Assembly (NCBI GenBank): GCA_002269645.1
Contig: NIVC01001681.1
Location: 62,001 to 126,000, forward strand
DNA length: 64,000 nt
Reading direction: 5' to 3'
Source of the DNA: Macrostomum lignano
Lineage: Eukaryota
Part shown: positions 1 through 64,000 of the stretch, piece after piece
Layout: every line of letters starts with the position of its first letter
How positions within the stretch are numbered: position 1 is the stretch's first letter
Position numbers and translations under genes: made by a program
The notes under the pieces: model-generated
Told to the model about the DNA's origin: nothing
Seen by the model: only the letters and a program-made list of their open reading frames with translations
The model's database searches: none

Positions 1-532
1 CCGGCGTCCCAGCCGCAGACAACTGCCTTCACTGTCTGCAGACACGCCCCGCGCAGAATTTGTAATGAGCCCAAGGCTATTATTTCGCTTTTTTCTTCAG
101 CCTGCCCCTAGAAGCAGAAGCCGTGTAATTGAAAATAGAATATATTTTCACTTTTTCAGTCAATGGAGCTGGAGTTGCTGGGTCGCGGAGACCATCAATT
201 TACTCGCTGCCCTGTAAAGCGCATGTTGTCATAATATTAGCCGGCAGCTATCAGAAGCATCGGCATATAAAGCACTGGGATTAAAGTTCTATTCTGTGCG
301 CCTGGTTAGAGGCAAGAAAACAAAGGAGCTGAGAAGCTTGAGGATAAAAAAAGTTGGGATTCTTTCATCGCTAAACTATTATTAGAAGTGGTGACGTGAC
401 CTCACAGCGTGGGCCCCCATGTTGATGACGAGACCCAGATTCCGGTCAGGCTTCGATTCTGACTGCAGCAAAGTGTTACACTTCGTAATTAGGGGGCTGC
501 TTCACTGCGATCCATTATTTCTGGGAATCGGG

Positions 533-1397
533 AGATTCAGGTTAGATTCAGGTTAGATTCAGGTTGGATTCAGGTTAGATTCAGATTGGATTCAGGTTAG
601 ATTCAGGTTAGATTCAGGTAAGATTCAGGTTAGGTTCAGATTGGATTCAGGTTGGATTCAGGTTAGATTCAGGTTAGATTCAGATTGGATTCAGGTTGGA
701 TTCAGGTTAGATTCAGATTAGATTCAGGTTAGGTTCAGATTGGATTCAGGTTGGATTCAGGTTAGATTCAGGTTAGATTCAGATTAGATTCAGGTTAGAT
801 TCAGGTTAGATTCAGATTAGATTCAGGTTAGATTCAGGTTAGATTCAGGTTAGATTCAGGTTAGATTCAGGTTAGATTCAGATTGGATTCAGGTTGGATT
901 CAGGTTAGATTCAGGTTGGATTCAGGTTAGATTCAGGTTAGATTCAGGTTAGATTCAGATTGGATTCAGGTTGGATTCAGGTTAGATTCAGATTAGATTC
1001 AGGTTAGGTTCAGATTGGATTCAGGTTGGATTCAGGTTAGATTCAGGTTAGATTCAGATTAGATTCAGGTTAGATTCAGGTTAGATTCAGATTAGATTCA
1101 GGTTAGATTCAGGTTAGATTCAGGTTAGATTCAGGTTGGATTCAGGTAAGATTCAGGTTGGATTCAGGTTAGATTCAGGTTAGATTCAGGTTAGGTTCAG
1201 ATTGGATTCAGGTTGGATTCAGGTTAGATTCAGGTTGGATTCAGGTTAGATTCAGGTTAGATTCAGGTTAGATTCAGATTGGATTCAGGTTGGATTCAGG
1301 TTAGATTCAGGTTGGATTCAGGTTAGGTTCAGGTTAGATTCAGGTTAGATTCAGGTTAGATTCAGGTTAGTTTCAGGTTAGATTCAGGTTAGATTCA
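533..1397. repeat. 11-bp tandem array (ATTCAGGTTAG)n
   Basis: About 78 units read directly. Confidence 0.95.
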
Positions 1398-2731
1398 AAC
1401 TGATAGCTGATCATGTTCTCACTTGTAGTGACTTTTTATACCCCAGATACAAACTAAGAACCCGATGACCTCTTCCCTTTGTTACTGTCTAGAAAGGCAA
1501 GAACTAGAAAGAATTAGGTCACTATTAGGACGAGGCGAATGGACCTATCAATAATTGATTAGCTATAGCAAAAAAAACAATTTAAAACTCTGAGTGAGGC
1601 AAAGAATCTTCATTGAAGAATTATTGACAGCTCACACTGACTGAGGGGTACTATCTGCTCCCATGCTGTGTCTGATGCTAGCTTAGGTGACTGAGCAAAG
1701 CGGAAAAGTGTGGCTTCGCGTGATTGTATCCTTGTAGAAGTTACTCCTTCCCTTGTAGTCATATCCTCTCTCTCTCTCAATCTCCCTTGTTCCCGAGTCT
1801 TTGTTAGCCTCCCAGTTTTGAGCACCTCTCCCCCCGATATCCGCGATCAAAGTGACGTCACTGGGCAATTTAAGCGCCACTCCTTGCACGGGGGGGGGGT
1901 TAGCGAAACTACAAATTTATAGCATTATACTGTAGCTATAGAATGCAGATTTATGACTGCAATCTGCACTCTGTCTGAATTCTGCGGCCGGTGAAGCAAA
2001 GAAAAGGTTGTCACTTTCGGGTGGGGGTGAGGTTGATGCGGCTGTTGAGTAGCTAAGCTAGCTTTCTCGCTCGGGCGAACAATTTATTTAATGAGGCGGC
2101 TAAGCCTCGCAGCTCCATCTCCACCCCTCATCTTGCCCCCGGTCTCACCCAGTCCCTCGATGGTTGCTATTTTTTGCTAAAATTTCGCAATTTTTTTTTA
2201 AATTACATAAATTTTTCCGGTGCGTGAAATCTCTGTGGGACTAAAAATAGTTAGCAATAAAATAATAAATAAATACCTTTAGGGTTTTAATAGTCCTGTC
2301 CTGTGTGACATTTTTATAGCGATTATAATCCCGAATTATTGTTTCTTTTCAGTTGCTCTGGCGACAGCAAGATTGCTTATCGCTAGTAGTTTGGCGGCTC
2401 TGTGTTTTCTTTAAATCTTTGTTCGCGCAAGCTGGTTATGACGTACCATTTCCTCACTTTTTGGCCCTATTCTACATTTGGGAATTGTTAACAGCCTTAG
2501 AGGATTTCGTCATTGTCCGACTTGTGTAATATTGTGCGGCTTACGGAACAATAGATAATAATGCCATGGGCAACAATATTTTATTCTAATTACATTATTA
2601 ACTATGACGTCAGACTGAGATATGACAACCTGCGTTCTTTTATTTAATCGGACTATCTTAGATGTAAGTCTGCAGGTGTGAGACGCGACTGCACCTGACA
2701 CTCCCTAGATCTAATCTGACACACTCTACGT

Positions 2732-3252
2732 CCCGACCTGACACAATCTAGTACCTGACCTGACACGCTCTCGGACCCGACCTGACACAATCTAGTACCT
2801 GACCTGACACAATCTAGGACCCGACCTGACACAATCTAGTACCTGACCTGACACGCTCTCGGACCCGACCTGACACAATCTAGGACCTGACCTGACACAA
2901 TCTAGGACCCGACCTGACACAATCTAGGACCTGACCTGACACAATCTAGGACCCGACCTGACACACTCTCGGACCCGACCTGAGACAATCTAGGACCTGA
3001 CCTGACACAATCTAGGACCCGACCTGACACAATCTAGGACCCGACCTGAGACAATCTAGGACCTGACCTGACACAATCTAGGACCCGACCTGACACAATC
3101 TAGGACCCGATCTGACACACTCTCGGACCCGACCTGACACAATCTAGGACCCGACCTGACACAATCTAGGACCCGACCTGACACAATCTAGGACCCGATC
3201 TGACACACTCTCGGACCCGACCTGACACAATCTAGGACCCGACCTGACACAC
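2732..3252. repeat. 22-bp tandem array (GGACCCGACCTGACACAATCTA)n
   Basis: Direct reading. Confidence 0.95.
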
Positions 3253-4929
3253 GCCCTCAGACCTGAACTGACAAACTCCTCGGACAATTCCTGGACCCGA
3301 GCTGACACACTCATAAAATTAAGATTTATTGGTTTGAGCAGAAGCGGTTCAATGCTAAAATTAGCCATTATAATTTTAATGCGCAACGTGCCACACGATG
3401 CCAATGTCCAACTCACGCAATGTTTTCAATCCGACAACATCATCGAGTACTCACAGGTGAGTCAGTTTGAATGCCGCCAAATTGAACAGTCCGAGTGGGA
3501 CTTGAAGCTAGGATTTTGAAGAGCTCAACCGTCTGTGCCAAGCCGGGGAACAATACAGAAAATCAAAACTGACTCGAATATTTAGTGGAATCGAAGTTCC
3601 GTCGCCAGGTGCCGCTTGACGTCTTTGACTCGAAAATAATTTTTGACGCCCCTCAGGGAACGGAGGGCTGGTTGGCGGGGGTGAGGCGCACGGGCCTCAC
3701 GGACTCGCCAACAGGTAGAAACGGTCGCTTCTGCCCCAGAGGGCCTGAGCGGGCCCAGTAGCCATGCGGAGACATGCGGCAACTGCCCACTGGCCAGCCA
3801 AGCTCTGTCGCCTCTGGTGACGCCAGCGCCTTGGCAGGTGTGAAACAAAGATTATAGAAGCATAGCACAAAGACTTGCGGTTGCCGATTGCAATTAAAAG
3901 AAAATATTGAAGAAAATTGTCTTGGCTTGGTGAGGAAAAAATCCTTCTATAGCCCCTACGTTGCCAGGTGCAAGGAGAATTTCAATTTTAAACAAGTAAA
4001 AAACCCCATTTGCTTGTTGCGTGAATGCTAGGCATAACACCCACACACCTTCAAAAGAAAAATAAGACAGAAATGAGAAAAATAGAAAACTTCTAGGATG
4101 AGTCTGATAGCTAATTTTCCCCAGAGATGCGCGAGCAATAAATCCCACAGGAAATTTTACAACTCAAGCCACCAGCCCGAGCAGGCAGTTTATTGCTGCA
4201 GTTGCTAAGGCTGAGGTAAACAGGAAGGATGAAAATTTTTTACTTAAACTGACAAAATATGCGCATGGCACACGACCTTGCAAGAGCAGCGAGAGACAGC
4301 GAGAGTCTTTTACAGCCGGCCGCAACGTGAAGGTGCCTCGAAAAAAAATAGTGAACACTTACAACCCATCGAACCATCATCTCTTTTTATTCACAGTCTG
4401 GTTTTTTATCATGAAACAATCATAGATAGCTTTGCTTTCGCAAGACACGGCATTGCAATGCTCATGCAAAACCATTTAAATTTGTTTCTTTTTTGGATAG
4501 GACTTTGGAAATGTCAGGAGGATAGTCCTGTCCCCCCTCCACTCCAATCCACCTGCTGGCTGTCTGATCCACCCGGCTAGAGGGGAGGGGTTGCGCTGCT
4601 GCTACTTCGTTTTGGCTGGCAGAATATTTTTTAATACGAGCGTATGTTGCCGCTGCCACCGCCGCTGCAACAGGGGGGAAGGCTGGGTTATTGAGCCCTA
4701 CAGAAACCCCCATTGTCTGGTCTCAGCACCAGGAATAACGCGCATATTTTAGACTCATATCCCATTGCCTCCCATATCCCCTGCCTATAGCTGAGCAGAG
4801 TGTAAAAAGGGGTTGCGGGTGCAGGATTAAGCTATAGCAAGCGTTGCTTTTAAAATTGGCTTATTTCAAGCGCTCTGGGCTCGAGTCTCTGCGTCTCTCG
4901 GCTCTCGAGGACTCAAAGGCTCAAGAGAA

Positions 4930-7900
4930 ATGCCTGCAAGCAGCAAGCAGCAGCTGCTTTTGGAGCAGCAGGAGGAGCAGGAGCAGCAACAGCAACTGAA
5001 GCAGAAGCAGAAACTGCAGACTCTGCTGGACCCTGACCGACGCTGGGACGTCAACGACCCGCAGCTTCCAACAGTGAGAGCGCGCCGCCTGACCCTTCCA
5101 CTTGTGCCTGCCCGTATGACCCTGAGAAAGTATTTGCCTGCTGCGGTCTGAGTGTAGTTGGTATATATTGATAGATACCCACATGTGCGTCTGCTTCCCT
5201 CTGTAGACATCTGCCTGTGCGTGTATATATACGAGTAGATAATAATAGAGAGCGCATGCATTAAGCACCAAAGCTGAAAAACACTGCATGTCGTCTCCTC
5301 CCTAACTGCCGCGCAATCTCCAGCCGCAAGTGCCCGACAGCTTCCAGCTGTGGCCAGACGGAGCCTGCCGCTACGCCTATGGAGGCAGGCAGGACGAGGC
5401 CAAACGGCACACCAGCGGCTGGGCGATGCGGAACACCAACAATCACAATGTGAGCATCTTGAAGAAGTCCTGCCTCGGCGTGCTGGTCTGCAGCCGCGGC
5501 TGCCTGGCCCCCAGCGGCAACCCGCTGGCCCTGCGGCCGGCCATCTGCGACAAGGCGAGAAGAAAACAGTGCGGTAAGCGACGGCTTCTGTCTTTCCGCC
5601 TCCCTTCCCGCTCAATTCCGCCCCTTCCCGCTCCATTCCGCCCCTTCCCGCTCCATTCCGCCCCTTCCCGCTCAATTCCGCCCCTTCCCGCTCAATTCCG
5701 CTCCCTTCCCGCTCAATTCCGCTCCCTTTCCGCTCCATTCCTCCCCTTCCCGCTCAATTCCGCTCCCTTCCCGCTCAATTCCGCCCCTTCCCGCTCAATT
5801 CCGCTCCCTTCCCGCTCAATTCCGCTCCCTTCCCGCTCCATTCCTCCCCTTCCCGCTCAATTCCGCTCCCTTCCCGCTCCATTCCGCCCTTTCCCGCTCC
5901 ATTCCGCCTCTTCTCGCTCCATTCCACTCCCTTCTCGCTCCCTTCTCGCTCCCTTCCGCTCCCTTTCCGCTCTCTTCCGCTCCCTCCCCGCTCCATTCCG
6001 CCCCTTCCCGCTCCCTTCCGCTCCCTCCCCGCTCCATTCCGCCCCTCCCCGCTCCATTCCCCTCCCTTCTCGCTCCATTCCGCCCCTTCCCGCTCCATTC
6101 CGCTCCCTTCCCACTCCACTTCAGCCCTTCCCGCTCCATTCCGCCCCTTCCCGCTCCATTCCGCTCCCTTCCCGCTCCATTCCGACCCTTCCCGTCTGTC
6201 TCCGCTCCCTTCCCGCTCCATTCCACCCCTTCCCGTCTGTCTCCGCTCCCTTCCCACTCCATTGTGCTCCCTTCCCGTCTGTCTTCGCTCCCTTCCCCTG
6301 CTCTCTCGTTTCCTGTTCCAAATCTGATTCATTTTAGATCTAATCTATTTTCCACCACTTTTCTCAAAAAATAATACAAGATTAACAATATTTTCAACTC
6401 ATTTGTATCTGAAATGGCGCGCACCACATCTACCAGCTGGATGTACAGGAGAGCGCACAACACTGATCGAATCTGGTCAAGTAAAGAGCGATTCAAAAAT
6501 TACAAGGATTTTTTATAAAAATGAAAGTTTTATAGGCCCACTGTCTCGACTATCTGCGGTTGTTCCGATTCGATAATACAACGATTTAGATAAAAATGAC
6601 AAATTTTGCTAGTTTATGATGAGTAGAATGTTTAAAATATAAAAAAATATTTATATTCATATTAGGCAACACAAAAAGATCTCAATTGATTGACTTTTAT
6701 GTATAGACTAGATCTAGTAGAATCGTAGATCTTGAGGCCAGACTATGGACTAGATCTAGTAGATCTTGAAGCCAGTCTATAGAATAGATCTACTAGATCT
6801 TGAAGCCAGTCTATAGACTAGACCTAGTAGATCTTGAAGCCAGTCTATAGACTAGACCTACTAGATCTTGAAGCCAGTCTATAGACTAGACCTAGTAGAT
6901 CTTGAAGCCAGTCTATAGACTAGACCTAGTAGATCTTGAAGCCAGTCTATAGACTAGACCTAGTAGATCTTGAAGCCAGTCTATAGACTAGACCTAGTAG
7001 ATCTTGAAGCCAGTCTATAGACTAGACCTAGTAGATCTTGAAGCCAGTCTATAGACTAGACCTAGTAGATCTTGAAGCCAGTCTATAGACTAGATCTAGT
7101 AGATCTTGAAGCCAGTCTTTAGACTAGACCTAGTAGATCTTGAAGCCAGTCTATAGACTAGATCTAGTAGATCTTGAAGCCAGTCTATAGACTAGACCTA
7201 TAGTAGATCTTGAAGCCAGTCTATAGACTAGACCTAGTAGATCTTGAAGCCAGTCTTTAGACTAGATCTAGTAGATCTTAAAGCCAGTCTATAGACTAGA
7301 TCTAGTAGATTTTAAAGCCAGTCTATAGACTAGACCTAGTAGATCTTGAAGCCAGTCTATAGACTAGACCTAGTAGATCTTGAAGCCAGTCTTTAGACTA
7401 GATCTAGTAGATCTTGAAGCCAGTCTATAGACTAGACCTAGTAGATCTTGAAGCCAGTCTTTAGACTAGATCTAGTAGATCTTAAAGCCAGTCTATAGAC
7501 TAGATCTAGTAGATTTTAAAGCCAGTCTATAGACTAGACCTAGTAGATCTTGAAGCCAGTCTATAGACTAGACCTAGCATTTCTTAAGCACCAATTTCAT
7601 AAGCTATCAGCTCCATCAAATCGTGAAACTGTAGCCGCAAGCAAACCGCCTATGAACCAATTCACGGACTCATAGAGTTCGCGCAAGCTGGCAACAGCTT
7701 AGCAACCCCCAAAAAATAGTCAATAGATAGTGTTTATCTCTGAAGGAATGGCTGCAATATCTGCTCTCCCCCCTCAGCTTTCAGCGCGACCCCAATTAGC
7801 TGGTTCCCATTTCAGCGAGAGATTCGACACCCCATCTATCGCCTCCCCCCATGAGCCTGCAAGGGCTTGGGAATCACGCAGGGTAATTACCGGTTACCTG

Positions 7901-10900
7901 GCCTAACGGGATGGCACTGCGCTTCAGCAGCAACGCTGGTGCCCCGCCCACCATCTTCTCGGCTGGGGGCAATTTTCTTCTTAGTTTTCCTCACTCATTT
8001 CTCCTCTACAGTTGAGCAGATAGTCACCGGGGCCCCGCCCGGTAGCCGGCTGGAATTTTGTTGAAATTTGAGCTGACAAAATCATTTCCGGCCCCGATCT
8101 GGGAAATGCTCCAGTCGTGAGAGCATTGCTGCTTCACCGATGAGGAAAAATGTTTCTGCATGTCAGTTCACGCTTCCGTCTATCAGCAATGTTGGATGGG
8201 TTCACAAATTGGACACTTCACAAACCGGACACTTCACAAACCGGACACTTCACAAACTGGTCACTTCACAAACCGGACACTTCACAAACTGGTCACTTCA
8301 GAAACTGGTCACAAACTTCACAAACCCGACACTTCACAAACTGGACACTTCACAAACTGGTCACTTCACAAACCGGACACTTCACAAACTGGACAATTCA
8401 CAAACCGGACACTTCACAAACTAGTCACTTCACAAACCGGACACTTCACAAACCGGACACTTCACAAACCGGACACTTCACAAACTAGTCACTTCACAAA
8501 CCGGACACTTCACAAACCGGACACTTCACAAACCGGACACTTCACAAACTGGACACTTCACAAACTGGACACTTCACAAACCGGACACTTCACAAACTGG
8601 ACACTTCACAAACTGGACACTTCACAAACCGGACACTTCACAAACTGGTCACTTCACAAACCGGACACTTCACAAACTGGACACTTCACAAACCGGACAC
8701 TTCACAAACTGGACACTTCACAAACTGGACACTTCACAAACCGGACACTTCACAAACTGGTCACTTCACAAACCGGACACTTCACAAACTGGTCACTTCA
8801 CAAACCGGACACTTCACAAACTGGTCACTTCACAAACCGGACACTTCACAAACTGGTCACTTCAGAAACTGGTCACAAACTTCACAAACCCGACACTTCA
8901 CAAACCGGACACTTCACAAACTGGTCACTTCACAAACCGGACACTTCACAAACTGGTCACTTCACAAACCGGACACTTCACAAACTGGTCACTTCAGAAA
9001 CTGGTCACAAACTTCACGAACCCGACACTTCACAAACCGGACACTTCACAAACTGGTCACTTCACAAACCGGACACTTCACAAACTGGTCACTTCACAAA
9101 CCGGACACTTCACAAACTGGTCACTTCAGAAACTGGTCACAAACTTCACGAACCCGACACTTCACATACCGGACACTTCGCAAATCGGACACTTCATAAA
9201 CCGGACACTTCACAAACCGGACACTTCACAAACCGGACACTTCATAAACCGGACACTTCGCAAACCGGACACTTCACAAACCGGACACTTCACAAACCGG
9301 ACACTTCACAAACCGGACACATTGACAATCATGAGCTGCTGAAAGCTGGCAGCTGTGACACAAAAGCCCGTTTTCGACGCGCTGAATTTGCTTTCATTCC
9401 AGGCAAGCCGTGCCCCAACGCCAAATGCGACGGCACCCTGGTCCTTCAGGCCTGCCGGGGCCATTCCGGCTACCCGGTCACGCATTTCTGGCGCCACCTG
9501 AACGGCTGCGTCTATTTTCAAGCCAAGGGGGCGCACGACCACCCGGCGCCGGATCTGAAGCCGGCTGAAGACATTCGAAGGCGGATGAGACTGTTGAAGA
9601 AGAGCGGCGTACCCGCAGTGGTGAGGGGAGAGTGGGAGACTTTGACAGTGCAAGAGGGAGACAGGGACATTGAGGGAGGGAGAGGGGAAAGGCGGGAAGA
9701 GAGACAGGAAGAGACAGGGAGAAAAGGATCGCATGAGATTCTACCTACCTTGAGATAGGAATCGAACTCGCAACCTATTCTAGGTTCAGCGGCGGGAGCA
9801 GGTGCAGCATCAATTTGCGCAACAACAACAACCGATTGTTAAGAAGGCCAAGAAGCCACAGAGACAGCAACAGCAGCCGCAGCATCAACAGGTACAGAGA
9901 CAGCAGCAGCTGATTGTCAAGAACGCCGTGAAGCCACAGAAACAGCGACAGCCGAAGGCGAAAATCAAGCGCAGGCCTACAGCCCCATCAACCATCAACC
10001 ACCAGCAGGCCCATTATCAGCAGCATCAGCATCATCAATATTATCAGTCACTAATTTGCCCATATCATCGCGTCGACATCGACCAGTGCCGCTGCCGCCC
10101 AGCACCAACGGCTCAGCGTCAGGCGAGCCACCTACAGCAGCAGCTGCTTCACCGGCCGGATTCAACTGGGGCGGTGGCTTCGGCGGCGGCCGCGGTAGTT
10201 GCGGCGGCGGCTTTCGTCGGAGGACCCGAGGCAGCACCTCACGGGCAGCAGCAGCAGCAGCAGCAGTACATCGGAATGCTTCCGTATCCGGGCTTGGGAG
10301 CATCGGTTGGATTCTATGCTTCAGCGCCAGCTGAGCATCGTGAGCAGTTGGAGCAGCACCAGCTCCATCAGCAGCTGCAGCATCAGCAGCACGAGATTCA
10401 TCATCATTATCAGCAGCAACAGCAGCAACAGCGGCTGCCAGCTCCAATGCAAATTGGCGAGAGAATCGCTCTGCCATCTGCAGTGACTGGGCAACACCAG
10501 CAGCACCAGCAACACCAGCAGCACCAGCAGCACCAGCAGTACCACCAGATGCTGTTGCATCGTCAGCACCAGCAGCACCAGCAGCAGCAGCAGCAGTTGC
10601 CACTTTCTGAGTCGCCACCGATCGTTGATCCGGTGACAGACTTCGCCGATCCGTTCTTCGCCTTCTGGCAGTCCAACGGCGGCGGCAGCGGAACGACTTA
10701 TAACTCGGACGGAGAGTCGGCGTTGCTGGCGGAGCTCAGGCCGCACCTGACTAGGCAGCAGTTTCAGCTAGAGGATGAGGAGCCGATCCCAATCCAGCGT
10801 CCGCAGCTTCATCAACAACATCAGCAGCAGCAGCAGCAGCAGTACTATCAAGACGGTCTGTTCCAAGCAAATCCCGGAGGCAGTGCCGCACCCAGCATCA

Positions 10901-11016
10901 GCAGTGCGAGCGTCTTGCTGCCCCTCATTGCCGACGCGGAAGCCGATGGCCACGGCCCGGCCGCCCACCACCTCTATGGCCGGACTTCGCCGACACGACC
11001 GCTGTTCATGGGATGA
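4930..11016 (+). CDS. gcm: GCM-domain transcription factor, paralog A (614 aa), 4 coding exons: 4930-5073, 5324-5573, 9403-9620, 9784-11016
   Basis: Spliced ORF carries GCM hallmarks [80 protein letters not shown], with all Zn-ligand Cys/His present. Three GT-AG introns with compatible phases (0,1,0); total 1845 nt including TGA. Q/H-rich C-terminus. The intron 3 boundaries are the least certain (alternative acceptor at 9801). Confidence 0.93.
5595..6298. repeat. 20-bp C-rich array (CCGCTCCATTCCGCCCCTTC)n, gcm-A intron 2
   Basis: Begins about 20 nt after the donor at 5574. Confidence 0.95.
6702..7577. repeat. 34-bp palindrome-rich array (GAAGCCAGTCTATAGACTAGACCTAGTAGATCTT)n, gcm-A intron 2
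   Basis: Period 34 measured (6841 to 6875). Confidence 0.95.
8201..9320. repeat. 16-bp array (CTTCACAAACCGGACA)n, gcm-A intron 2
   Basis: Direct reading; source of ORFs 8140, 8150 and 8160. Confidence 0.95.
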
Positions 11017-12400
11017 TCTCTGAGACAGTTAATTTTTCACCTTGCCTTTCATACGGAAACACACATCGAAATGATGGATTGCCTCGTGAAGTTATCAACA
11101 GCTGGACTACCAATGAAGGATGGCCAACCCCTACTCTTGTCTGACTAACAATATTCTCAGAGCCCGATCCGGGACGGAGAGTCGCAGGCGCATGAAATGA
11201 ACTCAGTGACCATACCATTTTTTGATAAAACTTTGTAGTTTTATAAGGGGACTTTTGACAATATCTGAAAATCAAGTCGACAGGCGTTCTAATCAGCACC
11301 ACACAAGCCTTACCTACGTGTTTGACTCTCGCGCCACCTGACTCTCGTTGGTTCCATTCCGTGACTGTTCAAAGCGTCAAAAAATTCTCAGAAAACGCAT
11401 TGTTCTGGGATCTGTTGAACTCAAAGTGATTTAATATACCTTCTGTTATTGGGTAAATTTTAGCACACATCAGTTCAGAAGTTTTCGTGAGTTTCTTCGC
11501 CGCTCTATAAAGTTCCTGCATACTTATGTGTTAGCCACGTGCCAATACTGTTGCAATATAATGATATGCTTTGCGCCAACAAATAGAAACTTTTGTCGTT
11601 GTTGTTCAGACTTCGCCGCAGGCAGATTCTGCTTTTTGGATGACAAAAATCCTCATCTGTTGATCGGTTCTGGAGCTGTTGGCCAAATACTCGTAGTTTG
11701 ACTAATATGGCATGGCTCACATTGCATTGCACAGCCATGTCTCCTAACACACACTCATACAGGCACTAATTATTTTATCTTCATTAATTATGCAGCAAAA
11801 TATGGATGGGCCCATGGGGGGGGCGCCAGCACGTGCGCCCAAGCTTTTGTCCGCTGATGAGGCAACTTTACACTGCGCATGACCGCATGGTTGAGACTTA
11901 GAGGAGGCTGACTTCTCCATCTGCACACACACACCACAATGTCCGCCTGACACGTTACCCTGCCTCTTAAAAGCAGGTTCCTCTTTTTCCACTCTTCAAC
12001 AGCATAATGAGAGGGTAGAAGAGCCGAGTCAAGAGTCGTACACTAAAAAAATAACAATTGCATTAGCTATCACAAGCTTCTCGACTGATTAAACTTGAAA
12101 ATTAGACGCTTTAGGGATCGGCTGGCACATGGACAACATCTAAATCATCTGGACTAGAAACGTTTATCCCTTCAATTCATGCTAGCTGTTATAAAACTTT
12201 ATCAACTTAAAATATTTGGATTTAAAAGACCAAGCCCGCATGATTCTTAAAAATAGGAACTCTGGAGACATGGATGGTGACATTCCCCCAAATACGAGAT
12301 GGGTCCTGGGTGTACCAGCACCAGACACCCTACTATCTGCACAGAATTATCAATAATTTCGGAACAGATAAACCGATTTCTACAATCTTGGTCTCATTTT

Positions 12401-12416
12401 AATAAAGTTGAATAAA
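12401..12416 (+). terminator. Tandem AATAAA polyadenylation signals, probable 3' end of gcm-A
   Basis: First AATAAA hexamers seen after the stop at 11016 (12401 and 12411); implies a 3'UTR of about 1.4 kb. Confidence 0.45.
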
Positions 12417-12484
12417 TCTTTCACAACTGACTGAAGTTTTATTGAAGTTTGAAGGAAAATAAGCACAATGTTAGTCAGAGGGTA

Positions 12485-12927
12485 AGAGTCAGAGATGTGA
12501 AGTTCAGAGATGTGAGAGAGTCAGAGATGTGAAGTTCAGAGATGTGAGAGAGTCAGAGATGTGAGAGTCAGAGATGTGAAGTTCAGAGATGTGAGAGTGA
12601 GAGATGTGAGAGTCAGAGATGTTAGAGTCAGAGATGTGAGAGTGAGAGATGTGAGAGTGAGAGATGTGAGAGTCAGAGATGTGAGAGTCAGAGATGTGAG
12701 AGTCAGAGATGTGAGAGTCAGAGATGTGAGAGTCAGAGATGTGAGAGTCAGAGATGTGAGAGTCAGAGATGTGAGAGTCAGAGATGTTAGAGTCAGAGAT
12801 GTTAGAGTCAGAGATGTGAGAGTGAGAGATGTGAGAGTGAGAGATGTGAGAGTCAGAGATGTGAGAGAGTCAGAGATGTGAAAGTTCAGAGATGTGAGAG
12901 TCAGAGATGTGAGAGTCAGAGATGTGA
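12485..12927. repeat. 15-bp array (AGAGTCAGAGATGTG)n
   Basis: Direct reading; gives the spurious (VRVRD)n ORF. Confidence 0.95.
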
Positions 12928-13356
12928 AATTTCAGAATCTGAGACACAGAGATGGAGTCAGAGATGGGATATTAAAAATGCCAAGGCACACGCATCCCCG
13001 CACTAGCAAATTGGGGAGCAGGCATTCAAGAAAGTCACGCCTCGGTGCAGTAAAATTGCCAAATACTGCCGAAATTGAAGCCGACAGAAAGCAATTGCTC
13101 TGATTTCCTGGACTCGGATTGGCACTGCCATAAATCATGGGATTCCTTGCCCCGAACTCTGCAACAATTCGTGTCTCCAACTTCGACTTTGGCCCGACAT
13201 TCTTGAAGATGCTTTTTGTACTTTGTTTACGCACCCTAGAAACTGGACTGGGGAGCGGGGATCTGACTTTTAATGAAGACTATTGTGTGCGTTATCAGAA
13301 GGTGATTGTTTGACCATATTTATTTTTGCGACAGAATTCACTGAGTGTACCTGGCG

Positions 13357-14364
13357 CCGCTACTAGTGTGCTCTATTTGTAGTGTCTAGGACCGCTACTA
13401 GTGCGCTCTAATTATAGTGTCTAGGACCGCTACTAGTGCGCCCTATTTATAGTGTCTAGGACAGCTACTAGTGCGCTCTATTTATGGTGTCTAGGGTCGC
13501 TACTAGTGCGCCCTATTTATAGTGTCTAGGACAGCTACTAGTGCGCTCTATTTTTAGTGTCTAGGGTCGCTACTAGTGCGCCCTATTTATAGTGTCTAGG
13601 ACAGCTACTAGTGCGCCCTATTTATAGTGTCTAGGGTCGCTACTAGTGCGCCCTATTTATAGTGTCTGGGGTCGCTACTAGGGTCGCTACTAGTGCACCC
13701 TATTTATAGTGTCTAGGGTCGCTAACTAGTGCGCCCTATTTATAGTGTCTGGGGTCGCTACTAGGGTCGCTACTAGTGCGCCCTATTTATAGTGTCTAGG
13801 GTCGCTAACTAGTGCGCCCTATTTATAGTGTCTGGGGTCGCTACTAGTGCGCCCTATTTATAGTGTCTAGGGTCGCTAACTAGTGCGCCCTATTTATAGT
13901 GTCTAGGGTCGCTACTAGTGCGCCCTATTTATAGTGTCTGGGGTCGCTACTAGGGTCGCTACTAGTGCGCCCTATTTATAGTGTCTAGGGTCGCTAACTA
14001 GTGCGCCCTATTTATAGTGTCTGGGGTCGCTAACTAGTGCGCCCTATTTATAGTGTCTAGGGTCGCTAACTAGTGCGCCCTATTTATAGTGTCTGGGGTC
14101 GCTAACTAGTGCGCCCTATTTATAGTGTCTAGGGTCGCTAACTAGTGCGCCCTATTTATAGTGTCTGGGGTCGCTACTAGGGTCGCTACTAGTGCGCCCT
14201 ATTTATAGTGTCTAGGGTCGCTAACTAGTGCGCCCTATTTATAGTGTCTGGGGTCGCTAACTAGTGCGCCCTATTTATAGTGTCTAGGGTCGCTAACTAG
14301 TGCGCCCTATTTATAGTGTCTGGGTCGCTACTAGGGTCGCTACTAGTGCGCCCTATTTATAGTA
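13357..14364. repeat. 35-36-bp array (GTCGCTACTAGTGCGCCCTATTTATAGTGTCTAGG)n
   Basis: Direct reading; occasional GGGTCGCTACTA sub-duplications. Confidence 0.95.
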
Positions 14365-15178
14365 TCTGGCGGCTGGCAGCTATAAAATGAAAATGAAAGG
14401 AGCGTCAAACTTCCTAGCATATTTCTACGTAGAATAGATGCTTGCTTTTACTAGTAGATCAGAATCTCAGAGTCTGGACGCCGCTGTCAGACTGCCTGAC
14501 ATGTAGATAACTAACCATGGCCTTGCACAACATTGAGCAGTAGTTCTCTCTTGTTGCACAATTTCTCAATACACGTTGGTTGGGTTCGATTGATGTAGTT
14601 AATTTGTCAGACAATATGGAATCCAACAGTATTCAGTAAGGTGTATGTAAGCTGAGAAGCTCGGGAGTTCTTCGAGTTCGAACTGACGTCAGTGGCGCAA
14701 TTACAATGGGCCACTTTGGAAAATGCTTTGAAATTCCCCGCCCCCATCCTCCACCCAGCCCAGCCTCACTCGTGCGCCTCATCAATCAGGAAGTCCGGCC
14801 ATGTTAATCAGATGAGTCGCGCATGCAAGGGAGACACCTGCAGAGCTGGGAGAAATTTGGGACAACTGCTGGGGGGTCAGCTTTCTCCTACATAGAAATA
14901 TTGTTTCGTGTTTTGAGAACAAGAGAAAGACAGTTGAGCTGAGAAGTCAGCGCCTCAGGCTGCATTCACTCCAGTTCGAAATCAGAACTCTGGCCTTCGC
15001 CATTGCGCAATGCGATGGGATATCGGAATATGTCGCGTGGCGGACCGTCGGCCTTCCCGTCTGACATTCCCCATCAGATTGCCATCAGAGCGGCGGCTTC
15101 CAGCAAATTTTTTGTTCGCTGACCCAATCCATCGGTTGTGCCTGCTCATATGGGAGAGGGTACGCAGCAGAAGAGCCT

Positions 15179-15447
15179 AGTGTTATATAAGCGCGCAGTG
15201 TTATATAAGCGCGCAGTGCTATATAAGCGCGCAGTGTTATATAAGCGCGCAGTGTTATATAAGCGCGCAGTGTTATATAAGCGCGCAGTGTTATATTAGC
15301 GCGCAGTGCTATATAAGCGCGCAGTGTTATATAAGCGCGCAGTGTTATATGAGCGCACAGTGTTATAAGCGCCTAGTGTTATAGGCGCGTAGAGTTATAT
15401 AAGCGCGCAGTGCTATATAAGCGCCCAGTGCTATAAGCGCGCAGTGT
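15179..15447. repeat. 18-bp array (GCGCGCAGTGTTATATAA)n
   Basis: Direct reading. Confidence 0.93.
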
Positions 15448-16311
15448 TGGGATCACCCCGAAGTCTTTGTAAAATTGTCTTTGTACACTATACAAACTAC
15501 TTCTTCTGACGCTGTTTTTGTTGCTGTTAGCAAGAATTCACTCCCAGACCAGTTAATAGCTATAGCTGTTTCTTGGAATTTAAGAAAACAACCAAGACAC
15601 GACTAAATGAATGTGGCAGAACAGACAATGTGACACAATGCAACATCAACTAAACAGCAGTTTATAAAATTATTTTCGGTGTGTGCGTAGACTGCAATAC
15701 AGAGGGGCAAGGCAAGGCTGGAGAGAAAGACAGGAAAAAATATCGGTCGGTGAAGCGAAAGAGAGGTGGGGAGTTCTGAAATCCACTGAGGATCAACAGT
15801 CAAACAGTTGTGATCTGCAAGGGATTCCTCTGAATATGGGTAGTGGGTTTTACTGCTCACGAAGGCTTGGAGGCTCCTCTTACTTCATCTTTCAATTTAT
15901 ATATGGTCGAACTGAAAACAATGGAATCATTGTGCCGGCAGAATCGTGCGGGATAAATGAGGGCTAGAGGATTCTGTTCCCGATGATAATCCATCTGTTT
16001 TCAGCCTTACTGCAACAAGCTGCCCGCAAGTCTGCTTTTGCCGCCCTCTCCCATCTAACCCCCGGTGTTGAATTATCACTTTTTAGCGATCTCGAGCAAA
16101 TTTATTGTCATCACTGTTGTCATTCTGCTGCAAAAGATGAAATAAATCAAACGCTATAGCTCATTCATTCTGCAGTTGTTGATTTTGCTGAACTGCAGAA
16201 ACAGAGGAACATGTGATTAAAATAGGATTAGTGTTCATTCCTTTGGGACTTGGACAGCTAAAAATGACATTAATTCCAGTTTTATTATCCCTGCCCTGTT
16301 CCATTTTAAGC

Positions 16312-16509
16312 AGCGCCCATTCTACATGGCGCTCATTCTACATGGCGCTCATTCTACATGGCGCTCATTCTACATGGCGCTCATTCTACATGGCACTCAT
16401 TCTACATGGCACTCATTCTACATGGCACTCATTCTACATGGCGCTCATTCTACATGGCACTCATTCTACATGGCACTCATTCTACATGGCACTCATTCTA
16501 TTGTACATG
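16312..16509. repeat. 16-bp array (TCATTCTACATGGCRC)n
   Basis: Direct reading. Confidence 0.93.
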
Positions 16510-17274
16510 GCACCCTCTTAGTCCAGTTTTAGCAAATTCTAAATTCCTTACCTAAAGATCGCCACAGAAGGTTGGCCTGGACATTCACTGCTGCCCACCC
16601 CTGCCGCATTGTTGCGGCTAAAAGACAGACAGGTTTCTTAAGATTCACAGCAACACTCGTGTCTTTATATGCGGGATAATTTAAGGATGCGCGCCAAGGG
16701 CTCCTAGCAACAAGCTTTTGAGTCTCCTCTCTGGCTCTCTCCCTCCCTCATCCTGGCCTCGAAGAAGCTGAAGTCTTGGATAAGAATTTTTCAGATTCTA
16801 AACAGATTCCAAGCAAAATTAGAGTTTCTTTCGGTTTTTTCTCGAGTCCCGCATGAAGAATATATTTTTCCTTTGTCATTCGCAAAACCACCGTCTTATT
16901 TTGTCCTTCTCCAAGCCACGTCCCGTTCTCTTAGCCCCAAACCGATATTGGGGTGCATAGGAGTGACTGCGGTTGCAAAACAGGATTTTGAAGCCTTCAT
17001 CTGCAGAAAATATGAGGGCGCCCACAGGACTTACGGAGGCGATTTCTCAATCAAAAAAAGTTTTTTTATCACTTTGGTCTTGTGTGAATTAGATGAACTA
17101 GAAGCAGATTATGCAAAATTAAACCATGGATTGAATCTGAATTGAACTGCCTATGGCCAAAGACCCGATTGACTGCCATAAAAATAAATACTGTACTTTA
17201 TTTAGACACTCTTAGAAAACAACAAATAGTCTATGGTAGTGGTTGGGGACCCGGCTCCGCCCCTGGGGGTGCTT

Positions 17275-17456
17275 TCACAAGGTCGAAAAGTAAATTATTT
17301 CACAGGGTCGAAACTTCACAAGGTCGAAATTTCACAAGGTTCTACGTTTTCTACGTTGTGAAGTTTCGACCTTATGAAGTCCCTTGCTAAAGTTTTCAAT
17401 GTTGTGAAATTTCGACCTTGTGAAATTTCGATCTTGTGAAATTTCGAGTTTGTGAA
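17275..17456. repeat. Degenerate 16-17-bp repeats in two opposite-facing blocks (CACAAGGTCGAAA / TTTCGACCTTGTG)
   Basis: CACAAGGTCGAAA units at about 17276-17340 and reverse-complement units TTTCGACCTTGTG at about 17380-17455. Confidence 0.75.
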
Positions 17457-18219
17457 ACCCCCCGCCCCCGCACCCCCGTCCCTCACTCTCAAAGTGCAGC
17501 TTAGGCAAACCTGTCTGTGGTGCAATATCGTTGATAAACCTGCTTTTAAAGACGTTAATCTGTAACAGAGAGCACTAGGTAAACTTGGCCGACAAAATAA
17601 TTATACTATAATTTTACATTTCAAACAATTTTTGAACGCAACCAAATTTCTACCCGCTACAATATCTGCGCATGTACGTCACATGCACTCGGTAGTGTAG
17701 GAGTGGGGGTTCCTTTCTCCAGATATCTAGATCTGAGCCCCCCCCCCTTCTGTAGAGAAAAGAAGATCTTAGCAGTTTTTTCGGTAGACCTGCTTACAAA
17801 TGAGAATGAGAGAATGGGATGTTGGAGTCTGGGTCAGGAAACGGGGGGGGGTGGGCAGATTCGGTGAAGTCCCGCGGGCTGTCTGCGGACTCACCCCAAA
17901 CCCTGAGCACCAGCATGCTGGTGGATGCGGGAACGGGCTGTATAATGCTTTTAGATGAAGTTTCATCCCCATTGTAGAGATGCTTATTAAAGTCTGCCTT
18001 CTCGAAACACGGATAGCTGGGCTGTATAGGCTATAGCAAATATTTCTGCAGGTGACCTGTTCTTTATCAGGTCCTTTGTCCCTCTCTTTGTCTCTATCTG
18101 CATAGTGTGGTTCTGTTTCGAAAAAATGCTAATTATTTATCAGAATTGTCGCTAAACTATCGAATACTGATGAATATTCTATGCTGGGTCTTGCCGTCTT
18201 TGTAGGGTCTACTTCAACT

Positions 18220-19095
18220 GGAATCCCCAACTCATAATCCCATTTTGAAATCCCATACTTAAATCCCATTCTGAAATCCCATTTTGAAATCCCATACTTA
18301 AATCCCATTCTGAAATCCCATTTTGAAATCCCATTCTGAAATCCCATTCTGAAATCCTATTCTGAAATCCCATTCTGAAATCCCATTCTGAAATCCTATT
18401 CTGAAATCCCATTCTGAAATCCCATTCTGAAATCCCATTCTGAAATCCCATTTTGAAATCCCATTTTGAAATCCCATTCTGAAATCCCATTCTGAAATCC
18501 GATTCTGAAATCCCATTCTGAAATCCCATACTTAAATCCCATTCTGAAATCCCATTTTGAAATCCCATACTTAAATCCCATTCTGAAATCCCATTTTGAA
18601 ATCCCATTCTGAAATCCCATTCTGAAATCCTATTCTGAAATCCCATTCTGAAATCCCATTCTGAAATCCTATTCTGAAATCCCATTCTGAAATTCCATTC
18701 TGAAATCCCATTCTGAAATCCCATTCTGAAATCCCATTTTGAAATCCGATTTTGAAATCCCATTCTGAAATCCCATTCTGAAATCCCTTTCTGAAATCCC
18801 ATTCTGAAATCCCATTCTGAAATCCCATTCTGAAATCCCATTCTGAAATCCGATTTTGAAATCCCATACTGAAATCCCATACTGAAATCCCATACTGAAA
18901 TCCCATTCTGAAATCCCATTCTGAAATCCCATTCTGAAATCCCATTCTGAAATCCCATTCTGAAATCCGATTTTGAAATACCATACTGAAATCCTATTCT
19001 GAAATCCCATTCTGAAATCCCATTCTGAAATCCCATTCTGACATCTCCAACTCGAAATCCGATTCTAAAATCCCATTTTGAAATCCCCAACTCGA
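18220..19095. repeat. 13-bp array (TCTGAAATCCCAT)n
   Basis: Direct reading. Confidence 0.95.
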
Positions 19096-19918
19096 AACAT
19101 GTTTCGGTAACCTCCAACACGGAAGACAACACAAATGAATGAATAGGGTCTATGTTGACGACATTTATTTCATAAGCATGGTTTCTCTAAAGAAAATATT
19201 TTCCTTGTAAACTAACTATAGAAAAATGCTGTTTGTTGTTCTTCGCTTGTCAAAAAGGAAAAGAAGAGTCATTTGCCACAATACAAGTCTTCGATATTTA
19301 TGAGTTTAGAAATATAGCAGAAATAAGTATGCAACATGACTGTCTGCATATAACATGACTAATTGCTTGCAGCCTGCAGGTGTGTGAGTGGTGACTCTAG
19401 AAATTGTTCTTAGACCTTTCCTCTTTCATATCATAGTCTATGGCTTCAGTCGATATTTCTAAATTCTGCTCATAAAAGTATGCTACTATATGCTCACAGT
19501 GATGCAACAACCCCCTACAAGTTATTGCCCCAAAGCCGCGGCCTCGGATGCGCTGTGATGACGCAACCTCCAGTGCTAGTTCGAATGCAGGTGATATAAG
19601 TATTTAATTACTATTGATATCTGCTTATGAACGTCTGACATGTTATTATTATATAGAATCGATCTTGTTCATAGATGACAGTGCGTGAGAGTTATAACTA
19701 TAGTGGACACAACGCAACTGACCTTCAGTAAATGTAAATATGGGCATTTTATATATAATATGATCATCATTAATAATAAATACATGATCTTGCAGTTTTA
19801 ATCTTGATAGACATCAGTGTACGAGTGTAGCATATTTATAGAATTAATATGCAACTCAGGGCTAGCATAAATGAACGATAATGAGCAGTTTCACTAAGTT
19901 TCACTAAGTTTCACAAAT

Positions 19919-20148
19919 CTTGTCACTCCCGGCTTTTAAATGTCACTCTCAGCTCTCAAATATCACTCTCCGATTTCCAATGTCACTCCAGGATCTCCTA
20001 TGTCACTCCCCGATTTCCAATTTCACTCCCAGATCTCAAATGTCACTCCCAGATCTCAAATGTCACTCCCAGATCTCAAATGTCACTCCCAGATCTCAAA
20101 TGTCACTCTCCGATTTTCAATGTCACTCCCAGATCTCAAATGTCACTC
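19919..20148. repeat. 20-bp array (TGTCACTCCCAGATCTCAAA)n
   Basis: Direct reading. Confidence 0.92.
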
Positions 20149-20838
20149 AATATCATAACACTATCTCTCATTCACTCTAATACCTTATCATATTTTATCA
20201 ATCCGAAAGCTATTCCATTGACCAAATGATGTCATTAAGAAGACAAAACCAATTAAAACACTTCGTTTTTTTAATTTTCACATCGCATGCGCCTCGCTTC
20301 GAAAAGAAAATATCGAACTCTTAAAAGTAGCTAATGTACTTTTGTATAATAATTACGAAGGAATTAGTAACTACATGTATAGTTGAGAGGGCGGCAGCTA
20401 ATGAAAGCAAAATGACGGCATTGCGAGACATGCACTACAGCTTGCCAATAAGTTGAAAAAGATAAACAATTATTTACAAGATAGTTGGCGAGTGCAAGAA
20501 TATTCTGATTGGTTTGAGTTAAAGATTAATTGACAGATTGTTGCAGATGATTAGAAGTTATTAGAATTGAGACACAGAGCAGAGCGTTGCATTTAAAGTA
20601 TAATATGGCTGTTATAGTTAGCGGCGCGATAGAGACAGTTCTCAATTTTATGTACGTCAAATAAAATGTAATGTGATATTATGTAAACTGCGCATGACGC
20701 AACATAGTATTTACACTCGAAGTTTTAGCCAAAGCAGATCGCATTAAAACTGTACAATAGAAATAATAAGAATCACAGCCGATTTTGGTTGATCCAATGT
20801 TGGATCTTCGAGATATTAACAAAAGCAATCAATTTTGT

Positions 20839-23226
20839 TCAAGACTGGCCAAGAACTGCGGGCGGCGCCTGCGGCGGGTAGGTGGCCGGATTGCCGTAGT
20901 CATGCAGCTGCTGCTGGAAATACTGGCTGGCAACTGGCTGGCAACTGTTCGCCCAGGCCGCTGCTGCCGCTGCCGCTGCCGCCGCTGTCATAGAGGGTGA
21001 CTGAGAGCACTGCTGCTGCTGCTGCTCATAGTGATGCTGGTACTGCTGCTGATGATGATGATGATGCAGCTGATGCTGGCTCTGGTGGTGGAGCTGCTGG
21101 TGCTGCTGCTGCTGCTGCTGCTGGCTGAACATCTGATGCGTCGGGCTCCAGAACGGGAAGAACGACTCCTGCTGAGCTGCAGACTCGAACGGCATGCCAG
21201 CGGGGCTGCACAGCGGCGAGTCCGGGCTGCTCTTGATGGCGTCCGAGGCGTGCCGGGAGAAACCGCCGTGGACGGCTGGCGGCGGGGTGGCCGGCGGGAC
21301 TGTCTGAAGAGGCTGGTAGGCGGCGTGGTGAGCGGCTGCAGGATGATGCAGCTGCTGCTGGTGATGATGCTGATGATGCTGGTGTTGGTAGGCCGCCGCC
21401 GCCGACTGCTGCTGCAGGTCGCTGTAGTATTGGGCAGGTACGCGATGAGGCGCCGATTCGGGGCTGTAAAAATTCGGATGCTGGGGCAGCTGGCACTGCT
21501 GATGATGCAGCTGGTGCTGAGTCTGCTGCTCCTGCTGCTGATTGTAGGCGGCCGCGGCAGCGGCGACGGCTGAGTGCGGCGGCTGGTAGGCGCAGGAGAA
21601 GGGCGAGCAGCAGGGGGGCGGCATCATGTCCGAGTTGGGCCCCACGAATGCCTGCAGGCGGAGCGCCTTGGCCGGAGGCAGCGGACCGTCGACCTGGTCG
21701 GTGCAGTCAAGGACCGTCGCTGCTGGCCGGCGCTGGAATATTTGGATTGGAGGGAGTGACAATTTTATAGCGGGTTGTTTTGCGTTAAGTATACGCGGAT
21801 GAAGGGGCGGGAGAAGGGGCGGATGATGGAGGCGGATGAAAAGGCGGATGAAGGGGCGGATGATGAGGTGGATGAAAGGGCGGATGAAGGGGCGGATGAT
21901 GAGGTGGATGAAAGGGCGGATGAAGGGACAGAATGAAAAGGCGGATGAAGGGACATATGATGAGGCGGATGAAAGGGCGGATGAAGGGGACAGATGATGA
22001 GGTGGATGAAAGGGCGGATGATGACGTGGATGAAAGGGCGGGTGAAGGGGCGGATGAAGGGGCGAATGAAGGGGCGGATGAAGGGGCAGATAGTGGGTAG
22101 ATGAAAGGGCGGATGAAGAGGTGGATGAAATGCGTATGAAGGGCGGATGAAGGGACAGATGATGAGGTGGATGAAAGGGCGGGTGATGAGGTGGATGAAA
22201 GGGCGGATGAAGGGGCGGATGAAGGGGCGGATGAAGGGGCGGATGAAGGGGCGGATGAAGGGGCGGATGAAGGGGCGGATGAAGGGGCAGATAGTGGGTA
22301 GATAAAAGGGCGGATGAAGAGGTGGATGAAATGCGTATGAAGGGCGGATGAAGGGGCGGGTGAAGGGGCGGATGAAGTGGCGGGCATACATGAGTAGGGG
22401 GGGGGTTAAAAAAATAACTCAAGAACTCACTGCTAAAGCAGCGGCCGCCGGCCTTTTAGTCGCCTTTCGATTGTTTTTGCGAAACTCTTCGGACGGCTTC
22501 AGATCCGGCGCCGGGTGGTCGTGCGCCCCCTTGGCTTGAAAATAGACGCAGCCGTTCAGGTGGCGCCAGAAATGCGTGACAGGGTAGCCGGAGTGGCCCC
22601 GGCAGGCCTGCAGGACCAGGGTGCCGTCGCATTTGGCGTTGGGGCACGGCTTGCCTGCATCATAGATTTGGGATTGTTCAAATAGCATTGAATACCAAAG
22701 ATAGCTTGTAGAATACAGTACTCATAGTAGTACGTTTCTCTATTAAGAATGCAAGAGCAGAAGCCGTCGCTCACCGCACTGTTTTCTTCTCGCCTTGTCG
22801 CAGATGGCCGGCCGCAGGGCCAGCGGGTTGCCTGTGGGGGCCAGACAGCCGCGGCTGCAGACCAGCACGCCGAGGCAGGACTTCTTCAAGATGCTCACAT
22901 TGTGATTGTTGGTGTTCCGCATCGCCCAGCCGCTGGTGTGCCGTTTGGCCTCGTCCGAGTCCTGGCAATAGGCGTAGCGGCAGTGTCCGTTCGGCCAAAG
23001 CTGGAAGCTGTCGTGCCTGTCGGGCTGTTCGATGGGGAGGTTTGGTTTTAGTATAAATTAAGAGTACTTAAATTAGCGAAATTGACTGCGTATTGGTCGG
23101 TGAGGCGGAGGTTTTAGCGCTTACCAATGGCAGCTTGCTGTCGTTGATGTCCCATGATCTCTTGCTGGCGCTAACCTGCTGCTGCAGCTCTGCACCTCCG
23201 CTGCTGCCGCTGCTTCCCAGAGTCAT
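20839..23226 (-). CDS. gcm: GCM-domain transcription factor, paralog B (489 aa), 4 coding exons: 23226-23125, 23024-22775, 22654-22431, 21732-20839
   Basis: MTLGSS...[11 protein letters not shown] | [13 protein letters not shown]...CDKARRKQC | GKPCPNAKC...[10 protein letters not shown]...ALA | RRPAATV...GQS*. Canonical GTAAG/GTGAG donors and YAG acceptors; introns 1 and 2 at the same positions and all three phases as in paralog A; 1470 nt including TGA. Confidence 0.93.
21795..22380. repeat. 12-bp G-rich array (GGATGAAGGGGC)n filling gcm-B intron 3
   Basis: Direct reading. Confidence 0.93.
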
Positions 23227-23268
23227 GTCTTGTGAATTTTGTGCAGTGAAAATGGCTGATGCTGGCGG

Positions 23269-24869
23269 ATGCGGGCTGAGTGCCTATTTTATTATTACAA
23301 TTATGATTGTTATCTATGCTTTGGGGTACGTGTGCAAAATTTGCGGCTTTCTGTATTGAACTGCCGCCCGCTAGAAACTCGGTACAAGCGCAACTGTCTT
23401 TTGTCCTGGGATTCTTCAAATCTGGGGATCAGAGAGGAGAATGCGGGAATACCTGCTGGTTGTGGCTGGAGGATATGCTGGGGAGGCTCGAGTGGCTTGA
23501 AGGGAAAATTCGATGTGGGCCTCCGCCGAGCTGCGGGTAGGCCTGCTTTAATAGCCGAGCCGGGAGCCCACAGCCCCAGCGCCAATGGGATCGAGGCGGG
23601 TGGGGTTGAGAAGGATGCGTTGGGATTTGGGAAACAATCGCAACGATGGGGGATTGGGGTTGGGGAAACTGCGGGCGGGCAGGAGGGAGGGGAGCTGGGC
23701 ATGCGGGTCTGGGATTGGCCGATGAAGGGGGCCGCGCGTGTATGGTTGGGAGACTTCCCTTCCCAGATTCGTTCGCTGCGTGTGCCACCCCCATCTCCCG
23801 TCTAGATGCGTTTTTCAAAAAATTCTGTGTCCCAAGCCGAGAAGTCGCAGCTCCCAGCAGAAACGGGAGACTGCAGCCTCGTGGAAGGTGTCTCAACAAA
23901 CCATGGGGATTCTGACCCCCCCCCCTCCTAGGGACACTTCAGTTCAGCCGCTAACGGGAAATCCACGCCCCATTACTGAAATTGAAATCTCCCGCCTTTT
24001 CATGATTTTTTCTTCATTTCAATAATCAGTTTTTGTTCTCGGGAGAGGAGAGACAGAGAGGCGCGAGAAGTGGGAAAATGCGGATTATTTCCCGCGTTAT
24101 GGGAGGATATATTCAGTACTGGCTGACTCTCGACAGATACAGGCGGTGCAGAGCTGTGAACCGGTTGCTGTCAGCAGTGCTGGATGTCATTTCAGCTGTT
24201 TCAGGATAGATTTCTGTAGTGACCCCTGGCTGATCCTTGGTGCATAAATCTAGACAAAAAATCACTCGTGGTGGAAGACAAACGACCTCCCCTGCAGCTA
24301 TCCGCTCAGTTCAACTGCACACAGAGAGAAAAGCATCCCTCGGCCCCTTTATCCCCCAGGCTCCGTGCGCCATCATCTGAGTCCGTTTTTAATTGCTCAG
24401 CGCTGCAGAGAAGTTCTGGAGGTGAAGAGAAGTGGGGGTATGGGAGGGGTCTGCTGCGGGAGCAGAAAACTTTAGCCCGAATCTAATCCTAAATCCCCGT
24501 GACCGATAATTATCCCCGTGAAAGATATTAATTTCCTAACCGCGTATGCAGCAGCAGCTGTCATTGTTCCTTTTTAAAACTTTCTATGCATCCCCTCAGT
24601 ATCCCTGCATGTGTTTTATGCCGCATGCGGGATGCTGGTGGTGGGGAGGGGGGAGTCAGACCAGACAGGGGTCAGCGCGCGACAAGTCGGGGAACAATTC
24701 AAGAGTTGAAATCCCCCAACCAACCCCTCTCGGGCTTCATCAATAAACGCCCCAATAGTGTTGCAGCAGCTCCCATGCATACGAATGAGTTTAACGGCTC
24801 AACATGCAGCTTTTTTGCAAGAATAGAATGCGCCCGGCACAAAGGGGCGCACACGCAGACGGTGCGGGT
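23269..24869. promoter_or_regulatory. Cluster of GCM-binding-site matches upstream of gcm-B
   Basis: Exact ATGCGGGY at 23269 and 23701; 7/8 matches at 23441, 23531, 23669, 24625 and 24862 (GCM consensus (A/G)CCCGCAT). Confidence 0.55.
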
Positions 24870-25741
24870 TAGAGGGACCGATGCAGGATCCTAACTTTAT
24901 GACTTAAGCGCGCGACTCCCGCACGAGGAAGCATGGCGCCTATATAAGATTCATACTAATTCAATTCATTTTCTAATAATCTGCACCTGATGCTCTTTCT
25001 CTCTCTCTCTCTTTCTGTGCCCTGACACTCCCTGCTAAAGCTGATTTATTAGCGGGATGCTCAAGCTGATGAATTGGGGGGGGGGGGGGGTGGAGAATAA
25101 AAACTCATTTTTTGATGCGCGCAGTGCAGCAAGTGCAGATCTCGGTCTCAGTGGAATACAATAGAGCTCTAATTTAGATCAATAATATAGAGTTATGTAT
25201 ATAGAGAGATTCGAATAATACGGCTCGTAGCAATAAAAAGGCGGCATCCTTGATCTGTCCTCTGATTCACCAAAGGATTTATGCGGCTTCTTACCACAGC
25301 GTTTACTCCTTTTTTTTGAGTCGTTAAGAAATAAAAGAATTCAAAACCTTTTTGCTCGCTCCTTGGCCCCTGTTGCTGGGCGGAACTCTCAGACCGAACC
25401 CACCAAGAAAGAAGCGGAGCTCATCAAGTATGCAAATACTTTATTATATTAGATTGCATGGAGCAATCTGAGGCAAATCTTTTATCTCCCACTCGACCAA
25501 ATACACATCTCCCACCTCTCTCTCTGTCGCATTCGACACAGGTAAACAGGTAATATAAGTGCGCGGCAAAGGAGTCTGACTCTCGTCATGTGTGGGACTT
25601 CTCTATTTGTTCTATTCCTATATCTAATCTATCTCCCAACTATTGATTCAAAGAAGAAAAATATTTCTCTTCTTGTTCTTATATTTCAATAGATTTGTTG
25701 CTGGGGTTGGCTAGATCGGGGAACTCTGGAAGACAGGGATT

Positions 25742-28213
25742 GAATCTACCTGAAGTTACAATCAGAATCTCCCTGAAGCTACAATTAGAATCTACCTGAA
25801 GCTACAATTAGAATCTCCCTGAAGCTACAATCAGAATTTCCCTGAAGCTACAATTAGAATCTACCTGAAGCTACAATCAGAATCTCCCTGAAGCTACAAT
25901 TAGAATCTCCCTGAAGCTACAATTAGAATCTCCCTGAAGCTACAATCAGAATCTCCCTGAAGCTGCAATCAGAATCTCCCTGAAGTTACAATCAGAATCT
26001 CCCCGAAGCTACAATTAGAATCTCCCTGAAGCTAAAATTAGAATGTCCCTGAAGTTACAATCAGAATCTCTCTGAAGTTACAATTAGAATCTCCCTGAAG
26101 CTGCAATCAGAATCTCCCTGAAGCTACTATTAGAATCTCCCTGAAGCTACAATTAGAATCTACCTGAAGTTACAATCAGAATCTCCCTGAAGCTACAATT
26201 AGAATCTACCTGAAGCTACAATTAGAATCTCCCTGAAGCTACAATCAGAATTTCCCTGAAGCTACAATTAGAATCTACCTGAAGCTACAATCAGAATCTC
26301 CCTGAAGCTACAATTAGAATCTCCCTGAAGCTACAATTAGAATCTCCCTGAAGCTACAATCAGAATCTCCCTGAAGCTGCAATCAGAATCTCCCTGAAGT
26401 TACAATCAGAATCTCCCCGAAGCTACAATTAGAATCTCCCTGAAGCTAAAATTAGAATGTCCCTGAAGTTACAATCAGAATCTCTCTGAAGTTACAATTA
26501 GAATCTCCCTGAAGCTGCAATCAGAATCTCCCTGAAGCTACTATTAGAATCTCTCTGAAGCTACTATTAGAATCTCCCTGAAGCTACAATCAGAATCTCC
26601 CTGAAGCTACAATCAGAATATCCCTGAAGCTACAATCAGAATCTCCCTGAAGCTACAATCAGAATCTCCCTGAAGCTACAATCAGAATCTCCCTGAAGCT
26701 ACAATCAGAATCTCCCTGAAGTTACAATCAGAATCTCTCTGAAGTTACAATTAGAATCTCCCTGAAGCTAAAATCAGAATCTCCCTGAAGCTACTATTAG
26801 AATCTCCCTGAAGCTACTATTAGAATCTCCCTGAAGCTACTATTAGAATCTCCCAGAAGCTACAATTAGAATCGCCCTGAAGCTACAATCAGAATCTCTC
26901 TGAAGTTACAATCAGAATCTCCCTGAAGCTACAATCAGAATCTCCCTGAAGCTAAAATCAGAATCTCCCTGAAGCTACAATCAGAATCTCCCTGCAGTTA
27001 CAATCAGAATATCCCTGAAGCTAAAATCAGAATCTCCCTGAAGCTACAATCAGAATATCCCTGAAGCTACAATCAGAATCTCCCTGAAGCTACAATCAGA
27101 ATCTCCCTGAAGCTACAATCAGAATCTCCCTGAAGCTACAATCAGAATCTCCCTGAAGCTACAATCAGAATCTCCCTGAAGCTACAATCAGAATCTCCCT
27201 GAAGCTACTATTAGAATCTTCCTGAAGTTACAATTAGAATGTCCCTGAGATTACAATCAGAATCTCTCTAAAGTTACAATTAGAATCTCCCTGAAGCTGC
27301 AATCAGAATCTCTCTGAAGCTACTATTAGAATCTCCCTGAAGCTACAATCAGAATCTCCCTGAAGTTACAATCAGAATCTCTCTGAAGTTACAATTAGAA
27401 TCTCCCTGAAGCTAAAATCAGAATCTCCCTGAAGCTACAATTAGAATCTCTCTGAAGTTACAATTAGAATCTCCCTGAAGCTAAAATCAGAATCTCCCTG
27501 AAGCTACAATTAGAATCTCCCTGAAGCTACTATTAGAATCTCCCTGAAGCTATTATTAGAATCTCCCTGAAGCTACTATTAGAATCTCCCTGAAGCTACA
27601 ATCAGAATCTCCCTGAAGCTACAATCAGAAACTCCCTGAAGCTACAATCAGAATCTCCCTGAAGCTACTATTAGAATCTCCCTGAAGCTATTATTAGAAT
27701 CTCACTGAAGCTACAATCAGAATCTCCCTGAAGCTACAATCAGAATCTCCCTGCAGTTACAATCAGAATCTCCCTGAAGCTACAATCAGAATCTCCCCAA
27801 TGCTACAATCAGAATCTCCCTGAAGCTACAATCAGAATCTCCCTGAAGCTACAATCAGAATCTCCCTGAAGCTTCAATCAGAATCTCCCTAAAGCTACAA
27901 TCAGAATCTCCCTGAAGTTACAATCAGAATCTCCCCAATGCTACAATCAGAATCTCCCCAATGCTACAATCAGAATCTCCCCAATGCTACAATCAGAATC
28001 TCCCCAATGCTACAATCAGAATCTCCCCGAAGCTTCAATCAGAATCTCCCTAAAGCTACAATCAGAATCTCCCTGAAGTTACAATCAGAATCTCCCCAAT
28101 GCTACAATCAGAATCTCCCTGAAGTTACAATCAGAATCTCCCCAATGCTACAATCAGAATATCCCTGAAGCTACAATCAGAATATCCCTGAAGCTACAAT
28201 CAGAATCTCCCTG
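25742..28213. repeat. 23-bp array (GAATCTCCCTGAAGCTACAATCA)n, about 107 units
   Basis: Direct reading; contains a 414-bp higher-order duplication. Confidence 0.96.
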
Positions 28214-29651
28214 TTGTAGATTGTAAGCATGCCAGGTGTCTCTGCCCATTCTCAATCGGAATATCGCTTCTATCCAAAGTGTCTCCGAGTGTTCCCTGGC
28301 TACCTAAGGGCTAAGCTCCGTGACTTCCGAAACCGCCTCCTTAAGCAACTCTGTCGTTAGGATATCTTTACAATAGCACTCCCGCAGACAGGTAATATTC
28401 AGATAGTAAGCAGGACAGAAAGGACAAGACAGGATACAGTAAACTTTAGCATAGGGAATCGCTATTGTTACAAAGGCATGGAATCGGAACTTGTGCAACA
28501 AACTCTCATAAATGGTTCATCGTCACGCCCTCGGCGTCAGGGACTTCTTGACCCTTCCCTTATAAACGGAAACTGCAGTTTCCCCACAAGTCTGCAGGTT
28601 GGTGCAGTGCGTGAGTCCGATGCCCCCTGATATTCCTAATGCCTATAATTACGCGGTACACAGCCCTCGCAATGTCTGCTGCAAAGACTATAGACTAACA
28701 TAACGCGGCCTCCCAGAACTCTAAGAAGCGGAAGTGAAGTTTTGGCAACAGTTCTCGGGTCTCCAGACCATGCACAGGCCTTCCATTCTCCACGTGCCAC
28801 TCAAAAACTGATTACTTCGAATCACTATGCAAGGACTTTGCGTGTCATTCATTTGTACTGCGAATAAAATGGGATCTTGTTTTAAAAATCTGTTCAGTTC
28901 TATCCCATACCAATTTCCCAAGCTCCTATCGCACAGATTTCCTATAGCGGTGCGGTGTTGCTACCCAGAAATTTCCTTTGAGGAATTTAACAAGATGAAG
29001 AAGAGATGCTCAAAGCCCGCTTTCAAAGACATTCGTCGCAATTTTGACAGGCAATTTAACTCCGAGATTCTCGGCCCTTTATTCCCGCTCTAGTGAGATC
29101 TAATCTAATGGGATTAGGAATCTGCTACGAGCAATAGACCGCATTTTTACATCGAATATTATCATCCATTCCCGTTGAGCAAACATATCCCTGCATCACA
29201 CTGACCCGCTGATTGACTATGTCTCCCCTTTCTCAACTCAATAATCTTAATTATAGAAAACCTGCAAGCTCGTATAGTGGCCCAGCTTGCGAACTGGATG
29301 AGCACGCGCCTTTGTTTATCCCACTGTGCATCCCCAGATACCCCAGCCCAGCTACGGATCAGTTCCTTTGCCCGGCATTTGAGATTCCGCGTGGCCAGCT
29401 TCAATTTCAATCCTATGCATCGAATCGTGAACCGCAATCCCATTTGTGAACAACAATATCAGATTGTAGTCATGGGATTTGAGTATTTTTCCCTTTCCGA
29501 CTCAGAGCCTCTAAGTGAAATCTTTGGCTTAAACTTCCACCTTAGAGAGACACTTCCAATTCCTCTCAGGGCTAAGAGAGACAGTTCCAATTCCCCTCAG
29601 AGAGACACTTCCAATTCCTCTAAGAGAGACAGTTCCAATTCCACTTTTATG

Positions 29652-30380
29652 AGAGAGTTATGAGTCTCATCAGAGAGAGTTATGAGTCTCATCAGAGAGA
29701 GAGAGTTATGAGTTTCATCAGAGAGAGTTATGAGTCTCATCAGAGAGAGTTATGAGTCTCATCAGAGAGAGTTATGAGTCTCATCAGAGAGAGTTATGAG
29801 TCTCATCAGAGAGAGTTATGAGTCTCATCAGAGAGAGAGTTATGAGTTTCATCAGAGAGAGTTATGAGTCTCATCAGAGAGAGTTATGAGTCTCATCAGA
29901 GAGAGTTATGAGTCTCATCAGAGAGAGTTATGAGTCTCATCAGAGAGAGTTATGAGTCTCATCAGAGAGAGTTATGAGTCTCATCAGAGAGAGTTATGAG
30001 TCTCATCAGAGAGAGAGTTATGAGTCTCATCAGAGAGAGAGTTATGAGTCTCATCAGAGAGAGAGTTATGAGTCTCATCAGAGAGAGTTATGAGTCTCAT
30101 CAGAGAGAGTTATGAGTCTCATCAGAGAGAGTTAAGAGTCTCATCAGAGAGAGAGTTATGAGTCTCATCAGAGAGAGAGTTATGAGTCTCATCAGAGAGA
30201 GTTATGAGTCTCATCAGCGAGAGAGTTATGAGTCTCATCAGAGAGAGTTATGAGTCTTATCAGAGAGAGAGAGTTATGAGTCTCACCAGAGAGAGTTATG
30301 AGTCTCACCAGAGAGAGTTATGAGTCTCACCAGAGAGAGTTATGAGTCTCACCAGAGAGAGTTATGAGTCTCATCAGAGA
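29652..30380. repeat. 22-24-bp array (GAGAGAGTTATGAGTCTCATCA)n
   Basis: Direct reading; length varies in the (GA)n part. Confidence 0.95.
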
Positions 30381-31244
30381 AAGGTCAGACAGAGTGACTG
30401 CATGCAAAATGCCTCTAATATCACAGAGCAACAATTTAAGCTCATTAATAAAGTCAATCAAACTCAACAATCAATTCTACGAAAAACTTACCGTCATAAA
30501 AAGATAGATTAATTTCCATTAAAACTGCATGCTGGTTGGTTCAGAACCCATTCAGAAAAAGCATAACGTCTTTTAGAGGAGTGGGGCACGTGGAAAAAAT
30601 GTCAGGCAAAAGTCAATTTCAGCCGATGCCTGCAGCAGCAATGAAATTTGAAACCTCACGGACAGAGAGAAAATATGGTGCAGATCCCCGTGCCCACCCG
30701 CAGGCACGCGACAGGGTCGAACTGTAAACACACATTGACTGCCATGAGGTCCACCCGGTGAGACTTCTCAAGATGAGGGACATTACATACATTTTATTGT
30801 TGTGTTGTTAAGCGGCAATGCCTCTAGGATCATAAAAGCAATTTCAATTTGCCACGTGGCGGCTTTGCGTGGCTTAAAAAAGCAAAAAGTTTCAGCGACT
30901 CATTTGAAGTGAGAAGAAACTCGGCATCGAAGTTTTTTACAAGCCTACAGAGCAATTTTTGGGTTTTTGCGGGTTTGTTTGAATGAGTAAAACGTTCCCC
31001 GGCGTTTCCGGAGTAGCTTTTCTGCTATTTAAAAGAAGAAAATCTTCTTTGACGATCGGTAATAAAAGCTGCGGGGGAGGAACTTTGATTCAGTTTTACA
31101 CCTGGAATTGGGAGACTGAGAGGCTGCGGTGAGCAATCTCGCATAGGAACGGCTGCACTTGAATTTTATATGCCAGAGTTTGAGGAATTCTGACGAGGAA
31201 AGGGAAGTAAAATTTTACATGTACTGGATAGGGTTTAGAGGGGA

Positions 31245-31602
31245 GTTGGACAGGTACGTAGACAGGTAGGTAAAGACAGGTAGGTAGACAGGGTAGGTAA
31301 GATAGACAAGTAGGTAGACAGATAGGTAGATAGTAAGGTAGATAAGTCGATAGATATGTAAATCAACAAGTAGGTAGATAGGAATGCAGACAGGTTGGTA
31401 GACAAGGTAGACAGGTAGGTAGACAAGTAGGTAGATAGTTAAGTAGACAGGAAGGTAAACAGGTAGGTAGACAGGTAAGTAGACAGGTAAGTCAGACAGG
31501 TAGATAGACAGGTAAGTAGACAGTAGATAGACAGGTAAGTAGACAGGTAGATAGACAGGTAGATAGACAGGTAGATAGACAGGTAAGTAGACAGGCAGGT
31601 AG
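31245..31602. repeat. Degenerate ~12-bp array (GTAGACAGGTAR)n
   Basis: Direct reading. Confidence 0.85.
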
Positions 31603-32281
31603 ATTCATTACAGAAGTTGGTAAGCTAAGATAGGTCGGTCGATGTCGAAACCACTGCAGTTCAAAAGCTCATGTGCTGCTCAAGCACGCGCCTACGAGAG
31701 CAATAGCAATAGTTTTAATATCGATTTGATTTTCAAGCATTGCGCGAACGTGCTCCCCACCAGGGCCCACACCATTTTTGAGTAAAATTTTGCTCCAACA
31801 ATTATAATTTGTTGCGTCACTCAGCTCATATACGGGCCCCATTGGACAGACAATATTGCTGAGCCTTGCACAGTGTCGCATGCAGGTCAGCTCTGTGACA
31901 TCTAACCCATTGCCTCATCACTAATCAGTGTCACTAATGCAACATCTGTAATTCAGCGCTCATGCAGTTTCAGACATACATAATAGGCGCATTAATCAAT
32001 GCTTCTCATGCAGGTTGCAACGAAACAAATGGAAAGTTGTGATCGACAGCCGGCAATTTTGTCAGCCATTTTTTTCACTTTTACGATTTCGATTTGAGTT
32101 CAAATTTGATTCTATCTGTCTGATAGGCATCTGATGCGAGCATTGAATGGGCATTAATTGTGATCAGCATAGCCGCAGGTTGAGCAAGGAGCATCATACA
32201 TGGACAGTCCAGCAGTTCTTGAATGTATTGTAATGGCTTTTCCCTTTCTTCTATTCCCTAGCTTAGTGTAAACTCATAGAG

Positions 32282-32760
32282 AGACAGTTCAGATTCCCCA
32301 CAGACAGTTCAGATTCCCCACAGACAGTTCAGATTCCCCACAGACAGTTCAGATTCCTCACAGACAGTTCCGATTCCCCACAGACGGTTCCGATTCCCCA
32401 CAGACAGTTCAGATTCCCCACAGACAGTTCAGATTCCCCACAGACAGTTCAGATTCCCCACAGACAGTTCAGATTCCCCACAGACAGTTCAGATTCCCCA
32501 CAGACAGTTCAGATTCCCCACAGACAGTTCAGATTCCCCACAGACAGTTCAGATTCCCCACAGACAGTTCCGATTCCCCACAGACGGTTCCGATTCCCCA
32601 CAGACAGTTCAGATTCCCCACAGACAGTTCAGATTCCCCACAGACAGTTCAGATTCCTCACAGACGGTTCCGATTCCCCACAGACAGTTCTGATTCCCCA
32701 CAGACAGTTCAGATTCCTCACAGACAGTTCTGGTTCCCCACGGACAGTTCAGATTCCCCG
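32282..32760. repeat. 20-bp array (CAGACAGTTCAGATTCCCCA)n
   Basis: Direct reading; decays to about 32930. Confidence 0.95.
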
Positions 32761-34366
32761 GAGGTAGTTCCAATTTCTACTAGGAGATAGTTTCTATTCC
32801 CCCAGACAGTTCCGATTCCTTTCATAGAGTTCCGATTCCCTTCATAAAGTTCCGATTCCCCATGCACTGACAGTTCCAATTCTCCACAGGCAGTTCCGCT
32901 CCCTTCCAGCCAGTTCTGATTCCCCTCAGCTAATCAGTTCTGAAGCTAAGAGGGTCTTAAGTTAGCTGAATCTTAAATTTCTTGATTATATAATTAATCA
33001 TTGCACAATCGAGGTAGCAAATCTGAAACAAGTCAAATTAATGCAGACATTGATAAACTGGCATATTTGTGATCTATATAGTTAAAGTATTTAATATTCA
33101 CGTTCTTACTTCTCAAGGTTCATTTCTCAAAACCGACCGCCTTAACAACTGGGGGGTAAAAAAAGTATTCCTCTAGTAACTTATGCAGTCACTGGGGAAG
33201 AATATATTTAATTTCTAAGAAACAGACTAGAAACAGGCCAAGGTTATAAAACTGGTAAGACACCAATTAAATATTGCTTTTCTATAAGCCTAAACAGTCA
33301 ATTGTCAAAAATTGTCTTCAGTGTGCCACCAGCCTCATCCTTGCCCCCTCCGTTGCCACCCGCCTCATCCAGCCACCTCCCACCACGATTTATTCAATTC
33401 CTCAAGATTGCCTGTCACACAGAAGACAATTCTCACCCACCGACCCACTCCCTCCACAATTTCCTTTGAGACCGGCACGCAGGAATCTTCTTCTTTTGCA
33501 TTTCATTATCTTCCTTCTTTCTTTAGTCAAAGAAATTTTTCGATGTTTCAATCAAGTATCTCCCTGCCTCTCTGTTGTCCTTCTTCCAAATCCTCTCGGA
33601 GACTAAAATTTTTGGCAATTTAATTGATTTTTTTTGGTCAAAATTGAAACCCAAATGTTAGATTGCTACGAACGAAAATGTTTGTTAAGAAATCGTCTCG
33701 ACCTCAATGTGCGCGCGTTTTTTCTCTGATTGTCCGTTGCTACCCGCGTAAAATTGTTGTAATGAGAAAAAAGATTTGCTGCACTCCAACAGGTTATTTC
33801 TTTCCGAGCAGAGCTTATAGAGCTGCTGCATGAGAGCCTTCGCAATCAAATAATCATATCTCAAATCTTGTCTATCCTGTTGGATTCGATAGAAGCCATT
33901 TTCTCAATCTATACTCGAATTGAGATTAACAGACAAAGACTTCATCTAATGGCGCGTGCAGGCAGTGCCAGTATCCTGGATGGGCAGCCGGTCAAAATCA
34001 AGGTGATGACCGCCAAGACACGAGCCAGGCATGCAATATAAGGGTATATAGCGGTCAGTCTCTTCAACTTCATCAATCACTGCCCGCCCCAGTCCGGACA
34101 GTGGCGGACACGAGTCGGTGGGGGGGGGGGTTGAAGGGCGAGAGAACTGCAGGTGACCTCCTCCTCATTGAGATTCTTCACAATTGAGAGGCTGCCTCCA
34201 GCATCTAATATATGGCGCATGCTGCAACCTAAGGCTTTAAATAGACTAGAGTCGAGAATATAGTGGATAAGTGAAGCAACAGGTGTCCAGGATAGCATCA
34301 ACTTTTTAATTTTAGCTGTGGAGCTTAATAAAATAATTAGTATTCTATAAAATGTATAGCCTGCTA

Positions 34367-34862
34367 TAGTGGCGCTAAAATCTAGTCGACAGTGGCGCTA
34401 AAATCTAGCCTAAATTGGCGCTACAACCAAGCTTAAAGTGGCGCTAAAATCTAGCCTAAATTGGCGCTACAACCAAGCTTAAAGTGGCGCTAAAATCTAG
34501 CCTAAATTGGCGCTACAACCTAGCTTAAAGTGGCGCTAATATCTAGCCTAAATTGGCGCTACAACCTAGCTTAAAGTGGCGCTAATATCTAGCCTAAATT
34601 GGCGCTAAAATCAAGCTTAAAGTGGCGCTAATATCTAGCCTAAATTGGCGCTACAACCTAGCTTAAAGTGGCGCTAAAATCTAGCCTAAATTGGCGCTAC
34701 AACCTAGCTTAAAGTGGCGCTAAAATCTAGCCTAAATTGGCGCTACAACCTAGCTTAAAGTGGCGCTAATATCTAGCCTAAATTGGCGCTACAACCTAGC
34801 TTAAAGTGGCGCTAATATCTAGCCTAAATTGGCGCTAAAATCTAGCTTAAAGCGGCGCTAAA
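34367..34862. repeat. 46-bp dimeric array of alternating 23-bp units (TGGCGCTACAACCTAGCTTAAAG / TGGCGCTAAWATCTAGCCTAAAT)
   Basis: Unit starts at 34508, 34531 and 34554. Confidence 0.93.
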
Positions 34863-36762
34863 CTCTCGCTCGTTTAAAAGACTCTTGCCCCCCCCCCCTG
34901 ACAAAAACATTTTTGGGCATTTCTAGGAGAAAGAGGAGAGGTGATTACACAAGAGGAGAAAAACAGGAAATGAAACGGGAGCGCCGGTTTACAGCTACAG
35001 GACTGGGGGCGGCTGAACCGGGAGGGGGGGGGGGCTCGCCCACTTACTGAGCTAATTGAAAGTGGAGAGGTAATCACCGAGCATCTCGCAGCGGGCCAGA
35101 TGAAGCGAATGGACGCTGGACGTCTTCTCGATCTGCATCACGCCTTCATCAGCATCCGACTGCATGGGCATGCGGGCTGCGGGGTCTCCGGCATCCGCTC
35201 TTGAAATTAACGACGTCAATATTGCTCTGTCATTGTAGGTTGCTGCTGTGTACAGTTGTTAAAAAATAAATAATAATCAATTAGTTTGACTTCTGTAGCC
35301 TAAATAGAAAATTCCCGAAACATTCAAGAATTAATTTCTAGAATTTGAAGGTACATCCTCCGCTGAACAGGTGTCAACATGAGCTTGACAAGGTTTGATG
35401 AAGAAGCAATAGTCATTGTTAAGGAAAAGACAGTTTAAAACTTTAACTTTCAAACACGAACGGTTGCTCATTCATTGACTTTCTGATTGATTCGAGACTC
35501 GTCCATGCGATTATGTTCGGATGGGTTGCTCTGGTCAAGGCAGGTGCCAGTCTGACCATCTCCATGAGCTCTCCCTCATCCCCAGATTTCCGTATCGCTG
35601 ATAAAAATCAGCGCTCACACCAAGACTACTCGGACAAAGACTGTTTGAGCAGAGTTCATTCAACATAGCCCTGAAGCCCTGTCTCTCCACATTGGTATGT
35701 AAGGTAAAGTTGCCATGCCACGATTGCACCTTTCGATTGCCATCAAAAAGGCTAATTTTGGTTGACCATATTCATATTTTTATCTCGATAATATCATGGG
35801 ATTCCATCATTCTCCCCTCCCCCCAATAGTTGAGTAGATTGTGTTACACGCACTGAGACAAGCTGGTGCCAGTGGGACATCTCTCGGGTTTCGAATTTCC
35901 CCAACCAAAATTGGCGGATCTGATCCGATGTAAGCAATCTTTGGTCCAATTGGTCACACAAAGAATATATAATAAAAATTTTTCACACAATCAAAACCAA
36001 CCAGATTATAAAGGTGACAATAGCAAGAATTTATTACCCGGAACCCCGGGTGGCAACCAACCGCAGTTTCGCCTTTGAAAGAAGCAAAGCAAGACTGACT
36101 GACACCTGTACCCCCTCTCGTGTGATTTTTATTCATTTTTCTTGAGAATTTTTTTACAAGGCCGGTTGGCGACTAAAGACAGGGGAACAATAAAAAGCTT
36201 AAGGATGATGAGTCCTCGGTGGGGAAGGGAAGCCTGTCTACAATTGAATTCAACAAGCGGAACCCGGTAACCCCACCCCCCAACCCCTTCTCTTCCCCGA
36301 TTGACTTCCATCGCATGGCTTCATTGTGCAGCGCAGTGTTTTTTATCATTGTGTGTTCGCCTCACACCTTGGCTACTCCAGTTTAAACTTATTATTAGAA
36401 ATAGCTAGAATAGAATTCCGTGATGAGCAATGAGGCCTTCGCGCACTCAGACTGTCTTGTTCCCACCTAGGTATCTATTATAAGTTGAGTTCCTTCCCTA
36501 AAGAAGAAATAAGAAGTTTCTTAAGCTGTCCTCTGTATATTGCTAGGCAGATATTTGATACACTAATTATCAAATTGTTTGGGAGTCCACGACAATTCTT
36601 AAACCTGTTGCGTGTGGGCTTCTCATCGCTTGTTACCTTCCTGCAGTACCAGATCCTTGTTACCAAGATGTATTGTAGAATTATTTCCTTAGTAGCCAGT
36701 TTTAGGAAACTCAACTAGGAATTCTGTCTCGAATGTTCATGCATCGAGTCTGGAAACTGGTA

Positions 36763-37030
36763 ACACCCAAACTGTGAACATCCCAAACTGTGAAATCACA
36801 AACACTGAACATCCCAAACTGGAAGCATCCCAAACTGTGAACATCACAAACTGTGAACATCACAAACTGTGAACATCCCAAACTGTGAACATCCCAAACT
36901 GTGAACATCCCAAACTGTGAACATCCCAAACTGTGAACATCCAAAACTGTGAACATCCCAAACTGTGAACATCCAAAACTGTGAACATCCCAAACTGTGA
37001 ACATCCCAAACTGTAAGCATCCCAAACTAG
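36763..37030. repeat. 16-bp array (GAACATCCCAAACTGT)n
   Basis: Direct reading. Confidence 0.92.
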
Positions 37031-37980
37031 ACATCTCTATAAACAATGCGGACTCAATTCTAACAAAGGATCCCATGGCAACGCGCTTCAATACGTGCAC
37101 AAATGAAGAGATTCCCGAAAAAGTCAGTGCACAATTTCAAGACGGGCCACTCGACCTCAAATTATAAAAAATGTGGTTAACCTACTTTTTTATTCAAGAT
37201 AGAAAAATAATCCCAAAAATATAAGAAAAACATGCAGGAGAGACGCAGACTGAGGACTTGGGGGGGGGATATCTCGAGAGGACCTCGGCAACCAGCTGAG
37301 CAGTTTGATTCGGGGGATAATAAAAAAGCCAAAAAAATTCTTGCGGACCAGCGTCTTGAGATCTAGACAGGTTTGAGGTGGCTCTGCGACTTCGATACAC
37401 CTTAGATTTCTTAGTTGCCATGGGGTCAGATACCCCCCATCCCTCATCCATAAAGAATTCATGATGAACTTCCTCACAACACAAAGATTCCTTAAGAAGC
37501 CTCGAGCTGGCTAAAAGATGTGGAATAAGCGGACAGGAAGACCAGTTTTGCGAAAGAAGACTGAGAAGCCATAAGAAGAGTGGCGGCGCAGTGGGGAGGT
37601 AAGGGAGTCCATTAACAAAGACTCAATATTGCCTTTGAGTGTGTCGAACTCTGATTTTTGAGCTGTTTTCACTCCAAACACAGCCAGCCCGTAGGCTTAT
37701 CGAAATTAAGCCGCTGCCTCCCCAGCCTTGTGCACATGGCTGACTGAGAGAGTCAGTATCCGGGGAGACCGCGCTCGCCCTTCGACTCCGGCCCTTCGAA
37801 AAAATTGGTCATTGTTTTTCTTAAATCCGCTACGACGCTTTTTCTCTCTCTCGCTCTGTGGAGATTCTGCGCTGAGAAAAATTCTATCAAAGTCACGAAG
37901 AGCGGCTCAGCAATTCTCAAGCTAGAAGCTTCAGAAAGCTCAAACTAAGACTTGAGAAGCCGTTCGATTCTAAAACTGCT

Positions 37981-38975
37981 CGAAGACAATTCTTTACTTA
38001 AAACATCCCAGCCAAACTCGAAACATCCCAGCCAAACTCGAAACATCCTAGCCAAACTCGAAACATCCCAGCCAAACTCGAAACATCCCAGCCAAACTCG
38101 AAACACCCTAGCCAAACTCGAAACATCCCAGCCAAACTCGAAACATCCTAGCCAAACTCGAAACATCCTAGCCAAACTCGAAACACCCTAGCCAAACTCG
38201 AAACATCCTAGCCAAACTCGAAACATCCTAGCCAAACTCGAAACATCCCAGCCAACTCGAAACATCCTAGCCAAACTCGAAACATCCCAGCCAAACTCGA
38301 AACACCCTAGCCAAACTCGAAACATCCCAGCCAAACTCGAAACATCCTAGCCAAACTCGAAACATCCCAGCCAAACTCGAAACACCCTAGCCAAACTCGA
38401 AACATCCTAGCCAAACTCGAAACACCCTAGCCAAACTCGAAACACCCTAGCCAACTCGAAACATCCTAGCCAAATTCGAAACATCCCAGCCAAAATCGAA
38501 ACATCCTAGCCAAAATCGAAACATCCCAAACTCGAAACATCCCAAACTTGAAAGATCCCAAACTCGAAACATACCAAACTCAAAACATCCCAAACTCGAA
38601 ACATCCCAAATTCGAAACATCCCAAATTCGAAACATCCCAAATTCGAAACATCCCAAATTCGAAACATCCTAGCCAAACTCGAAACATCCGAAACTCGAA
38701 ACATCCCAAACTCAAACATCCCAAACTCGAAACATCCCAAATTCGAAAAATCCTAAACTCGAAACATTTCAAACTCGAAACATACCAAACTCAAAACATC
38801 ATAATTTCGAAACATCCTAGCCAAACTCGAAACATCCCAAACTCGAAACATCCCAAACTCGAAAGATCCCAAACTCGAAAAATCCTAAACTCGAATCATC
38901 CCAAACTCGAAACATCCCAAACTCGAAACATCCCAAACTCGAAAAATCCTAAACTAGAAACATTCCAAACTAGAA
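37981..38975. repeat. Array changing from 20-bp (AAACATCCYAGCCAAACTCG) to 16-bp (AAACATCCCAAACTCG) units
   Basis: Switch near 38520. Confidence 0.94.
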
Positions 38976-39295
38976 ACGACCTTCTATAAAACAAAAAAAT
39001 GATACTAAAAGTCATTATTCGTTAATTTTTGACAAATAAAACACACAAACAATTTATTCTGTAACTATTCACATACCTATTGAGAAGTCGATACGAATTC
39101 AATAGAAAAGACGCATTTCCGACACTTCGAAGTGTAATTTGTTTTTTAAAGCGATTTTAAATCCCTGAATAAAATTTCCAATATATAATTCTACTTTTAG
39201 TAGTGCTGTGTACATATCTCTTAGTAATATTTAGAAAGGTATGGGAAGTTGCGGATAAAAAGCCTGGGGTTATGATTGTTTGGAGATACGATGTC

Positions 39296-40107
39296 TGGGG
39301 ATATGAATTCTGGGGGATATGAAGTCTGGGGGATATGAAGTCTGGGGGATATGAAGTCTGGGGGATATGAAGTCTGGGGATATAAAGTCTGGGGATATGA
39401 AGTCTGGGGGATATGAAGTCTGGGGATATTAAGTATGGGGATATGAAGTCTGGGGATATTAAGTATGGGGATATGAAGTCTGGGGATATGAAGTCTGGGG
39501 GATATGAAGTCTGGGGGATATGAAGTCTGGGGGATATGAAGTCTGGGGGATATGAAGTCTGGGGGATATGAAGTCTGGGGGATATGAAGTCTGGGGATAT
39601 TAAGTATGGGGATATGAAGTCTGGGGATATTAAGTATGGGGATATGAAGTCTGGGGTATAAAGTCTGGGGGATATGAAGTCTGGGGGATATAAAGTCTGG
39701 GGATATAAAGTCTGGGGATATGAAGTCTGGGGGATATGAAGTCTGGGGATATGAAGTCTGGGGGATATGAAGTCTGGGGATATTAAGTATGGGGATATGA
39801 AGTCTGGGGATATTAAGTATGGGGATATGAAGTCTGGGGTATAAAGTCTGGGGGATATGAAGTCTGGGGGATATAAAGTCTGGGGATATAAAGTCTGGGG
39901 ATATGAAGTCTGGGGGATATGAAGTCTGGGGATATGAAGTCTGGGGGATATGAAGTCTGGGGATATGAAGTCTGGGGGATATGAAGTCTGGGGGATATGA
40001 AGTCTGGGGGATATGAAGTCTGGGGGATATGAAGTCTGGGGATATTAAGTATGGGGATATGAAGTCTGGGGGTATAAAGTCTGGGGATATGAAGTCTGGG
40101 GATATGA
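39296..40107. repeat. 15-16-bp array (GGGG[G]ATATGAAGTCT)n
   Basis: Direct reading. Confidence 0.95.
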
Positions 40108-40920
40108 AACGAATCCGGATTTCATTAGGGAAGGTGAAGCAGTGAACTTTCGGGACCCCCTAAACTAGCTAGCTGGGGAATCAGAGAACTGCCGTACAAA
40201 TGATATAAAAAGAGCAGATAACTTAGAAAATCCAGGTAAATGTTTAGGCATAAACTTGCAATCCAACCTTGACAGCTGGTATCCACCCTGGTCTTAAGCT
40301 CCCCCCGTATACATTGATAGCTATCTCATTGCAACCGTAATACTGCTCAATGATGAACCCCAGCTCATAGCGGTTTGACAGGTAAGACAGTTTTATTTAG
40401 CTTTACTCCTCCGCCGGCTCATTAATACCCTTGTTGCTTCGCGTCTGCGATGGCGCCTAGTAGATAATTTCTTCCCGAAAAGTCTCCCCCTCCCGCAAAA
40501 GAAGAAGAGCTCCGAGCAGCAGAGGCTGGCGGGGGTAGCTGGGGCCTCGGCAACAAGCCAGAGATCCGGAGTAAAAAAACACACAAGAATTGAAATCAAA
40601 GAAGAAAACTGGGCGGGTCCAGGGGTTGCGGGACCTGCGGCTTTTATTGTTATTTTTTCTAAAAGACTCCGATGAAATCTGATAGCCAGCGATAAAGAGA
40701 TGCAATATCGTCTGGTAAAATCTCCAGGCCCGTTTGATCTACCTCGTGGTTGTGCTCTTTGATCACGCCTCCGCAGCCCGGCACCCATTTGTTGCTGTGA
40801 GCTGCATTGAGCTGATTGTGGAGAACTGGGGCTGACATTCTAAGCATGAGATTCTTGTATATGACTCATTTAATGACAGATACCAGTAGTCTGAAGTGAG
40901 GAATTGAAGGCTGAAACAAC

Positions 40921-41292
40921 AGTCTCATGTGAGATTATGGAAATAGAACTGAAAGTCTCAGGTGAGATTCTGAAAATAGAACCGACAGTCTCAGGTGAGA
41001 TTCTGAGAATAGAACGACAGTCTCAGGTGGGATTATGGGAATAGAACTGAAAGTCTCAGGCGAGATTCTGAAAATAGAAACGACAGTCTCAGGTGAGATT
41101 ATGGGAATAGAACTGAAAGTCTCAGAGGAGATTCTGAGAGTAGAACCGACAGTCTCAGGGGAGATTCTGAGAATAGAACCGACAGTCTCAGGTGAGATTA
41201 TGGGAATAGAACTGAAAGTCTCAGGTGAGATTCTGAGAATAGAAACGACAGTCTCAGGTGAGATTTTGAAAACAGAACCGACTCTCAGGTGA
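40921..41292. repeat. 33-bp array (GTCTCAGGTGAGATTCTGAGAATAGAACCGACA)n
   Basis: Direct reading. Confidence 0.9.
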
Positions 41293-42186
41293 GATTTGTT
41301 CTTGAGCCCCTTGAAGCAAACTATTTAATAAAAGCTTTGACCGATTGCCAGGATTTAGCATATGTAGGTATAGTAGAATGATCGGTGTACATATTCCAGA
41401 TTCAGCAGTTTCATATAAATGGAATTTCATTTGATTCGTATTATCCGCAATATTGGCATTACAACCTACTTGAAGTAGGAGATAGAAACAAAGACCTGAA
41501 AGAGCTGAATAAAGAAACTAACAATATATTGATAATATACTACTGATGCAACTTTTGAAATTGTAGTAATAAGTAGTATAGTTTGCGTTCCATCTCTGGA
41601 AACACATTTTGTCAAGAGAGAGTATATTTATGAATAAATTATTGTTAGAGAAAACTTGTATTGTATTCAGAAATAGCAAACCGATTTCCAGATAAAAATT
41701 AAAACAGAACAATAGCATACTTATGACACACACTACTGACATGCACTGCTGACAGTAGACAGTAGGGAGAGACAGACAGACAGAGCAAAGGAGAGACAAG
41801 TCAAGCTTAGCAATGAAATTCAAACCAGTCAAAGCCGCAGCAGAAATAACGAATCAAGCCACAAGAGCCCCCAAAAACTGTAGAAGAAAATAGATGAGCT
41901 TCATCAGAGACAACTTTATATTATAAATGTTCGAGCTAAACTGTAACAATTAATCGGGCGATAAAAACAAGTTGAAGCAAGAAAACCTGAACAAACAGCA
42001 GATGTCTGGTACACACAGAGCGCGGATATGAAAAAATAATAATTGTACAAAATAAAATTATGGGTCGGGAGACAATGTAGAAAGACATGTTGCCTTGCTT
42101 GCGAAGGCCAAATATATATATGCTATGTACACTTTACACAAATACAGTAGCGACATAAGCCGCTTTGAACTGCTCAGACTGCTCAG

Positions 42187-43232
42187 CTGAGTCACTGAGT
42201 AGGTCTAAGTAGGTCTGAGGGGAGCAGATGGTAGCTGAGTCACTGAAGCTTCCGGGGTCTGAGGGGAGCAGATGGTAGCTGAGTCACTGAAGCTTCCGAA
42301 GTCTGAGAGAGCAGATGGTAGCTGAGTCACTGAAGCTTCCGAAGTCTGAGAGAGCAGATGGTAGCTGAGTTACTGAAGCTTCAGTAGGTCTGAGGGGAGC
42401 AGATGGTAGCTGAGTCACTGAAGCTGCAGTAGGTCTGAGGGGAGCAGATGGTAGCTGAGTCACTGAAGCTTCAGGGGTCTGAGGGGAGCAGATGGTAGCT
42501 GAATCACTGAGTAGGTCTAAGTAGGTCTGAGGGGAGCAGATGGTAGCTGAGTCACTGAAGCTTCAGGGGTCTGAGGGGAGCAGATGGTAGCTGAGTCACT
42601 GAAGCTTCAGGGGTCTGAGGGGAGCAGATGGTAGCTGAGTCACTGAAGCTTCAGGGGTCTGAGGGGAGCAGATGGTAGCTGAGTCACTGAAGCTTCCGGG
42701 GTCTGAGGGGAGCAGATGGTAGCTGAGTCACTGAAGCTTCAGTAGGTCTGAGGGGAGCAGATGGTAGCTGAGTCACTGAAGCTTCAGGGGTCTGAGGGGA
42801 GCAGATGGTAGCTGAATCACTGAAGCTTCAGTAGGTCTGAGGGGAGCAGATGGTAGCTGAATCACTGAAGCTTCAGTAGGTCTGAGGGGAGCAGATGGTA
42901 GCTGAGTCACTGAAGCTTCAGGGGTCTGAGGGGAGCAGATGGTAGCTGAGTCACTGAAGCTTCAGTAGGTCTGACGGGAGCAGATGGTAGCTGAGTCACT
43001 GAAGCTTCAGTAGGTCTGAGGGGAGCAGATGGTAGCTGAATCACTGAAGCTTCAGTAGGTCTGAGGGGAGCAGATGGTAGCTGAATCACTGAAGCTTCAG
43101 TAGGTCTGAGGGGAGCAGATGGTAGCTGAGTCACTGAAGCTTCCGGGGTCTGAGAGAGCAGATGGTAGCTGAGTCACTGAAGCTTCAGGGGTCTGAGGGG
43201 AGCAGATGGTAGCTGAGTCACTGAAGCTTCAG
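42187..43232. repeat. 44-45-bp array (TCTGAGGGGAGCAGATGGTAGCTGAGTCACTGAAGCTTCAGGGG)n
   Basis: Period 44 measured (42541, 42585, 42629). Confidence 0.95.
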
Positions 43233-44571
43233 TGGTCAAAGCAGTCTATAGGGCTCCCTATGCAGTGGCTGATAACAGATTTTGACAAGTGCAGGTGGTA
43301 ACAAAAAAGGGTAACAATGCAAGAGGCAGCGAGCACAATAAATGATACAGTATCAATACAAGAAGGAAATATCATTAACTCAATAATTTTTAAATAACAT
43401 TTTTTGTTTTTTTCTTATTACCGTCTTTAAAGCATACAGGCCTTCATACAGAAAGGTTAGGCGGTTTATACAGGCGACATATTACTGACAGTATACAGGG
43501 GAGAAACAATAGGCTTTTCATAGTCACACGTGCAGCAAATTACAGACAGAGCTTCAGTGCAGCGGGGCATTATTTAACTCAAAAATGGTCTACAACAGGT
43601 TGAGAAAATGAAGTCGGATAGACAGGTTTGAATCACAAAGAATGGATATTGCCTTTATTAAACTTGTACTTGTAGGAACTATTAAGCGATATATTTATAG
43701 ATAAGTTATAAGGAAAAATCTTAATTCATCAAAATAATATTGTCTGTCAAAGAAAGAACTAGAAACAACAATTGCAGCTAGGTATTTGTCTAATAGCTCC
43801 CATTACTCCAATAAATTTAGATGGAAAATACAAATTATGCGATAATATTCGCAGCTAACCTACTAATACAAGTAGAATAGTTGGGACATGATAGTATTAA
43901 TTCAACAAAGACGCGATACGCATTGCAAAAAGCGATCACGTGAGAGAGATGCATAGACTTGAGACATTTCGTCAGGTAAACAGAAAAACTACTATATTAT
44001 AGTGGCGGTGCACCTTGACGCAATATTTTTAGTTAAAACGCAGCCAATACATTTTTTATTAAACTTGTAAACAATAAAACTGACGGGCTTGTTTCCATTA
44101 TTAGCAGCTCTGCTCTTATTATTGTTGTGCCCAAGAGCTATGAAACTTGAATATTTGACCATGCCAACTCGATGCTAGCTACTCAGATTTGTTAGTAAAA
44201 CTAAGCTAAGTAGTGAGTAGTCAGTTTAGAAAATTATTATTTTAGACAAACGAAATTATCTATTCTATTGCAAATCAAAGAGGAAATCTTTTGAAATGAT
44301 AAATTTAGCGCTGGAGATGCGTCATGCCAATGCGGTTTGACGTGGCTTGTGACACCGTGGCTGGCTAGGTTAAAATTAGTAATTCTCTCACTTTCCAAAA
44401 TACTGGCACTAGCAAAAATGGTTGTCAAGGGTGACAATTATTAGTTTGTACTTTACCTGCTCTTACCACAGAGTCTATCAGAGTTAAAAAACAATTTTTT
44501 TGATAATTCTCAATAGAATTTACCCGAGAATTTACTCTCAAATAGTTGATTGATTGATTCTCTTGCTAAAG

Positions 44572-45378
44572 ATTTAGGTTGGGCCATAGACAATGAACAG
44601 CAAGTCTTCAATAGCAGATTCTCCCACTAAGGATTTAGGTTGGGCCATAGACAATGAACAGCAAGTCTTCAATAGCAGATTCTCCCACTAAGGATTTAGG
44701 TTGGGCCATAGACAATGAACAGCAAGTCTTCAATAGCAGATTCTCCCACTAAGGATTTAGGTTGGGCCATAGACAATGAACAGCAAGTCTTCAATAGCAG
44801 ATTCTCCCACTAAGGATTTAGGTTGGGCCATAGACAATGAACAGCAAGTCTTCAATAGCAGATTCTCCCACTAAGGATTTAGGTTGGGCCATAGACAATG
44901 AACAGCAAGTCTTCAATAGCAGATTCTCCCACTAAGGATTTAGGTTGGGCCATAGACAATGAACAGCAAGTCTTCAATAGCAGATTCTCTCACTAAGGAT
45001 TTAGGTTGGGCCATAGACAATGAACAGCAAGTCTTCAATAGCAGATTCTCCCACTAAGGATTTAGGTTGGGCCATAGACAATGAACAGCAAGTCTTCAAT
45101 AGCAGATTCTCTCACTAAGGATTTAGGTTGGGCCATAGACAATGAACAGCAAGTCTTCAATAGCAGATTCTCCCACTAAGGATTTAGGTTGGGCCATAGA
45201 CAATGAACAGCAAGTCTTCAATAGCTGATTCTCCCACTAAGTATTTAGGTTGGGCCATAGACAATGAACAGCAAGTCTTTGATAGCAGATTCTCCCACTA
45301 AGGACTTAGGTTGGGCCATAGACAATGAACAGCAAGTCTTCAATAGCTGATTCTCCCACTAAGGATTTAGGCTGGGCC
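44572..45378. repeat. 61-bp highly homogeneous array, about 13 units
   Basis: Period 61 measured (44581, 44642, 44703); starts about 130 nt downstream of the RB1CC1 stop. Confidence 0.96.
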
Positions 45379-45505
45379 AGATAGCCAAGTTGATAACTAG
45401 ATGTGGTTCAATAAAACACAAGAAGTCAAATTAAATAAGCTGTTGATAAGCAGTTACCACAAAAAATCAATCAATATGACAAGCCACTATCCGATCCGTT
45501 TATCC

Positions 45506-48500
45506 TCATTGAATGTCCTGATCGGATGAGCTGGTCAGCTGCGGAGTCGATGACGAATAACTGAGGCTGCTGAACAGCTGGGCATTGGACAGCGGATGCA
45601 GGCGCAAGTGGCAGCGATAGAATCTCGTGCCCATCGGCAAGCGGAACCTGTTTGGGAACTGGAATGCGGCAGGGAGATAGGGATGTTTAAGGAGTAGAAG
45701 GGCTGATTCTTAGAGAGTAGAAGGGACGATTCTTAGAGAGTAGAAGGGACGATTCTTAGAGAGCAGAAGGGCTGATTCTTAGAGAGTAGAAGGGACGATT
45801 CTTAGAGAGTAGATGCGACGATTCTTAGAGAGTAGAAGGGCTGATTCTTAGAGAGTAGAAGGGCGATTCTTAGAGAGTAGATGCGACGATTCTTAGAGAG
45901 TAGAAGGGCTGATTCTTAGAGAGTAGAAGGGACGATTCTTAGAGAGTAGAAGGGCTGATTCTTAGAGAGTAGAAGGGACGATTCTTAGAGAGTAGAAGGG
46001 CTGATTCTTAGAGAGTAGAAGGGCTGGTTCTTAGAGAGTAGAAGGGCGATTCTTAGAGAGTAGATGCGACGATTCTTAGAAAGTAGAAGGGACGATTCTT
46101 AGAGAGTAGAAGGGCTGATTCTTAGAGAGTAGAAGGGACGATTCTTAGAGAGTAGAAGGGCTGATTCTTAGAGAGTAGAAGGGACGATTCTTAGAGAGTA
46201 GAAGGGCTGATTCTTAGAGAGTAGAAGGGCTGGTTCTTAGAGAGTAGAAGGGCGATTCTTAGAGAGTAGATGCGACGATTCTTAGAAAGTAGAAGGGACG
46301 ATTCTTAGAGAGTAGAAGGGCTGATTCTTAGAGAGTAGAAGGGACGATTCTTAGAGAGTAGAAGGGCTGATTCTTAGAGAGTAGAAGGGCTGGTTCTTAG
46401 AGAGTAGAAGGGCGATTTTTAGAGAGTAGATGCGACGATTCTTAGAAAGTAGAAGGGACGATTCTTAGAGAGTAGAAGGGACCATTCTTAGAGAGTAGAT
46501 GGGACGATTCTTAGAGAGTAGAAGGGCTGATTCTTAGAGAGTAGAAGGGCTGATTCTTAGAGAGTAGATGGGCTGATTCTTAGAGAGTAGATGGGCTGAT
46601 TCTTAGAGAGTAGATGGGACGATTCTTAGAGAGTAGAAGGGACGATTCTTAGAGAGTAGATGGGACGACTCTTAGAGAGTAGATGGGACGATTCTTAGAA
46701 AGTAGAAGGGCTGATTCTTAGAGAGTAGAAGGGACGGCTTATAGAGAGTAGAAGGGACGATTCTTAGAAAGTAGAAGGGACGATTCTTAGAGAGTAGAAG
46801 GGCTGATTCTTAGAGAGTAGAAGGGCTGATTCTTAGAGAGTAGAAGGGCTGATTCTTAGAGAGTAGAAGGGCGATTCTTAGAGAGTAGATGCGACGATTC
46901 TTAGAAAGTAGAAGGGACGATTCTTAGAGAGTAGAAGGGACGATTCTTAGAAAGTAGAAGGGACGATTCTTAGAGAGTAGAAGGGCTGATTCTTAGAAAG
47001 TAGAAGGGCGATTCTTAGAGAGCAGAAGGGCTGATTCTTAGAGAGTAGAAGGGCGATTCTTAGAGAGTAGAAGGGCTGATTCTTAGAGAGTAGATGGGAC
47101 GATTCTTAGAGAGTAGAAGGGCTGATTCTTAGAGAGTAGAAGGGCTGATTCTTAGAGAGTAGAAGGGACGATTCTTAGAGAGTAGAAGGGACGATTTTTA
47201 GAGAGTAGATGGGCGATTCTTAGAGAGTAGAAGGGACGATTCTTAGAAAGTAGAAGGGACGATTCTTAGAGAGTAGAAGGGCTGATTCTTAGAGAGTAGA
47301 AGGGCGATTCTTAGAGAGTAGAAGGGCTGATTCTTAGAGAGTAGATGGGCGATTCTTAGAGAGTAGAAGGGCTGATTCTTAGAGAGTAGAAGGGCTGATT
47401 CTTAGAGAGTAGAAGGGGCGATTCTTAGAGAGTAGAAGGGCTGATTCTTAGAGAGTAGATGGGACGATTCCTAGAAAGTAGAAGGGACGATTCTTAGAGA
47501 GTAGAAGGGACGATTCTTAGAGAGTAGAAGGGACGATTTTTAGAGAGTAGATGGGCGATTCTTAGAGAGTAGAAGGGACGATTCTTAGAAAGTAGAAGGG
47601 ACGATTCTTAGAGAGTAGAAGGGCTGATTCTTAGAGAGTAGAAGGGCGATTCTTAGAGAGTAGAAGGGCTGATTCTTAGAGAGTAGATGGGCGATTCTTA
47701 GAGAGTAGAAGGGCTGATTCTTAGAGAGTAGAAGGGCTGATTCTTAGAGAGTAGAAGGGGCGATTCTTAGAGAGTAGAAGGGCTGATTCTTAGAGAGTAG
47801 ATGGGACGATTCCTAGAAAGTAGAAGGGACGATTCTTAGAGAGTAGATGGGACGATTCTTAGAGAGCTACATGTCTTTTAATTCCATAGCTGATGATTTC
47901 ACAAATTTGAAATCAATAACAAAAAGGCATATAAGAGCGGATTTCCCTACTTTAATCAGTTATACCGAAAGAGTTTCTAAATTTAGCATCACACAACTAA
48001 CCTGTGTACAATAGTTCAAGCGCACTCTATGCCCCCCCCGACCCGAAGCTAACCAGAAAACCCCGCGCAGGCCCTCACCCTGTCTCTCTCTCTCCTTGGT
48101 CATTCCCTTCCCGCGTGCCCAGGGGTTCAGAACCCCCCTCCCCCTAGTATAGCGGCATAGCATTTTTGCATGCGTACACTGAGTGAGAGAAGAGAGATAG
48201 AACATATTTCTTTAATAATTGCGTGAAAAAAGCCAGGTTAAAACACAGAAAAAACACACATACTAACCATGGTGCCATACACTTTACTTCACTCTTCAAG
48301 AAAGAAGGAAAAATGTTAGAAAAAAGGCAAACGTAAATCAGCTTTCCACCAGAAAAATGGGTGAAGAAGTTCGCAGTGACAGAACAGCGACCCCCTAAAA
48401 AGCCAGATAGAAACAAGCGCACCTTGAAAACACCAGAGAGTACGCGCGCCTGCACAAATAAGGTCAAAATTCTGGTCCAAGGCCAGTGGCTGGACTTTTC

Positions 48501-51500
48501 CTTTCACCACTCTAAGCTTGTTCTAACCACAGCTCCTGCAGCTGAAAAAGTACACCGATGAACTTTCAAAATGAGCCGCAATTCTGGCCTGTACAATAGC
48601 TGGGCCTACTCCACTTTCAACTCCGCTCCCCTCTGAACTTAAAACTATTTCGGATGCACTTTTAACTGCGTTCTCTATTAGTAGCTAGTGTTTTCCACTA
48701 GAAAAGCACAAGAAGTACTCTTAACGAACACGGACTGTCAATAAATGGCGAATTAACCAAAGTAGAGAGCGAGATTAGATCCGAAAATAGAGATTAGATC
48801 AGGGTAGAAAGAGATTAGATCAGAGTGCAGAGAAATTAAGTTCCAGATCAGGAGAGAGATATTAGATCCGGACAGACAGAGAGAGATTAGATCGGGAAAA
48901 AGAGAGATTCGATCAGGACAGAGAGATATTAGATCCGGACAGACAGAGAGAGATTAGATCGGGAAAAAGAGAGATTCGATCAGGACAGAGAGATTAGATC
49001 GGGACAGAGCGAGATTAGATCCGGACAGAGAGAGATTAGATCGGGACAGACAGAGAGATTAGATCCGGACAGAGAGAGATTAGATCGGGACAGACATAGA
49101 TTAGATCAGGACAGAGAGGTTAGATCAGCACAGAGAGAGATTAGATCGGGACAGACAGAGATTAGATCGGGACAGAGAGAGATTAGATCGGGACAGAGAG
49201 AGATTAGACGGGGACAGAGAGAGATTAGATCAGGAAGAGAGAGAGATGAGATCGGGACAGAGAGAGATTAGATGGGGACAGAGAGAGATTAGATGGGGAC
49301 AGAAGAGAGATTAGATGGGGACAGAGAGAGATTAGATGGGGACAGAAGAGAGATTAGATGGGGACAGAGAGAGATTAGATCGGGACAGAGAGATTAGATC
49401 GGGAAGATTGGGACAGAGAGAGATCGGGACAGAGGGCAGTAAATCAGTGTAGAGATAGAGAAAGATTGCATCGAGGCACAAAAACAGAGCTCAAGTAATC
49501 AAAAATAGGTACTAAAAGCAGACCAGCAGCGCTCACCTTTCTAGTCTGGCAGTGCTCCTTGGACTGGAACTCGGCCAGCATAATAGGCTGACTGTGCCCA
49601 ACAGGCAGGTGAGCCGGCAGACCCAGCGTGCCCAATGTTGAATCTTTCACAAAGTACAAACCGCCATCCGAGCAGTACAGAGTCCACTGCTCGTGCGCGT
49701 GAGAATAATATAAAAGTACACTGTCACCTTTGCGAAATCCGCAATGACACAGGCAGACATTGCGATCCGGAGCGCCCGATAGAGAGTGCGCCGCGCTGGC
49801 GGACGACTGCTCACTGGGCTCAGTAGACACGTACACAGAGGTCACGGCAACCGAGGTGGACTGTTGAAGCTGCTGACTGAGCTGCTGGCCGTGCAGTTGA
49901 AGATCAGCGTGCCCGGATGTGGTCACCGCCGCCGATGCAGCCGCCGCCGACTGCTGCGCCAGCCGACTGGGAACAACAGGCGATGTCGATAGCGGACTCT
50001 GACTGTCACCGCCGCTGCCGCTAGCCCGCTGATGCAACCGGCGCATCAGCTCGTGATCGCGCAGCATTTGCCGATTCAAATCGGCCAGGCGCTGCTCCAG
50101 TTCGCGAATTTTTGCGTCCTTAGTTTCGGCCGGAGTCGGACTGGCCGAGCGCAGTTCCGCTAGGGCGCCGGACAGTTCCTGATTCTCGCGTCTGAGCTCC
50201 TCCAGTTCTTGTTCGTGACGTAGGCGCTGGTCTTGAAGCGCGTTCTCTGTCTCTAGGCGGTTGCTATACTTCAATTTTTCAACTAACTGGCCACTTTCAG
50301 CTTTGGCTCGTTCGAGACGATCCCGCCACACTTGGTCATTGTTGGTGGCTCTGCGCAGGTGGAGGGGCGGGTGGAAGGCGGGTATTATTCTATTGGGATT
50401 TTTAGGGAAATTCACTTTGGTTCTCGGGGGAATTCGAATAGATTCTCAGGGAGAATTCGGATTGATTCTCAGGGAGAATTCGGATTGATTCTCAGGGAGA
50501 ATTCGGATTGATTATCCGTGGGGAATTTGGACTGATTCTCTGGGGGAATTTAGATTGATTATCAGGGGGAAATTTAGATTGATTATCAGGGGGGAATTTA
50601 GATTGATTCTCAGGGAGAATTCGGATTGATTTTTTAGAGGAATTCGAATTGATTCTCAGGGAGAATTCGGATTGATTTTTTGGAGGAATTCGAACTGATT
50701 CTCAGGGAGAATTCGAATTGATTCTCAGGGAGAATTCGGATTGCTTCTCGGGGAGAATTCGGATTGATTCTCAGGGAGAATTCGAATTGATTCTCAGGGA
50801 GAATTCGAATTGGTTCTCAGGGAGAATTCGAATTGATTCTCAGGGAGAATTCGAATTGATTCTCAGGGAGAATTCGGATTGCTTCTCAGGGAGAATTCGG
50901 ATTGCTTCTCAGGGAGAATTCGGATTAATTTTCTGGAGGAATTCGAATTGATTCTCAGGGAGAATTCGGATTGATTTTCTGGAGGAATTCGAATTGATTC
51001 TCAGGGAGAATTCGAATTGATTCTCAGGGAGAATTCGGATTGATTTTCTGGAGGAATTCGAATTGATTCTCAGGGAGAATTCGGATTGATTCTCAGGGAG
51101 AATTCGGATTGATTATCCGTGGGGAATTCGGACTGATTCTCTGGGGGAATTTAGATTGATTCTCAGGGAGAATTCGGATTGATTATCCGGGGGGAATTTG
51201 GATTGATTCTCTGGGGGGAATTTAGATTGATTATCAGGATAATTCGGATTGATTTTCTGGGGGAATTCGGATTGATTTTCTGGGGGAATTCAGATTGATT
51301 CTCATGGGGAATTCGGGATTAATTCTCTGGAGGAATTTAGATTGATTCTCAGGGGAAATTCGGATTGATTTACTGGGGGAATTCGGATTGATTCTCTGGG
51401 GGGAATTCGGATTGATTCTCTGAGGAATTCACATCGATTCTCTGGGGGGAATTCGGATTGATTCTCAGGGGGGGGTTAGATTGACTCTCTGGGGGAATAA

Positions 51501-54500
51501 TAGAATAAAACACTAACTTATTCCGCTCATTAACAGCCGCTTCAAGTTTGCGCTGAGCCTCCTCCAGGTAATATCGCTGCCGATTGTTCTCCTCTTCAAG
51601 ATCGCGCAAGCGGCTAGTCAGCTCGCTGCGCATGTTCTCCTGCTCCAGCTCGTGCTCAACTAGCAGGCGCCGATTCAGCGCGTCCAATTCGGCGGCGGCC
51701 TGGTCTTGCTGGCGCTGCAGCTGGTCCTGGTGGTCGGCAACCGCTCTATCGTAGTCGGCGTTTGCCACCTGGGCAATTTGAAACAGAGTGCTACTTATTG
51801 CTATGATTAATTAAAAACTATCCTGTAGAGTTGGGTAATACCACATGCAGGAAGATCTGCTATAATACAGGATTGGGCCATATAGTAGATACAGGCTTAT
51901 ATACAAAATACAGGTTCGGGCCATAGACTAGATACATGCTTATATACATAATACAGGTTCGGGCCATAGACTAGATACATGCTTATATACATAATACAGG
52001 ATTGGGCCATAGACTAGATACATGCTTATATACATAATACAGGTTCGGGCCATAGACTAGATACATGCTTATATACATAATACAGGTTTGGGCCATAGAC
52101 TAGATACATGCTTATATACATAGTAAAGGTTTGGGCCATAGACTAAATACATGCTTATATACATAGTAAAGGTTTGGGCCATAGACTAAAATAAACAAAG
52201 CGCACTCACGCTAAGCTGATCAGCGTACTCGTGCAGCTCCCTAGTAACAGTGGACACCTCGTCTTTCAGCTCGGCTAATTTAGCCTCCTGTTCGCGCCGC
52301 ACAGAGGCCTCGGCCCCGGCCAGCCAGCTGTTCAGATCAGCCGTCCAGCGGCCGAACTCGCCGGTAGCGTCGGCTAGGCGACGTCGAGTGTCGGCGAGAT
52401 CTTCGCGCAGCTCAGCGATGATGCGACCGGCAGAGGTGGCGCAATCAGTTACGGAGCGGCGCAGATTGGCGCAGTTGACGCAATCCTGTTGCTGCTGCTG
52501 CTGCGGCTCCTGCTGCTGCGGCGGTGTCTGGCCTACGCAGTATCGGCCGAAGTACAGCGGACTACGCGGCGTATCGCCAGACATACTAGCCGAGGAGCTC
52601 GAACCCGGGACCAACTGTCCGGCCGGGGCGGCGGCTTTGCTAAAGTCCGGGCAAGTGTAGAAATCTTCACCGCCCGGAGATATGTTGAGAGTCACGGGCA
52701 GGGAGGACAGGCTGGCCGAGGAGCCCTCGGTGATGGTGCGAACTCGCCGACGGACTGGGATGTCCACGGGCTGGCTGGCGTCTTCGGCAGTTGTCCGCGG
52801 CTGCACCAACAGCAACGGATCGGCGAAGTCCTCCTCGCAGAGAAAATTCTGCGAGCCGCTGTCGAAGGTGTCCACTGACAGTACGCGAGAGCTGGCAGGT
52901 TTTCCCGGGGGATGCAAAATATTAGATTTCTATTTCATAGTCATGTGTATTTAATAATAATAGTAATATTTGTAGTAGTACTAGTAGTAGTAGCATTAGT
53001 GGTAGTAGTAGTAGTAGTAGTAATAGTAGTAGTAGTACGAGCGTAGTAGTAGCAGCATCAGTACTGGTAGCAACTCACCGTCTAGACTCCCCTAACCCGC
53101 AGAGCAGCCTACTCGCAGGAAACGAGATCGGCCTGCTGTAGCCGCCGCGCGCCCCAACGCCTGGGCTGGTGCTGGCAAAGTCCACGGCGCTGTGGCTCTC
53201 GTGTATCGGAGGCGGCTGCGGGTGCTGCTGGTGCTGGGCGCCAGTGCGCAAGCTGCAAGGGCCGATCAGAAACTCGACACTGCCGCAGGAGCGTGGCCTG
53301 ATGACGCCTGTGGAGGAGTCTGCGTCGGCTAAAGCGCGTGTAGCGTCGGCCGAGTCGACGTCTGGGTAGTCGACGAAATCAGGCGGACCGCCCAAGCCGA
53401 CGCTGTGGCGCCGGGGCAGCTGCCTGCGGATCGATTGGATAGATTGAGCACTCGTAGATTGAGTAGATTAGGTAGATTGGGTAGATTAAGTAGATCGAGT
53501 AGATTAGGTAAATTGGGTAGATTGAATAGATAGGGTAGATTGAGTAGATTGGGTAGACTGAGTAGTTTAGGTAGATAGATAGATTAGGTAGATGGAGTAG
53601 ACCGAGTAGATCGAGTAGATTAGGTAGATTGAATAGATAGGGTAGATTGAGTAGATTGGGTAGACTGAGTAGATTATGTAGATTGGGTAGATTGAATAGA
53701 TAGCGTAGATTGAGTAGATTGGGTAGACTAAGTAGTTTAGGTAGATAGGTAGATTAGGTAGATTGAGTAGACAGAGTAGATCGAGTAGATTGGGTAGATT
53801 GAATAGATAGGGTAGATTGGGTAGATTGAGTAGATTAGGTAGATCGAGTAGATTAAGTAGATCGAGTAGATTAGGTAAATTGGGTAGATTGAATAGATAG
53901 GGTAGATTGAGTAGATTGGGTAGACTGAGTAGATTAGGTAAATTGGGTAGATTGAATAGATAGGGTAGATTGAGTAGATTGGGTAGACTGAGTAGTTTAG
54001 GTAGATAGATAGATTAGGTAGATTGAGTAGACCGAGTAGATCGAGTAGATTAGGTAGATTGAATAGATAGGGTAGATTGAGTAGATTGAGTAGACCAAGT
54101 AGATCGAGTAGATTAGGTAGATTGAATAGATAGGGTAGATTGAGTAGATTGAGTAGACCAAGTAGATCGAGTAGATTAGGTAGATTGAATAGATAGGGTA
54201 GATTGAGTAGATTGAGTAGACCAAGTAGATCGAGTAGATTAGGTAGATTGAATAGATAGGGTAGATTGAGTAGATTGAGTAGACCGAGTAGATCGAGTAG
54301 ATTAGGTAGATTGAATAGATAGGGTAGATTGAGTAGATTAGGTAGATTGAGTAGATTGGGTAGATTAGGTAGATCGGGTAGATTAGGTAGGTTGAAAGCT
54401 AGGTAGTTTAAAAGCTAAAATTGCTCCACACCGGTTCCTGTTAGAAGCACAGACATAACAGAAACAGATTAAAATGATTTCTTACCTGGAAGCTGCGGCA

Positions 54501-57500
54501 ACTTCCGCCAAGCGGCGAAATTTCCGAAACACCTCCTCGGCTGGCACATTCTCGCGCAGAATGAGATGCGGCCGCAGTTCGGGCACCCGGACAGCCAGAG
54601 CTTCCAGATCTGATCGGGTGACCCGAGGCAGGCCTGTGTCCAGGTCTTCTGGCGGCTTGGTTGCGAAGCTCAGGCTGCGATAGGCCAAGGAGGTGAACAG
54701 CGACCGGAGAAGGTGGCTGCGCAGGGTGTGGGCCAGCTCCTTCCTGACTGTGCGCTCCCGATCGTGCAGTTTAGACGAGTCGGACGATAGACTGCGAGTC
54801 CACTGTTGAAATTGATTAGGGATTCATTGTGTTGCTATGCAAATCACTGACTCCTCCCCTAAGGCACAGAGTGTACCTGCCTGACGATTAGAAAGTCAGA
54901 GCCGCTGTGTACACCCTGTGTGAGCCGGAATGGGCATGATTAGCGACAGTTGCCTCGCTTCTCCCCTATGTGAACTATTTTTATTACTAAATGGAAAGTA
55001 TGTCGATAATATATAGCAGGGTTCGGAAAACTTCGGCCCGCAAAACCTCTTCTCTATCCGGCGCTCGGGTCCTTTGAAACTCTCATCTCATCTCTTATCT
55101 CCCCTCTTCTCTGTCCCCCCTCCTCTTCCCTCACCTATCCTCTCGTCTACCCTCACCTCTCCCCTCACTTCTTATCTCCCCTCCTCTCTTTCCCTCACCT
55201 CTCCTCTCACCTCTTTCCCTCACCTCTCCTCTCGCCTCTTTCCCTCACCTCTCCTCTCGCCTCTTTCCCTCACCTCTCCTCTCGCCTCTTTCCCTCACCT
55301 CTCCTCTCGCCTCTTTCCCTCACCTCTCCTCTCGCCTCTTTCCCTCACCTCTCCTCTCGCCTCTTTCTCTCACCTCTCCTCTCGCCTCTTTCTCTCACCT
55401 CTCCTCTCGCCTCTTTCCCTCACCTCTCCTCTCGCCTCTTTCCCTCACCTCTCCTCTCGCCTCTTTCCCTCACCTCTCCTCTCGCCTCTTTCCCTCACCT
55501 CTCCTCTCGCCTCTTTCCCTCACCTCTCCTCTCGCCTCTTTCCCTCACCTCTCCTCTCGCCTCTTTCCCTCACCTCTCCTCTCACCTCTTTCCCTCACCT
55601 CTCCTCTCGCCTCTTTCCCTCACCTCTCCTCTCACCTCTTTCCCTCACCTCTCCTCTCACCTCTTTCCCTCACCTCACCTCTCCTCTCACCTCCTTCCCT
55701 CACCTCTCCTCTAAACTCCTTCCCTCACCTCTCCTCTAAACTCCTTCCCTCACCTCTCCTCTCACCTCTTTCCCTCACCTCTCCTCTCGCCTCTTTCCCT
55801 CACCTCTCCTCTAAACTCCTTCCCTCACCTCTCCTCTAAACTCCTTCCCTCACCTCACCTCTCCTCTCCTCTCACCTCTCCTCTCACCTCTTTCTCTCAC
55901 GTCTCCTCTCAACTCTTTCTCTCACCTCACCTCACCTCTCCTCTCCTCTCACGTCTCCTCTCAACTCTTTCCCTCACGCCTCACTTCTACTCTCCCCTCC
56001 CTTCTCCCTCCTCTCCCCCTTCACTCTCTTCTCTTACCTGTCCCCTCTTCTCTCTTCTATTTTCTCTATTCCCTCTCTCATTTTCTCTCTCTTGCCCGCA
56101 GTCCTGTACTAGATTCTATATCTAGCCCTTGTTAATGTGAAAACAGGAATTTTAAATTAACCTCATTGTATTTTTTAGCGAAAGATCTGCGCCGGACAAT
56201 TTCGGCCAAGGCTCTGGCGTACAGATAGGGCGATCGTTCGGCCTGCTGGAGCAATTCGTGTGCCCGGAGGCTGCGCTGCACCTGGGTCTTCATCAGGTTG
56301 ACTCGGTACTTATTGTGACTGTAGTCTAGCTGGATCTTTGACAGCCACCTACAACGGGAGAATCAGGCAGTTTGTTAGTGTGAAAGTATAAAGAAATGAG
56401 TTAGATCTGTGAATACTCTTAACATTTGAAAGCTAAGGATAAGAAAAATAGCTCAATAATGCTGTGACATTGAGTTTCATAATTTTCTAGCAATTCTGAC
56501 AACTTTCCAGGAATTTAAATGAGACTTAGGATAAGTGGGATGCAATGGAATTTGATTTTTTGAAAATTTTTCGGGAAATTAGACAAAAACAAAATCAGCA
56601 AAACCAGAATTTTTAAAAAAATTCTGAAAATCAAACATAAGACCTCTTTTTATGAATTCAAACAAAATTTGTTTCAAATTTTCCTGGAAATCAGAAAATA
56701 TTTAATTTTCAAATTTTCTAGGAAAAAAGACGGGATTAGATTTAAATTTTTAAGGAAATCACAACACATTTAGTTTCAAAAGTATATTTTCTAGGAAAAG
56801 ACAGAAATTTGTTTCAACCTTTCCAGGAAATCAGACATGATTTAACTACAGATTTAGCGGAAAAGGAATTAAATTTCAGAATTTTCCGGGAATCAAACAT
56901 TTAAATTTCGGAACTTCCCTAGCAATCAAAGAAAGAATCAGATTAACAAGTTTACAACTCACTTCAGTCTGCGGTGCAAGTTAATCGTAAACTCCTCCTT
57001 GGACCGCAGGATTCGCAGTCGTTTGTCCCGCAAAGCGTCGTGCTGCTTGGCCATGGCCTCCAGCTGGCTCCGATGCGAGGCGCACAGATCCGCTAGCAGG
57101 CTGGGATCGCCGCGCAGGCTAAGCCAGCGCTCCTGATTAGCCCGGAATCCTCTGGCCGATTCCGCTTGCCCAGCGGCCAACTGTAACGCGTCATCGGCCA
57201 GCCGGTTCAACTCCAGCAGCCGGTCCTCCAGTCCGCGCACCTCCCTATAGGAGATGTCGCTGGAACGGGCGACGCACTTTCTGAACTCCTCGTTTAGCTG
57301 ATCGACAGCGACTGACTGGACGCTGCGAAAGCCCTGGTCTAGGGCGTCGCGGAGACGGTGCAGGCCGCTGCCGCTGTCCTCGGCTGCGCCCTCGCCGCTG
57401 CCGCCGTCCTGCGAGGAGATCCAAGCCAGCAGGCAGACTTCTGACGAGGAGCCACACCAGCCTGTTGAGCCAGCTGGACGTGGCGGAGCCGGCGCTGGCG

Positions 57501-58164
57501 CTGCGGCGGGCGAGGAGGCGGCGTCGGCGGTTGAGTCGTCGTCTTGGACAACCTGAATCGAAGTCAATGGGTAAAGAAAGTGGCTATAAAATAGCTCAGA
57601 ATACGGTGCAGTCCATATCATGTCATCCAGAGGTCCATGACCACAAACCCACTCAGCAGCCCAGCAGCTGCTTACCAAAACTTCGTCGTCAACCCCGGCG
57701 GGATCAGTTTTCGACGTTGGCGTCGGCGGTGTCGACAGCGCGTCGTCATCGGCAGCCGTCGCGTCCTCCTCCTCCTCCTTGACTGTGGCTTTGCCGTCGC
57801 CTTTTTTGTCGTCTTCTGCAACTTCTCGGCCAGCTGGCGATGAAGCTCGCCTGGGACGGAAGCTGGAGCTGCCGCGACGCGGCTGCTGCGGCTGATGATG
57901 CTGGGACAGCAGTCCCGGATGCACTGGCACTCGGCCCAACAAGTTCAAGCATGACTCAAAATTATCCAGAGTGGCTTTTATCTCAGTTTTCTTGTCGAGA
58001 AATTCTCTAGCTTTGGTTAGAAATTCGTCGTGCTCGGGCCGGCCGCGCTGCATCAGTTCGTCCAGATTGGCCAGGCTGGCCAGCCAGCCCTGGTGCAGCA
58101 GGTGCTGATCGCGCACCAGCCACTGCGCCTGGTTGCATTCCTGCTGACCCAGGGATGCCAGCTC
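45506..58164 (-). CDS. RB1CC1: RB1-inducible coiled-coil protein 1 / FIP200 (Atg11/Atg17-like autophagy scaffold), 5'-partial; exons 58164-57676, 57552-56963, 56348-56162, 54802-54486, 53423-53079, 52891-52210, 51768-51518, 50350-49537, 45658-45506
   Basis: Family motifs recognised: DQHLLHQGWLASLANLDE; EEFTINLHRRLKW; YARALAEIVRRRSFAKKYNEW; HLLRSLFTSL..SFATKPPEDLDTGLPRVT; long coiled coils; C-terminal Claw/Atg11-C domain (FRKGDSVLL..LYFVK..SKEHCQTRK|FPNRFRLPMGTRFYR). All 8 junctions are GT-AG and phase-compatible (3828 nt including stop). About 120 N-terminal aa expected beyond the window, by comparison with the human protein from memory. Confidence 0.9.
45688..47866. repeat. 22-23-bp array (GAGAGTAGAAGGGCTGATTCTTA)n, last RB1CC1 intron
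   Basis: Direct reading. Confidence 0.96.
48772..49432. repeat. 19-23-bp array (GAGAGATTAGATCGGGACA)n, last RB1CC1 intron
   Basis: Direct reading. Confidence 0.9.
50426..51490. repeat. 23-bp array (GGAGAATTCGGATTGATTCTCAG)n, RB1CC1 intron
   Basis: Direct reading. Confidence 0.94.
51862..52186. repeat. 43-bp array (GGGCCATAGACTAGATACATGCTTATATACATAATACAGGTTC)n, RB1CC1 intron
   Basis: Period 43 measured (51918, 51961, 52004). Confidence 0.93.
52960..53073. repeat. (GTA)n imperfect microsatellite, RB1CC1 intron
   Basis: Direct reading. Confidence 0.85.
53441..54392. repeat. 9-bp-based array (GTAGATTGA/GTAGATTAG/GTAGATTGG)n, RB1CC1 intron
   Basis: Direct reading. Confidence 0.93.
55140..55975. 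repeat. 25-bp polypyrimidine array (CTCTTTCCCTCACCTCTCCTCTCGC)n, RB1CC1 intron
   Basis: Direct reading. Confidence 0.95.
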
Positions 58165-58221
58165 CTGCGTGCGCCGCGGCGGGAGGGTTGGGAAGTTGAG
58201 AATCTTCCGGAGCCCTGGAAA

Positions 58222-58958
58222 CTTACACAAATCTTCCCAAATCCTCAAAACTGACACCCACAAATCTTCCCAGATCCTCAAAACTGACACACACAAATCT
58301 TCCCAAATCCTCAAAACTTACACACAAAAATCTTCCCAAATCCTCAAAACTTACACACAAAAATCTTCCCAAATCCTCAAAACTTACACACAAAAATCTT
58401 CCCAAATCCTCAAAACTGACACACACACAAATCTTCCCAAATCCTCAAAATTTACACACAAAAATCTTCCCAAATCCTCAAAACTTACACACACACAAAT
58501 CTTCCCAAATCCTCAAAACTTACACACACACAAATCTTCCCAAATCCTCAAAATTTACACACACAAATCTTCCCAAATCCTCAAAACTTACACACACAAA
58601 TCTTCCCAAATCCTCAAAATTTACACACACAAATCTTCCCAAATCCTCAAAATTTACACACACAAATCTTCCCAAATCCTCAAAATTTACACACACAAAT
58701 CTTCCCAAATCCTCAAAATTTACACACAAAAATCTTCCCAAATCCTCAAAATTTACACACACAAATCTTCCCAAATCCTTAAAATTTACACACACAAATC
58801 TTCCCAAATCCTTAAAATTTACACACACAAAAATATTCCCAAATCCTCAAAATTTACACACAAAAATCTTCCCAAATCCTCAAAACTTTCACACACAAAT
58901 CTTTCCAAGTCCTCAAAACTTACACACAAAAATCTTCCCAAATCCTCAAAACTTACAC
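58222..58958. repeat. 33-bp array (ACACACAAATCTTCCCAAATCCTCAAAATTTAC)n, RB1CC1 intron, abutting the LTR
   Basis: Period 33 measured (58631, 58664). Confidence 0.94.
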
Positions 58959-58962
58959 ATGA

Positions 58963-61174
58963 TGTAACCACGCTCTGGTCGCGGGATAGGGCATGGGAAC
59001 TTTTTCGAAAGTGCCTCCTATCCCGTGCACCCTCTGCACAGAGCTGTCGAGACTCGGCCAGGTCTCCGACCGGGCCTGGAGACTCCCGCTCTGCTGCACC
59101 CCTCCTGCTGCCTTGGTCCCGTCTCTCCTGCCGCCACACCTGCCTTTCCGGAGCCCCTACCCCTTTCTGTACCTCCCCCTCTACCCTATCTCTTCTGTTC
59201 CCGCCCTATTCTTCCTGTACTTTCTCTACCTCCTCCCTTTTTTTTGTCTCCCTCTGCACTCTTTTCCTGCGCTGTCCCCTCTTTCCCTGTGTCTACTTAC
59301 AGTACTTTGTGTGCTCACCGTCTCCCCATCCCCTCTCAAACTCCCAAACGGTGACGCAAGTCGTGTGACCCCTTCTCCCCCTCGGTGACTCATCGATGAC
59401 TCATCCCCCTCTCTTGCGCAACCTTTTCTCACGCTATTGTTCTCCTTCCCAAATTTCTCATGTGACACCCACCCCACCTCCGCTTCTATTGTTCTCGTTT
59501 TTGCTTCTTTTGTTCTCTCGACCCCCACCAATTATCACATTTTCTCCGATTTTCTCTTTCTTTTGTTCTCGTTTTCGCACCTAATTATCACCTTTTCTCC
59601 AATGTTTACTTTTCCATTGTTCTCAGTTTTCCCCAATTATCCCCGATTTCCAATTCCTTTGTTCTCGACCCCAGCCCTATTGTTCTCAATGTTTGCTTGC
59701 GCAACACTTTCGCGACCACCCGCTGCGCCAATTATCCCCCCACCCCACCTCCGGATTGCGCAATTTCCCGATTTCTCATGTTGCTATGCCGGTCTCATGC
59801 TTCTCATCATGACTCATTCTGACGTCATTCTGCCGGCAGCCAATCAGAGAGAGGGAGCCATGGTAGCGACCTTGAGGAGGCGGCTGTGAGGTCTATAAAA
59901 GGAAGCGATTTCGGCATGAGAATACTCAACTGAGTTTATCTCTGTTCCTCTCCTCGTCCTTCTTTGGACTTGCTGTCAGATTGAGTTCTGACCCATTCGT
60001 CTATAAGACGAATCCCTGCCGGTCCGCGGTCTGTTACCGCCAAGTTATCCTTAGCTCCCCAAGTGAGCTCGCCTATCGGCCAGCGGTCTGATACCGCCCA
60101 GCATCATCAGCATCGCCTGATCTACATCAGCGCCTCGTCGCTCCAGCGCATCGCCGCTTCACCGTCTGCCTGACTGCAGCCTACAGCCGCCCTCGGTCAC
60201 TCCGCTCTCTCTCTCTCTGTGCAGCTGCCGGTAAGTTCCTGCTACTAATTTGTGCTCTAATTGCCTTTGCTTATCCGGGGTTTGCCTATTTTCCATTGTC
60301 TGATTAGAGAGCTGAGCCAATTGTGATACCGTATCTTTTGCTGTATTTTACTCAATAGTGAAGCCGCCTAATTGCCTGCTTATTTGCCTAAGGGCCTAAT
60401 TATTAACTATTAACTAACTTCATCATTATTCAATCTTTCACCATCATTTCACTCATGGCTTGCTAAGCCTTTCTCCCGGGGTGGCAAAGCATAAGGAAGT
60501 TTGGGTAAGCTAATGGCCTCTCCCCGTGCAAAGCCCGCCTGTGAGTGCGTGCTGCGGGGCCGCGTGTGCGTGCAGTAGAGGGATTAGCGAGTCTTGGCAC
60601 AGAATGGCAGTAGGAAGGTTGCAACCCCATGCTAACGCGTCCCTTCGCCCTGAGCAATCTAAACTGTAGACAGTACATGTTCGCCTCATACTACTCTTAG
60701 TAATCAAAGTCGCAAGTCAGCCTCGCTCACAGCCACAAAGGATCCCCTGCTGAGAAATCCTCCAGGATTGAGCCCAGAGTTCCCGATCATGCCCCAAGCA
60801 GAGTCCCTGTACTCGGCTGCATGCGTCTCCCCTGTTAGCCTAAATCCCCTGGTAACCAATCCAGGCGGGGCTCTAGCCTCGAGAGGTCTGGTAGAAAGAT
60901 CCAGGTGCGCCAGGTCACATAGAGTGGTGGCAGCCACTCGGTCATACTATGACCGAGTGACCAACTATTGCACCTTGGCTACAGGTGGGGTCCATGTGGG
61001 TCCTTGGCCCTCTGGTCACGAAGCGCTACCAAAGCTACTAATCATGTGGGCGGGACAGTCTGGTGCTGGAGGTCCGTCAGGTCATTGCCCGGTCATAGGC
61101 AGCCTACGGTCATTGCCCCCTCTAGTCATGCGTTCGTCTCTCTACGGAGCGGACAGGCGACAAGGGCGGTTACA
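58963..61174 (+). mobile_element. 5' LTR, 2212 bp
   Basis: Starts TGTAACC (58963) and ends GGTTACA (61174), a perfect 7-bp inverted repeat; PBS 6 nt downstream; internal promoter signals. Confidence 0.82.
59386..59900 (+). promoter_or_regulatory. LTR U3 promoter: AP-1 x3, CRE, CCAAT, TATA
   Basis: TGACTCA at 59386, 59397 and 59810; TGACGTCA at 59820; CCAAT at 59840; TATAAAA at 59894, in canonical order and spacing. Confidence 0.7.
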
Positions 61175-61180
61175 TCAAAA

Positions 61181-61198
61181 TGGTGGCAGCGGTGGGAT
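61181..61198 (+). other. Primer-binding site for tRNA-Leu
   Basis: TGGTGGCAGCGGTGGGAT is the reverse complement of ATCCCACCGCTGCCA+CCA, the 3' end typical of eukaryotic tRNA-Leu (AAG/TAG-type). Confidence 0.85.
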
Positions 61199-63521
61199 CT
61201 GGTGCAAACAGCGCTGAGTTTCGGACTGGTGGTTTAGATGTGACAAGCGCACCTGTGGCATCCCTCAGAATGGTGGCCGAAGCGCAAAGAGTGCCATGTC
61301 TAAATCTACCAATCGTAAAAATCGCCAATCGTCATTCTCTTCTCCCATGGCGTGAGGCAACAAAATCCAAAAATATTAATGTAACTTTTCAAATTTTTCG
61401 GGCTGCGAATTCGTTCATTCGCCAAAAGCCCCTGATTCAATTTAAAATTAATTTAGCCGATCAGTTTCAGCGCTAGAAAGTGTGAAGTGGTAGACGAGCG
61501 GATTTGATTACAATCAGAATAGCTACCTGGTAACGGAGTGTGTGAAGAACTGCGAAAGTGAATTTTCCGGACTCACTTTCTATTTCATGGTAATATGCTT
61601 TATTTCCCCTCCCTTTCTTTCTCTCGCCTAGCCTACAGCAGAACTGTGTGAGTGTTGAGGTGGACAGCCAGCCAGGTACGGAAGCCTCATCACGCAAGCA
61701 CAGGGAAGCTGGAAGCGAAGCATTTCTTTCCTTTGTCCTACCTCTTTCTTTTACTCGGGGGAGTGTAACAGTCGCTCTCCCTGATCGCTCAGTTAATCCT
61801 AGAAATGCGTAGAGACCGGAGCGTGTTTTGTTTGTCCATTAGAATGAACAGCTATCAAGGGCTATGGGGAACTCGCTATATATGCATAGTAAGGGAAGCA
61901 GTAGTCATGGCCTTGGAAACATTGGGGGATACCAAAGTCTCGCAGGAATGGGAATAGCGGTGTGATTGTATCTCTGTAGGGTATCAGTGTGACTCAAAAA
62001 TCTCGGGCTAAAAAAAGTGTCACCTCCTATGGAATACCTGCGATCAGCCCGGACCTGAATTCTGCGGTAACCCCTGGTGCCTTCATGGCTGGGATTCGAT
62101 CCCAACGTGTCTGCTGACTCTCCCCACTGTATTGCAGACCCGGTAGTAACTGCTTTGGTTGCATTTGGGCTGGTGCAGTGGCTGGAAATAGTAGATCCCA
62201 TAGTATCCTATTGATAGTGGAGTTCAGTGAGTATTGGAATGGTGTACTGGAAGTCTGGTGGCCCCCAGTGATCTCGTAATGTTTCCTGCTGCATTCTCCT
62301 CCTTTAGTAATTCCTCCCCCCTGCTGTCAGTCTGATAGGGGAGGTGGGTGTGCCAATCAGCCCGACCCGGTAGAACGGCGCTCCTGCCCGACTTGTCAGC
62401 CTGGCCCAGGAAGGCGCTATTGCGCAACTCTTTTCCCCTCTGGCCACTGCAGCCCACTAAGCGCTTAGACGCAGGGTTGCATGCAGTCCCCTAATGTAAA
62501 GCCCCGGTACATAGAGTGCCACCCCAGTGCCCCGCAAGGTCAATAAGACGGGTTGACGTCTCTGGCAACTTGGAATAACCTAGATGGAGGTACCGCTGTC
62601 TCCTGGTAGAACCGGGCGTTCAAGTACAGTAAAGTGGAGAGGCTGACAACTGTAGGACTTTCTCCGCCATCAGATAAAGGTCCCAAGTATGCTATTTCGA
62701 GCTGCAGCAAAGGTGGAGTATCGGAGGGGCAAGCATTTCAGGAAGATACTCACTTAGGTCTGTTTATCCTAGGAAAGCGGGCGAGAGTTTCAGGCTTGTA
62801 ATCCGCCTAACCTGAAAACTTCGGGGACAGTTTAGTCTGGACTCCCGCTGCGCGCCTTCGCTCTGAACAGAAGGGGGAGGTCTTGGTTTTTGTGGATTCT
62901 GCTAGACGTAGGGGAGCTGGATTCCCGCCTTTTGTGAAGCTGCGTGTACAAGATTGGTAGTCCTGAGGTGGAAGCCCCACTGGACTCCGACGGTTTTCCG
63001 GCTGTGCAAGGGCAGTAAAGTGGGAGGACCTCCATGGGGATTGCTCCCGCCACTTGGGTTTTTGGGTCCAGGCGCCAACGCTTCTTCGTAGTAGCTTTCT
63101 TAAGGAAATGGGGTCCGGCGCGCAACCCTAGGGGAGAATTTGTACAGGTGCCGTAAGTCCGTTTACGGTCGGCATTTGGGTTCCCTAGCATGGCCGCAAA
63201 ATGAAGGTCAAGTCTCTCTGAATAGCCAATTTTTCCCTGTCAGGATGTGCCATAGACAACTGGTAGTGGTAGCCGCAGTTTGAGTCAGTGTGCTTTGCCG
63301 AGTGAAGCCGTTAGGACTGCCTAAATGGAATTATGTGGAGCCACCCGTTTTTCAATTTGTTTTCTTCGACGCCGCAAGTGTGTGGTTTTGTCTGTGTTTG
63401 TGTGTGTGTGAGTGTGTTTGTGTGTTTCGGATCAACTTTTCGGTCTTTACCTGTAGTTGCCCCGGTTTTCTTTTCTTTTCCTTCCCGGTGGTGGGTACTC
63501 CCCCAGCTATCCGGCATTCAC

Positions 63522-64000
63522 ATGTCACGGGCGCGTGGAGATAGGGTCGTAGAAGCTGTGTGCGCAGACGCCCCTGGTCAACCACCCTCGGCCGCTGACA
63601 CCCCAGCAGTTGCCGCCCCCGCAGCCGCAATGGCCGCAGCCGCTGGTAACCAGGTCCCTCAGCCTCCAGAAGCAGTAGTAGTTGAGGAACCAGATGAAGG
63701 AGTAGCAGCTCCCGCTCCCAATCAGGGTGGCGCAGCAGCCGCCGCTGCTCCCCCGGACGCAGCCCAGAATCCTCCTCAGGCAGTCCCGCAGCTAGGAGAC
63801 TTAGTTGCCGCTATAGCCAATGCGTTTAACCAGCTAAACATGGGCCAAGACGCCCAGAGGCCGAAAATCTACGTAGAAAAGTTCTCTCCCGGCGAACACT
63901 GTTTTGTGCAATGGGTAGAGAGAATGATCTACAAGCTGGACGCGGAGAGAACTGTAGGAGATCAGGCTAGGAAGCAGGTGCTCATCTCGCACCTCCCAGG
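63522..64000 (+). CDS. gag: Retrotransposon Gag-like protein, 3'-partial (at least 159 aa; not in the ORF track because it runs off the window)
   Basis: Open from ATG 63522 (second ATG 63630) to the window end: MSRARGDRVV...AP-rich...LVAAIANAFNQL...PKIYVEKFSPGEHCFVQWVERMIYKL...RKQVLISHLP. Resembles the capsid N-terminal 'KFxG...F..W' pattern; lies downstream of LTR and PBS. Confidence 0.75.
   Translation, partial: MSRARGDRVVEAVCADAPGQPPSAADTPAVAAPAAAMAAAAGNQVPQPPEAVVVEEPDEGVAAPAPNQGGAAAAAAPPDAAQNPPQAVPQLGDLVAAIANAFNQLNMGQDAQRPKIYVEKFSPGEHCFVQWVERMIYKLDAERTVGDQARKQVLISHLP

Follow-up and report, generated by a model that had tools for sequence, protein, structure and literature searches.

Interlocus conversion between linked inverted duplicates is known from human RHD/RHCE, a tail-to-tail pair with segmental exon conversions; other examples of interlocus conversion are Drosophila Hsp70Aa/Ab and the human gamma-globin genes. 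In large palindromes, such as the ampliconic ones of the human Y chromosome, inverted repeats are kept alike by intrachromosomal conversion from arm to arm. The two gcm genes of Macrostomum lignano described here, A and B, resemble pairs of the RHD/RHCE type: the paralogs lie a few to tens of kilobases apart on one chromosome, their inverted orientation tolerates associated crossovers, and sharp blocks of near-identity that include silent sites, in tracts of ~100-400 nt, stand in diverged surroundings. Unlike in these textbook pairs, the block comprises only the DNA-binding core of a transcription factor and is split by an unrelated intron, and the remainder of the two genes has diverged much further. 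In palindromes near-identity runs unbroken along the arms, non-coding DNA included, whereas A and B share two ~180-200-nt blocks only, with unrelated introns and spacer; an arm-to-arm palindrome was ruled out, as just 199- and 178-nt blocks are alike.

Drosophila gcm and gcm2 (glide and glide2) are, like A and B, neighbouring GCM paralogs from a lineage-specific duplication. They are partly redundant in function, and the literature searched reports no conversion between them; searches on gcm in Macrostomum or flatworms and on gcm gene conversion returned nothing relevant. In a tree of DNA-binding domains A and B grouped together in 200/200 bootstraps, so the flatworm duplication is independent of that in Drosophila. 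This grouping is also what conversion itself gives, and therefore does not date the duplication. Another comparable pair of gcm paralogs (P0003 and P0020) shares the genome of a snail, the spiralian Candidula unifasciata; the exon structure is again the same, the DNA-binding-domain peptides are highly similar and the tails diverged. Unlike A and B, these paralogs lie on different contigs, their silent sites are saturated, and they show no conversion.

Two convergent gcm genes

The preliminary description of this locus had proposed a pair of inverted gcm paralogs and given exon and intron coordinates for both. These hold in the window, by which we mean the whole 64,000-nt stretch analysed: genes A (+) and B (-) have four exons each and are arranged tail-to-tail.

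4930..11016, + strand: gene A, gcm paralog, 614 aa; intact ORF, GT-AG introns
4930-5073, 5324-5573, 9403-9620, 9784-11016, + strand: exons of gene A; introns of 250, 3829 and 163 nt
23226-20839, - strand: gene B, gcm paralog, 489 aa; intact ORF, GT-AG introns
23226-23125, 23024-22775, 22654-22431, 21732-20839, - strand: exons of gene B; introns of 100, 120 and 698 nt

Profile searches found the Pfam GCM domain (PF03615) in both proteins at E of about 1e-64 (4e-64 for A, residues 53-190; 2e-64 for B), with scores of 215 and 216 bits, the cut-off being 25, and 138/140 profile positions covered in each. Both also matched the mouse GCM1 domain structure 1odh (E=5e-55). A retains every residue column that is invariant or nearly so in a set of 25 GCM proteins, including the conserved cysteines and histidines (C98, C104, C108, C123, C135, C140, C149, H152, H176 and H178 in A numbering), and exon 1 of gene A carries a WDxND motif. 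By sequence, A and B thus encode GCM-domain transcription factors, members of a zinc-containing family known for specific binding to 5'-ATGCGGGT-3' (PMC2172107).

Intron 2 splits the domain after RRKQCG in both A and B, and the Candidula gcm genes are split at the same place, after RRKQIG; an intron following KQxG inside the GCM domain appears to be the ancestral gene structure. The gene structures also agree with UniRef models from M. lignano: P0002 is gene A, with agreeing exon 2/3/4 junctions, P0165 is 100% identical to gene B over exons 1-2, and the exon 3/4 junction of gene B is as in P0121, a frameshifted model. Protein searches with the full B protein, the DNA-binding domain plus flanks, and the exon 2 peptide returned no GCM protein from other Macrostomum species; the matches from the genus were from M. 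lignano only (P0002, P0121, P0165 and P0275), and the next best were ~70% identical. Assemblies of M. cliftonense and M. hystrix exist (PMC10468722). An exact look-up of P0165 and P0002 in the contig collection gave no match. Separately, P0236, which has a FQLWPDG-type motif, was seen on a 1.2-kb Logan contig.

The near-identical core and its limits

Across a 343-nt coding core A and B are 98% identical (337/343, six mismatches), encoding 113/114 identical residues. The figures of the preliminary description, 179/182 and 158/161 identical nucleotides with a single S/T change, were reproduced exactly. The core falls into two putative conversion tracts on either side of intron 2, with a stretch of intermediate similarity upstream.

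5392..5590, + strand: A copy of conversion tract 1; final 182 nt of exon 2, first 17 nt of intron 2
22758..22956, - strand: B copy of conversion tract 1; 199 nt, 98% identity with the A copy
9400..9563, + strand: conversion tract 2, A copy; CAG acceptor and first 161 nt of exon 3
22494..22657, - strand: conversion tract 2, B copy; coding part 22654-22494
5321..5380, + strand: stretch of intermediate similarity at the 5' end of exon 2; 82% identity with 23027-22968

A repeat finder and pairwise alignments gave concordant results. The repeat finder reported inverted arms at 5392-5590/22758-22956 (199 nt, 98%) and 9400-9577/22480-22657 (178 nt, 96%). Coding mismatches lie at 5503, 5514 and 5515 in tract 1, which has one more at 5576 (intron position +3), and at 9446, 9464 and 9476 in tract 2; the sole amino-acid change is S in gene A, T in gene B. 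Beyond 9563 the identity is lost, with similarity fading over 9564-9577.

On the inner side of tract 1, identity continues into the first 17 nt of intron 2 (GTRAGCGACGGCTTCTG, common to A and B at 16/17 positions), 11 nt past the splice-donor consensus, and then stops as first described. At the other tract ends there is no extension into non-coding DNA, and outside the 17-nt spill A-B similarity in introns 1-3 does not rise above shuffled controls. The outer boundary in exon 2 is a hypervariable loop before DEAKRH, and that in exon 3 is the domain end after DLKP. The earlier term "exon-restricted" is loose, and confinement to the conserved core describes the pattern better: the outer boundaries fall within exons, in variable parts of the protein, and the inner end is intronic. 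The first 19 residues of the Pfam GCM domain fall outside the tract and differ at six positions, so the DNA-binding domains of A and B are not fully identical; the two proteins presumably have equal DNA-binding specificity.

The surroundings had been called diverged or unalignable. For exons 1 and 4, the protein tails and the introns this stands, the exons and tails being barely alignable or unalignable between A and B. The first 68 nt of exon 2 are 48/69 identical by codon alignment and include the 60-nt stretch at 82%. An 11-nt unalignable patch (5381-5391), encoding the variable loop GGRQ/CQDS, separates that stretch from tract 1. Its pS is 0.34 (from only ~14 synonymous sites) vs 0.60-0.72 in the other flanks, and an older, longer tract may have left it behind.

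Satellite arrays in A explain why intron 2 is so much longer there than in B (3829 vs 120 nt): they make up 2669/3829 nt.

5602-6277 (period 20), 6725-7577 (period 34), 8201-9320 (period 16), unstranded: three satellite arrays in A intron 2 (TRF)
21795..22383, unstranded: period-12 satellite in B intron 3, 589/698 nt (TRF)

Pyrimidine-rich satellites of A intron 2 and B intron 3 show a weak similarity (61%), which we judged compositional and not homologous. The window holds no third gcm copy or pseudogene that could have been a common donor.

Silent sites set the core apart from its flanks. Over the 114 codons of the tract dS is 0.058 and dN 0.006; in the flanks, a short sample of 55 codons, dS is 0.98 and dN 0.49, and the exon 3 tail has reached synonymous saturation. 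In the alignable coding flanks 66/164 nucleotides are mismatched (60% identity), and a maximum chi-squared scan chose exactly the 343-nt segment (6/343 vs 66/164 mismatches), a result equalled in 0/500 permutations. Among degenerate codons for identical amino acids, 106/110 are themselves identical in the tract vs 15/24 in the flanks (Fisher p=2e-5). Codon bias predicts an identity of 46% from non-tract usage and 62% from the tract's own usage, the latter an upper bound, vs 96% observed, and 200,000 simulations of it gave a maximum of 88/110 identical codons vs the 106 observed. The dS comparison proposed at the outset has thus come out unequal, bearing out the suggestion of an old duplication with recent conversion: neither codon bias nor purifying selection suffices to explain a core so alike between flanks with dS near 1.

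The Candidula pair served as a negative control, in which purifying selection alone acts. Its exon 2-3 peptides are ~88% identical (~19 differences in 157 aligned residues), yet synonymous codons agree in only 54/133 cases, pS stands at a saturated 0.84, and the nucleotide sequences are 76% identical. Within-species clustering of Candidula, Nucella and Dimorphilus genes in the tree had prompted us to consider concerted evolution of gcm domains as a general spiralian trait. We rejected this for Candidula on its saturated silent sites; the Nucella and Dimorphilus pairs have protein alignments like those of ordinary lineage-specific duplicates, with alignable tails.

Probable gene conversion and its rivals

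The locus is very probably explained by interlocus gene conversion between two old inverted paralogs, in short tracts limited by homology; as gene conversion, it is a clean but ordinary case. A and B would be old convergent paralogs that can no longer be aligned in their tails, first exons and introns, and the 114 codons of their DNA-binding core would have been homogenised recently by non-allelic conversion. In the mechanism we infer, a break in one copy would be mended by homologous repair templated by the other copy, at a distance of 13-17 kb in the same chromosome or the sister chromatid. Each tract, of ~180-200 nt, would be limited by homology and end where the proteins vary freely or where intron 2 has diverged. 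Purifying selection would keep the core competent for recombination and conversion would erase its silent differences, a self-reinforcing loop that would not require selection for homogeneity. Inverted orientation makes such exchange safe, because an associated crossover inverts the interval and deletes nothing. Two tracts across an unrelated intron need two events or one template switch, and conversion has probably been recurrent rather than single; the duplication itself is presumably old.

Some other single replacement, in which spliced cDNA or RNA templated the repair, or exon 2, intron 2 and exon 3 were transferred together before the intron turned over, is quite unlikely. It would fit the equal divergence of the two tracts (3/182 and 3/161), as one event predicts, and an identity essentially confined to exons. 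A cDNA template, however, predicts identity ending at the exon border and a tendency to intron loss, whereas the near-identical stretch takes in the first 17 nt of intron 2 and neither gene has lost that intron, which sits at its ancestral position; after wholesale transfer, the 120-nt intron of B should show inside A intron 2, where no remnant of it rises above shuffles. An assembly or polishing artefact, with mis-mapped reads of one paralog or of homeologs overwriting the exons of the other, is highly unlikely, although the species gives reason to consider it. M. lignano is a neopolyploid whose published assembly contains three subgenome copies ~2% apart, with 93% of read pairs multi-mapping (PMC10733133). 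Its assemblies are known to be error-prone, and the 98% identity of the A and B tracts is of the same order as that of homeologs, so that local polishing errors are conceivable in one assembly. Polishing, however, cross-maps only reads that are already ~90% or more identical, and it cannot turn sequence no more alike than the flanks (60%) into a sharp 98% block. Seven tract differences survive, and the introns around each tract are specific to its gene, with no Ns or breaks. The three tract-1 differences also recur with gene-specific flanks in other models, taken here as independent of the window's assembly: P0002 is A-type (CLAPSGNP), P0165 is B-type (CLAPTGNP), and P0121 has LSGPH like B.

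That the core owes its identity to nucleotide-level selection on an old duplicate, through codon bias, exonic splicing or regulatory elements, or RNA structure, has very little probability. No part of the protein is more conserved than the one the tract encodes, and the GC3 of the tract is higher than elsewhere (0.87-0.88 vs 0.68-0.76); this rise is compatible with GC-biased conversion. Against such selection stand the excess of identical codons over any codon-bias expectation, the saturated silent sites of Candidula paralogs with highly similar domain peptides, the lack of an RNA-structure signal in the tracts (z = 0.33 and -0.52), and an identity that carries on into the intron. To a recent inverted duplication of the whole gene, followed by very fast divergence everywhere except the DNA-binding core, we give almost no credence. 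Low core divergence is all that favours it; flank dS is ~1, the exon 3 tail is saturated, neither the introns nor exons 1 and 4 can be aligned, and a neutral intron cannot be randomised when silent sites 20 nt from it remain 98% identical. The contrast in silent sites, seen inside single exons, already refutes it.

Consequences for gcm genes and for M. lignano

M. lignano has at least three gcm genes, two of them with a common DNA-binding core. It is a model for regeneration and stem cells, and gcm function in flatworms is essentially undescribed in the literature searched. Probes, RNAi triggers and guide RNAs directed at the domain would target both A and B. In trees of the GCM domain the two genes falsely resemble a very recent duplication, so dating flatworm gcm duplications needs flanks or synteny.

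It is quite unlikely that the locus forms inversion isomers with different promoter-tail combinations, that selection maintains the homogeneity of the core, or both. A crossover in one of the tracts would flip the 13-17 kb interval and exchange the 3' halves of the genes with reading frames intact, joining the promoter and N-terminus of A to the effector tail of B, and the reverse. Heads and tails are paired in the other M. lignano database models as in the window. Were core homogeneity selected, both factors would be held on one target set while their tails diverge.

We suggest that the locus is a natural example of conversion and purifying selection feeding each other. Only the constrained core is similar enough to recombine, so only the core would evolve in concert, while the regulatory tails drift.

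Two inverted gcm genes with two near-identical blocks

The window holds two paralogs of gcm (glial cells missing), A and B, which are convergent with 9.8 kb between their 3' ends; no further gcm copies were found within its 64 kb. The exon coordinates proposed in the preliminary description yield two intact ORFs with GT-AG introns throughout, and its count of 179/182 and 158/161 identical coding nucleotides with a single S/T replacement agrees with the exact mismatch positions.

Gene models and inverted matches between A and B
Exons 4930-5073, 5324-5573, 9403-9620, 9784-11016 (+): gene A, 614 aa, intact ORF, canonical GT-AG introns
Exons 23226-23125, 23024-22775, 22654-22431, 21732-20839 (-): gene B, 489 aa, intact ORF, canonical GT-AG introns
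5392-5590 (+) vs 22758-22956 (-): tract 1, 199 nt, 98%; mismatches at 5503, 5514, 5515 and 5576 (intron 2 position +3)
9400-9577 (+) vs 22480-22657 (-): match containing tract 2, 178 nt, 96%; mismatches at 9446, 9464 and 9476, decaying from 9564 on
5321-5380 (+) vs 23027-22968 (-): weaker upstream match, 82%

Repeat finder and pairwise alignments agree on both strong matches. Between the weaker match and tract 1 lie 11 nt that are almost without identity. In the core, the 343-nt coding part of both tracts, 113/114 residues are common to A and B.

Both proteins match the Pfam GCM domain (E~1e-64, 138/140 profile positions) and the structure of the mouse GCM1 DNA-binding domain (1odh, E=5e-55), and all columns invariant across 25 GCM proteins, Cys/His columns among them, are present. 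Among M. lignano entries in UniRef, A0A1I8G6F2 (P0165) matches B exons 1-2 at 100% identity and A0A1I8FHY8 (P0121) is a frameshifted B; the UniRef models agree with ours at the exon 2/3/4 junctions. A0A1I8GP91 (P0002) is a chimeric, frameshifted and mis-modelled gene A, in which an upstream exon (3715-3837) and ~160 residues absent from the window are joined straight to exon 2, omitting exon 4930-5073, which bears the conserved WDVND motif. A third, divergent gcm gene lies outside the window (A0A1I8GEZ8, P0275); it shares 65% identity with A and B over exon 2 (elsewhere given as exons 1-2), seems to place an intron likewise after RRKQC, is unconverted, and could serve as an outgroup.

Tandem minisatellite arrays, about 40 with periods of 9-61 nt, occupy 23,884 nt (37%) of the window and make up most of its introns and spacers. 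The spacer between A and B contains a hairpin-like inverted minisatellite (17298-17457; arms of 69 nt at 75%, inner pair of 41 nt at 93%). Elsewhere, a series of long open frames of coiled-coil character (49447-53467, -) has weak, sub-threshold Pfam matches (CALCOCO1-like, E about 1e-3) and probably represents exons of a coiled-coil protein gene.

Borders and silent-site divergence of the tracts

The outer ends of the tracts lie inside exons. The 5' end falls within exon 2, immediately past the loop GGRQ/CQDS, which is variable among all GCM sequences compared here; the 3' end falls within exon 3 after DLKP, 5 residues short of the Pfam domain end. The inner end lies 17 nt into intron 2, where identity ceases, as the preliminary description had noted. 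The remaining 100 nt of B intron 2 have no detectable counterpart anywhere in A's 3829-nt intron, which is 70% satellite DNA (2669/3829 nt), and introns 1 and 3 are unrelated between A and B. Two pyrimidine-rich satellites, one immediately downstream of A exon 2 (5602-6277, period 20, CCCTTCCCGCTCCATTCCGC) and the other immediately downstream of B exon 3 (21795-22383, period 12, gene strand CCCTTCATCCGC), show ~61% similarity within non-homologous introns, a likeness that is probably compositional.

From WDxND through exon 3, 169 codons could be aligned reliably, and on these we estimated divergence per segment.

Divergence between A and B by segment
Tract (core): 114 codons, dS 0.058, dN 0.006
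All flanks: 55 codons, dS 0.98, dN 0.49
Exon 1 end: 12 codons, dS 1.19, dN 0.38
First 68 nt of exon 2: 23 codons, dS 0.45, dN 0.38
Exon 3 tail: 20 codons, dS 2.39, dN 0.75

Where A and B encode the same amino acid, they use the same codon at 106/110 tract positions and at 15/24 flank positions (Fisher p=2e-5). When every breakpoint pair is scanned by maximum chi-squared, the segment picked is exactly the 343 nt singled out in the preliminary description (mismatches 6/343 inside, 66/164 outside), a value reached in 0/500 permutations. Silent divergence is reduced across the initial 68 nt of exon 2 (pS 0.34 at ~14 sites), a hint of earlier tracts that reached further. In the tract GC3 is raised to 0.87-0.88, against 0.68-0.76 elsewhere, which is compatible with GC-biased conversion and not diagnostic of it; neither tract folds unusually as RNA (z = 0.33, -0.52).

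Probable conversion and its alternatives

These data support the interpretation of the preliminary description, that conversion between linked inverted gcm paralogs homogenised their DNA-binding-domain exons. Codon bias is insufficient to account for the codon identity of the tract: the expected value is 46% under the usage of the rest of A and B and at most 62% under that of the tract itself, and 200,000 simulations gave a maximum of 88/110 against the 106 observed. Selection on the protein is addressed by a negative control in the snail Candidula unifasciata, whose two gcm paralogs (L002 and L003) were compared as DNA. These have the same exon structure as the M. lignano genes, and their exon 2-3 peptides are ~88% identical over 157 aligned residues, the core stretch being closer still; their silent sites are saturated (pS 0.84, 54/133 synonymous codons identical, nucleotide identity 76%). 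Purifying selection on a GCM domain thus does not keep silent sites alike, and the M. lignano pattern needs a DNA-level copying process. Three alternatives fit this pattern poorly: a recent duplication of the whole gene, since silent sites are saturated a few nucleotides beyond the tract; a cDNA-templated event, since identity crosses the exon border and the intron is retained; and wholesale transfer of exon 2, intron 2 and exon 3, since no intron remnant was found.

It is very improbable that the identity is an artefact of assembly. M. lignano assemblies are admittedly difficult: they include three paralogous copies with ~98% short-range identity, and 93% of the read pairs map to multiple places (PMC10733133). 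However, within those exons the flanks reach no more than ~60% identity, so cross-mapped reads could not have created the block, and seven differences between the A and B tracts persist. Three of those in tract 1 recur with the correct gene-specific flanks in other M. lignano database models, of A type in P0002 and of B type in P0165 and P0121, which counts against an artefact insofar as those models derive from another assembly.

We conclude that interlocus conversion in short, homology-limited tracts fits the pattern. Either conserved exon block would offer enough length for strand invasion, and tracts of heteroduplex or of synthesis would stop where mismatches turn dense. The blocks are equally diverged (3/182 and 3/161), which is equally compatible with one repair event with a template switch and with recurrent events at equilibrium. 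Core divergence, at 1.75% of nucleotides, is comparable to what separates the three subgenome copies of M. lignano (2.2% overall and 1.1% for coding sequence; PMC10733133), from which we infer only that the last conversion may be roughly as old as the recent genome duplication, or somewhat older. As a kind of event, conversion in linked inverted paralogs that is limited to a block held alike by selection is well known; our literature search found no report of it in gcm genes or in M. lignano.

Other gcm pairs and the significance of a shared core

In a tree of the DNA-binding domain A and B group together in 200/200 bootstraps, as conversion predicts and a young duplicate predicts equally; the grouping is uninformative without the flanks. 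No gcm sequences from other Macrostomum species were among the protein-database matches. The same tree shows within-species clustering in Candidula, Nucella and Dimorphilus (P0017/P0028, P0021/P0052), where the tails are alignable and the pairs look like ordinary lineage-specific duplicates; for the pair examined as DNA, that of Candidula, the saturated silent sites favour independent, lineage-specific duplication over conversion. A predicted Ixodes scapularis protein, "glial cells missing-like" (P0001, NCBI), contains a perfect internal duplication of ~175 residues including the whole GCM domain, which reflects either an artefact of assembly or two very recent tandem copies that gene prediction has merged.

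GCM proteins bind 5'-ATGCGGGT-3' via the GCM domain, the sole region conserved family-wide (PMC2172107), and the neighbouring Drosophila gcm and gcm2 are partly redundant (PMC11193209). Outside the core A and B diverge: among the first 19 residues of the Pfam domain 6 differ, and the Gln/His-rich tails are almost completely different, a short FFxFW motif being their sole obvious common element. The DNA encoding the tails (10491-10850 and 21002-21123) is CAG/CAC-rich and of low complexity, which produces spurious inverted matches of 70-80% between the two fourth exons. Judging from their sequences, it is reasonable to suppose that A and B would share one specificity coupled to different effector tails. 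In practice the finding serves chiefly to urge caution when gcm phylogenies are built and when reagents are designed for this model flatworm.
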